This document shows positions 1 through 64,000 of a DNA stretch of 64,000 nt, piece by piece. A program made the translations under genes and the position numbers. The notes beneath the pieces were generated by a model that ran no database searches, was not told where the DNA came from, and worked only from the letters and a program-made list of their open reading frames with translations. Position 1 is the stretch's first letter. The number at the start of each line of letters is the position of its first letter. The stretch is from contig OZ024740.1 of assembly GCA_964016885.1 (NCBI GenBank), forward strand, positions 252,960,001-253,024,000, read 5' to 3'. Source of the DNA: Eledone cirrhosa. Lineage: Eukaryota.

Positions 1-170
1 CTGTAAATGTGGTTGCTGTTAGGAAAGGCATCCAGCCGTAGAAAACCTGCCAGATAGTCCTATACGAGCGAGACACTGTCACCCAAACAATCTTGCCTCA
101 AGTGGGACAACTCCCGTCTAACCCATGCTAGCATGGAAGATAGACATTAAACGATGATGATGATGATGAT
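1..170 (+). mobile_element. 3' part of a SINE with an RTE-derived tail
   Basis: aggaaaggcatccagccgtagaaa ... acccatgctagcatggaagatagacattaaac-(gat)n. The same family occurs on the minus strand at about 46921-47110. Confidence 0.7.
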
Positions 171-496
171 ATATATATATATATATATACATATATATAT
201 GCACACACATACCCCATATACACATACATAGACACATTTATACATACACATACACATATATATACACACACATACATATAAATACACACATACATATATA
301 AAAAACCCATGCATGCACAGACACATAATCATACCGACATACATATACATATATAGATACATATAGATATACATACATGCACACACATACACACATAAAT
401 CACTATACATACACCTTCTCACATACATACACATATGTACTTATAAAAAAATACTCTAATTCTAAAAAAATGTTCACATATAAAAAAAAATTTTAA

Positions 497-1265
497 ATGG
501 ACAGTACAACACAGCTACACCAGACCAGGAGGAATCAAAATCCCCATGTCAAAATCGATATGAAACCTGGGTATAGACACGAGCAACGATGCATCATTTT
601 CTTAACACATCATGAGAGTGGCAACAATGTTCAGACGACTCATGGCTGGATCTTGAAGACTTTCCAGACAAGAGACTGAGAGACCATGCTGGTAATATGG
701 AGGACATTTGTCCTAGCCACCTGGACTATTGCTCTCAGCTGTGGTCCCTCTACAGAATGAAGCTAACCACGGAGCTTGAAGCAATCCAGCGAAGCTACAC
801 CAAGAGGATTGCAACGATGAAGGAGATGAGCTACTAGGCGGGGCTAAAAGAACTGAACCTCTACTCCTTGGAATGAAGGCGGGAGAGATATGCGGTGATA
901 TACATATGGAAGATGCTGGAAGGACTAGCACCAAACTTTGGCATTGAGAGCTGGACCAACCCTCAAACAGGGCGTCACTGTTTCACATCCAGAATAAGGA
1001 GCAGATATTGCAATAGCCTGGGGTTCAAATGCCTTCAACTCTTTAAAAAGCTGCCAAAAAAATTTGTGAGATCTGGATGGTGTAGACGTGGATGTTTTCA
1101 AGAAACATCTTGACACTCTGCTATCCAGGATCCTGGATGAGCCCACAGCACGGAACAAAGATAAACAAAGGGCAGCAGTAAGAAACTCCCACCCACATCA
1201 ATGGCCAGCAAAGACAGGCTGGATATAGAAGTGTAGCAACAAGCCAGATGACTGAAACAGGTAAG
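497..1265 (+). pseudogene. Decayed CR1-group non-LTR retrotransposon, ORF2 C-terminal region
   Basis: Across frameshifts and stops it reads GWILKTFQTRD..HLDYCSQLWS..ELEAIQRSYTK..LNLYSLE*RRERYAVIYIWKMLEGLAPN..DVFKKHLD. Confidence 0.75.
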
Positions 1266-1306
1266 AGTAAAAGAGTATATGTGTATATAAATATATATAC
1301 GATGAG

Positions 1307-4292
1307 CATCATCATCATTTTATGTCCGCTTTTCCCTGCTTGCAAGGGCGGGACGGGTCCTCTGCAACATCTCTCCATTTATCACAGTCCTTCGTCATCT
1401 CCTCTCTGAGCTTCAGCGATAAGAAGTCAGCACTCATGACCCCCACCCCCACCCACCCTGTTTTTCGTGGTCTTCCTCTACTGTGTCTTCTTTCCACCGG
1501 GATTTCTTGGCACTTCTTCACCCAGTGGTCATCTGCCATGCGCATCACATGCCCATACCAAAGCAGTCTTCTCTCCTGCACACTATAGTATGTTTCTCTG
1601 ATACACAGTTTCTTCCTCAACTCGTCCATGCTTGCTTATTCACGCACATTGATATTGCACTTCCATCGGAGCATGCTTTATTTCTCACCAGCCTTCACAT
1701 ATCCTCCGCATTTGCTGCCCATGCCTCGCTACCATGCAGCATCGTGCATCTCACACAGCCATCATCCAACCAAACTTTCGTTCATGGGGAGAAACCCTTC
1801 GTTGTCAACAGAGGAAGCAGCTACCTAAACTTCCATCCTGTCCCTATTCTAGATACTATGGCCTCGGAGCATCCTCCTCCCTTGCTAATTTGATCATCTG
1901 GATACCGGAAGCTTCAATCACCTCTATAGATCCTACCTGCATTTGAAAAATGTGCCTATCACTGACACATCTACTATCAATTTTCCCTGAACATCTACTA
2001 CATATGAAGTTTTCTTTTACTGTTAGTTTGCCTGTTATCCCACTATACCTCTTGTGTACCCAAGATATGCATTGTGTACATTCTATAGAATTTATGCCAA
2101 CTCCTTTTCTACATATCAAACATGGCCATTTCTCTGATGGAATCAGTCTTTTCCTCTTTCCTACTTATCAACACTTTGTCTTAGCTAGGTTCACTCTCAG
2201 TCCTCTTGATTCCAACTGCCGTTTCCACAGCCGAAATTTGTTCTCTAGCTCCGTTACTGATTCTGCTATAAGTACCAGATCATCAGCATAGAGAAGTTCT
2301 CATGAGCAGCCAGTCTTAAACTCCTCTCTTATGACTTGGAGAACTATAATGAATAAAAGTGACGGAGAACCGAACCCTGATGAACTCCTAGTTGTATCCG
2401 GAATTCCTCACTAAACTCCATTTACTGCTCACTTTACTGATAGCACCTCTGTACATAGCTTGCAGTGTCCTCATAAGCCATTCCTCTACACCTATTTTCC
2501 TTAGGCACTACCAGATGACAGATCGTGGTACTCTATCAAAGGCCTTCTCTAAGTCAATAAAAGCTAAATATAGTTGCTTATTCTTCTCTAAGAACCTCTC
2601 TTGTAGTTTTCTCACTAAGAAGAGGGCATCTGTTGTACTTTTTCGAGGCACAAAACCAAACTGCATCTCATTTAATTTGACTCTTTCTCTAAATAGTTAG
2701 CATTTTTTCTGTCACTTTCATAACCTGTTCCATCAGTTTTATGCCCCTATAATTGCTCCTCTCCAGAGCATCCCTCTTACCTTTGTAACAATTAACAAGT
2801 ATACTGTTGCAGCAGTCTTTGGGTATGACTTCGCCATATATAACTTGATTGACTATGCGTGTAACTAGTTTAGTTCCTACTTCTCCAGATGCCTTCAGCA
2901 TCTCAGCAACTATCCCTGACGGTCCAGCGGCTTCACCACTTTTCATTTTCTTAATTGCTCCATTGACCCTATAGTCGTCAACCTCAATGGCTGGTTCCTC
3001 TCTTGGGTCTACTGGGGGTAGTTTCTCTCTCTCCCATTCATTCTCAACATTCATCAGTTTCTCATAATGACATTTCCAGGCCTTTTTCTGAGCATCAGTG
3101 ACACTAAGTGCACCGGCATCATTCTGGACACACTTATCTCCAACAACCTCCTGATTTACACTGACACACTGCCTTGCAATGCAGAACACCGCACGACTCT
3201 GATCCTCTCGTTGCAGAACATTGGCAAACCTCCTACTCTCGGCTTCCCTGTGTGCTAAGTATACCCGATGTCTAGCCTCCCTTTTAGCAGCTGAGTACCA
3301 GTCTCTACTCCTCCCATTTTTCCAATCCTACCATGCTTGTGTTTTGTCTTTAATGGCTCTATCTACTGTACTGTTCTACTACCAAGTCACCATCTGTCTG
3401 GCTGGAGCAAAGTCTCTTCAGTTTCATGCAGTAGGTTGTCGCATAAGAACTTCCAGTTACCTTCTATATCATATAATTCTAATTTGTCTTCTTTCTCGTC
3501 ATACACATCTGGTAGGGCTTCCCTAAACTTATATTTAAGTGAAAGGTCCTTTAGCTTCCAGACCTTCCTTTTCCATACCCTCCTGTGTGTCTCATTCTTT
3601 CTCTTGCTTATTGAGATGTCACTAACAACTAACCTATGTTATGGGGTGCATTCTTCCCCAGGGTATGGCTTAGTATTCATAACCATCTGCCTGTCTTGTG
3701 TCCCTAACTAGCAAGAAGTCAATCTGGCTTATGTACTCTCCTGATTGGTAGGTGATTAGGTGATTGGCAGGTTTCCTGAAGTTAGTTTTGCAAAGGGTTA
3801 GTTCACTTGCATCACAAAATTCAAGAAGCCTCGCTCTTTTTTCGTTTCTTGAGCCATAACCACCATGTACCCCAGTGTATCCACCTGGAGCTGTCCAACA
3901 TGACTAGATCTTTGTCCTCTATCACTATGGTTATCTGTAGAAGTTGCTTGTAGAAGTGGTCCTTATCTTCTATACCTAAGCCTGCTTGAGTAACATAGGT
4001 TGAGATAATTGTCAGCAGTCTTGCCTAATGATTCTATTACTTACACTAACTACCTCTATTGTCTTGTTAATCCACTTCTCGACCAGTAAAATGCCTACTC
4101 CACCTATCCCATCATCATTTCCTACCCAGAAAAGCTTAGAGTTAAGCTGTTTGCCTGTGATTAGCCTTACTGAGGACCTCTCCATCTCACCTCTTGCATG
4201 CAGCACACATCCACATGTTTTCTATCTAGCATCTTTACTATCTCATCAGATCTACCTCTCAGTGTGCCAACATTAAGTGTGGCAACCCTGAG
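1307..4292 (-). mobile_element. Near full-length degenerate RTE-clade LINE (APE endonuclease + RT)
   Basis: Minus strand shows LRVATLNVGTL (APE start), NYRGIKLM, LLYADD (about 2278-2296), RRLLWYGHVMRM and GRPRKT, ending in an (atg)n tail. Many stops and frameshifts. Confidence 0.9.
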
Positions 4293-4383
4293 ACGTCATC
4301 TTTTTTTTATTTTTCCTTTTTGATTGCAAGGAAAAATAAGTAAAATCACTATCATTATTATTGTTGTTGTTTGGCGGTGGGTT

Positions 4384-4577
4384 GGCGGTGGATTGGCAGT
4401 ATCGGTAGAGGGTCGGACGCCATGCTTTCCAACATAGTTACGTCCCTTTACGATCTGAGTTCAAATCCCGCCGAGGTTGACTTTGCCTTTCATCCTTACG
4501 GGGGTCGATAAAATAAAGTACCAGTAATGCACTGGGTAATTGCTGGCCTTGTGCCTAAAGTAGAAACAATTATTATT
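4384..4577 (+). mobile_element. tRNA-derived SINE (family S1)
   Basis: A-box-like tggcagtatcgg, B box gagttcaaatcc, core gactttgcctttcatccttacggg..gtcgataaaataaagtaccag, end gtagaaacaattatt. At least 10 copies in the window. Confidence 0.85.
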
Positions 4578-6456
4578 GTTGTTGTTGTTTTTGTACATTT
4601 GCTTGATGAAGGTCGGTGGTTTCTTACACATGGCCGCACTAGCTACCCCACTACCGTGTACAGGCCTAACATGGTTAGTGTTATTACTGTTTACGCAGTT
4701 ATCGTTATATTTGTATGTTGTGTTCATAATTTTGCTTTAATAATATACTGGTTCGATGCCCTTCCTATCACCAGCAGCACTTTATAGCATGGACTGTGTG
4801 CTTTTATTCATGCCACCAGCACTAGACAGGTTGTCTTAATGACTCAGGGACCCCCTCCACCCCATACTTTGGCATAGTTTTTAATGGCTGGATGCTACTA
4901 CCATTACCTCCATTTTACAGCATGGACCAGGTGCTTTTATTCGTACCACCAAGCACTAGGGAAGTTGTCTTATTGGACTTAGGGGGCTTCTCCACTCCAC
5001 ACCAATTTATTCGGAATTGTTGCTCTCCTAGATGGGTTGCCTACATTACAGCTTATGGCTCCTCTGTCCTCCCCAGGACTGCTCTGAGCTGTCCTGGGCA
5101 GCTATTCAACTATATTAAGATGCTGTTAGTGAGTTTACATTTAACATATGGAGGGAGGGGGACAGCTGAGGAGGAGAAAGTGATGATGAGGTTTGGGGTG
5201 ATTGGATTTATGGTGCTATATGCACTAGGAAGTGGCTGGTATATGGTGTCAGGCATTCATACCAGAAGGTGATAGAGTTAGGGTGTGAAATGGCGACTAT
5301 ATACCTTTACAAACATTTCCAAAACCCAACGTACGTATATAAACATCTACATACCTATATATACATTTAGGTATATATATAGACACACACACAACACTCG
5401 TGTACATCTGACATACATATATATATGAACATTTCAAAACCCTATGGAATTAAGTTTTGAACATTTATCTATATGATGTCTCAAACACGACTGAGTGATT
5501 ATTTGAAACCGTTTTTTCAGGTCGCTGCGTTTCAATACACACATACAGATACATACAAATATACATGTGGTAACTGGCCATTTCCATTACTATAAATACA
5601 TAAATACACATATTTATACACACTCACACATGTACATCTGACATATATATATATATATTTTGGCACTCAGGTTTTGGTGTTTTACACTCCACTTTTGTCT
5701 CATTTGCTCTTAAAACGCACCACCCGATGATAGTGTAAGAATTGTAATTCTTTGCACTTCTCGGTTCTGACACACAGTTTTCTATTTTCCAAATCTTTCA
5801 AATTTTGATATTGTTGTAACACACGCGGATTTTATTTTTTTATTTGTTTGGCACCCCCCACCACGTGAAATGGTGGCAGGATAGATGCCAACCCCCACAC
5901 ACACATTCTTTTGAACATAGCAGCAGCAGCAAACCAAAGCTGACCTGCCAGCTGACCCCTTAACACCACTGCCAACACAATGGGGGAGGTCAGCTGTACC
6001 TAAACAAAAACAACTACAACAGATTGTCTTGCCTTAAAAACTTTCTATAGACTTTTGACTGAGGAATGTTCTCACAACTGACCAATGGGATGAGAGAGTG
6101 TCCTATGACGCCGAAATTCGTTTGTTCGAATTCATATGATTCCAGTTCCTCAGAGAAATAACAACGCAACCAGGAGCTGGAGCCACTTTTTTAACATAAA
6201 AACAGGTAGAATTCCCAAAACTAATCAGATCAGAGCAAACATCACGGACGCTCTATCTCAAAATTATTTTTGAAAAGCATTTAGAAATGCGCAACCGGTA
6301 AAACTTAAAACCAAAACTGAATACTAACCAATACAATTACTAATTCTCATTTATTCCTAATTAAACTATTTTTCACTGTGAACAATGTCAGTATTTTCTA
6401 TTCCATTTACCAATATATAATAATATAATATCTTGTGTGTTACACCTCTATTCTTT

Positions 6457-6497
<41 letters not shown>

Positions 6498-6629
6498 ATA
6501 CTTTGGGAGGGTCATGTTGCCAATAAGAAACACACGCACCAGTTGCTTTCACTTCAATTTATTATATATTTATAAATTTATAAATTTCTGGTTGGTTGGT
6601 TGGTTCCACAACCAGATAGTTGTTTATAT

Positions 6630-6674
6630 AGTCATAGTTCTTTCGTCACACACTCTGTGACCTCTTCAGTGACT
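6630..6674 (-). ncRNA. Minimal type-I hammerhead ribozyme motif (family A)
   Basis: Exact reverse complement of 6791-6835. Confidence 0.65.
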
Positions 6675-6790
6675 GGGGATTCCTTTCTTTGTTTCTGTGC
6701 CTCTCCTTTGTTCTGTCCTACGCCAAATTAGAAACAAAATGGCGTAGGACAGAACAAAGGAGAGGCACAGAAACAAAGAAAGGAATCCCC

Positions 6791-6835
6791 AGTCACTGAA
6801 GAGGTCACAGAGTGTGTGACGAAAGAACTATGACT
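6791..6835 (+). ncRNA. Minimal type-I hammerhead ribozyme motif (family A)
   Basis: agtca-CTGAAGA-g-gtcaca(gagtg)tgtgac-GAAA-gaac-TA-tgact: stem I 5 bp, stem II 6 bp, vestigial stem III. Confidence 0.65.
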
Positions 6836-7039
6836 ATATATAAACAACTATCTGGTTGTGGAACCAACCAACCAACCAGAAATTTATAAATTTGTAAATT
6901 TATAAATATATAATAAATTGAAGTGAAAGCAACTGGTGCGTGTGTTTCTTATTGGCAACATGACCCTCCCAAAGTATAACAATATCGGTTTCAACACACG
7001 ATTTCAGATAAAGAATCTTGCTAAACAAATTCAGAAACG

Positions 7040-7112
<73 letters not shown>

Positions 7113-7325
7113 TATATATATATATATGCCTATTTAGTTGTTATAGAGTAAGGTGTATTATTGGTTGTGTCATACGGTCCAATAAACATCTGTTAGCAAT
7201 ATTAAGTTTTTCCACGCTTTTGTATATCTCCAATTCCATTTATGGGAACAGCTAGATGATGTAAAACGGAGTATTTGTATCAAAATAAAGATCCGAAGGC
7301 ATGGTATAAATTTCCAATTATTTTA

Positions 7326-7402
7326 ATCATGACACATGTTTCAATAAGGGATAGATCGATCGTGTGGTCATGATCGATTATCACTGATCTCATCAGGTGA
7401 AT
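7326..7402 (-). ncRNA. Degenerate hammerhead-like motif
   Basis: Minus strand: tcac-CTGATGA-...atcgatc/gatcgat stem...-GAAA-catg-T. Stem I is imperfect. Confidence 0.4.
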
Positions 7403-8377
7403 AATGAAATGTCTTCAAATCTTTGATATGAGGGAGGATAAACTAATGCTGTTCACTCACTAGAGTTTTGTACCCCATATGAAGAATCAGCAGCCAAAAA
7501 CACGCCAACTCCTATTGTCTTCAGTCAGGGTCATAAATCTATCAAGTCTCTATCTCTCAATAGCTGTAAAAGACGCTGGACACGTCTAATCTCAGCATCA
7601 AATCTGTAGAATTTTGGTCGGTCACAATTAGTGTTAGTGAGTACACACACACTCACAACACCGACGCGAGGTCAGAGAAAAAGAAATATATATACAACAA
7701 CACAGTATGCACCGAAAGTTAGGCTACAAAACAACAAATGTTATATTGGTCAAATCTCAATCTTAACGATGTAAATTAGAAAAATTTTGGTCAACCACAA
7801 CCCTATGCACACGCAAGTAAATTCCGTTCAACGTTCTGCTATACGTGTATCGATTGAATTGTAACATCCGTATCGTCTAAATAGTGTATGTTTTGGTATA
7901 TACACATCCATGTGTAGAGCAAGTAGTCAACTCATATTGAACTCTGTATGTGACGTCTCATTGAGAATCTGAGTCCCCGAGTCTGTGCGTGCAAGCATAC
8001 GCCATGTAGGCCAACAAGGGGCTCCATGTAGGGTTGGGTATTTGAGTTAAAGTGTCAGTGTGTGCGTTTTCCCGTCATATGGGCCTTCGGGCCTTTAAGA
8101 TAAGTGTTTGAGTGGTGGAGGTGTGTTACCAAACATAAAATAAAATAACAAAACCCCGGGGATGTGTGTAAGCACATTGATGGCGTGTAAGTAGTATTGT
8201 CCATTCAGCAACTGTGAGCACTCCATGGTTAGAGGATCACAGACCAAAACCCTAGTGTAGTATTCAATCGATAAGATCGTGACTGGTCATAACTGTGGGA
8301 ACTCCGTGTCTAAAGAAACCGGGTACTGTGTAGAATTATGTATAAAGAGCGTAATCGTTCTTAACTGAGTGTGTATT

Positions 8378-8651
8378 TGTCCTACGCCATCTTGCTTTTG
8401 TGTGTGTTCAACAAGATGGCGTAGGACAGGACAAAGGAGAGGCACAAAACAAAGAAAAGAATCCCCAGTCACTGAAGAGGTCACGGAATGTGTGACGAAA
8501 GAACTTTGACAATATATGAACAACCGTCCGGTTGTGGAACCAACCAACCAACCGGAAATTTATAAATTCTTAAATTTATAATAAATTGGAGTGAAAGCAA
8601 CTGGTACATGTGTTTCTTATTGGCAACATGACCCTCCCAAAGTATAACAAT
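8378..8651 (+). mobile_element. Third, diverged copy of the family A pLTR with hammerhead (8467-8510)
   Basis: Matches 6740-6984, starts with a small hairpin (gtcctacgccatcttg..caagatggcgtaggac) and ends in (TA)n. Confidence 0.8.
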
Positions 8652-8821
8652 ATATATATATATATATTGTTAGTATCATAAAGAGTTTACTTTGTACATT
8701 TTATTACAGCATTCCTTTATACGTATATATACATACATAAACAGCCTATAAAAAAGAAGTATAATTGTTTCTACTTTTGGCACAAGGCCAGACTTTATCT
8801 CAGTATATTACTGGTACTTTA

Positions 8822-9674
8822 TTATATAGTACAGTATTACTGTTGAAAATATATAGTACGGTATTACTGTTGAAAATATATAGTATAGTACAATGTTACT
8901 GTTGAAACTATATAGTACAGTACAGTATTACTGTTGAAAATATATAGTATAGTATTACTGTTGAAAATATATAGTATAATATCACTGTTGAAAATATATA
9001 GCATAGCATTACTGTTGAAAATATATAGTATAGTATAGTATTACTGTTGAAAATATAGAGTATAGTATTACTGTTGAAAATATATAGTACAGTATTACTG
9101 TTGAAAATATATAGTACGGTATTACTGTTGAAAATATATAGTATAGTACAATGTTACTGTTGAAACTATATAGTACAGTACAGTATTACTGTTGAAAATA
9201 TATAGTATAGTATTACTGTTGAAAATATATAGTATAATATCACTGTTGAAAATATATAGTATAGTATTACTGTTGAAAATATATAGTATAGTATAGTATT
9301 ACTGTTGAAAATATATAGTATAGTATTACTGTTGAAAATATATAGTATAATATCACTGTTGAAAATATATAGCATAGCATTACTGTTGAAAATATATAGT
9401 ATAGTATAGTATTACTGTTGAAAATATATAGTATAGTATTACTGTTGAAAATATATAGTGCAGTACAATATTACTGTTGAAAATATATAGTATAGTATAG
9501 TATTACTGTTGAAAATATATAGTATAGTACAGTATTACTGTTGAAAATATATAGTATAGTATTACTGTTGAAAATATATAGTGCAGTATTACTATTAAAA
9601 AAATATAGTATAGTATTACTGTTGAAAATATATAGTATAGTATAGTATTAATGTTGAAAATATATAGTACAGTA
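8822..9674. repeat. Tandem satellite, unit about 29-34 bp (tagtattactgttgaaaatatatagta)
   Basis: About 25-30 consecutive units. The array resumes at 10969-11010 after a Helitron, and inverted units lie at about 11730-11850. Confidence 0.95.
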
Positions 9675-10426
9675 CTAGCAGAATGGCCCGGCGTTGCTCG
9701 GGATTCTAAACATAGATTGGCATGTTTATCCCTCCTTTCTGAAACAGTACAGAGAAGTTCGGAATGCCTCGGCCTTGCGACCGTCGAATAGCAGATTCCA
9801 CTGACAATTGGTTTGCCCGCCTTGTTCATTTTCTTGCCGCTTTCACAGTTTCGGCCAATGGAGTATCTCTTCCTTCGAGGCATGACCTAAAAGCAGGACG
9901 AAGTACACTAAGACTAACAGGTAGAGTAAGGAGTAAACTCGTCAGTGATGCATGTGATTTCCGAACCGTTGACTATGTAATTTCTAAGCCACGAGTGCCG
10001 TCTTAACCGGGGCGCGAAGTTATAGCTATCTATCTATCTGCATTACGACATGATGAAACATTGACTTCGCTATCTGTGTGTGTGTGTATATATATGTATA
10101 TATAGTATGTGTATATATATATATATATATATAGTGTGTATATATATATAAAGAATGATTAATAAAACAGGTAGACATCATAAAAAAGTAATTTATTCCA
10201 GGTGTTTACAAATGTTTATTTAGTAGTTACACAACCTAGTCATGCTATATGCAAATTGGTAGTTATTAATTTGCAGATACTCAATTTTCAAATACTGTTC
10301 GTACCACCAAATCTTCAGAAAGAATGGCTGAATCATGATTTCTTTATATTTATTAAAAGGGGTAATTGGGGAAGATAGAGTAGAAAAGGAAGAAAGAAAG
10401 ATAATCCTAAGCATTTCTTGCATAAC

Positions 10427-10479
<53 letters not shown>

Positions 10480-10968
10480 TTAGTCGAACCAAAGAGGGCT
10501 CGATAAGGATAAATATATATCAAATATATAAGAACCCTAGAGCAAATATTGTTCTCATTGCTGACGTATTATCTTCGCTTTTTTTCCGTTCATTGCCAGG
10601 GAACGTCTTCACGAACCAAAGTATCGTCTTCCTGTTTTCCTTCGGTTGCAACGTTTTTCGAAATATTTACTTCTGCGTTTTATGTTTTCATAATGTCATA
10701 ATGCAGACATACAGGCATATATTATAAGGGCGCGACGTTATAACTATGTATCTATCTAATAAGACAGACTAAGAAAGAGAGAGAGAGGGAGATCACTAAC
10801 CGGCGTCTAATGCGGTGCCTAGAGCATGGAAAATTTGCAATATTTTTTGGTCAAAACACTCACACAACCGTAAGTATTACATGCGTAAAGTTTGAAAAAC
10901 ATCAGTTGGGTGGTTCTCGAGTTTTAGGGAGACAGACAGGGAGACATTCTCTGTTTTAGATATATAGA
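9675..10968 (-). mobile_element. Non-autonomous Helitron-type element
   Basis: Minus strand starts TCtatatatctaaaacagagaatgtc and ends with hairpin cccgagcaacgccggg plus CTAG. Inserted at A|T with no TSD, and removing it restores a satellite unit. Confidence 0.85.
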
Positions 10969-11320
10969 TTGCTGTTGAAAATATATAGTACAGTATTACT
11001 GTTGAAAATATGTACACGAATATATAATTATATATATAACTAATTAAAAGTTGGTTAGATGCGAAGTCAATGCAGACAGGCAGACAGGCAGACATACAGA
11101 CATATATTATAAGGGCGCGACGTTATAGCTATGTATCTATCTAAAAGGACAGACTAAGAAAGAGAGAGGAATGTCGCTTTATACATATTATATATAATAG
11201 TGTACCAGTAATGTACTGGAATAATTGCTGGCCTTGTGCCAAAAGTAGAAACAATTATACTTCTTTTTTATACAACTGTAAATAAAATGTTTATGTATGT
11301 ATATATATGTATATATAATG

Positions 11321-11372
<52 letters not shown>

Positions 11373-11425
11373 ATGCTGTAATAAAATGTACAAATTAAAC
11401 TGTCTCTTATTTATGATACTAACAC

Positions 11426-11482
<57 letters not shown>

Positions 11483-12111
11483 AATGAAGGGTATTAGTAG
11501 TGGTTGTTAGATGAAATAACAAGAATAGCTGATTTACTTTATATATGAAAAGGTTTACTTCACTTCAGTAAAAAATAACAACAAATAAGTTACCACGAGT
11601 CGCAAAGGTTGACGATGTTATTTGGTTGTTGCTTCATGAGGCTGGTGTAGTATGAGAGCAGGAGATATATACACACAGATATCGAAGTCAATGTACAGAT
11701 GCAGACAGCCAGACATACAGAGCCATATTATACTATATATTTTCAACAGTAATACTATACTATACTATACTATATATTTTCAACAGTAATACTATACTAT
11801 ATGTTTTCAACAGTTATACTATACTATATATTTTAAACAGTAATACTATGCAACGCAGACGGCTTATCGTCTGTTTATCCAAGCGAAACTAGGTATGTCA
11901 GCTATATATATATATATGTATATATGGATGCCGTAGAACATGCCAATGGTAGCCGGGCGAGTTAGTATATATATATATATATATCAATAATATTAATAAA
12001 TGGATATGAATATAGCACAAAATATTAATAGAATTAATAATAGGAACCTAAAATTAAACCCAACCCCAATAAACCCTAATAGCAATAATAATATTACTAG
12101 TAAAAATACTT

Positions 12112-12582
12112 ATGATATTCATACCGAATATTTTAGACAACAACTCTAGAAAATGTAACTACAGTAACAAATTATGTTGCTCTCTACAGAATAATTGTCT
12201 CGATAAAAACTTATTATACAAATGCACCATAAAAACTAAAGATAAATTATATAACTATATAGCCACTTCTACAAAATTTAAGGAACGCTGGTGTAATCAT
12301 AAACACACATTTAATAGATCGGACAAAAGATTCTCAACATCACTTTCACACTTAATTTGGTCTTTAAAAGACAATAATATTGACTATTCGATCTCTTGGA
12401 GAACGATTTCGAAAGCGCCCGCATACCAGAATATGGCTCTCTCAAGAATTAGTCGTCTCTCTATTGAAGAAATTTTTCACATAGTTACCAATCCTAAGAA
12501 TGCTATAAACAAAAAGAAAGAATTATTTAATTCTTGTTTGCATCGATTCTCCAAAACTTTTAAAAGTATCTATAATCTATAG
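12112..12582 (+). pseudogene. Penelope-like GIY-YIG endonuclease domain (decayed)
   Basis: KCN..K.CCSL.NNCLDKNLLY..YI.T..FKERW.NHK.TF..TSLSHLIWSLK..ISW..LNK/INKKKELFNSCLH. Followed by an AT-rich UTR and a hammerhead-like pLTR at about 13560. Confidence 0.8.
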
Positions 12583-13606
12583 AAAATGTTATATGTAGCC
12601 TCTATTTCTTACCCAGTTACAATTTATGTCTTCGCTGTTTTCTGTGATGTTTTTTTGTGTGATGTTTTTAATGCTTTTTTAAAAGGTATTTTTGATGTTT
12701 GTTGAACTTGTTTCTAATAGGCTTTATAGGTTTTTTTTAAATTGCATACATACAAATACTTAATATCATCAAATTTATGTTATCAAAATATATACATAAA
12801 TTTTTTATCTTAGAACATATGTAATATATGATGCTCTAAAATCAAATATAAAATAATTTTCCCATATACTACGATTAGAATATAATTTGAAAGTAAATTT
12901 GAGACTAAACGATAAATATAACTATAATTTAATTCTGTGAACTAATAATAATTAAAGTTATCTTTTCCTTTGAAAAGAAACATGTTCACATCTAATATCT
13001 ACGTAACATTTAAACTTTACATAAATATTAATATTTCTATCTTGATACAACTATAGAATATACAAAATAATATACATCTTCTATACTAAAATAGAATTAC
13101 TTCCACATTCTTAAGCCATATATTGAAAATGTAACATATCTTCGCCCAACATATCATAACTCTTCTTATATAAAGCTATATATATCTAACTAAAATTATT
13201 TATCTATTAAATAAATAATAATATATATACTCACCAAAACTATTTATATATACAACTAAGGCCTTATAATATAATAAAATATACTTATAAATACTATCTT
13301 CATAATATTAAAACACACCAGTAGAATAGACCCAATCGTATATATAAATACAGGATACTTTCCTTTTCTTATTTAAAAAAAATAATCCTAATAATTATTT
13401 AAATTTACCTAGCGTCTAAACATAATGATCTTTTTCAGTTTTAACGTTATATATTAGCATATTCATCTTGTGATTTGAAGTTTTTCTTCACTATTCAAAT
13501 AGAACTCACAACCTTAAGTTCTTGTCTGAATATGTCACTATCTGTAAACCAACTTTTGTATTTTATCTGATAAGTGCGCACCAAAAATGTTGGTACCCTT
13601 GGAATA

Positions 13607-14383
13607 TCTATATTACTAAAACAGAGAATGTCTGTTTGTCTGTCTGTCTGACCAATCACTAAAACTCGAGAACCACCCAACCGATTGTTTTCAAACTTTA
13701 CACATGTAATACTTATGGTCCTATTCAAAATTTCAATGCCCTAGGCGATTTAGCGATCTCTTTCTCTCTCTCTTAGTCTTTCTCTTTTTAGATAGATACA
13801 TAGATATTACGTTGCGCCCTTATAATATCTGTCTGTATGCCTGGCTGTCTGCATTACGTCATTATGACGTGGTGTGTGTGTGTGTGTGTGTGTGTGTGTA
13901 GTGTGTAGTGTGTGTGTATATATATATTTGGTGTGTAACGTTTTTCGAAATATTTACTTCTCCGTTCACAGATTTATTATTTAGTTTCAGAAGATCCCGT
14001 TAAGGGTGAAAGCAGCGATTCTTTTCTGAAACTTTAATCTGTTATTTTAATATATATATATATATGTATATAAAAATATATATAATTATATATTCGTGTA
14101 CAGATATTTTTGCATACATATATAAAAAAAAGTATTTATTTCGCGATAAAGTATTGATTTCCTTCGAACGGAAAAAACCCTGGTAATGTACGACGCCAAA
14201 GGCCGAGGTATTCCGTACTTCTCTGTACTGTTATTTATATATTCGTGTACAAATATTTTTGCATACACAATAACAAAATATAAACAAACGTATTTACTTC
14301 ACGAGGCTCGAGAAGAATAAATATATATCAAATATATAAGAACCCTAGAGCAAATCCCGAGCAACGCCGGGCCATTCTGCTAG
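13607..14383 (+). mobile_element. Non-autonomous Helitron-type element
   Basis: 5' TC, (ctgt)n, aaaactcgagaaccacccaaccgat; 3' cccgagcaacgccggg..CTAG; A|T target. Confidence 0.85.
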
Positions 14384-14541
14384 TATATAATAAAATAAAT
14401 ATAGTTTTATGAAGATAGCTTCCATATATTAATATTATTGATATTATACTCCAGAAAAATCTAGTTGAGCGCTTCTAATCTGTTATAAAATAAATTTGTT
14501 GAATAATCAACACATTAAATAACTCATTGCTTATATATACA

Positions 14542-14596
<55 letters not shown>

Positions 14597-14650
14597 GGAA
14601 AAAATGAAACGAAATTTCATTTCTCACTCTTAGTACGGTTGTTACTTAAA

Positions 14651-15144
14651 TATAAGTATGTATACGTACATACATATATGTATACAGACGTACAGTAGTA
14701 TGTATATATATATATACATACATGCACACATATATACATGTACGTATGGATTCACCGAACATTTATTATAATGCTCGGTGTGTTTGTAAACAAACATCCC
14801 GAATTAAGCCTTACAGTGTCTAGCAACCATCGTTGCTCTTTTGTTCAACACTGACAAAGGAACGCTGTACTAGTTTCAAGTTTATTAGCTATCGTCAGCA
14901 ACGTATACCTTGCTGCCAGATGATTGAACGTCTGAAAGTATATACTTTCCTCATGCATATTAACGGCTGAACAGCCTAATTTGCATATCGAGTGAGTTAA
15001 TCGGCCGGGCGCAGTGTTGAACAAAAGAGCAACGATGGTTGCTAGACATTGTATGGTTTAATTCTGGATGTTTGTTTACAAACACGCCGAGCATTATAAT
15101 AAATGTTCGGTGAACCCATACGTACATGTATATATGTGTGCATG

Positions 15145-15206
<62 letters not shown>

Positions 15207-15252
15207 CATACTATTGTACGTCTGTATACATATATGTATGTACGTATACATA

Positions 15253-15258
<6 letters not shown>
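14651..15258. repeat. Inverted repeat (arms about 14651-14853 and 15012-15258)
   Basis: Diverged reverse-complement arms that include microsatellite sequence, with a spacer of about 160 bp. Confidence 0.8.
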
Positions 15259-15288
<30 letters not shown>

Positions 15289-15289
15289 G

Positions 15290-17340
15290 AAAATAAATCA
15301 AAGAAGCCTTCAATACATCAAAAGTCTTTATTAGCCAACAATGTTTCGTCCTATTAAGGACTCACCAGGGCAATTAAAGCTATAAGAAGTACTATCAGCC
15401 AATACAAGCCGAAAACTCAGAAGAATATGGAGTGTACATAGATTAAATCATAGGAAAATAATCGGGTAAAAATCATCAAGTAAAAAATTATCAAGTGCTA
15501 ATTGCTAAGGAAGTAAGTAACATTTTGAACCATATTACAAATATGAGCTAAAACAGAGGTGATGATATAGAGCGGGAATTATTGTACTATACATAATATA
15601 ATATAATATAATATAATATAATTAATAATGATAATAATAATAATGTTAAAAGGCCCAATATACATATATATATATATACATATGTACACACATATACATA
15701 TATATCAATACACATTTCCATCAATAGAAGCACAAACTAACCCTTATCAAGAGTTTAAATATAAATAATAATAATAATAATAAAAATAAAAATAAAAATA
15801 CAAATATAAATACAAATGAAAATAAAATTAAAATATGATGCATATAATATTTACAGTATAAAATGAAGAATAAATGATTAAAAGTAAGCATAAAATATAT
15901 AATAAACTATATAATTATATAATAATATAATAGATAATCTCCGGTTAATTTGCACAAACAATATAAATGTTACAATAACAACTAAAATCACAATATTATA
16001 ATATAATGGCATATAACTTAACAAATCATATAGATTTACAGTCAGGGTGAGAAAAAATATTGTACAGAACTAAATTATATTGGAAAAATTATGTTGGAAA
16101 TATATCAAAACCATTGCAAGAAAATAGATCAAATTTCTATACATTTGGTGTAAATAAATAAATATTATCCAAACATTACATGAATTATAAAAATGTCAAC
16201 ATATTACAGGATTTACAGAATTTAACATAACATAATGGTACATATAATAATTGGTAAATAATAATGATCAGTAGTATGTTTACAAAGAGTGGAATGATAT
16301 AAAATTTCAATATAAAATATTGAACATAGTATAATATACATAATTACATGGTTGGTGGAGAGCCGTTTGTGAATAAGAGAATGAGAGACAGACTACGCAC
16401 GGTAGTATATATAAATAAATACAATCAACCGGAAATCAAAAAGCAAAAACAAAAGTATTTACTTAGGTGTCGCATGCAGTTAAGTAAACAATTTAGGAAA
16501 CAAACCCGGATAAATGACTAGAAAACCCTATTAAATTAATTAATATTGAAAGTAAATAAAATACATAATAAGTCCATACAAATTTAGCTATGGTTTAAGT
16601 AATCAAAATCCCCTAATTTAAATATATCACTATAAAAATATATCTGGGAAAAATGAAATATTCAACTATCAGTTGAATAACGTTATCTAATAAACAGGCT
16701 TTAAATAGAGTTATGGTAGGCCAATGGGGACAGAAACAAGAAATGTATGGAGGATATGAAAGAGCATAAAATCATAATCAACATACTGTATTGTACAATA
16801 GAAAGGAGCATAAAAGGGAATTGGATATAATTATAGTATATTTGAAGGGGCGAGTGACAAGTAAGTATGTGTGTGTGTGGGGGGGGGGGGGGGGGTTAGT
16901 TATTCAAAGAAGAATCCAAATAAAATAAAATAAAATAGATTAATATAAAATAAAATAAAATATATAATCAGATATAAACTCATAAGGTGTTAATAGTGAA
17001 AATATAAAATTTAAGAAGATAGAAATGGTATGGTAGCCAAAAGATTATGAAAGCTATAATGAAAAGCTGTCAAAAGCCAATGATAAAAATGATGATAATG
17101 ATGGTGGTAAACATAATAAACCTTAACTAAAAGGTAAGGTAATGTAGCAGCTAATGGATACAATTTACACTACTAGAACTTTTAGGTTTATAATAAAAGT
17201 AAGAATTTGAAATGACGTGGGGGCAAGAAATTTATTTTCATAATTCTTCGGCTCTGTTTAATTACATTGAGCTATACCTTTACTGTCATTTCTATAATAC
17301 GAAGAGGGTGTTTAACTCCAACACACTCTAGTATTTCTAT
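15290..17340 (-). mobile_element. Probable PLE 3' fragment with hammerhead motif at 15334-15371
   Basis: Minus strand has LNRAEEL..SCPH (resembling a GIY-YIG C-terminus) near 17220-17260, a long AT-rich tract, then gcc-CTGGTGA-gtcct(taat)aggac-GAAA-cattg-TT-ggc and aataaa. Confidence 0.5.
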
Positions 17341-17341
17341 T

Positions 17342-17401
<60 letters not shown>

Positions 17402-17662
17402 ATCAAAAGATGGTTAAATGAGTTCCATGTATTTTATTATGCGCATTTCAAAAACAAATATCATCATGCAATAACATTTGTGTTTTCATCAGATAAAATA
17501 GGAGGACATGATATGAAGGTTAAAAAACACTTGTGGATAGTGCAGTTTTAAATCAACATATTTTGATCTTATATATTATGTATACTCCAGTCCTACAAAC
17601 TGTAGAGTGCTTCTTATCCGATATCTGCATTGCTTTATTGTACTACAATAAAACTCACCTCC

Positions 17663-17724
<62 letters not shown>

Positions 17725-17728
<4 letters not shown>

Positions 17729-17835
17729 TGATATTAATAAATGGAAACTATATTTATAAAACCATATTTATTCTATTATATATATTTCAAGGGTACTAAA
17801 ACTTTGGTACGCGCTCATCAGATAAAATACAGAGC
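17725..17835 (-). mobile_element. Family C pLTR fragment with hammerhead-like motif
   Basis: Minus strand attttat-CTGATGA-gcgcgtacc...gtaccctt-GAAA-tata-TA. Homologous to 13560-13606 joined to 14384-14450, and related to 19733-19799. Confidence 0.55.
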
Positions 17836-18144
17836 TTGTTTTATAAATATTGACATATCCAGGAATGAGACCTTTAACGGTTCAAGTTTTACCTGGATAG
17901 TAAAAGGAAAAAGGGGAAGAGGAAAAAACAAATATTTCAAATTCATCTTAATGATGAATAAGCAAATGAGGTTGAGACCGAAAAAAACCCCGTTATTTTT
18001 AGTCGGTAGGTAGATTATAAAAGTAATTTTGGATCATATATTCATGTTTTTTGGTGTCATTTAAATTACTGTGTGTGTGTGGGGGGGGGGGGGGGGGGGG
18101 GTTCGAGCTTGCCCCCGGACGCAAAATCCCTAGTTACGCCACTG

Positions 18145-19600
18145 CTCTCAACTCATCTATGCTTGGTCGTTCACGCCACACATTGACATTGCACAACCAA
18201 CGGGGCATGCTTGCTTCATTTCACTCCAGCTGTCGCATATCCTCTGCAGTTGCTGCCCATGTCTCACTACCATGCAGCATCGCGCATCTCACAAAGGCAT
18301 CATATAACCGTCCTTTCGTACGCAGGGAGAAACCCTTCTTTGTCAACAGAGGAAGCAGCTCCCTAAACTTCTTCCAACCCGTCCTTATTCTAGATAATAT
18401 GGCCTCGGCCCCCCCCCCCCCCCCCCATGCTAATTTGATCACCTAGGTACCGGAAGCTACCAACCACTTCTATAGAACCCACCTGCATTGGAAAAATGTG
18501 TCTATCACTGCGATTACTACTGCCAACTTTCCCTGTACATCTACTGCATACGTAGTTTTCCCTACCTGTTTGCCTGCTATCCCACTACATCTCTTGTGTA
18601 TCCAAGATCTGCATTGCGTACATTCTATAGAATTTATGCCAGTTCCTTTTCTATATATCGAACATGGCCATTTCCCTGATGGAATCAGAAACTTTCCTCT
18701 CTTCTACTTATCAACACTTTTGTCTTAGCTAGGTTCACTCTCAGTCCTCTTGCTTCCAACTGCTGTTTCCATAGCCAGAATTTATTCTCTTGCTTCTCTA
18801 CTCATTCTGCTATAAGAACCAGATCATCAGCATAGAGAAGTTTCCATGGGCAGCCAGTCTTAAACTCCTCTGTTATGGCTTGGAGGACAATAATGAACAA
18901 GAGCGGGCTGAGGACTGAACCCTGATGTACACCTACTTGTATCTGGAATTCCTCACTAAACTCCATTCCTACTCTCACTTTACTGACAGCACCTCTGTAC
19001 ATAGCTTGCACTCGCCTCACAACCCATTCCTCTACACATAGTTTCCTTAGGGACCACCAGATGTCAGATCCGGGTACCCTATCAAAGGCCTTCTCTAGGT
19101 CAACAAAGGCTAAGTATAGTGGCTTATTCTTCTCTAAGAACCTCTCTTAAGAACCCCCATTAAGAAGAGGGCATATGTTGTACTTTTCCAAGGCACAAAA
19201 CCAAATTGCATCTCGTCTAATTTGACCCTTTCTCTAATCAGTTGCACTAATATTCTCTCTGTCACTTTATGCCCCTATAATTGCTCCTCTCCAAAGCATC
19301 CCCTTTACCTTTGTAGCAATTTATGAGAATAATGCTGCATCAGTCTTTGGGTAGGACACCACCATATATAGCTTGATTGATGATGCGTGCAACCAGTTTA
19401 GTGCCTACTTCTCCTGATTCCTTCAGCATCTCAGCAACTATCCCCGACGATCTAGCAGCCTTACCATTTTTCATTTCCTTAATTGTCTCTTGGACCCTAT
19501 ATTCGTCAATCTCAATAGCTGGTCTCTTTGTCGGGTCTACGGGGGGTGATTTCTCTCTCTCCCATTCGTTCTCCACATTCATCAGTCTCTCATAATGACA
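18145..19600 (-). mobile_element. RTE LINE fragment (RT region)
   Basis: VGVHQGSVLSPLLF..LLYADDLVL and GSETW. Same family as 1307-4292. Confidence 0.9.
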
Positions 19601-19614
19601 TATATATATATATA

Positions 19615-19940
19615 AATTCAAAATATGAACAAATATAGACATTCGTATGATCAAGTATATTTTAGTATACATATTTCAGAGGTACTGAGCTATCTTCAAT
19701 AGTACGTCCTCATCAGATAAAATAAGATATCTTATTTTATCTGATGAGGACGTAGTATTGAAGATAGCTCAGTACCTCTGAAATATGTATAATAAAATAT
19801 TTTTGATCACACGAATGTCTATATTTGTTAATATTTTGAATTAATATTAATAACTCCGGAAAACCACAACTGTGGAGTGCTTCTAATCTATTGTAAAACT
19901 TTATTCATTAATTTATTCATTGAACCTTGTTTAACCTTTA
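19615..19940. mobile_element. Foldback cassette, family C, with hammerhead motifs on both strands
   Basis: Loop-less palindrome 19615-19842 centred on gatatc (19726-19731). Tail 19843-19940. (TA)n flanks. Motif tattttat-CTGATGA...GAAA-tatgta-TA-ataaaata at 19733-19799. Confidence 0.8.
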
Positions 19941-20039
19941 AATATATATATATAACAGCTTTCACCATATTTTTGACTAAAGGAATTTTAGCCTGATAAT
20001 GGGGTTTAGAACCCTCAGATAAATGGAAAAAGATGAGTA

Positions 20040-20105
20040 CGTACATGGGAGTCGAACCCACATCTTTGGTTATCGCGACCACTGTGCTACCATTACACCA
20101 ACACA
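20040..20105 (-). other. tRNA-like Pol III head (SINE head or tRNA pseudogene)
   Basis: Minus strand: tggtgtaatggtagca (A box) ... gggttcgactccc (B box and T arm). Anticodon arm is poorly formed. Confidence 0.55.
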
Positions 20106-21551
20106 TCACCCATCTCGTTCCATTCAAATTAGAAGCTACATTCTTAGCGAGTTTAAATGGCAAGTAAGTAAGTTTTGAAACAGTGACCAGGTTTGAAATT
20201 AAAAAATAGAATAGCTTTCACCGTATTTTTGACTAAAGGAATTTTAGCGAGTTTAAATGGCAAGAAAGTTATTCTATTTTCTAATTTCAAACCTGCTCAC
20301 TGTTTCAAAACATACTTACTTGCCATTTAAACTCGCTAAGAATATAGCTTCTAATGTGATTCGTGAGCGTCGAGCGTTGAAGTGGAATTTATACTTAGCT
20401 TGGAGTCACCATTATGCACGTCACATCTGACGCCATAATGCGGTGAGAAGGCTGTGAGTTCGAATCATGTCGGACGTTAGAGACATCGATGAATCGTGAA
20501 GTTTTGTGAAGCAGTGAAAATTTGTAAGCAATGACAGTTGAAGATTTGTAAGCGTTGACAGTTGAAGTGTTGCATTAACTCGGGTCACCGTTTGTAGGGA
20601 GAAGGCTGTTGTTGTCTCGATTCTCGGGGTCACCAATTGTAGCAGATAGTGCCGGTCACCAATTGTAGTGGATAGTGAGAAGGCTGTGTGTTCGTTTCTC
20701 GGAGTCACCAGTTGTAGCGGATAAGTGATATTCTTTGTATGGTAGTTTGATGAAAAGAGTGATGCCATGATCGAGTTGTTAACAATTTTATAACAATTTT
20801 ATAACAATTTTATAACAATTTTATAACAATATTCCCTTTGAACATCAGGTAATAATATCTATGACATGAATTATCCCTACATTATTTAGTTGACTAACTT
20901 CTACGAGTTAGCGTAAATTCATGTATCACAGAACACGATATAGTAAACGTTGTGTTGTATCTTACAGATACAATATGACAGGAAGAATAGAATGAGCGTA
21001 GAATGTAATCAAATCAAACTTACTATGTGTGCGTGTGTCTATTCTTAGAGACTGCTACTTCATGTCTGGCTGTCTGACTGTGTCTGTGGCCGATAAGGTG
21101 AGAGCCAGTAAGGGCCAGGAGAGAGAAAGGGTAAAAGGTTTGTTGATGCCTGCATGACTGGTGCTTCGAGTCTGTCTGTGTCTGTGGCCAAGAAGGTGAT
21201 AACCAGAGAGGCCAGGAGAGAGAGATAGAGTGAAAGGTCTGCTACATCGTGAACCTTAACACGGACTGCTTGCTTCGGTATCTCTGGCCCTTAGATTCCT
21301 TAACTCCTTGTATTTATAATAGTGCTATAGTTAGAAGGATGTGTATTAGAGGTTGATTTATGATCAGCCATATGGATATCGTCTCCCCGGAAGCCGGGAT
21401 CAGAGGTCACGTGTTATGTTCGTTTATCATCGTTGACTTGGCAGAACAATTGTGGGAAATTCCCTACAATGGGTGATCTCAGATGCAAGACCTCTTAGAT
21501 TTGGTTTCGAATCTTCGCCGGGTAATTTATAGAATTCCGTTATAAACTTTT

Positions 21552-23562
21552 GTGGGTGGGAAATGGGCTGGCTGGATAGTAATTATGTTAGCAGAAAAAT
21601 GGGTAGATAAAGTAATTGCTGTAAATAGAGTAAATGACAGAATAATCAAAATAAGACTAGTCCTAAATAGAACTACTGAGACAATAATATCCGCTTATGC
21701 ACCTCAATCAGGCCTACCTGACGTTATAAAAGACAGCTTCTAAGAGTCGCTAATGCTCACTACCTTCCAAATAACCGACAGTGACTGCATAATTATTGCT
21801 GGCAACCTAAAGGGTCATGTTGAACAACATTGTGATGGCTATGACGGAGTCCATGGAGGCTATGGGTTTGGTACTAGAAATGAGGAAGGCTTCAGAATCC
21901 TGGAATTCTGTGACGCTAATAACCTAACTATCTGTAACACAAACTTAATAGCCATGGCGAAAGAGGTTGTATGGTGGACGCGTCTGAAAGGACTGAGGTC
22001 AGGCACCTTTCTCTCTGGCCAACAACTGGTCCGTTTCTTCCGATATCATTTCGGAAGAAGGATCAGGATGGAGAGAGAGGTGCTGCACCCCAGCCGTTTC
22101 TATGAAAGATGGGTGAAAGTGGCGAGAATGGCCCGTGGGAATGGGCCTTCACTCTACATCAGACTATAGGTGAGGAAGATGAAAGACCAAGGGAGCACCC
22201 CTTCTCTGTGCTCCTGAGGAGAAGGGTTGCACACTTTTTTCGGGGGTGTGTGCGACCCCCCAAGGCGCCTCCTCTCTATTGAGGACTTTGTTATAAATTT
22301 TATTTTTTGTTATATTTTATTTTATTTTTATATATTGTTATTGCCTCCTCCTTATTGAGGACGTCTTTTTATGTAAACTCCCCCCGTTGTACTTGTCCCA
22401 CTTTTGATGCCCTGGTGGCAAATAAAAGAAACATATCTGTAACACAAACTTCAAAAAACGAGACAATCACTTGATCACCTAAAGATCAGGGGAATACGCC
22501 AGCTAGATAGATTATATCCTTACTAGAAGACGTGACAGAGTGTCTGTTGTAAACACTAAATCCCTCTCCCGTGAAGAATGCACCTCCCAATATAGCCTCA
22601 TAGTTAGTGACCTCATAGTCAGGACTATACGTACTCGACGACAGAGGAGGACTGCCCTGAGGAGAAGAATATGGAAGTTGAAGGACCCCACAGCCAGTAA
22701 CGAATTTGAAAGCATATTACTTGATGCTTTTGACAGTAAGGAAGAGCAATTAGAGATGTATAATATAGAGAAACAGTGGGAATTCTTAAACGTTAACCTG
22801 CTGAAGGCGACAGATGAAATCTGTGGCTGGAGCAGACCTATAGGCAGGAGGAGAGTAAATTGGAGGTGGAACAGTAAGGTGGAGGAGATAGTCAAGACCA
22901 AAAAGCAGGCTTGGAAAGGGAAGTAGAGAACACTATCAAGTGGCCAGGAGAGAAGCTAGGAGACAAGTGTACTTTGCAAGAAGGGAAGCAGAGGATAGAA
23001 AGTTCAAGCATGTTCTACAATGCGAGGACCAAAAACGTGGTGTTCAGGATTGCAAGACAATATCTCAAGGAAAACCGTGATATTGTCTGGGAGAAGTGTG
23101 TCCGTAATGATGATGGTGTATTGCCCTCACTGATACTGATAAGAAGGTAGCTTGAGAGTGTCAATACGAGAGACTACTAAATGAGGAGAATAAATGGGAA
23201 AAAGATAGTCTGCCCCAAATAGATCCAATAGAGGGAGCAGCGGTGCAAGTTAAAGGTAGTATAATAAGTAAGGCAATCAAAGATATGAAGACAGGCAAGG
23301 CAGAAGGGCCTTCGGAGATAGTTGCTGAGATGTTGAAAGCATCTGGAATGGTGGGACATACTATGGTCACCCGGATAGTAAACCAAGTAATACAGAATGG
23401 GCTCATACCAAATGACTGGCGTAGCAGCAGCATCATTAACTGCTACAAGGGTAAAGGAGATTCTCTAGATAGGGGAAACTATAGAGGTATTAAATTAGTT
23501 GAACAGGTCATGAAGGGCACATAGTTATAGCACAACTAATCAGAGATCGAATTGAACTAGAT
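21552..23562 (+). mobile_element. RTE LINE fragment (APE to RT N-terminus), interrupted at 21947-22433
   Basis: IISAYAPQ, GYGFGTRNEEG.RILEFC, IDYIL, NYRGIKLVE. Confidence 0.9.
21947..22433 (+). mobile_element. 5'-truncated L1/Tx1-like LINE 3' end with 18-bp TSD
   Basis: TSD tatctgtaacacaaactt at 21929-21946 and 22434-22451. Peptide IAMAKEVVWWTR...FYERW, then a 3' UTR with aataaa. Confidence 0.75.
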
Positions 23563-23994
23563 TAAATGTTCTCAACGGGGGGGGGGGGACGTTATGCAGT
23601 AAGGAGGTGTTAGGGGGCGTTATGCAGTAAGGGGGTGTTAGGGGGGCGTTAACCAGTAAGGGGGCGTTTGAAACTTTGAGGGCGCTAGAAGCCCCTTTAG
23701 TTTGGTAAGGTTTATAGTCATATTTGTACGTCTCTTAGACAGTCAGTGATTTGAATGAAGAAAACGAAGAAAATAAATAAAAGAAGCTTGTCAACGAATT
23801 CCCTAGGGAGATAAAAGAAAATCAAAAGAAGTCAAAGAGAATGAAAGTAAGGACTCCTTCAACAGAAATGACAAGAAGAAGCAATGGTGGTGAACATACA
23901 CACACATACATCCATACACACACACACATATATATATACACATACATACACACACACAGGCCGGCGTTAGTGTTTGATGAGGTTGAGAACCCGG
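23563..23994. mobile_element. hAT-type MITE remnant
   Basis: Imperfect TIRs gttctcaac / gttgagaac with subterminal ggggcgtt repeats. Confidence 0.5.
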
Positions 23995-24148
23995 TCAACT
24001 TTCAGCCAGAGGTGTGGTATTTAAACTCCCTAGGTAATAAAATCTGGCGACAAAATGTTCTCCTTACCAAAAAAAGAAGACATAGATCATATCAACATCC
24101 TTACACATTTAAATATAAATGTATGTATATATGTATGTATGTATGTAG

Positions 24149-24196
<48 letters not shown>

Positions 24197-24217
24197 CTAC
24201 ATACATACATACATATA

Positions 24218-24265
<48 letters not shown>

Positions 24266-24276
24266 ATATATATATT

Positions 24277-24312
<36 letters not shown>

Positions 24313-24319
24313 GCAGTGT

Positions 24320-24500
24320 GACAAGAAGCTTGTTTCCCAACCACATATTTCCGGGTTCAGTCCCACTGCCCGGGCCGACCAAAGCCCTGTGAGTGGATTT
24401 GATAGATCGAAACTAAAAGAAGCCCGTCGTATATATGTGTGTCTTTGCGTTTGTGTTTGCCCTCCCACCAATGCTTGTTGGTTTGTTGACGTCCCCATAA
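24320..24500 (+). mobile_element. SINE fragment (second family, Octopus-like)
   Basis: aagaagcttgtttcccaaccac..ccgggttcagtcccactgc..gggccgaccaaagcc.tgtgagtggatttg..gaagcccgtcgtatat. Confidence 0.7.
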
Positions 24501-24714
24501 CATACCAAGGTGATGCTCCAGCATGGGCGTAGTCGAGAGACAGAAAAAAAGTAAAATATATATGTGTGCAGAAGAGGGGTCTCAAACTCAAGGACACAAA
24601 AGGGTTATTACGTCCTGGAGGAGAGGCACAGTGGGCCAAGCGTGGTGGTGGGTGAAAATTTTCACCAGTTATAATCATTTCTACTATAGGAACAAGGCAT
24701 GGAATTTGGGGTTT

Positions 24715-24885
24715 AGGGTTCGATTGCATCGATCCTAGTACACAACTGATACTTAATTCATCGACCCCAAAAGGATGTAAGGCAAAGTTGAGATCGCCGG
24801 AATTTGAACTCAGAACGTAAAAACGGAAGAAGTACCGTTAAGCATTTCGCCAGATGTACTAACGACTCCACCATCTCACCGCCTT
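24715..24885 (-). mobile_element. Diverged S1-type SINE
   Basis: Reverse complement of the S1 core (tcgacccc..aaggatg..aggcaaagttg..atttgaactcag). Confidence 0.7.
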
Positions 24886-24978
24886 ATTTTCACCTGTTAT
24901 AATGCGATATGAAATATTGGTTCTACCACGGGCCACAGATAAGTAGTTCGCGGGCCGCATGTGTGAGCCCCCTGTTGG

Positions 24979-25014
<36 letters not shown>

Positions 25015-25068
25015 GTGTACCAAACACACACACATTTCTTACTCTCTCTGTCCCTCCCTCTTTCTCTC

Positions 25069-25732
<664 letters not shown>

Positions 25733-25915
25733 ATAGATAGATATATATATAGGTAAATATACACGGGTGTGTATGATTGTGTATAGAAGATTATATTAAT
25801 AAGAGGAATTCCAACTTTGTCTGATTTACTCGTTTTATTTACAATCCTTTAAAATATATATAATATGGTATTATAATGAAATAGTATGATAGAATATTAA
25901 ATTCTAAGTGTTAAT

Positions 25916-25954
25916 TGAACAAGTACTTTCATGCTTTCGCAATCTTCAGATTCA
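25916..25954 (-). ncRNA. Minimal hammerhead ribozyme motif (family D, antisense copy)
   Basis: Mirror of 26057-26095 with one C>T change that gives a U-G pair in stem I. Confidence 0.7.
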
Positions 25955-26056
25955 TGATATGTGGTGACAGTCGAGTTTGCAATTTTCAACTGTGAAAATT
26001 TCACAGTTGAAAATTTCACAGTTGAAAATTGCAAACTCGACTGTCACCACATATCA

Positions 26057-26095
26057 TGAACCTGAAGATTGCGAAAGCATGAAAGTACTTGTTCA
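26057..26095 (+). ncRNA. Minimal hammerhead ribozyme motif (family D)
   Basis: tgaac-CTGAAGA-ttgc(gaaa)gcat-GAAA-gtac-TT-gttca: palindromic stem III, GNRA-capped stem II. Confidence 0.75.
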
Positions 26096-26211
26096 ATTAA
26101 CACTTAGAATTTAATATTCTATCATACTATTTCATTATAATACCATATTATATATATTTTAAAGGATTGTAAATAAAACGAGTAAATCAGACAAAGTTGG
26201 AATTCCTCTTA

Positions 26212-26334
<123 letters not shown>

Positions 26335-27541
26335 ATCATTGTTATTTGGCGTTGTTGAAAGGAGCAGTGGCCTTTGACCTGGCAATAAAAAACTGTAGAC
26401 AAAATTATTTCTGTACCCAAACCAAGGCGCGCACACACACACGTTTGTGTGTGTGTTTGTGTGTGTGTGTGTGCGTGCGGGTTTATGTGTGTTTGTGTGT
26501 GTCTGTGTATCTATATATAAGGGATACAAATACTACTTTCTCACTGTCTCCAAACTTCTCAATTCATTCGTTGCTAAGTATTTTATTTTGCTACGAGGTA
26601 TTTTATTTTGCATGGTACTATTTTTCCCCTGAGTTTGTGATTTCAGAGAAAGGTAAGAAATACTTCATATTTTACATGTTTTGTATTTTGACTTTACAGT
26701 TTGAATTGTAGAATTGTTTATCCAATCAAAATATTACAACAGCTAACAGTGAAATATAGAATTTAAAAAAAAAAGCTTTTTCGACTGAAATCAAGTATTT
26801 GAGAACATTCACGTCTATTTTTCAAAAATATATAATTTGAAATAGTTTGCTTTTGTTTTGGACTGAAACTTTTTTTTAATTTAATTCGTACGAATATTTT
26901 TTAAAGATCTTTTAAAAGATTTTAACATAACTTGATTTGGCCCTGTGGTAATGAATGAATCCTAGTTGGATTGTTTATCAATATAAACGTGAGGGAAAGT
27001 CCCTCGTCTATTTACAATTTTTGTAAGTGAGAGGATACGTACTCCATAGAATTATAACAAGTGAGTGGGTGTGTGCGTAGACAAGACAATAACCACAACG
27101 AGAGTTATATTCGACAATGTAAATAATGGTGATGTTTATTTTGTCTATCATGTGTTTATTATATTACAAATGAACCAACATACCAATATAGACGTGATCC
27201 AGTTGTAGTGAAGGCAACGTATTACTATTACAAAGGCCGTGTGCTGTTTGCTGTCTCCGTGACTTGTCTGTTGTTTCGTGGTACAGAGGCCGTCTGCTGT
27301 TTGCTGTCTGCTGTTCCCGTGGCTGTCTGCTGCTTACTTAAAAGGTGTTCTCAACCAGAGGGAGACAACTAGGCCTGGTCCATTATCCGACAGTGGGCGT
27401 AAGGCGTCTTACTACAGTATCCCCTGCCAGATTTTCAAATCATCGAAAATCGATGTTATTACTCACACGTGGAGTAAGATGGCGAACAATGCAAGAGGGG
27501 GGAGCTATTCGCTCTACCAATCGTTAAATCCAGAATAAGGA

Positions 27542-30500
27542 TTAGAAAAATGTTAAAAAACAACATGCATGCATAAAAAAAGGCAAAGAAAAAGCAGAAA
27601 CAGAGAAGCAAAAAAAAAGGTGCAGCTTACACAGTCTAAATATAGACGGTACTGCAAATTTTTTGGGCCAGTGGACCCTACGACCTGAACGGGTCGTGGT
27701 CTTGTAACGTGGCGATGGTGGTGGTGTAGGGACAGGCGATGATGGTGGTTCAGGAACAGGCGTTCGCTCAACAGGCAAATACGAAGGGGTTCGTGGATCA
27801 GGAACCACAGCATCCGTGTCCAGGTGTGCCTGCTTTAGCCTGTCTATTGTAACTGTCTCCCTGGACCCTTTAATATCTAAAGTGAAATGCTTAGCCGAGC
27901 GCGCTAAGACACGGTAAGGTCCAGTGTAAGGCTGTGTGAGTGGGGGCTTCACAGAATCTTTCCTTACAAAGACATGCGTCCACGAGGCAACATCCCTCGG
28001 GACAGCAGTCTTGACAGTTTGTTTCCTAGTGTCCATTGGCGGCAAATCCTGGAAATAGGAGCGCAAACGGGACACGTAGGAAGCGTGATCTTGGGCATCA
28101 AGATCGATAGGGGCAAGCATTTGCCCGGGCAACGTCAGAGGGGCACCGTACAGTACTTCGGCCGGTGAAAATCCAAAGTCGACCTTCACCGTTGACCGAA
28201 TCCCTAATAGCACAATAGGGAGGTACTCGCTCCAACGCACCCAGTCCATTGAGGCCATTAAGGAGGCCTTCAGTTGTCGGTGAAAACGCTCCACCATACC
28301 ATTCGAAGCGGGATGGTACGCCGTAGTTTTGATGCGTTTAGCACCAATTAATTTTGACAGTTCGAGGAAAAGGCTCGACTCGAACTGCCGTCCACGGTCG
28401 GTAGTTACTGTGGATGGAACTCCATAACGAGAGATCCATCCAGACACAAAAGCACGCGCTGTTGTCTCAGCGGTGATGTTTTTCAAGGGGATGGCTTCAG
28501 GCAATCTCGAAAAACGGTCAATTATAGTCAGCAGATAAGAATAACCATCGCTGATAGGCCAAGGTCCCACTATATCAATGTGAATGTGCGAAAAACGCGC
28601 ATCTGGGTTAGTAAAGGTACCCAGGGGGGCCTTGACGTGTCAATGGACCTTTGATTTCTGGCAAGCGACGCAGGAACGGCACCAAGCAGCAATTTCACGT
28701 CTCATATTTGGCCAGAAAAATCTAGCTGATATAAGTTTAACTGTGGCAGAAGATCCTGGATGCGAGAAACTATGTAATGCCAGAAACACGGTCCGACGAT
28801 GATTCTCTGGAACGAAGGGCCTAGGCACGTCTAAAGAGACGTCGCAGAGAATTTGGCCAACTGCAGTCGACAGAGGCAAGTATTTCATCTCGCAATTCGC
28901 AAACTCAGGCGATGTAACATCCAATGACTCAAGGGGAAGCTGATCCGCAGCCAAACGAGTCAGATCTATGTCAGAGGGTGATGAGATCGCTGTCACGGGT
29001 AAGCGGGACAAAGCATCGGCCGCTGTATTCAGTGAACCCGGAATGTGTTGGATATCATTCGTATATTGCGAGATGAAATCAAGGTGCCTCGTCTCTCTGG
29101 GCGAGTATTTATCAGCCTTCGCTCTCAACGCAAAAGTCAATGGTTTATGGTCAGTGAGGATAGTAAATAGTCTACCCTCTAGCATATGTGAAAAATGTTT
29201 CACGGCTAAATAGATGGCTAAAAGCTCCCTTCCAAAGGTGCTGTAGCGCGTCTCAGCAGGTTTCATTTTTCTGGAAAAAAACTCCAGCGGTTGCTGGTAA
29301 CCATTGATGTTTTGCTGTAGCACTGCGCCCACAGCGATATCCGATGCATCAACACAAAGCGTTAGCTTTGCACCGGGTACCGGGTGAGCCAGTAAAGAAG
29401 CATTAGCCAAAGCAGTTTTGGCGTGCTGAAAATCAGCAAGTTGAGTCTCGGTTAAAGAAATGTCTGTATTCTTCTTCCGACAATTTTTTTTAATTTCTGT
29501 CAGGGAGAAAAGCAATCTTGTACAATTTGGCACGAAACGCCTATAAAAGTTGATCAGGCCTAAGAATTGGCGTAACTGACGTAGTGAGGTCGGTGGAAGC
29601 AAATCCTCTATGACCTTAACTCGCTCAGGCCGGGGTCGAATACCGTCAGCATCGATGACGTGACCCAAGAAAGTCAGTGACTCAGCACCAAAAACACATT
29701 TGGGTGCATTAATCTGCACGTTATACGCCTTCAATCGGCGGAAAAGAAGATTCAAATGGTGCGTATGTTGTTCTTGAGAAGAACTAGCAATGAGCAGGTC
29801 GTCAATATACGTATAGACGAAATCGAGGCCACGAGTAACCTCATCCATAAACCGCTGAAACGGCATGGTCAAAAACTCAAATGACCCAAATGGCGTAACT
29901 ATAGCCGTTTTTGGAATGTCATTTTTATGGATAGGAATTTGATGGTACGCACGAATTAAATCCAGTTTGGAGAATATCTTGCATCCCTGCAACGAAGACG
30001 CAAAGTCTTGCAGATGAGGGATAGGATAACGGTCTGGTTCCGTTATTGAATTTAAGCGTCGATAATCTCCAGTAGGTCTCCAATCGCCAGTCGCTTTCGG
30101 TACCATGTGTAATGGGGACGCCCACGGGCTCGTGAACGGACGAATAATCCCCAACTGCAGCATATGATCAAACTCTGATCGTGCTGCTTTGAGTTTGTCC
30201 GGAGGCAAGCGACGAGGACGAGAAAAAACGGGAGCACCAGTTGTAGTTATGAAGTGCTCCGTGGTATGAGTTGGCTCATCAACTCGAAAATTTCCCTGAG
30301 TCAGTTGCGGGAACGAGTTCAACAACGCATGGTAAGTATCGCCGGTGTTAGCAAGAAAAAAGGTCGGGCTAACCGTTGGAACTCCTGCTGCCTTGCCAAC
30401 AACAGTTAAACCAGTGATGTTATCAATTAGGCGTTTACGACGGAGGTCCACCGTCAATGAAAAATGGTGGAGAAAATCCGCGCCTAGAATCGGATACGGC

Positions 30501-30802
30501 AAGGCAGCGACAGTAAATATCCATTTAAACTCACGCCGCAGATTACGGAACTGCAAAGGTAGCGAGATTTGTCCGAAGGTTCGAATCGGCGAACAATTTG
30601 CTGCCTGCAACTCAATAGGTGACTCAGGGGGAGTCTCCTTCATACAACACACAGGCCATATTGAACAAACTGCACCTGTGTCAACCAGAAAGGCTCTACC
30701 TGATAGCAGGTCCTCAATGAAAAGGTGGCGGTTGGATGATGTTTCGCAGAGCGCACTATCCGCCGTTAGTGACTCTGGTCGTCGTTTCCCTTGTAAGCAC
30801 AA
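27542..30802 (-). pseudogene. pol: Gypsy-1 pol (PR-RT-RNase H-IN), frameshift near 28640
   Basis: [43 protein letters not shown]. Confidence 0.93.
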
Positions 30803-31543
30803 GGAGGCCTACAACGAGCGGCTTTGTCACCATATTTGTCATGGTAATAACAATATGTTGGATTTGATGTTTTGGAAAGGCTACGGTGGCGAGGAGTTGA
30901 ATAATATCGTGACGGCTCCTCTGCCGTCCAAAAGACCTGAGTTCCTGGCACAACTCCGCCATTTGACGAGTCATGGCTTCCATTGTTTTGACTGACTTCT
31001 CATCACTCGCTGATGAGCGTGATTGAGGAAGAGAAGAGGAAGCAACGTACTTTTGCTTCGAAGTGTCTCTCTTCGTCACCTCTACTATTTTGTCGGCAGA
31101 GACAGCAATGTGGTCGAGTGTGTTTTCTTCTAGCATATGGGCTAGGATCGCCTGTACCTCTTGAGGTAGGCGAGAGAAGAACAATTGCTTCAGGAAAGGG
31201 CTATCCTGATCCTGGGAATCACTCAATTCCCGCAAATGCCGGAGAAAAGCGGTAGGGGTTCTGTCACCTAGTCGTTCGTCCTCGATCAATGACCGAAAAC
31301 GACTCTCTACCGATTTACAGTTCCTTTTCAAGATCTCGCCTTTTAACGAATTATACGTTAAGTCAGAGGGGGGGGGTCTGTAATTAGGTCTTGGACCGAA
31401 TCTGTTAAATTAGGGGGAAATCCGCTAATCAAGACAGCGAGGCGCTGGTCAGACTCGTTCTTACAGACCGTAAAATACGCCTGTATCTGGGCGAACCACA
31501 GCTTAGGGTTTCCGTGAAAGGCGGGCAAATGTGGCGTATTCAT
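30756..31543 (-). pseudogene. gag: Gypsy-1 gag (frameshifted)
   Basis: [41 protein letters not shown]. Confidence 0.85.
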
Positions 31544-32660
31544 TGTGAAACGACTTTAAAAAAAATAGAAACAGCAATTAATGTTCCCTCGTACAGGGAA
31601 AAGTACACATCCAAAATGGAAAAAAAAATCAAAGGTCAAAAAGAAACAGACATTCAAAACATTAGGAAATAGCAAAAATACATAAAGTACATATATATAT
31701 ATATTTTTTTTTTAAATGTTTTTTCTTCAACGTCTGTCCCCTTGTGTTGCTTCAACGGGCAAGCCAAATTATATAACCCGAGAAAAAGAGAAAAAAAAAA
31801 TTTTTGTTTTAGAATATATCCACGTTGGATATCAACAATAGGTAGCCTGTGGCTAAAAATCCCTTAGAAAAAAAGTAAGGCATGTGTATCCCCTGCGAGG
31901 CAGTAATGTTCACAAAAACAGTTTTTCTCTTGATCAAATATGGAACACACACACGTAATTCAAAATGTCCCTGTCCTGGCGGAAAATTGCAAAACGGAGA
32001 AGGAAAACATTTTTGGCTGGTTTGTATACCTTGTCAATACTATATAAACACTTTATTATTTCTCTGTCTTTTTTTTTTTTGTATTTTTGTAAGTTGCGAA
32101 AAGGTTGGCAACGTGGTAATAACAGTGAAATATTTAAGTTCAAATGAATAAAAAGGCTGCGTAAAATTCTTTAGTCGGGGTTACCAGTGTGGTGATGAAT
32201 GAATCCTAGTTGGATTGTTTATCAATATAGACGTGAGGGAAAGTCCCTCGTCTATTTACAATTTTTGTAAGTGAGCGGATAGGTACTCCATAGAATTATA
32301 ACAAGTGAGTGGGTGTGTGCGTAGACAAGACAATAACCACAACGAGAGTTATATTCAACAATGTAAATAATGGTGATGTTTATTTTGTCTATCATGTGTT
32401 TATTATATTACAAATGAACCAACATACCAATATAGACGTGATCTAGTTGTAGTGAAGGCAACGTATTACAATTACAAAGGCCGTGTGCTGTTTGCTGTCT
32501 CCGTGGCTTGTCTGTTGTTTCGTGGTACAGAGGCCGTCTGCTGTTTGCTGTCTGCTGTTCCCGTGGCTGTCTGCTGCTTACTTAAAAGGTGTTCTCAACC
32601 AGAGGGAGACAACTAGGCCTGGTCCATTATCCGACAGGGGGCGTAAGGCGTCTTACTACA

Positions 32661-33243
32661 GCCCATTACGTGCACTGCGGCATTCATATTTCTCAACTTA
32701 TTATAACTAAGTCTGTACAACAAGCTTCACTTAGCAAAAATGTTCTAGGTTACGTGAATGAATTGCGGAAACTATATAGTACATCAGGGAAATTTAAGCA
32801 AGCGTATTTATCACAACATGATGAAGAAAATGAAGTATCGTCACCACGCTCCTTAACACCTGTGTGCCCTACTCGATGGCTAACATGACTTTCTGCAGTC
32901 AAAGCCCTTCTTGACAATTATTCAGATGTCCCTATTTCTTTATAAGAGGCAACAAATGAGTTTGGCACCAATATTGCATCCAGACCTAATGTTATTCTTA
33001 CGTGTCACTCTCCGGGCCAATGTGTTCTTGGATTGCACGTTGTAGTTTCATTACTTCAATTCCTTGAAGGATTGAACAAATCTTTTCAAAGTACCACCTT
33101 CAATCTAGGTAGCATGTTGCATAGTGTCAAACTGGTGCAGGAGGAGCTAAAAAAATCATCTACGCAGTGAATAAAAATTTCAGGAGCTGTTCAATACAAC
33201 AGAAAAAATGATTTATCAACTCGTTATTTCTCCTTTGGAGCTT
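32661..33243 (+). pseudogene. hAT transposase fragment (ZMYM1-like type)
   Basis: YVHCGIHISQLI...VCPTRWLT*..LNKSFQS. Confidence 0.75.
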
Positions 33244-34940
33244 TGGCAGCATAGTGTATAAATGTTATTGAGACACGAGTAACATAATAATTGTTTCTAC
33301 TTTAGGCACAAGGCCAGCAACTACCCAGTGCCTCACTGGTACTTTATTTTATCGACCCCGTAAGGATGAAAGGCAAAGTCAACCTCGGCGGGATTTGAAC
33401 TCAGATCGTAAAGGGACGTAACTATGCTAGAAAGCATGGCGTCTGACCCTCTACCGATACTACCAATCCAATAATGATGTCAACAGCAGAAATTAGAGAT
33501 GAAATGTATGTTTATTTTTGTTGTAGCACAAATAATGTTTGTTAACTTGTAAGGTTGACGTTACACATAAAATGAGGTTACAAAAGGGAATGTGCCATTG
33601 TGCCAGGCCCAAGGAAGGCCGGCAGGTCAAAGTGCAAAATCTCACCGTCACACGTTGTACGTGTTGCTGGTTCGAAGTTCAGGGTGCGAGAGAGAGATTC
33701 TTCAAATCTTCGCGGGGAATTTCTCCCCCAGGGTGCGTAGGGATACATCCTCTTCTACTGGCGCTGATTGGCTGAGCTGAGCCAAATTACGCACAGAGAA
33801 TGTATGTGAGCCCGCGGAATGTAGGTCACTACAATACTTCCCCCCTAGACGTAAGACGATACAGATTATTGAATCAGCAGGAAAAAATGCTGAAAGAGCA
33901 CATCAGTGAAAAAATAATTGAGTAGAAGGATGCATGCAAGCAAAAAAAATGAGGCGCTAAGTGCCGTGTTGAGCCGCTGTGTCAAATGACTAGCTGTTTT
34001 GTAGTTTATACGTGACCACCAAAGGTCTAACAGAAAACGGATAAAGTCTGACATGGGCGAAGTTGCTGTTCTTGCATTAAATGTTAATGGTAAGTGTTGT
34101 ACCAGTAGCTGTGGATGAAGCTATTATGGTAGTTTACCAGTGCTGGCAAGAAGATGATGGGTAGGCGAGAAAATGTCGGCCTCCCAGATGTATTGCCGAA
34201 AGTGCTAGGCAGCCAGGAAAAAATGGCTGGTTGCTTTGAAAAGAAAAAAGCAAGTTGAATCTGTAGGTGGGTAGTAGTTGCAGTGTAAATTCCATAATTC
34301 CGGCGAATCCACAGAAGTGGTGGAAATGCTGACAAGTCCAGTTCTATTTGTTGTTTTCCCAGTGAGTCGGGTAAGGTAACAAGATGGAGGTTGTTATGGA
34401 CGATGAGTGTGCAACGAGATGGGAAACTGTTTGAGTTCAGCTGCAATTAGCATTCTCGTGTTGCGGTGCCTGTTTGAATCCAGGTGAATTAAGATCTATG
34501 AGTCGCTAGCATGTGACGGAACCTCAACCAGGTGAAAAGGGATCTCGCAGAATACTACGTTTGAAGAACATATACTAAGAACAACAACATGTTGATCAGC
34601 GCCAGTAGAAGAGGATGTATCCCTACGCGCCCTGAGGGAGAAATTCCCCGCGAAGATTTGAAGAATCTCTCTCTCGCACCCTGAACTTCGAACCAGCAAC
34701 ACGTACAACATGTGACAGTGAGATTTTGCACTTTGGCCTGCCGGCCTTCCTTGGGCCTGGCACAATGGCACATTCCCTTTTGTAACCTCATTTTATGTGT
34801 AACTTCAACCATACAAGTTAACAAACATTATTTGTGCTACAACAAAAATAAACATACATTTCATCTCTAATTTCTGCTGTTGACATCATTATTATGTTAC
34901 TCGTGTCTCAATAACATTTATATACTATGCTGCTAAAACA
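33244..34940 (-). mobile_element. Internally deleted Gypsy-type element with an inverted partial LTR
   Basis: Minus-strand PPT gggggaagtat then tgtagtgacc LTR (33833 to 33244). Gag-like FPP..DSPELW near 34290-34330. Second LTR copy at 34595-34940 is in the opposite orientation. Confidence 0.65.
33289..33470 (-). mobile_element. S1 SINE inserted in an LTR
   Basis: Absent from the homologous arm at about 34885. Flanked by aataat. Confidence 0.9.
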
Positions 34941-35106
34941 GTATTTGTGTTTTTCATCGCAGTTTTGTTTATTACAAAGTGTTATCCCAGAACATTACTT
35001 GAAACTTTATCATACTGGAACAGGACTCATTATAGTAAGTTCCTTATACATAATTTTATAGGCTTATATAGGTAAATCTTTACCAAACACATTCGCTAAA
35101 CAGAAA

Positions 35107-35517
35107 ATGGCCTCAGCAATGAAGAAAAAATGCAGGCAGTACAGCGTTGATTACTTACGGTTCGGGTTCATCCCATCGCGTCGAACCACCTGTCACCCAT
35201 GTGTTTAATTTGCAAGGAGTCCTTTTCGAATGAGGCGATGAAGTCATCGCGTTTGAGTAGACACCTGGAGGTGAGGCACCCCGATAAAAGATATAAATAT
35301 TTAGCATACTTTCAGTCTCTTAGGGACCAATTCTAGAAAACAACATTAATTTCTTCTGCCTTTTCAAAAGTTGAAGCTTCAAATGTTGATGGACTTGTCG
35401 CATCTTACAATATTGCCAACATAATCGCAAAGTGTGGCAAGCCCCATTCCTTGGGTGAAACATTGGTAGCCCCTGTCATCTCAGAAGTTCTTTCAACAGT
35501 ACTACGTCAGAACCCGT
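35107..35517 (+). pseudogene. hAT Charlie/Buster-type transposase N-terminus (BED finger)
   Basis: KKKCRQYSVDYLRFGF..PMCLICKESFSNEAMKSSRL.RHLEVRH..ASYNIA.IIAKCGKPHSLGETLV.P. Confidence 0.85.
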
Positions 35518-35934
35518 TATTCAATAAAACCATCCCGTTTTCCCCCTATAGTAGACATAACCCGAGAAAACACACCATAAGTCGGATAAACAATCAGAAG
35601 TGTTGGCCCTAAAGAGGGCTTTGACGCGTTCACTGTTGCAAGGTGTCAATAATGGGGGAGAAGTTACATCTTCTTGATTCGTGTTAATCTTCCCACAATC
35701 TGACACCTCGAAATATCGACAAAATAAACTCTACTCTCAAAGATGGCATGTTACAATTAACATGCCAGGAGTACGAATATTCGTTACCATGAGATTGGTT
35801 TTTCGGACTAATCTCATGGTAAACCAACTTCCAGGTCATTGATCATCACTTTTTTGTAACTTATCACCGATTCCTGCAGTTTACCTTAATGCCACCTAAG
35901 CATGTGCACTTGTTCAGAATCCATATCAGTGGAT

Positions 35935-36091
<157 letters not shown>

Positions 36092-36099
36092 CATCTGTT

Positions 36100-36478
36100 C
36101 CGTCAACCAAAATTAGATTGTCGTCTGCTCTGTTTGAAATTTCTCTATGTATATTTCTAATAAGTTGTTACCTCGTTTTGGAGGACTGAGTTGTGGGAGG
36201 AGGAAGGGGAGTAATAGGGGGGGGGGGGTAACATACAGTAGTAGTATCTTCTCTTCCCCCTCTCTCACTGAAACGTCTTCTCTTTCCTCTTCTATTGTAA
36301 AGATGTCCCCAGGGGTTCCATTATTCAATTTTTATTGAAATCCAATTAGCTACTCCTGTTTCTGAATATGAGCTTAATATGTGTGTAAAGTTTCATCAGG
36401 ATCAGATCACTGGTGTAGGCACCAACTGGTTATACACAGATACATAAACAGACAGAAATTGCCATTTATATAGTAGAT
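36100..36478 (-). mobile_element. Helitron-type 5' fragment
   Basis: Minus strand TCtactatataaatggcaatttctgtctg..gatgaaactttacaca. Confidence 0.5.
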
Positions 36479-36482
36479 ATAT

Positions 36483-37232
36483 ATTAGAGAGTGAACAACA
36501 CAATATATAACTACTCCATTACCAAATGTTTCGGGACCCTAGACAATATTAATATATGTCTAGATTGTTCAAGGTAAAAGCAAAGGAAAGGAAAAAGTCA
36601 ATAAGGTGTAAAATAAAATAGGTGTAAAATAAAATAAGGGTGTAATATAAAATAAGTGTTGAATGTGTGATAAAGATCCAAGGTGTTTAAAGTAAGAGAG
36701 GGTGTTCGTGGTTAAAATAAGAGAGAGTCTTCAAGGTAAAAGTAAAGTAATGAAGAAGTCAATAAGTGAATAATATAGGTGTAAAATAAAATAAGGGTGT
36801 AATATAAAATAAGTGTTGAATGTGTGATAAAGATCCAAAGTGTTTAAAGTAAGAGAGGGTGTTCGTGGTTAAAATAAGAGAGAGTCTTCAACGTAAAAGT
36901 AAAGTAATGAAGAAGTCAATAAGTGAATAGTATAGGTGTAATATAAAATAATGACGTAATATAAAATAAATGTAGAATGTGTGATAAAGGTCCAGGGTGT
37001 TTAAAGTAAGAGAGAGTGTCCAAAATGGTATTATGATGCCGAGAAAGGAGATGAGTTCATATATGTGATCAAATTTTAAAAATTTCAGAATTAGAGTTAA
37101 GACAGGTGTTGGGAGATTTCAGATTTTGTAGAATCCTGTATTTTTATGTTACACACAAGGTACAGCTTGTGCCTTTTACATATTCTTTTGATTGGTCTAA
37201 AATAGACCAATCAATTTAATATGGGATCCCAC
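36483..37232 (-). mobile_element. PLE 3' fragment: GIY-YIG C-terminus, about 160-bp tandem repeats, degenerate hammerhead
   Basis: Minus strand IDWSILDQSKEY..CTLCVT*KYRIL..CLNSNSEIF. About 2.8 repeat units at 36568-37020. Motif ttacc..GAAA-cat-TT-ggtaa. A homolog lies at 46318-46415 (+). Confidence 0.65.
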
Positions 37233-37375
37233 GCTCTTTTTTATATATGTATATATTTATTGTGTGTCCTTTTCTTCCCTCTTTCTATATTTTTGTATGT
37301 CTATCTGTATAAGTGTTTATATGTATGTGTATGTGTGTATATATATGTGTGTATGTGTATATGTATGTATATATG

Positions 37376-37424
<49 letters not shown>

Positions 37425-37795
37425 GTATATATATATTTGTATGTATACTTGTGTGTATATATGCGTGTATGTGCATATATGCGTGCATCCGTATGTTTAT
37501 ATTTTCACTGGACGCACACGCGTATCTATCTGTATGTAGGTTTGCGTAGGTGATTGTGTTTATGTATAAGTTTATCTTTGTGTGTGTGACTCCTTGTATC
37601 GTTTTGTCCGACCGTTTATTTATATTTTTATTTTTCCCTATGTATTTGCGTATGTATATGTTTGCAGATTAGTGTGTTTATACGCTTGTGTCTATTCCAT
37701 GTATATATATATATATGTGTGTGCACGCGTATTTGTTATATTTATATATGTATATTTATATACGTTTTTATTTATGAGTTCGCAGTCTTACCGTA

Positions 37796-37857
<62 letters not shown>

Positions 37858-37909
37858 GATATATGGAAGATATTTTTTCCGCCCCCTCAATCTATCTTAT
37901 TTCTCATTC

Positions 37910-37945
37910 TTTCTTCTGGTGAAGGACTAGCGTCCGAAACGTTAA
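37910..37945 (+). ncRNA. Hammerhead-like motif of PLE type
   Basis: CTGGTGA-a-ggac(tagc)gtcc-GAAA-cg-TT. Stem I is not evident. Confidence 0.4.
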
Positions 37946-38040
37946 TACCATCTTCCTGCTATATCAAGCGTTAACCTAATATATCCCTTCCATATACTGT
38001 ACCGATTGTGTTGTTATGTGTTACATACATATATATATAT

Positions 38041-41000
38041 GACCAAGCATAGATGAGTTGAGAGAGAAATTGGGTATAAGAGGAATAAGTTGTGATGTGC
38101 AGGAGAGAAGACTGAGATGGTATGGACATGTGATGCGCATGGAGGATGACCGCTGGGTAAAGAAGTGCCAAGAAATCCCAGTAGAAGGAAGATGCAGTAG
38201 AGGAAGACCATGTAGTGACCCCTAGCGGTGAAATCCAGAAGTAATGAGAGTTACGTCCCCATAGGGACTATATATTGAGACAGCGAGAGACCTCTTTCTC
38301 TCTCTTACACGGCCAGCCGTCCGCGAATCAAGATGCAACTCTGCCTTCTCCGACTTTTAGTTCACCTACTCCAGTGAACATGTTAAGAGCAACTCTCTCA
38401 CTACTATGGTCGCAGACTACTAACAGCCTCATGAACCAACTACACAAGTAACATTAACAACCTTCGTAACTCATTGGTAATATGTTTATTGTTCTATTTT
38501 GACTTCAATGAAGTAAACCTTTGTATATAAACCAAAAAGCCAGTCTTGTACTTTCAACAACAACTGTGATAATAATATCTGTACTAATACCATTCTGTAC
38601 TAATACCATTCTTCTAAAGTGGTAACCCAGCTGTGGGAACTAATTGTTCCTTTTAAAAGAAAAATTTGAAAAAAAAAATACGAAGTGGTATTATAAAAAA
38701 AAATTAATAGAAAACAACACACTTTTTTATTCTGATATGGCTTCATTTACCGATCACATAAGGAAGAGAAAACTGAACTTTTTGTTAAGAACAATTATGT
38801 AAATATTTTTAAATGGATTTTTACGGACGCTGACTTGCCATACCCAATCTTAGGAGCGGATTTCCTCCACAATTTCTCCTTGACTGTGGATGTCCGAGGC
38901 CAACGTCTGGTGGATGACATCACTGGTTTCTCAATTCGTGGCCGAAAAGCCAATGCTCCAACGATCAGCCCAATATTCTTCATCGCTGCCGCTGGAGACG
39001 CCTACCATTCGTTGTTAGGAGCTCACCGATGGAAATTTTCGAGTTACTGAGCCAACTCACTCAACCAAACATTTTATTTCCACAACCGGTGCTCCAGTAT
39101 TTTCACGTCCACGTCGTTTACCGGCGGACAAGTTAAAGGCAGCACGGTCGGAGTTCGACTATATGCTGCAGCTGGGCATTATTCGTCCATCTACGAGTCC
39201 TTGGGCTTCACCATTACATATTGTGCCCAAGACTTCTGGCGACTGGAGACCCACTGGGGATTATAGGAGGTGAAACGCGATGACCGTCCCGGATAAATAT
39301 CCGATTTCCGACCTCCAGGATTTCGCATCCTCGTTGCAAGGTTGTAAGATTTTCTCCAAACTTGATTTAGTGCGAGCTTACCAACAAATTCCGGTCAGGA
39401 AGGAAAAATTTCTGGAAACAGCTATTACGACTTCTTACGACTCCTTTTAACTATGCCTTTTGGACTCAGGAATGCCGCTAGCACTTTTCAGCGGTTCATA
39501 GACGAGGTCACTCGTGGTCTGGACTTCGTTTATGCATATATAGATGATCTTCTCGTCGTTAGTTCCTCTCCAGAAGAGCATATGCGTCACCTGAACCTTT
39601 TATTTCGCCAACTCTAGGATTACCGCGTTCGAGTGATTCCCGCAAAGTGTGTTTTCGGATCCGCTTCACTGAATTTTTTAGGTCACATCATCGACGCCGA
39701 GGGTATTCGACCCCTTTGGCAGCGAGTTAAGGCTATACAGGATTTACCTCCGCCTACTACACTTTACCAGTTGCGTCACTTCCTAGGCCTAATCAATTTG
39801 TATAGACGTTTCGTTCCTCAATGTGCAAAATTACTGTTTTCCCTTACCAAGATTTTGAAAAATCGTCGTAAGAATGAGGATATTTCCTTGACACAAGAAC
39901 AACTCGAAGATTTCCAGACTGCCAAGACAGCACTTGCTAATTCATCTTTGCTAGCCCACCCAGTACCAGAGGCCAAGCTTTCGCTTTGTGTCGATGCATC
40001 TGATACCGCTGTGGGAGCAGTTTTACAACAGTATAACGCTGAAAACCAATAACCTTTGGTATTTTTCTCCAGGAAGCTGAAACCAGCAGAAACTCGTTAC
40101 AGCACGTTTGGTCGGGAGTTATTAGCCATATATTTGTCGGTGAAACATTTTTCTCATATTCTTGAGGGGGAGAAATTTTACGGTTTTCACTGACCACAAA
40201 CCTCTGAACTTCGCTTTGAGGGCTACAAATATTCGCCCAGAGAGACAAGGCACCTCGATTACATTTCGCAGCTTACCAATGATATACAGCTGCAGAAGCC
40301 TTGTCACGATTGCCAATCAGCTCGATTTCGTCATCCCAGGAGCTAGATTTAAGTCGTTTGGCAGCAGACCAACCTGCACTCGCATTGTTGGATACTTCAT
40401 CAGCCGAATTTGCGACTTGCAACCTGAAATATCTGCCCCCGTCGACTACCGACAGGCAGATTCTCTGCGATGTATCTACGGATTCACCACGACCTTATAT
40501 TCCCGAGACTCGCCGTCGAATTGTGTTCCTTGCTTTGCACAGCATTTCTCACCCAGGATCTTCAGCCACAGTAAAGCTCATAACGGCTAGATTTTTCTGG
40601 CCAAATATGAGGCGAGAAATTACTGCCTGGTGCCGTTCCTGCATACAGTGTCAAAAATCTAAAGTCCGCAGACACATCCGGACTCCACTTGGTACTTTCA
40701 GTACTCCGATGCTCGTTTTCAACACATCGACATCGATATCGTTGGACCTTGGCCATTCACTAGTGGATATCCTTACCTTTTGACCTGCATTGATCGTTTT
40801 TCGCGATAGCCTGAAGTCATCCCCTTAAAGGACATTACCACCGAGATGATAGTGCGTGCCCTGGTGTCAGGGTGGATTGCTTGCTATGGCGTGCCAACCA
40901 CAATTACCACAGACCGTGGTAGGCAATTTGAATCTCATCTTTTCTCAGAGCTGACAAAAATTATTGGCGTTCAACGCATTCGGACCACATCTTATCATCC

Positions 41001-42441
41001 TGCTACAAACGGAATGGTGGAACGTTTTCACCGCCAATTAAAGGCCGCTCTTCGCGCCTATCCAGACTCTCTACGTTGGAGCGAGTACCTTCCTATTGTG
41101 TTATTAGGAATTCGGTCATCAATAAAGGAGGACCTTGCGTTCTCCCCGGCCGAATTATTGTATGGTGCTCCTCTAGTGTTGCCTGGGCAAATGCTTGCCC
41201 CTGTTGATCTTGCTTTTCAAGATCCTCTTTCCTACGTATCTCGTTTGCGCTCCTATTTTCAGGACTTACCGCCTATGGATACTAGGAAACAAACTATTAA
41301 AACTGCAGTCCCGAGGGATATTGCCTCGTGGACACATGTCTTTGTCAGAAACGACGCGGTTAGAACACCTCTCACACAACCGTACTCTGGACCCTACCGT
41401 GTGTTAGTACGTACTGACAAACATTTCACAGTAGACATTAAGGTATCCAGAGAGACAATGGTGGATAGACTAAAAATAGCATACACTGACGCTCATACAC
41501 CTGAGCCACAAATACCCCAAACTTTCTCTATTGTGCATACACCTGCTCCTTCTGCCTCACCTTCACCTACATACAAGACCACGACCTGTTCCAGTCGAAG
41601 AGTCCACTGGCCCAAAAAACTCTGTCAGACATATTTTATATGAACTGGCCACTATGGAGCCTTTTCTTTTTTCTTTTTCTTTGTATTATGTATACATGTA
41701 CCTTTTTATTTTTTGTTGTTTCATACCTTTGCTTGGATCCCATTCTTGCGGGTTCGCTACAATTACCTTCGGGCTTTTCGCCTATCGTCTGGGGGAGGGT
41801 ATTGTAGTGACCCCTAGCGGTGAAATCCAGAAGTAATGAGAGTTACGTCCTTTGGGGACTGTAGTGACCCTTAGCGTCGAGAACTCAGACGTAATGAGAG
41901 TTACGTCCCCATAGGGACTATATATTGAGACAGCGAGAGACCTCTTTCTCTCTCTTACACGGCCAGCCGTCCGCGAATCAAGATGCAACTCTGCCTTCTC
42001 CGACTTTTAGTTCACCTACTCCAGTGAACATGTTAAGAGCAACTCTCTCACTACTATGGTCGCAGACTACTAACAGCCTCATGAACCAACTACACAAGTA
42101 ACATTAACAACCTTCGTAACTCATTGATAATATGTTTATTGTTCTATTTTGACTTCAATGAAGTAAACCTTTGTATATAAACCAAAAAGCCATTCTTTTT
42201 CTTTCAACAACAACTGTGATAATAATATCTGTACTAATACCATTCTTCTAAAACCACGAAAAGCATGGACGGAGGTGGTGAGAGCAGACCTCAGATTGCT
42301 GTGGTGTGCAGGAGAGAAGACTGAGATGGTATGGACATGTCATGCGCATGGAGGAAGACCGCTGAGTAAAGAAGTGCCAAGAAATCCCAGTAGAAGGAAG
42401 ACGCAGTAGAAGGAAGACGGACATAAAATGATGATGATGAT
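38041..42441 (+). mobile_element. RTE 3' fragment split by Gypsy-2 (38041-38210 plus 42253-42441)
   Basis: Removing Gypsy-2 restores agaggaagacca|cgaaaagcatgg (RGRPRKAW). Confidence 0.85.
38211..42252 (+). mobile_element. Ty3/Gypsy element lacking gag (Gypsy-2)
   Basis: LTRs 38211-38618 and 41803-42252. TSD acca. PBS tggtaaccc at 38620. PPT gggggaggg at 41791. Disrupted pol about 38800-41643, homologous to Gypsy-1. Confidence 0.95.
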
Positions 42442-42480
42442 GTGTGTGTGTGTGTTTGTATATATATATATATATATATA

Positions 42481-43975
42481 TTTCGTTTCTGAATTTGTTT
42501 AGCAAGATTCTTTATCTGAAATCGTGTGTTGAAACCGATATTGTTATACTTTGGGAGGGTCATGTTGCCAATAAGAAACACACGCACCAGTTGATTTCGC
42601 TTCAATTTATTATATATTTATAAATTTATAAATTTACAAATCTACAAACTTATAAATTTCTGGTTGGTTGGTTGGTTCCACAACCAGATAGTTGTTTTTT
42701 ATATATAGTCATAGTCCTTTCGTCACACACTCTGTGACCTCTTCAGTGACTGGGGATTCCTTTCTTTGTTTCTGTGCCTTTCCTTTCTTCTGTCCTACGC
42801 CATTTTGTTTCTGTGTGTGTGTTGTGTGCTCAGTTTGCGCATGCGCCACATCCGGGTGTCTGTGTGTGTTTGTGTTCATTTATCTATTTGTTTATTTATT
42901 TATTTATTTACATGTTGTTGGTTGGTTGTTTGTTCTATGTGTGTGTGTGTTTTCATTTTGTCCTTAATTGTAAGTTGTGATGTTGCTGTTCCACTCATAT
43001 TTTCTATTTAATTTTGGTTGTAATTCTTTTATGCTTACTGCCTCTGTAATTTGCCTAAACATTGCATCTTTTCTGTGTGTGGATTCTATTTTTATTTCTA
43101 TGTTCTCTAATTTACCCTTGTGTTCTATCTTAGCATGTTGGTAGAGCACAGATAGAACACAAGGGTAAATTAGAGAACATAGAAATAAAAATAGAATCCA
43201 CACACAGAAATGATACAATGTTTAGGCAAATTACAGAGGCAGTAAGCATAAAAGAATTTTGGTTGTAATTCATTTATGCTTACTGCCTCTGTAATTTGCC
43301 TAATCATTGCATCTTTTCTGTGTGTGGATTCCATTTTTATTTCTATGTTCTCTAATTTACCCTTGTGTTCTATCTTAGCATGTTGGTAGAGCACAGATAG
43401 AACACAAGGGTAAATTAGAGAACATAGAAATAAAAATAGAATCCACACACAGAAAAGATGCAATGTTTAGGCAAATTACAGAGGCAGTAAGCATAAAAGA
43501 ATTACAACCAAAATTAAATAGAAAATATGAGTGGAACAGTAACATCACAACTTACAATTAAGGACAAAATGAAAACACACACACACATAGAACAAACAAC
43601 CAACCAACAACATGTAAATAAATAAATAAATAAATAAACAAATAGATAAATGAACACAAACACACACAGACACCCGGATGTGGTGCATGCGCAAACTGAG
43701 CACACAACACACACACACAGAAACAAAATGGCGTAGGACAAGAAAGGAAAGGCACAGAAACAAAGAAAGGAATCCCCAGTCACTGAAGAGGTCACAGAGT
43801 GTGTGACGAAAGGACTATGACTATATATAAAAAACAACTATCTGGTTGTGGAACCAACCAACCAACCAGAAGTTTATAAGTTTGCAGATTTGTAAATTTA
43901 TAAATATATAATAAATTGAAGTGAAAGCAACTGGTGCGTGTGTTTCTTATTGGCAACATGACCCTCCCAAAGTAT

Positions 43976-43982
<7 letters not shown>
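42481..43982. mobile_element. Foldback cassette, family A (long form), with GIY-YIG C-terminus in both arms
   Basis: Tail 42481-42538, then a palindrome to 43982. Hammerheads at 42707-42751 (-) and 43778-43822 (+). Peptide HAKIEHKG..DAMFRQITEAVSIKELQPKLNRKYEW. 245-bp duplication of the tip. Confidence 0.9.
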
Positions 43983-44042
<60 letters not shown>

Positions 44043-44045
<3 letters not shown>

Positions 44046-45121
44046 ATAATAATAAAATTGAAGACTAAAATCCAAAGAGGGCTCGATAAGGAAAATATAT
44101 ATCAAATATATAAGAACCGTAGAGCAAATATTTATTAAAATAACAGATTAAAGTTTAAGCAAAGAATCGCTGCTTTCACCCTTAATGGGATCTTCTGAAA
44201 CTAACAAAGTCAATCTGTAAACGCAGAACTGGATATTTCAAAAAACGTTGCAACCGGAGGAAGACAGGAAGACGATATTTTGGTTCGTGGTAACGTTCGC
44301 TGGCAAAGAACGGATAAAAACGTATAATACGTTATTAATAGGAGCGGTGAAAAACAATTACGCGCAAAGACAGAACCACGTTTATGGTATAAAAGAGGTC
44401 GTAGACTAATGTTCTCTTAGGTGGTGTATAGAGACGTTCTCTGGCAATGAACGAAAAAACGAAGATAATAAGTCATATGTGGAGCATGGAGAACAAAGCA
44501 CGCAAAGACAAAACCACGTAAATGGTATAGCAGAAGTCATAGACTAAAATTCTAACTAGGAGACCAAATGAATCTCCGCTACAGAGTTAAGAACAAAGTA
44601 AATAAATACAATACAGAAGTAATAGAAACAAATAAATACATACACACAAACAGATACGTACATACACAAGCATACGCAAAACCTTACCATAGGTATACAA
44701 AACCACGCACATATAAATATGTGTGTGTATGCTTGTGTACAAATAAATAAATAATTATATAAACGTATATAAGTAAATAAATACGTATATAACAAGCGCA
44801 CACACATACCTACAAATAAATAGACGAATGTTCGGAGACGTAAGTCAACTAAAACAAGAAGTACACATATACACACACCCACCATACGTACGAACCTGCA
44901 TACTCACGCAGACGCAAAACTCCCACGTATTATTCGTTTTTTCCCGTTCTTTGCCAGCGAACGTTTCCACGAACCAAAATATCGTCTTCCTGTCTTCCTC
45001 CGGTTGCAACGTTTTTTGAAATATCCAGTTCTGCGTTTACAGATTGACTTTGTTAGTTTCAGAAGATCCCGTTAAGGGTGAAAGCAGCGATTCTTTGCTT
45101 AAACTTTAATCTGTTATTTTA

Positions 45122-45129
<8 letters not shown>
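44043..45129. mobile_element. Foldback cassette, family B
   Basis: Arms 44128-44331 and 44926-45129. Tail 44043-44127. (TA)n flanks. Motif CAGAAGA-tccc(gttaa)gggt-GAAA. Confidence 0.75.
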
Positions 45130-45214
<85 letters not shown>

Positions 45215-45222
45215 ATATATAT

Positions 45223-45269
<47 letters not shown>

Positions 45270-45347
45270 TTTCATCATCATTTCATTTTACGTCCGCTTT
45301 TTCCCTGCTTGCAAGGGTGGGACATATATATATATATATACACACAC

Positions 45348-45733
45348 AATGAAGCAAGCATGCTCTGTTGGATGTGCAATGTCAATGTGCGTGAACGACC
45401 AAGCATAGACGAGTTGAGAAAGAACCTGGGTATAAGAGGAATAAGTTCTGGTGTGCAGGAGAGAAGACTGAGATGGTATGGACATGTGATGCGCATGGAG
45501 GATGACCGCTCGGTAAAGAAGTGCCAAGAAATCCCATTAGAAGGAAGACGCAGTATAGGTAGACCACGAAAAACATGGGTGGGGGTGGTGGGAGCAGACC
45601 TCAGATCGCTGAAACTCATGGAGAAGATGACAAAGGACCGTGACAAGTGGAAAGATGCTGTGCTGAATAGGACCCGTCCCACCCTTGCAAGCAGGGAAAA
45701 GCGGACGTAAAATGATGATAATGATGATGATGA
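45348..45733 (+). mobile_element. RTE 3' end
   Basis: RRLRWYGHVMRM..GRPRKTW..DRDKWK and (atg)n tail. Confidence 0.9.
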
Positions 45734-45801
45734 TATATATATGTATATTTCATTTATATATGAATATGTGTATATGCATATACACATATGTTTTTATGAA
45801 T

Positions 45802-46125
45802 GCGCATGGCTTAGTGGCTAGAGCATTAGGCTTGCAATTGAGAGGTTGTGAGTTCGATTCTCGGACCGGGTGATGCGTTGTGTCCTTGATCAAGACACTT
45901 TATTTCACGTTGCTCCAGTTTACTCAGCTGTAGAAATGAGTTGCGACGTCACTGGTGCCAAGCTGTATCGGTCATTGCCTTTCCCTTGGACAACATCAGT
46001 GGCATGGAGAGGGGAGACTGGTATGCATGGGCGACTGCTGGTCTTCCACAAAACAAACCTTGCCCAGGCTTGTGCCTTGGAGGGAAACTTTCTAGGTGCA
46101 AAACCATGGTCATTGGTGACCGAGT
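45802..46125 (+). mobile_element. tRNA-SINE with a CORE-like segment
   Basis: tggcttagtgg (A box), gagttcgattc (B box), gtgtccttgatcaagacacttta. Confidence 0.75.
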
Positions 46126-46544
46126 GGGGCCAAAGCAAAAGCATATGTTTTTATAAATTTCTATATATTTTTTATATATTATTTTTCTTACTTATTAATT
46201 TTTATATAATCTTTTATATATTTTTTCTTATGTATATTTTCCGTTATTTTTCCAGCCTCACTTGCAATTTTTAACAGATTTTAAATCTCATTTCATATTT
46301 TCTATTCATAACATCTCTCTCTGATGAACGATCAAGATGTATATTAATATTGTCTAGGTTCCTGAGACCTTTGGTAATGGAGTAGTTATATGTTGGGTTG
46401 TTCACTTTCTAATTAAATAACTCTGTTCTATACATAGAGCACTCCTTTTTCCTTTGCTTTTTCTTCAGATTTACCTAACACATAGTATATACATATGTGT
46501 GTGTGTGTGTGTGTATAATTATATGTATGTATGTCATCAGTAGT

Positions 46545-46915
46545 TGGACATGCAAATTCTGTCAGTGTGTACTCCTCTCAAAGGCTGGTTATGTTAATCA
46601 CCTGAAGTCACATGAAAGAATAACCACCTGCAACACCACTCAACAAAGACGTGTGAAACAATGTGCATGATATGCAACAAAGTGTGTAGAACTAGTTCCA
46701 GACTAAAAAGACACATGTTAGTACATAAAGATTGTTTCCCACAGGGTACCTCACCGGTCTTATAGAAAGCGCAACTCTCTTCTGTCACCTGTGTTGTAAA
46801 CCATGCAGATCTACAGCTGACCTACAAAGTCGCCTACAAAGTCATGGATGCAGATGGGATGACAATGAAGAATTAATAAGAGATGGCAATCGTCTATGAA
46901 GACATTGCAATCCTC
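46545..46915 (+). pseudogene. Three C2H2 zinc fingers (two frameshifts), probably a LINE ORF C-terminus
   Basis: CKFCQCVLLSKAGYVNHLKSH; CMICNKVCRTSSRLKRHMLVH; CHLCCKPCRSTADLQSRLQSH. A short hairpin-type 3' end follows. Confidence 0.65.
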
Positions 46916-46920
46916 ATCTA

Positions 46921-47800
46921 TCATCATCATCATCATCGTTTAACGTCCATATTCCATGCTTGCATGGGTTTGGACGGGTGTTTTCCCACTTGAGGCAAGA
47001 GTGGTTGTCTTGCTCACATAGGACTATCTGGCAGGTTTTCTACAGCTGGATGCCCTTCCCAACACCAACCACATTTACAGTGTGGGGCTGGGAGGTTTTT
47101 ACCGTGTTACCTACACGGCCACATTACAGCGTGGACTGTGTGTTTTTTTGTCGTGACACCTACACGACCTCATTTGTTTTGGACTGGATGTTGTGGTACC
47201 AACATAACTTTACATTGAAGGGGTGGTGTGGATGGGGTGACGGTAGTGGGACGGGGGTGTATTTTGTTAGAGGTGCCTACTGACTGTAGTAGGTTTCACT
47301 TTGTACTTAGGTAAGGCGGGTCTTCTCTATTACTGTGTAGCACCAAAGATCTCGGTCCAGTGACATTGTCTTGGAGAGGTGTAAGTGTGTGAGGTCGGAA
47401 TTTATCAAGTCGTCCCAGGTTTTTCTGGGTCTGCCTACTCTGTGGCTACCGTCTATTTTTATTGCCCTGCACTTTTTTATACAGCTGTCGTCTTTCATGT
47501 GCATCACGTGACCATACCAATGTAGCCTTCTCTCGAGTAAACAACATCTGATCCCTCTTATTTCTAATTTCTATGTATGTATATATATGTACGAGACCAC
47601 TACAAGAGAGGTTCTTAAAGAATAATAAGCCACTATATTTAGCTTTTGTTGACCTAGAGAAGGCCTATGATAGAGTACCCCGATCTGTCATCTGGTGGTC
47701 CCTAAGCAAACTAGGCGTAGAGGAATTTCTTGTGAGGACAGTACAAGCTGTCAGTTAAATGAGAGTAGGAATGGAGTTTAGTGAGGAATTCTAGATGCAA
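46921..47800. mobile_element. Cluster: SINE (-), RTE 3' end (-, about 47300-47572), RTE RT piece (+, about 47595-47800)
   Basis: GRPRKTW on minus. AFVDLEKAYDRVPR on plus. Confidence 0.8.
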
Positions 47801-49115
47801 TTTATTCTCTCCTGCACCAACCAGGCTGCGCATGTCAATCCTGTTCATGTAAATAATGAACAGGAGAGGTGAGCAAAGTATCCTCTCCCCCTCACGAGGA
47901 TGCACCTCTCTGATGAGAAGAAAACTCCAGACACATTCTTGATAGCAGGTGTGGAGGAGGGCTTCTTATTAAGAAGTTGGCGGATGGTCTGCCGGAACAC
48001 TCTATTTGCTGATCTGAAGTCAGATTCCAGTTTAACCCCAACATTCTCGCATATCTTAACTTTGGACACTTTTACTGTCTCTGCTGTGATTTTTCATGCC
48101 TGATTGTACTTCCAAGCCAAGCTTTGTAAGCCTCCTTCTTTGCTTGGATGGCATCTTTGACCTCTTGATTGAACCAAGGAGTTTTCCTGCCATCCAGCGT
48201 TACACCAAGCCTCTTTCGCCCCAGCATTTAACAGCTGAAGCAGAGACTGCTGTGCTGAACAATCTCCACTCTGTCTCAACATCCTCAGTTTGCTCAGGGA
48301 GGTCTCTGGATTTGGATGCAATAGTATCTGCATACCAGGTCCTAAATTCCTTATCCACCAATGTTTCCCTCTTTATCCTATAGGTCACCCTGCACCTGCC
48401 AGTTTTGTGGGCTTCTTTAGCTTTAGGTTGTCTCAAGTTGCAGATAACTAGATGGTGATTGGTTGACAGCTCAGCCTCTCTCTTAACATGAAAATCCAAC
48501 AGTGAATCGAAGAGATCAGAGACAATAACAAAATAAATTATTGATCTCTGTCCCTGATTTCCCTTATACCATGTATATTTATGGATGTCTCTGTGCTGGA
48601 AGAAGGTGTTCATAATATAGATTCCATTCATAAAACAGAATTCTAGTAAGGCATCTTGCATCTTCAATCATATTTAGATTGGGGTTGCCATTCCTTCCAA
48701 TCACTCCATGTCAAGTGGTCAGTACCAGCATGTTCATTTAAGTCGCCCATCAGGATATATGACTCAGTTTTAAGTACATCTAATGCTGCAGTGACTTCAT
48801 CAAGGAAGAACCTGTATTCGGATTCCTTGTTTGGTGCATAAACTTGCACCACCCACACAGACCTATATTTCAGCCTAAGCTTCATGAGACAAATCCTCCC
48901 TCCTAATGGGATCCTGTCCATAACACATTTTGACAGCTGGGGGATTGTGAGTATTCCCATTCTCGCCTGTACAGTCATTTCTGGTGCCTCACCTGAATAG
49001 TGGAGTTTCCATCCTCCATCCAAATCTACCGTATCAGAGCCACAGAACTTTGTTGAAGAAACCCGACTATATCTAGCCGGTAGCATCTACCTTCTTCCAC
49101 TAGTTCCTACTCCTG
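47800..49115 (-). mobile_element. RTE-clade APE-region fragment (different family)
   Basis: GWKLHYSG, VQVYAPN, LMGDLN, IMNTFFQHRDIHKYTW, LSTNHHLV. Confidence 0.85.
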
Positions 49116-49657
49116 TCCATTCTGGACTCTCTTTGGGTTCTCGGGTGTGCAACCTTTGTGCATCAATCCCATGCCTCCCGGGACAGTTTGCAGACCCATC
49201 GCCAGTTTTTGCGGCATGAAATGGAGACTGAAATATATTTTTCAAACAGGCTCCTCTACCTAAAGTCTAGATGCATGCCTTGTTAACTTGCGTGAAGGAC
49301 AGTACAGTATGTTTTTTTTTTGTTTTTCTCATCATAGTGCAGTTTCAGTTTCAGTGATCTTATTCGCGCCATTCCCCAATCTGGTACTTTGTCAAACCCG
49401 AAAAGACTAGGCTTATTTAGAGGTGGCCTTTACTTGCTTCATCGTAGCTACATCACTCAGTCCTGAGAATTTTCTTGGGAGCTACATGTGTCACCCATTG
49501 CTCCATCTCTCCTACTAGTTTATCGCTGTTGGTCTGGGGTTGTTAATTTGTCTGCCAGTTGCCCGCTTATATTGCAACTAGCCATCATATCTGGTGGCCT
49601 TATCGCTATCCACCACCTGCGACCTGTTCTCTAGCAGAATAGCTCTGTCGAGAATAA

Positions 49658-49815
49658 CACTGGGCAACAATTTTTTTACTTTTATCTGGTACTTGAGATT
49701 TGTTCACTGTTTCTAGCTTAATTTTTTGTGCTGATTTAAAATTTGAAATTAGTTTTGCTCTGGTTTTCTTGCAATTTTGGGATATACTTTTTTGACCTGT
49801 CGAAATATATCCCCT
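49658..49815 (+). mobile_element. Chapaev3-like terminus
   Basis: taa|cactgggcaaca.. with subterminal gtgctgatttaaaatttg, mirroring 57700-57776. Confidence 0.55.
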
Positions 49816-50026
49816 TATAATATATAACCAGCAATTTCTCTGTCTGTCTGACCGACAGTGGAAACACGTGCGCGCGTGCGAATGTTTTTTGCGCACGCAT
49901 AGAGAGAGAGTGAGAGTGAAAGAAAGAGACAGACTACAAGAGGGGGATAGTGGGAGGGAGAGAGGGGGGAATTGAGTGCTACAGAAACATATATACATTT
50001 CTCTGTGTGTGTAATATATATATATA

Positions 50027-51189
50027 CTAGCAGCAAGACCCGGTGTTGCACAGGGTAGGAAACATGAAATAGCAACACGCATATGCAAAGATTGAGGAAT
50101 GTAGCTGTGTACTTTTTGAATTCCCTTTTTCTCGGGGAATGATTGTTCATCTACTGGAAACGTAGAACACCAGCCGGCAGAATCCAGTAGTAGCGGTGTC
50201 AGTGGGCTGATTGCGGAAATCCTGTATGCGAATGGAGTAAGTAAGTGTTGTGGGGCGATGTATGTCGTAAGTCTGTTCACGAATTACGTCACAGATGGGG
50301 AACGCACGTCAGTCTGACGGAGTGACGTAGTCAATTGTGTGAAAACCAAGTAGGGATGTACTTTTAAGTAGGGGTATTGAGATGACGAAATCAGCGTGGC
50401 AACGCAGCTGCAGCAGAAGGGGGTCATAGTGCAATTAGCACAAACACTGGGCGGCACTGGTTGCACTGCATTTACACAGCAATAATGGTGCGACAAAAGG
50501 GGTCACTGCGGAATGAACACAACCGCTGTTCAGCGTACTTGCGCAGGACGTTCATACTGCTGTGTAGGTGCAACAAAAGGGGTCTTAGTAGAAGTATCAT
50601 AGGCGTGAGTTTGACGGCAACGTACACAGGGCCCGGATTTGTGCGCGATGAAAGTACGAAGCGTCAACAGGGTGCCGACAAATATTTTAAGGTCCTCCTC
50701 ATTTCCTCAACCTCACGAAAATGGTCCTGCTTAAAAGTAAGTAAGTGTTGTGTCCTCTGTTAAATAAACCAAATGTGTTAACGAAATATTATACGTTACT
50801 TACGACGTTTAAGTAGCGTTTATTTTGAAAATGAAAAAGGCATGTAATGCCCAATGCTAATTTGTAAATTTCCTAGAAACCATTAATGGAATCGGAAATG
50901 TTTTTGTCCACAGCAATGTTAGACGACTAACTAATGTGTGCTGCAAATTTCGAGGAAATCGGTTGGATTATCTTTAAGTAACGCCTCAAAAACGACTAAA
51001 AATGTCTAAAAAATGCGGTTTTTCGCCTAATGCGGACCTTAGGGCAGAAAAAGTTAACATTTGTTTAGCCCATTGCACTTCAAGAAATATAAGTAACGTA
51101 TGTGTAAAGTTTGAAAAATGTCGGTTGGGTACTTCTCGAGTTTTAGGCATTTACACACACACACAGACATCCTCTGTTTTATATATATA
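50027..51189 (-). mobile_element. Non-autonomous Helitron-type element
   Basis: 3' hairpin plus CTAG at 50027. 5' tatatatataaaacagaggatgtctg joined directly to the next element. Confidence 0.75.
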
Positions 51190-53100
51190 CTAGCTGAATG
51201 ACCCGGCGTTGCCCGGGTTACTGCTGTTTTTATTTAGATTAGGAAACAATAAATATGAAGAATTTCTTTTTCTCATATTCACTTTACATAAAATATGTCA
51301 AAGTTGTAATGATAATAGAATTGTGACCAACCGAGCACGGCGGGCTGTTTGATGTTCTGCGGCACGGGAGGCGGCGGTGGATACAGCGTTCTGGGACCTT
51401 CGGATGGCTGTCTGTATCTCGGTCTGGGATGCTCTTGCAGCTGCGGTGGAGGCGGAGTCCTTGGACCTTCGGATGGCTGTCTGTATCTCGGTCTGGGATG
51501 CTCTGGCAGCTGCCTTGGACCTTCGGATGGCTGTCTACTGGTCGGTTTCTGCGGCACGGGAGGCGGCGGTTGAAGCAGCGTTCTTTGACCGTCCGGTGGT
51601 TATTTGCTGATAGTTTCCGAGGCCCTTGCAGCAGCAGTAGTTGCATCATTCCTAGCCCTACGAAGAGCTCTTTGGCTGTCACTCTCTGCTGCCCTAGAGG
51701 CGGCTGTTGCAACTGCATTCCGACAATTACGAATGGCACGATTCGAAGCGTAACCGTAGGTAGAGGGGCGCTGGGTTGGGCTGTGCTAGGGGTACTTAAG
51801 TTGAAAGCAAAGTAACAGGGGTTTGTGGCCAAAAATGCAGTCCGGCATCCGTAGACTGCTCATTCAATCGCCTCTTTTTTGAAACAACAGACGATGTTTT
51901 CCTACGGCTAAGGGTACTCTTTCTTTCCAGTGGCATGGTTGCAATAGTACAGTAAGTAAACAGTAAAGGGGAAGCAGGTTTAGAGCAAAGGCAAAAAAGC
52001 GAAGGTGATAAGCAGTATTTTGGGGAAGGTAAAAAAAAGTGACAAATTGTTACAATTTTAAGCAAGAAAAAAGTAAACAAAAAACGTACTGGGAATGGCA
52101 AAGTCCGAAAGCGAGGTCACAAAATGTAATGCAGTGAGAGTGAAGCACACGTCTACACAGTAGCCTAACCAAGTAGCAAGTGTAGCGTTTGAAAACCAAA
52201 GCTTTGCAGGCCATTCAAATCAACGATAAGAGTCTGCAGAATTTTTTGATAGCAGTCTTGCCAAAACAGAATAAAAGCTGCCACCTCCAGCCGTCCAGGA
52301 AATTTTTTTGTTGATTTAAGGCGAAAATTTGTCCACTTCTCGACCGAAAGAGAGCAAAAACTGACTCAACTGGTGCCAGGTGGTCAGAACTGGCAGGAAC
52401 TGGTTTGTGTCACGTGAAGCTGTAACTATAGCAACAGTGGTTCCCTCGGTCTCAAAGACCAAAGTAAGTGGAGAGGGGAAGGTAATGTTACTGTAGCACC
52501 AACAACGTCTCTCTCTATATTCCTCGCTCAATAAAGAAGGGGGAGGGAGAAGGTAATGTTACTATAGCAACAGTGGTTCGCTCACTGACCAAAGTGGAGA
52601 GGGGAATGTAATATTTCTGTGACACCCAAAACTTCTCTCTCTATCTTCCTCTCTCTCTCTCTAAAGAAGGGGGAAGGGGAAGGTAATGTTACTATAAGAC
52701 CTGTTATTCCTGTCTCTCTATATACGAAGTGGAGATTCGACCTCGAGCTTCACTCTCGACCGAATTTCGAAATGATTCGAGCACGTCAACAAAATTTAGA
52801 CTCTTTTCTACCCATATTAGCAAAAAACCGGGTCAAAAAACTCAAAAGGAAACATTTTTCACGCGTGCATAAAATGCAACCTCATCTCCCGATTTCACCC
52901 AAAATAGACAAAAAGGGGGATTGCGGGCCCCTGGGGGGACCTATCAAAAAACAAAGTAGCCTAAGCAATGTAAAGGGTCATGAGGAGTGATGTATGCAAA
53001 TTTGAGCGAGATCGGGCGAGCGGTGGAGACGCCAACCTCGAATAATGTAGCATCCACATACACACAGACAAACACACATCCTCTGTTTTATATATATAGA
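51190..53100 (-). mobile_element. Helitron deletion derivative retaining the RepHel N-terminus
   Basis: 5' TC at 53100. 3' cccgggcaacgccggg..CTAG. MPLERKSTLSRRK plus 23-aa repeats at 51330-51940. Confidence 0.85.
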
Positions 53101-53209
53101 TACACACACAGAAATATATATATATACACACAGAAATATATATACATTTCTGTGTGTGTAATATATATATATATACACACAGAAATATATATACATTTCT
53201 GTGTGTGTA

Positions 53210-53240
<31 letters not shown>

Positions 53241-53256
53241 GAAATATATATATATT

Positions 53257-53289
<33 letters not shown>

Positions 53290-54232
53290 TACACACACAG
53301 AAATGTATATATATTTCTGTGTGTATATATATATATATATTACACACACAGAAATGTATATATATATACACACAGAAATATATATACATCCCTTAGCTAC
53401 TGTACTGTATCTGTTGCTATCTATCTCTCTCCAGCTATCCCTCTCTTTTAGTCTGTCTGTTTCTCTCACTCTCACTCTTTCTCTTTGTAACACACTAACA
53501 TTCCTCTCCTCTATCGCTGTGACGAATGGGGAGATGGAGGAGGAGGAGGAGAGAGTCACTTCGTCACTTCACCTCTGCCTTTCTTTCTCTCCCCTCTCAC
53601 TCCCTTATTACGTACAGACATTAGGGCGATGGATTGGCAGAATCTGTAGAGAGTTGGACACCATGCTTCATAACATGGAGTTACGTCCCTTTACGGTCTG
53701 AGTTCAAATACCGCCGAGGTTAACTTTGCCTTTCATCCTCACGGGGTCGATAAAATAAAGTACCAGTAATGTACTGGATATTTGCTGGCCTTGTGCCAAA
53801 AGTAGAAACAATTATTAGAAACATTGCTTCATTTTTACATATCTAAGCATTAGTAAAATAACTAATAATTTCAAAAGTAATTTTTCAATTCCAATTGTTA
53901 TGAACAGCAAAACATTAATAATAATTTTGTTCTAAGAAATATATATACATTTCTGTGTGTGTAATATATATATATATACACACAGAAATATATATACATG
54001 TCTGTGTGTGTAATATATATATATATACACACACAGAAATATATATATATACACACAGAAATATATATACATTTCTGTGTGTGTAATATATATATATATA
54101 TATATATACACACAGAAATATATATATATATACACACAGAAATATATATACATTTCTGTGTGTGTAATATATATATATATACATTTCTGTGTGTGTAATA
54201 TATATATATATATATACACACACAGAAATATA
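53101..54232. repeat. Two arrays of a self-complementary minisatellite (53101-53390, 53935-54232) with an S1 SINE (about 53625-53817) between them
   Basis: Unit cacacagaaat-(at)n-atttctgtgtg. Confidence 0.85.
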
Positions 54233-54242
54233 TGGGCATTTC

Positions 54243-54288
<46 letters not shown>

Positions 54289-54777
54289 CTTCCCTAAAAC
54301 TCAAATGTAGGTGCTACAGAAATATTACCTTCCCCTTCCTTTCTCCACTTTGGTACTACCAAGAGAAACACTGTCGCTATAGAAACATTACCTTCCCCTC
54401 TCCACTGACTTTGGTCACTGAGGCCGAGGGAATCGCTGGTTGCTATAGAGACACCTTGCACAAGCCAGAAGTAACCAGTTCGAGGCGGTTCTGACTTGAC
54501 ACCATGCCAAGGACCATTTGAAGATATATTTCCATCGTTATATCATAACGTTTATATTTCCGTCACTAATCTCTTTTTCTCCTTTTTCGTTTTAACATAT
54601 ATTTATTTCAAAGATTTCACCGTATAGATAACATATATATTTATACATGCATAAAAGACACACCGAGAGACGGTGAACATGTGGTGCCGAAAACATTTCT
54701 CATCCAAATCTCAACAATATCAGTATATACACTAGATTTGCTAGCAGAAAACCGCCCACCGGGTGGTTTTCTGCTAG

Positions 54778-55683
54778 TCTATATATCTAAAACAGAGAAT
54801 GTCTGTCTGACTCCCTAAAACTCGAGAACCACCCAACCAATTTTTTTCAAACTTTACACATGTAATACTTATGGTCCTGTGAGTGTTGTTTTGAGCAAAA
54901 AATATTTCAAATTTCCAATGCCCTAGGGACTGCATTAGGCGCCGGTTAGCGATCTCTCTCTATCTTTCTTAGTCTATCTTTTTAGATAGATACATAGCTA
55001 TAACGTCACGCCCTTTTAATATCTGTCTGTATGTCTGTATGTCTGCATCACGACATTATGACACTATCTGTGTATGTATATATATGTATATATAGTGTGT
55101 GTGTATATATATATAGTGTTTAACGTTTTTCGAAATATTTACTTCTGTGTTCACAGATTGATTGTTTTAGTTTCAGAAGATCCCGTTAAAGTTGAAAGCA
55201 GTGATTCTTCGCTTAAACTTTAATCTGTTATTTTAATATATATATATATAATTATATATTCGTGTACAGATATTTTTGCATTCACAATAACAAAATATAA
55301 ACAAACGTATTTATTTCATGAGGCTCATAAATATATATCAAATATATAAGAACCCTAGAGCAAATATTGTTCTCATTGCTGACGAGGCAGAAGGGGATAT
55401 ACACGATTGGCTGAAGAAGGATGAGACTGTGTTAGTAGTATGACCAACAGCTGCTATCACACCAACAGCAGCAAAAACAACAACAAAAAAGAGAGGGGAC
55501 GCAATTACATGCTTTTGAAAAATCTTAATGGAAAATTATTTGCCTATTCACCCAAGACGGCTTCACTTTTTATTAGGACTTCTGCATCAATTGGTGAACA
55601 TATGACGAAACTGTTTCAGAAAGGAGGGATAAACATGCCAATCTATGTTTCGAATCCCGAGCAATGCTGGGCCATTCTGCTAG
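54778..55683 (+). mobile_element. Non-autonomous Helitron-type element
   Basis: Same termini as 9675-10968 and 13607-14383. Confidence 0.85.
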
Positions 55684-55699
55684 ACATACTTAAAATTGA

Positions 55700-57776
55700 C
55701 AATTATGTTTATGTTTCCTGATCTAATCATTGCTTTTTCAAGCAAACATTGATGTGTGATTAATCCTGATGGCTTCTGCTACGTCTGTGGCTCCTTCACA
55801 CTTATTCGTCAATGGCGTAATCTAACATTGTCTGCGAGACAAGCTTATAAAGCATACTTCAGAATTCCCCTTGGTGACCAAGACAAAAAATGGGTCCCTC
55901 CTATTGTATGTAATATCTGTGATGAAAGGCTTCATGACTGGACAAAAGGAAAATGGAAAGGTGTCTTTTGGAGTTCCTTTGGTGTGGCAAGAGCCCAGGG
56001 AGCACACAACTGACTGTTATTTTTGTCTGGTCAAAACAGTGGGTATTGGTATGAAAAACAGGCATAAAACCTTTTATCCTAATATTCTATCAGTAATCTA
56101 TTATGCACAATTCTATTATGCACTCCTGATTCCAACTTTTCATCTGAAGATGAAAGAAGTGAACAACATCATGATGATGGTAATAAGATTGAAGAAATAA
56201 GTTCAGAATTCAAAGACCCCTCTTATACCTAAGAGTCAACTCCAACCAGAACTAAATAATTTAGTACATGATCTGGGTCTGGGGCTCTCCAAGAATGCAG
56301 CTGAAAAGTATTAGCATCCAGGCTGCAAGAAAAACATCTACTTAACCAAACTGCGAAATTTTCCTATTTTCATAAGCGGGACCAGATTTTTGTGTTGTAT
56401 TTTTCAGAAGAGAAACATTTTGTTTTCTGCCATAATATTCCAGGTCTTCTCCAGGTATTAGACATTCCATCTTTCAATCCAACTGAGTGGCAATTATTTC
56501 TAACGTGTGTTCTCCTGCACAATGGCAATGTTTATGGAGCTGTTCCAGTTGGTCACTCAGTGCATTCATGAGAAGAATATAATGACATAAAAATGGTTAT
56601 TGACCTACTAAAATATTATGAACACAACTGGATCATTTGTGTAGACTTGGAAATGGTCATTTTCCTCCTCTGTTAACAGAAAGGTTTCATAAAGTATCCT
56701 TGCTATCTCTGCATGTGGGACAGCCGAGCTCATACTGGAGAAATACTGGATCCAGAAGGAGTGGCCCATCTGTGAGACTCTAGAAGCAGGCATGCCAAAT
56801 ATTGTTAATGATCCAATCATCTGTCGAGATACAATTGTTTTCCCACCACTCCATATCAAGCTGGGTTCAATGAAGCAGTTCACAAAAGCATTGAATACTG
56901 ATGGTGAATGTTTTCAACATAGTCTCTGCATTCTCTGCTTTGTCCTTCAAGAAGATTAAAGCAGCTGTGTTTGATGAAGAATTTATTGGAAAGATGAATG
57001 ACAAGGAAAGGGCAGCATGGCTGTCATTCGTGGCAGTTATACAAAATTTCCTTGATAACAGAAAAGCAGATTACTATGAAATTCTTGTAGTTAACATCTT
57101 GGGAGTAAAATGAGTGTCAAACTCCATTTGCTGCATAGTCCCCTTGATCAATTTCCTGAGAATCTCGAGGCTGTTAGTGATGAGCATGGAGAACGCTTCT
57201 GTCAAGACATCAGAACCATGGAAGAGCAGTACCAAGGCAGTCTACTATTGGAGCATTAAGCAAGATTGCCCTGGGAAAAAGTCCACAAATGCGGGAGCTA
57301 CAAGTGCAAATTCTTGCCTGAATAAGATCTATTTTTATTTTGCCTTCAATACTATTGTTTCTGACCTAGCTGCCTATTAATTGTATAAAATGTATGTTTT
57401 CCTCTGAAAAACAGTACACTCGCTTATGTTACGTTTCTGTATTGGCAAATAGTAACATTTATCGGAATATTAAATATTATTTTTATAGCCTAATTCTTAT
57501 TGTGGTGTACTAACTAGTATTTATAAATAGATCTAGAACCTCAAAGCAAAGATATTTGTTTTTCACCTATTATGAAGATGGTATCACCATAAAATGTTCA
57601 GATGGATTGCATCATCATACAAAAAACATTCAAATTTCAGAAAATATAAAAAAAGGTTAATTGCAAAAAATTTGGAGCTATCAGAGGAAAACTAACTTCA
57701 TATTTGAATTCAGCACACTTAAATTGGGTTACATCAAGTCTCAGTATCAATTCACCAAAAATGTGCTTGACCAGTG
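55700..57776 (+). mobile_element. Chapaev3-like (CMC) DNA transposon, decayed transposase and right end
   Basis: NPDGFCYVCG..GDQDKKW, WQEPREHTTDCYFC, PPLHIKLG, AVSDEHGERF. End ttgaccagtg|taa. Confidence 0.8.
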
Positions 57777-58949
57777 TAAGTTATAATACTGATAGATAAA
57801 AAGAAGGAAAGTAAATTTGACTGTCACAGAAGACAACAGAAATTCATGAGAAAAGAAAACTGTTTTGATAGCAAACCATCTGAAATCACTATTGCTACTA
57901 AGATATGTATAATTGATTAAACAATAGTTATATATATATCATGGAAGTAAATGAAGCACAAATGTGTTGACCTTCTTGTGGTGGACTCTGGAAATTGATC
58001 GCTGATCTCAGTCAGGCAAATCACAACAACCTGGCACCAACTCATACTCAAGAAGTTTAAACAATGACACTTATTTGAAAAAATTGGAATTTTGAACTAT
58101 GTGCATCCCAACACAAAGGACCATAGTAATAAGTCGACAACTATAAATAATAGTTGGGAAAATCAAGTAAAATATCCCTGGAGATGGAAAAAGTAAACAA
58201 AGGCACTCCTAAGGAGTTGAACCCCATATCTCTCAGATGTTAAGTGAATTTATTAATCACTACACTAAAAAGCCACTGGCTGCAGCCCCGTCAGCCCCCC
58301 TCTGTTTTACTATATTTTATTATAGTCCTTTGCGTTTTGGTTTCAAATCCTACCATAGTTAACTTTGCCTTTCATTCTTCTGTGGTCAATGAAATGAAGT
58401 ACAAGTCAAGTACTGGGGTCAATTTAATTGACTTTCTCTCTCACTTCCAAATTGCTGGCCTTGTGCCTAAATTAGAAACGAATATTAGAAAGGAAACTAC
58501 CTTCTGTGTTCAAATCTCGCTAAAGTCAACTTTGCCTTTCATCTTTCTGATGTCAATAAAATAATGAGGTCAATTTAATTGACACCCCCCCTCCCTACAA
58601 ATTGCTGGCCTTGTTCCTAAATTAGAAAAGAAAGTAATACAAATACTGTTTGCTAAATCTAAATATTATTTATATTTTATTTTAGTTCAAACTTCACTAA
58701 AACCTGCCCACATACCTATAGCGATAATTTGATGGCGGTGTTGGTAGTTGATTGTGTTGTGGTGTTGATTCGTTTGTTGCGTGTGTGCTCACTTGTAGCT
58801 TGCTGTGTCGAGTGGTCACTGTTGTATGACCAGAGGTTGCATGTGTGCAGGTAAGTGAGTAAGTGTTCGATAAGATGATGATGATATGATAGTTCTTCGA
58901 TCATGCAGAAAATGAATGCATATAAATGAACACTGATAACACCAAACCA

Positions 58950-59133
58950 TTGATTAGCAGTATCGGTAGAGGGTCGGACGCCATGCTTTCCAGCATAGTT
59001 ACGTCCCTTTACGATCTGAGTTCAAATCCCGCCGAGGTTGACTTTGCCTTTCATCCTTACGGGGTCGATAAAATAAAGTACCAGTAATGCACTGGGTAAT
59101 TGCTGGCCTTGTGCCTAAAGTAGAAACAATTAT
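58950..59133 (+). mobile_element. S1 SINE
   Basis: Nearly identical to 4384-4577. Confidence 0.9.
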
Positions 59134-59559
59134 ATTATTAATTTATTGAAAATACCTCACGCTGAAGCTATACGAAAAATACACAATAACTATGGACGTT
59201 ATTTGTTTGTTTGTAAAAGGAGAATTAAATTGTATTTACCAAGAAAACTTCATGAACTTCACTGGCTTGGTTGAGAGAGAAACCAAGAGATTGAGTGAAA
59301 GAGTGAGAGAGTAAGAGAAAATAAGTCTGTAAGACCCCAAGGGGTCTGTAGAAAACAACAGACTACATGTTTTACTCTATCAAGAACCGCTCCGAACTGC
59401 TGCCTGTGCTGGTCTAAGGCAGGCTATTTATCTATGTCGCTTCCTCTGTCTCCAAGACTTGAGAGTAAAGGGCTGACATTTTGAGGTCATCCAATCTCAG
59501 TCCTGCAGACGCCCGAAAGGAGATAACTCAGAAAATGACTGTTATATGTCACCCAGGGG

Positions 59560-59920
59560 TCAACCAGCTTCATCTGTCTGTCATTCCTGCATAGTTAGTT
59601 TCTCATATGATCACTCCATTGAAATGTGTACTGATGGTACTCTCTCTACCTTACCCTCTTTATCAACTCTGGAGTGCCTCGGAGGTAGATTTTGTCCCCA
59701 CACTATCAAATTCTGGGGTGTGCCAGGGTTAAATTTTCTACTCTAGACTCTTCCTTCTTTATATCAATGATCTACTAGCTGTCACTTCCAATAACACCTA
59801 CCCTTATTCAGATGACACCCCCTCCTTCATTCTTTCATAATCTTCCATATTAAGCCTCATCCACATACAATCTCAACACTTTATTCCAAGCCTCTACTGC
59901 TTATTTCAAGGAAACATCAT
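59560..59920 (+). pseudogene. Highly decayed non-LTR RT fragment (CR1/Jockey-like)
   Basis: INSGVP...LFLLYINDL..YSDD. Confidence 0.6.
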
Positions 59921-59982
59921 CATACATCACCCACCCTAAACCTTTTGTGATCCTTTTTATTAATTATTTCATTACTAAGATA

Positions 59983-60167
59983 ATTGTTTCTACTTTTGGC
60001 ACAAGGCCAGCAATTTTCCAGTGCATTACTGGTACTTTATTTTATCGACCCTGTAAGAATGAAAGGCAAAGTTAACCTCGGCAGGATTTGAACTCAGAAT
60101 ATAAAGAGACGTAACTCTATGCTGCGAAGCAAGGTGTCCGACGCTCCACCGATTCTGCCAATCCACC
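59983..60167 (-). mobile_element. S1 SINE
   Basis: Reverse complement of the S1 sequence. Confidence 0.85.
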
Positions 60168-60347
60168 ATAATAACTTAACATATGGTTCTTATATAAAAC
60201 TGAGCGAGAAGATTTTAATTTAAATAGAAACCCTGTATTCCAAATAATTAGTGAAGAATTTTGAGGGATTTACTAAAATTATTAATTATTTCATTACTAA
60301 GGTACTTAATCTGTCACTGAGGACTACGTAATATTCCAAAACAGATA

Positions 60348-61333
60348 AGGGCGGTTGATTGGCAGAATCGTTATATTTAGTTCCAATTGTCTACATTCTG
60401 GTCTCAAATCCTGCAGGAGTCAACTTTGCCTTTCTTCCTTCTGAGGTTGAGAAAATAAAATACCAGTAATAATGCTTGGGCTAAGTGACTTTCACTTTTT
60501 TTAAAGAAAAATTGTTGACACTGTGCCAAATTTAGAAACTAAGGGCGGTGGAATGGCAGAATCGTTAGAGCGTCGAACAAAATGTTTTGTAGCTTTTAAT
60601 TACGTCCCTTTACGTTGTGAGTTCAAATCCCGCCGGAGTTAAATTTACCTTTCATCCTTCTGGGATTGATAAAATAAAGTACTAATGAAGTACTGGGGTC
60701 GATATAATCGATTTCCCCTTTTCTACTAAAGATAGTTGTTCTTGTACCATTAGAAACCATTATTGTTGGCAGCATCAGTAGAGCGTCAGACACCATGCTT
60801 TACAGCATAGAGTTATGGCCCTTTACGTTCTGAGTTCAAATCCCACCGAGGTTAAGTTTGCCTTTCATCCTTACGGGGTCGATAAAATAAAGTACCAGTA
60901 ATGCTCTGGAATAATTGCTGGCCTTGTGCCAAAAGTAGAAACAATTATTGTTGGTGGATTGGCAGAATCGGTAGAGAGTCGGACGCCATGCTTTGACGCA
61001 TAGAGTTACACCCCTTGCCATTCTGAGTTCAAATCGCGCCAAGGTTAACTGTGCCTTTCATCCTTACGGGGTCGATAAAATAAAGTACCATTAATGTACT
61101 GATAATTGCTGGCCTTGTGCCAAAAGTAGAAACAATTATTGTTAGGTGGATTGGCAGTATCGGTAGAGGGTCGGACGCCATGCTTTGACGCATAGAGTTA
61201 CACCCCTTGCCATTCTGAGTTCAAATCCCGTCGAGGATAACTTTGCCTTTCATCCTTACGGGGTCGATAAAATAAAGTACCAGTAATACACTGAAATAAT
61301 TGCTAGCCTTGTGCCCAAAGTAGAAACAATTAT
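60348..61333 (+). mobile_element. Head-to-tail array of five S1-type SINEs
   Basis: Units start at about 60348, 60542, 60765, 60950 and 61143. Confidence 0.9.
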
Positions 61334-62019
61334 TGTTAGCCAGACAAACTCAAGACGTTATTATGTCTTTTGTGATTTATATATTTGTTTTCTTTTCTTC
61401 TAAAACTGAAGAGAGATTCTCAGAATATGACAATACACGGTGATAGCGAACCGACCAATGTATGTATGTACCCGTAACTCCTGAAGGGGCGCCGTTTCTA
61501 TGGAATTTTTAAACGTGACGGAGCCCATCCCTCCAGGTCTGACTACAGATAGAGAGTGAGAGAAAGGAAGTGAGAAAGAGATATAGAGGAAGAATTGACT
61601 TTACTGATCCTCTTTTTGTCGATCTCAAATGGATATACGGCAAAGTTGACCAACCAATAAGTGAGCAGAAAAGATATAAAGGGGAATAACTTTGATGGGT
61701 TTACTTGCCATTCCATATTTCCATATCTCACGCCTCTGTTTTAAAAGCATTTAAACGAGTAAGATTTCAGTTACTGGTTGAAGCTATTCCACATAAGATG
61801 TTAAATCCAACAATTGTAAAGAATGAACGTCACAACATTTTATTTTTCTCAAAATAAGAATTTAAAATAATCACTATACATTTTGCCTGTTTTCTACTAC
61901 TACTACATCACCATTTTCTTCTTCCACATATTCCTGGGCGTGTGAACAGTCCTCAAACACTCCTTTCAACGGGTCCTGTCAGAAGCCTCAAGCGAGATCA
62001 GCCAATGTCATGGATGTTA

Positions 62020-62360
62020 TCCAATCATTTTGCTTTGGGTTGTCTGCTGGTTGGTTTTGCCCGTAAAATCTGTCCAGCGATTCTTTCCTGATACATTCTA
62101 ACCACATGTCCGCAATATTGGAGCTGTAGTCTCTCAATTCGGAGAAGTAGCGGCTCTATCTGGAGTGACAGCTCTGATCTCCGAGTATGCACTCTATCGA
62201 TTAATGTTATTCCAAAGACCCTTCGAGGAAACCCCATTTCGCCTGCTTTGTTCGCGATCGTATTCTTTCCGTCATTACTCAAGATTCACGTCTATGTAAA
62301 AGTTGGCACGAATACCGTATTGAAGGTAGCGAGTTTGGTCTTTACACCTACCACCATTCT
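62020..62360 (-). mobile_element. RTE C-terminal fragment
   Basis: IEPLLLRIERLQLQYCGHVVRM. Confidence 0.7.
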
Positions 62361-63216
62361 TCTGATAACTGAATGCTGAAGCTGGAGTTTTTTCTGGAAA
62401 TAAGAATTAAAATCGTCGCTATACATTTTGCCTGTTTACATCATAATACATGCATATGTGTGTGTATATATGTGGGTGTTTTGTTGTGTGATGGTAATAA
62501 CAAGTTAATTATTTACCAGTAACACCGGTTTGAGTAAACTCTCGTTGCTATGACATCTGAGAGCAATTAACCAATGAAACTATTCATTTTTGAATCTACC
62601 GGATACTTTGAATTAAACACAGCATTATGATCCATCGCTGACGATATTTTAATTGTTTCAAACGTTACATACTTTGTTATTTCATCGGTAAGCTACTTGA
62701 ATTTGTTAATTACATGAATATTCAGTTTTCTGAGCTGTTAACGTTACATTTGTCATTTGTCCGTATTTTGGTGGTGTATTTTTATATACATATAAAATTC
62801 AATCACTAACAATGCCTGGCTTGTGTGGGCATGTTTCCAGTTCTCTGTATTCGTTGTGGTAGAGAATCTAAAACGGCAAGGTTTAGATTCCCTGCTAAGG
62901 AAGGAATATTGGGGGGGGGGGGGGGGTAATTCAAACTGGGATATAAAAGTGCACATGGTGTATATATCAAATGATATACCAATATACCCAACTATAGTAT
63001 ACATGGAATACCAATATATACAACTATATATATAACAAATAAAGTGGGGTAAGGAACCAGGTGGACCATAACGCACCAGAGTACTCGATACTTAGGATAA
63101 TAGAGTGACAGATCTAACGCTAGTTATGTCTGGAGGTCGAAAGTGAAACTGTTAAGCGGTGAATTAAGCATAAAAGCTTAACTTTTGAAAATTACTTTCA
63201 CTTCTAACAGAAAATT

Positions 63217-63924
63217 ATGCCTGGAGGTCGACCTGCTACTGCGCCAAAATATATTGTTCCACCAGATGAAGTAATGAATAGCACTCAAATTTTGGCTGAG
63301 AAATATAATATAACCAAACTTGCAAGAGATGTAACTGATACTTGGAGCTGTATACAGTGGTGTGCACGTAGACGGCTTTTACGCAATACTTTGATTTGTG
63401 ACTCCTGTAATGTTGAATGCTTCCTAATTAATAGAGGTGATATATCTGATGGCAAAACATGGTATTGTCGTCATAAGACATCAATTTGTCAAGGCAGTTG
63501 GTTCAATCAGTCATTTATCCTTCTACCAAATTGTCCTTATGACATACTGCTGGTCACGTTTTTGTCACAGCAAGATATTATATGGGAGGTTGATTGGTGT
63601 AATTTTTGTCGTGAGGCATGTGAGATGTGGCTTGAGCAAAACCCCCAACAAATAGGTGGGATTAATGAGAATGGAGAACCAATGACGGTGGAAGTGGATG
63701 AAACTAAATTTGTTCATCGAAAATATCAAGAGGGTCATTGGTTGTATGGGGGGATTGAGCGAGAGACAGGAAAATGCTTTTTAATTCCAGTTGAAAACCG
63801 CACCGAGTCAACTCTACGTGAATTAACATTGCAATGGATTCTTCCAGAGAGTCACATAGCTATTTGTATGAATTTATTTGGCGAAATACTGTTCGTGCTG
63901 ATAATACTTTTGCAGCATTTTTAA
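63217..63924 (+). pseudogene. Merlin (IS1595/ISXO2-like) transposase, decayed
   Basis: C..C finger, DWCNFCRE.C, IGG..TVEVDETKF..RKY..WLYGGIERETGKCFLIPVENR..TL. Small deletions and a premature end. Confidence 0.85.
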
Positions 63925-64000
63925 TTGTTATCAGTAATTTGTTTTAGAATATCTGTTATTTTGTAGTTACGAGGTAATCAAATCAACCAGTTACTATTAT

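Follow-up and report, generated by a model that had tools for sequence, protein, structure and literature searches.

A head-to-head Penelope-like retrotransposon insertion with a doubled tip in an Eledone cirrhosa assembly

The stretch of Eledone cirrhosa DNA analysed here (64 kb of contig OZ024740.1, assembly GCA_964016885.1; hereafter the window) is repeat-rich, animal-like DNA with long (AT)n tracts, an LTR element, LINE fragments and a SINE-like repeat, and holds no N bases. Within it, positions 42539-43982 form a head-to-head palindrome of ~1.5 kb between two (AT)n tracts. In self-BLAST, the region 42538-43983 pairs with itself in reverse complement at 2232 bits (E 0). Aligning the outer arms (42539-43009 with 43516-43982) shows 6 substitutions over 461 bases, and 4 indels. 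The left arm (42539-43130, minus strand) carries the C-terminus of an endonuclease (EN), a 3′ UTR and a pLTR, and ends in a 19-nt fold-back loop (43131-43149, minus strand) closed by TCT/AGA and in frame with the EN. The right arm (43395-43982, plus strand) is a copy of the same 3′ end, with its EN stop codon at 43559-43561 and an ATG at 43958. A 58-nt tail (42481-42538, minus strand) adjoins the left arm only and matches 6985-7042, part of a shorter copy, at 58 of 58 positions; in long and short copies alike, the opposite arm passes straight into (AT)n. The palindrome and the tail common to 6491-7042 had both been noticed by an earlier sequence-only reading, and both were recovered. The left (AT)n flank (42459-42480) follows the GAT/GT microsatellite end of a neighbouring repeat, and the insertion sits in the microsatellite run just past a LINE-like 3′ fragment (42300-42418). 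Any target-site duplication is unreadable in the right tract (43983-44042). In the long palindrome, the 3′ end of a Penelope-like element (PLE) is present as two truncated copies placed head to head, and the insertion encodes no working enzyme.

The coding remnant is an open frame on the minus strand (42964-43152; codons 43152-42967, stop at 42966-42964) with the last 62 codons of a GIY-YIG endonuclease. It holds RQITEAVSI and PKLNRKYEW, the motifs quoted by the sequence-only reading for its GIY-YIG-like C-terminus. The peptide retains the two His belonging to the CCHH motif as well as the catalytic Glu and Asn, and alignment places the missing GIY and YIG motifs upstream of the truncation point. 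Direct searches with the fragment gave little: Pfam returned no family at E≤10 for the 62-residue peptide from either arm, and none of 12 candidates from a word-indexed homology search was significant. Atlas returned unnamed eukaryotic clusters at 0.95-0.96 and a GIY-YIG match at 0.89, a lead only. An exhaustive search of 1.84 billion proteins then found 51 with E≤0.001, the best at 1.2e-7. A YIG-type motif lies upstream of the match in 17 of these 51, the rest being mostly short fragments, and Pfam GIY-YIG (PF01541) was found at E≤0.003 in 10 of the 24 that were scanned, which were picked mainly for length (five above the curated cut-off).

A second search, from match P0003, yielded 47 proteins of 533-1757 aa. 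Thirty-five align to the window peptide, 32 of them within their last ~120 residues, and 33 of the 35 carry the YxDD motif of reverse transcriptases (RTs). In hhalign, the peptide fell on positions 995-1051 of a 1086-position profile built from 16 of the relatives, with a probability of 98.2% and E 2.9e-14; the score of a separate HMM is circular, because its members had been chosen by the peptide. Since RT proteins align to the fragment at their C-terminal ends and the profile agrees, the fragment reads as the last part of a C-terminal PLE endonuclease. These relatives support a parent element that was a PLE with a C-terminal GIY-YIG domain. The sequence-only reading had tied a non-coding cassette to a GIY-YIG parent through this palindrome, and the tie holds by way of the relatives. 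It had also made that link hinge on a GIY-YIG or PLE profile match, which direct Pfam did not give but the relatives did. Within the window, tblastn found neither an RT nor an upstream EN piece of the long-copy family. The 64 kb likewise hold no full-length copy. Among 47 and 29 long relatives, nearly all unnamed, the closest candidate parent was 42-43% identical over the peptide.

Sixteen full-length relatives share invariant Cys of a CX2-5CxxC linker, the CCHH His, Glu and Asn, and their RT motifs read DKS, SMDVxxLYP, GGAIG and YVDD. Pfam RVT_1 matched 3 of the 16, with one above the cut-off and that one apparently chimeric, and a PDB profile search with the relatives gave weak RT matches only and no telomerase. 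An RT followed by this linker and a CCHH GIY-YIG domain is the arrangement of Neptune and Nematis (PMC8557442), and linker plus CCHH is their signature; the window fragment itself holds only its two His. The parent is therefore likely of the Neptune/Nematis type, an assignment made by motif rather than by tree and through the relatives. The short linker-to-GIY spacing resembles, by eye, the Nematis rows of Fig. S2 in the same paper. As the clades are defined there, linker and CCHH together exclude Hydra, Naiad and Poseidon. Hydra-clade PLEs resemble the long copy in their C-terminal EN, hammerhead and (TA)n targets, but have no CCHH and carry CxxC and CxH around Glu and Asn, whereas the peptide has two His and no such Cys motifs (PMC8557442). 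Naiad and Chlamys have an N-terminal EN and no canonical hammerhead; here the EN stop is followed by a 3′ UTR and a hammerhead. Penelope and Poseidon have no Cys linker before GIY, which is present here as judged from the relatives. Elsewhere in the window, a 169-aa frame (12073-12582) without a Pfam match resembles, again by eye, the Hydra-clade endonuclease rows of Fig. S2 (PMC8557442).

Each arm carries a predicted type I hammerhead motif: 42707-42751 on the minus strand, with a stem I of 5 bp, a stem II of 6 bp and a stem III of 2 bp with a 2-nt loop, and 43778-43822 on the plus strand. The motif lies ~220 nt past the EN stop, and because the two lie on opposite strands, one transcript would hold only one of them. 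Nine matches came from the descriptor search of the window, against zero in every one of 12 order-1 Markov controls; five of the nine fall in the long-copy family, in all three of its copies, and three in two other fold-backs. Rfam returned no match on the 64 kb at gathering thresholds, hammerhead included, and the minimum free energy fold of the monomer contained no hammerhead and was no better than shuffles (z -0.77). Type I motifs with a short helix III are expected to act as dimers (PMC4209133), so neither result is surprising. An Rfam run by E-value gave 47 sub-threshold matches, mostly to miRNA models, which we rejected as structure-only fits to hairpins. The predicted motif resembles the hammerheads of metazoan PLEs and non-LTR retrozymes in being of type I with a short helix I (Cervera and de la Pena 2014, PMC4209133; bioRxiv 10.64898/2026.07.22.740005). 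Further likenesses are the larger helix II with an unpaired 5′ base and the helix III of 1-2 bp (PMC4209133). Unlike those, the helix III loop here is not palindromic, and unlike non-LTR retrozymes the locus is a head-to-head arrangement with a coding remnant rather than a head-to-tail tandem array.

At the other end of the left arm, an ATG 25 nt inside the arm (42563, minus strand) opens a frame of 27 codons that spans the whole tail. It may be the N-terminus of the parent ORF, and 27 open codons could also be chance; by eye, they show no evident likeness to the N-termini of 13 long relatives.

Two further copies of the family occur in the window. The short copy (6491-7042) has the same palindromic plan, again between (AT)n tracts, with a 14-nt loop (6726-6739), the tail at 6985-7042, and hammerheads from the descriptor search at 6791-6835 (plus) and 6674-6630 (minus). 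A third, older copy (8377-8652) has a tail-less right arm (8412-8652), a hammerhead at 8468-8510, a 17-nt loop (8395-8411) and a left arm reduced to ~17 bp of stem; the lost arm was not found, as 7900-8380 matches nothing else in the window. Over the shared core, substitution divergence is 1.7-2.5% between long and short copies and 7-9% for the third copy, which supports placing the short and long forms in one family.

The window also contains other fold-back sequences. The palindrome at 25797-26214 belongs to another family, with 98% identical arms, (AT)n flanks, a 1-nt loop, a 15-nt direct repeat beside the tip, hammerheads at 26057-26095 (plus) and 25954-25916 (minus), and a one-sided extension of ~45 nt on the left. 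A loop-less palindrome at 19615-19842 has a hammerhead-like motif (19733-19799) and a probable tail on the right, and a non-palindromic relative with a similar motif lies between (AT)n tracts near 17430-17500. These two hammerhead-bearing palindromes appear to share the plan of the long copy; for both, what was used from the fold-back tabulation is the tip call alone. Directly to the right of the long copy, at 44132-45125, a 590-bp spacer separates two inverted arms of 201 bp (97.5%). This element, to which pieces at 10564-10680, 13934-14049 and 55122-55235 are related, is possibly another PLE or a MITE. An inverted-repeat element at 14717-15148 (137-bp arms, 160-bp spacer) and an 84% palindrome with an interrupted centre at 20124-20359 gave no hammerhead match.

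Other repeats fill much of the remainder. An LTR retrotransposon at 26944-32661, which we take from its motifs to be of the Ty3/Gypsy kind, has direct repeats of 474 bp (98%) and frames resembling pol at 27542-30808; a second copy, related at 71% (38808-41457), is framed by repeats at 38211-38608 and 41860-42256. Further LINE-like 3′ fragments, like that at 42300-42418 presumably RTE-like, lie at 38041-38210, 45397-45566, 1285-1678 and 25013-25732. A SINE-like repeat of ~190 bp recurs with 85-98% identity at 4384-4577, 33284-33470, 53625-53817, 58952-59133, 59980-60167 and 60766-61337, with a tandem cluster at 60400-61340. Minisatellite arrays occupy 8806-9677 and 53089-54271, the second partly self-inverted. 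A 238-aa open frame at 63208-63924 appears to resemble an ISXO2/Merlin-type DDE transposase.

The three copies of the family fold back in similar ways, with arms that join at their 5′ ends. Their loops are 19, 14 and 17 nt in the long, short and third copies. The fold of the long form lies upstream of that of the short form by 334 nt when measured between stems and by 340 nt between the 5′-most bases, rather than by the ~370 nt first estimated. Tabulating folds and tip microhomologies, as the earlier reading recommended, gave the three loop lengths and the AATT described below, with the fold distance corrected. Only on the left arm of the long copy does the reading frame carry on across the loop. 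The loop of the short copy agrees with the parent solely on the right, tail-bearing arm, and that of the third copy on the left arm. The loop therefore lies with the tail in both complete copies and opposite the tail-less arm in the third, and among the three copies the tail-less arm never owns the loop. Truncation points close together, with extra bases on one arm, are what self-priming predicts, whereas two independent cDNAs need not end near each other. The fold-back is thus supported as a snap-back-type junction, with a polarity rule drawn from two to three copies. The same two to three copies suggest that the copy-back arm terminates, or is cut, at the tail-less end. Although 7% diverged, the short and third copies have fold points only a few bases apart, so their shared site may be the pLTR boundary. 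The view of short and long forms as different truncations of one PLE accordingly stands as to family, while the end point of the short form may be a favoured boundary and not a chance truncation.

Much of this anatomy is already in print. Inverted 5′-truncated copies, one-sided tails, (TA)n targets and a pLTR hammerhead are features of canonical EN+ PLEs such as Neptune and Nematis (Craig et al. 2021, PMC8557442). The tail is 58 nt here and 30-40 nt in those elements. The tip duplication sets the locus apart from the EN+ PLEs described in that paper, as does the ~40% identity of its closest full-length relatives over the peptide. In the Penelope elements of Adineta vaga, pLTRs are head-to-head and inverted, and their palindromic junctions were read as self-priming (Arkhipova et al. 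2013, PMC3846280). The arms are head-to-head in both cases, with an optional tail in A. vaga and a one-sided tail here. In both, the tail lengthens an ORF start in the pLTR (from 12 to 22 aa in A. vaga, from ~8 to 27 codons here), and unlike in the A. vaga comparison, a target-site duplication is not readable here (PMC3846280). Self-priming on antisense RNA, as proposed for A. vaga, and snap-back of first-strand cDNA lead to the same geometry and are inseparable at this locus (PMC3846280).

Poseidon PAc of Anolis carolinensis offers a second comparison (Frangieh et al. 2024, PMC11167929). It shares an AT-rich target, two fixed 3′ ends that define the tail, and a hammerhead near the ORF start; it belongs to the Poseidon clade and is without the linker that is present in the relatives of the long-copy peptide. 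Purified PAc starts reverse transcription in vitro at two sites bounding the tail. Both ends are thus RT start sites in PAc, whereas here the tail accompanies the loop-bearing arm (PMC11167929).

The tip of the long palindrome is present twice. A 245-nt unit (43010-43254, plus strand) is followed by a second, direct copy (43255-43499) that is 240/245 identical without gaps. The four segments alternate in orientation: S1 (43010-43130), S2 (43150-43258), S3 (43255-43375) and S4 (43395-43515). A second loop (43376-43394, minus strand) has the sequence and orientation of the first and mismatches its reverse complement at 15 of 19 positions. At the junction lies a self-complementary 4-nt microhomology, AATT (43255-43258). 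The breakpoints, 121 and 109 nt from the loop, are almost symmetric about the tip. Microhomology of at least 4 nt occurs at ~1% of tip-spanning breakpoint pairs, and an asymmetry of at most 12 nt in 5% of such junctions (52 of 1017), or in 14% (6 of 44) if lengths are limited to 200-300, which makes the symmetry suggestive only.

A DNA strand turning back through the tip would invert the loop, so a DNA fold-back or inverted triplication is ruled out as the source of the second tip, and the shared orientation points to one fold-back plus one direct duplication. The doubled tip, as seen in the assembly, is best read in this way. The repeat of 43010-43254 at 43255-43499 and its four alternating segments were thus described correctly at the outset. 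The mechanism offered with them fares unevenly: a snap-back fold agrees with the data, while repeated template switching is less supported, as two loops in the same orientation are accounted for by a single event. The sequence-only reading was right about the nature of the element and probably over-read the tip.

The variants give some indication of timing. The tip duplicates differ at 5 of 245 positions and the arms at 6 of 461 (Fisher p=0.53), an age ratio of 1.6 with a 95% interval of 0.38-6.2. Duplicates as diverged as the arms imply an old duplication, close to the insertion, which also keeps an RT-level origin alive. S4 equals S1 at 121 of 121 positions and has none of the three variants of S3. 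No variant is common to S1 and S3 or to S2 and S4, as a late duplication might have left (chance of none 0.22). An attempt to order the tip events by variants met a star-like, uninformative pattern.

We favour, at a probability of about 0.6, a 5′-truncated head-to-head PLE insertion in (AT)n whose tip was duplicated once by a hairpin-guided slip at the 4-nt microhomology. The GIY-YIG enzyme of the element would nick the (AT)n target, and cDNA synthesis by the RT would begin at the tail's distal end. Some 670 nt on, the 3′ end of this putative first strand, now the left arm, would fold back on a 3-nt inverted repeat across the 19-nt loop and prime a copy of itself, giving the second arm, presumably the right arm of today. 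That arm would stop at the pLTR/tail boundary and be joined to the target, and such a stop would leave a tail on one side only. At or soon after insertion, a strand that had just copied the tip could form a looped-out hairpin of ~109 bp and pair again at the AATT upstream; the looped-out tip strand folds at -120 kcal/mol. Alternatively, a staggered break across the extruded cruciform might be filled and joined at AATT. Either step would copy 245 nt twice. Slippage between short direct repeats at a hairpin base has reportedly been described for deletions, and its extension to duplication is ours. Long palindromes are fragile (PMC7999016).

The RT of the element might instead have made the doubled tip during integration, which we consider unlikely. 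After snap-back, 109 nt would be copied before a jump via AATT onto displaced RNA 12 nt ahead; reverse transcription would run to the same RNA end, snap back a second time at the same spot and return to the first cDNA. Such a course would suit a duplicate that is not younger than the palindrome and a junction, AATT, that is self-complementary, and a fixed RNA 5′ end would regenerate an identical loop in the same orientation. Moreover, PLEs commonly give complex insertions, both tandem and inverted (PMC8557442). Its cost is three more switches, one of which must repeat the first junction to the base, against one event for direct duplication. The match of S4 to S1 without the S3 variants also weighs against it, and is neutral only if those variants arose later. 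The 15-nt repeat beside the tip at 25797-26214 could be a parallel case, but may be native to that other family.

That the palindrome is real and the 245-nt repeat an artefact of assembly or library seems to us no more probable than an RT origin. Unmerged contig or haplotype ends could overlap across the hairpin tip, or a polymerase could slip during amplification. PLE inverted structures are known to trouble assemblies (PMC8557442). All five differences are private to the two inner segments beside the junction, S2 and S3 (post hoc p ~0.02-0.03), as low-quality contig ends would give and for which direct duplication offers no account; this placing is the strongest point in favour of an artefact where contigs were joined. 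All five are nevertheless substitutions, with no indels, a pattern unlike the errors of noisy long reads, and the window contains no N. Blind concatenation would give a microhomology of at least 4 nt only ~1% of the time, although a slip in vitro would show one too.

It is very improbable that the peptide match is incidental and the element a MITE, a fold-back DNA transposon bounded by long terminal inverted repeats, or an inverted triplication born of replication. Long near-perfect inverted repeats in TA-rich targets and the lack of a direct Pfam match would fit. Against this, the arms differ in length according to where the fold lies but share a fixed outer end, the tail is found on one side only, an RT-endonuclease C-terminus and a hammerhead lie within the arms, and a triplication would invert the second loop, which is not inverted.

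As read from its sequence, the anatomy of the long copy is the published PLE plan, and the doubled tip is the feature for which no report was found. That search covered open-access articles and not subscription papers such as the PLE reviews of 2005-2006; supplements of PMC3846280 and PMC11167929 may show such junctions. With at least three hammerhead-bearing fold-back families within 64 kb, such anatomy is routine here, and it is no surprise to find a local duplication inside a palindrome. For the doubled tip to matter, it must be confirmed in reads and must recur. The locus helps annotation in that the long copy links an otherwise non-coding palindromic repeat, readily mistaken for a MITE, to an RT plus GIY-YIG lineage, one with no named close relative among the protein matches.

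The polarity of loop with tail can be scored cheaply across a genome, as a test of the way in which PLEs produce tails and inverted copies. A more far-reaching possibility, which we hold doubtful, is that the locus is a frozen record of PLE integration, in which first-strand cDNA always starts at the distal tail site, snap-back primes the second arm, loop and tail stay together, and the RT re-enters its RNA and repeats the fold-back to the base, thereby producing doubled tips. If this were true, loop polarity and tip doublings scored across the genome would decide between cDNA snap-back, self-priming on antisense RNA and twin priming by a dimeric RT.
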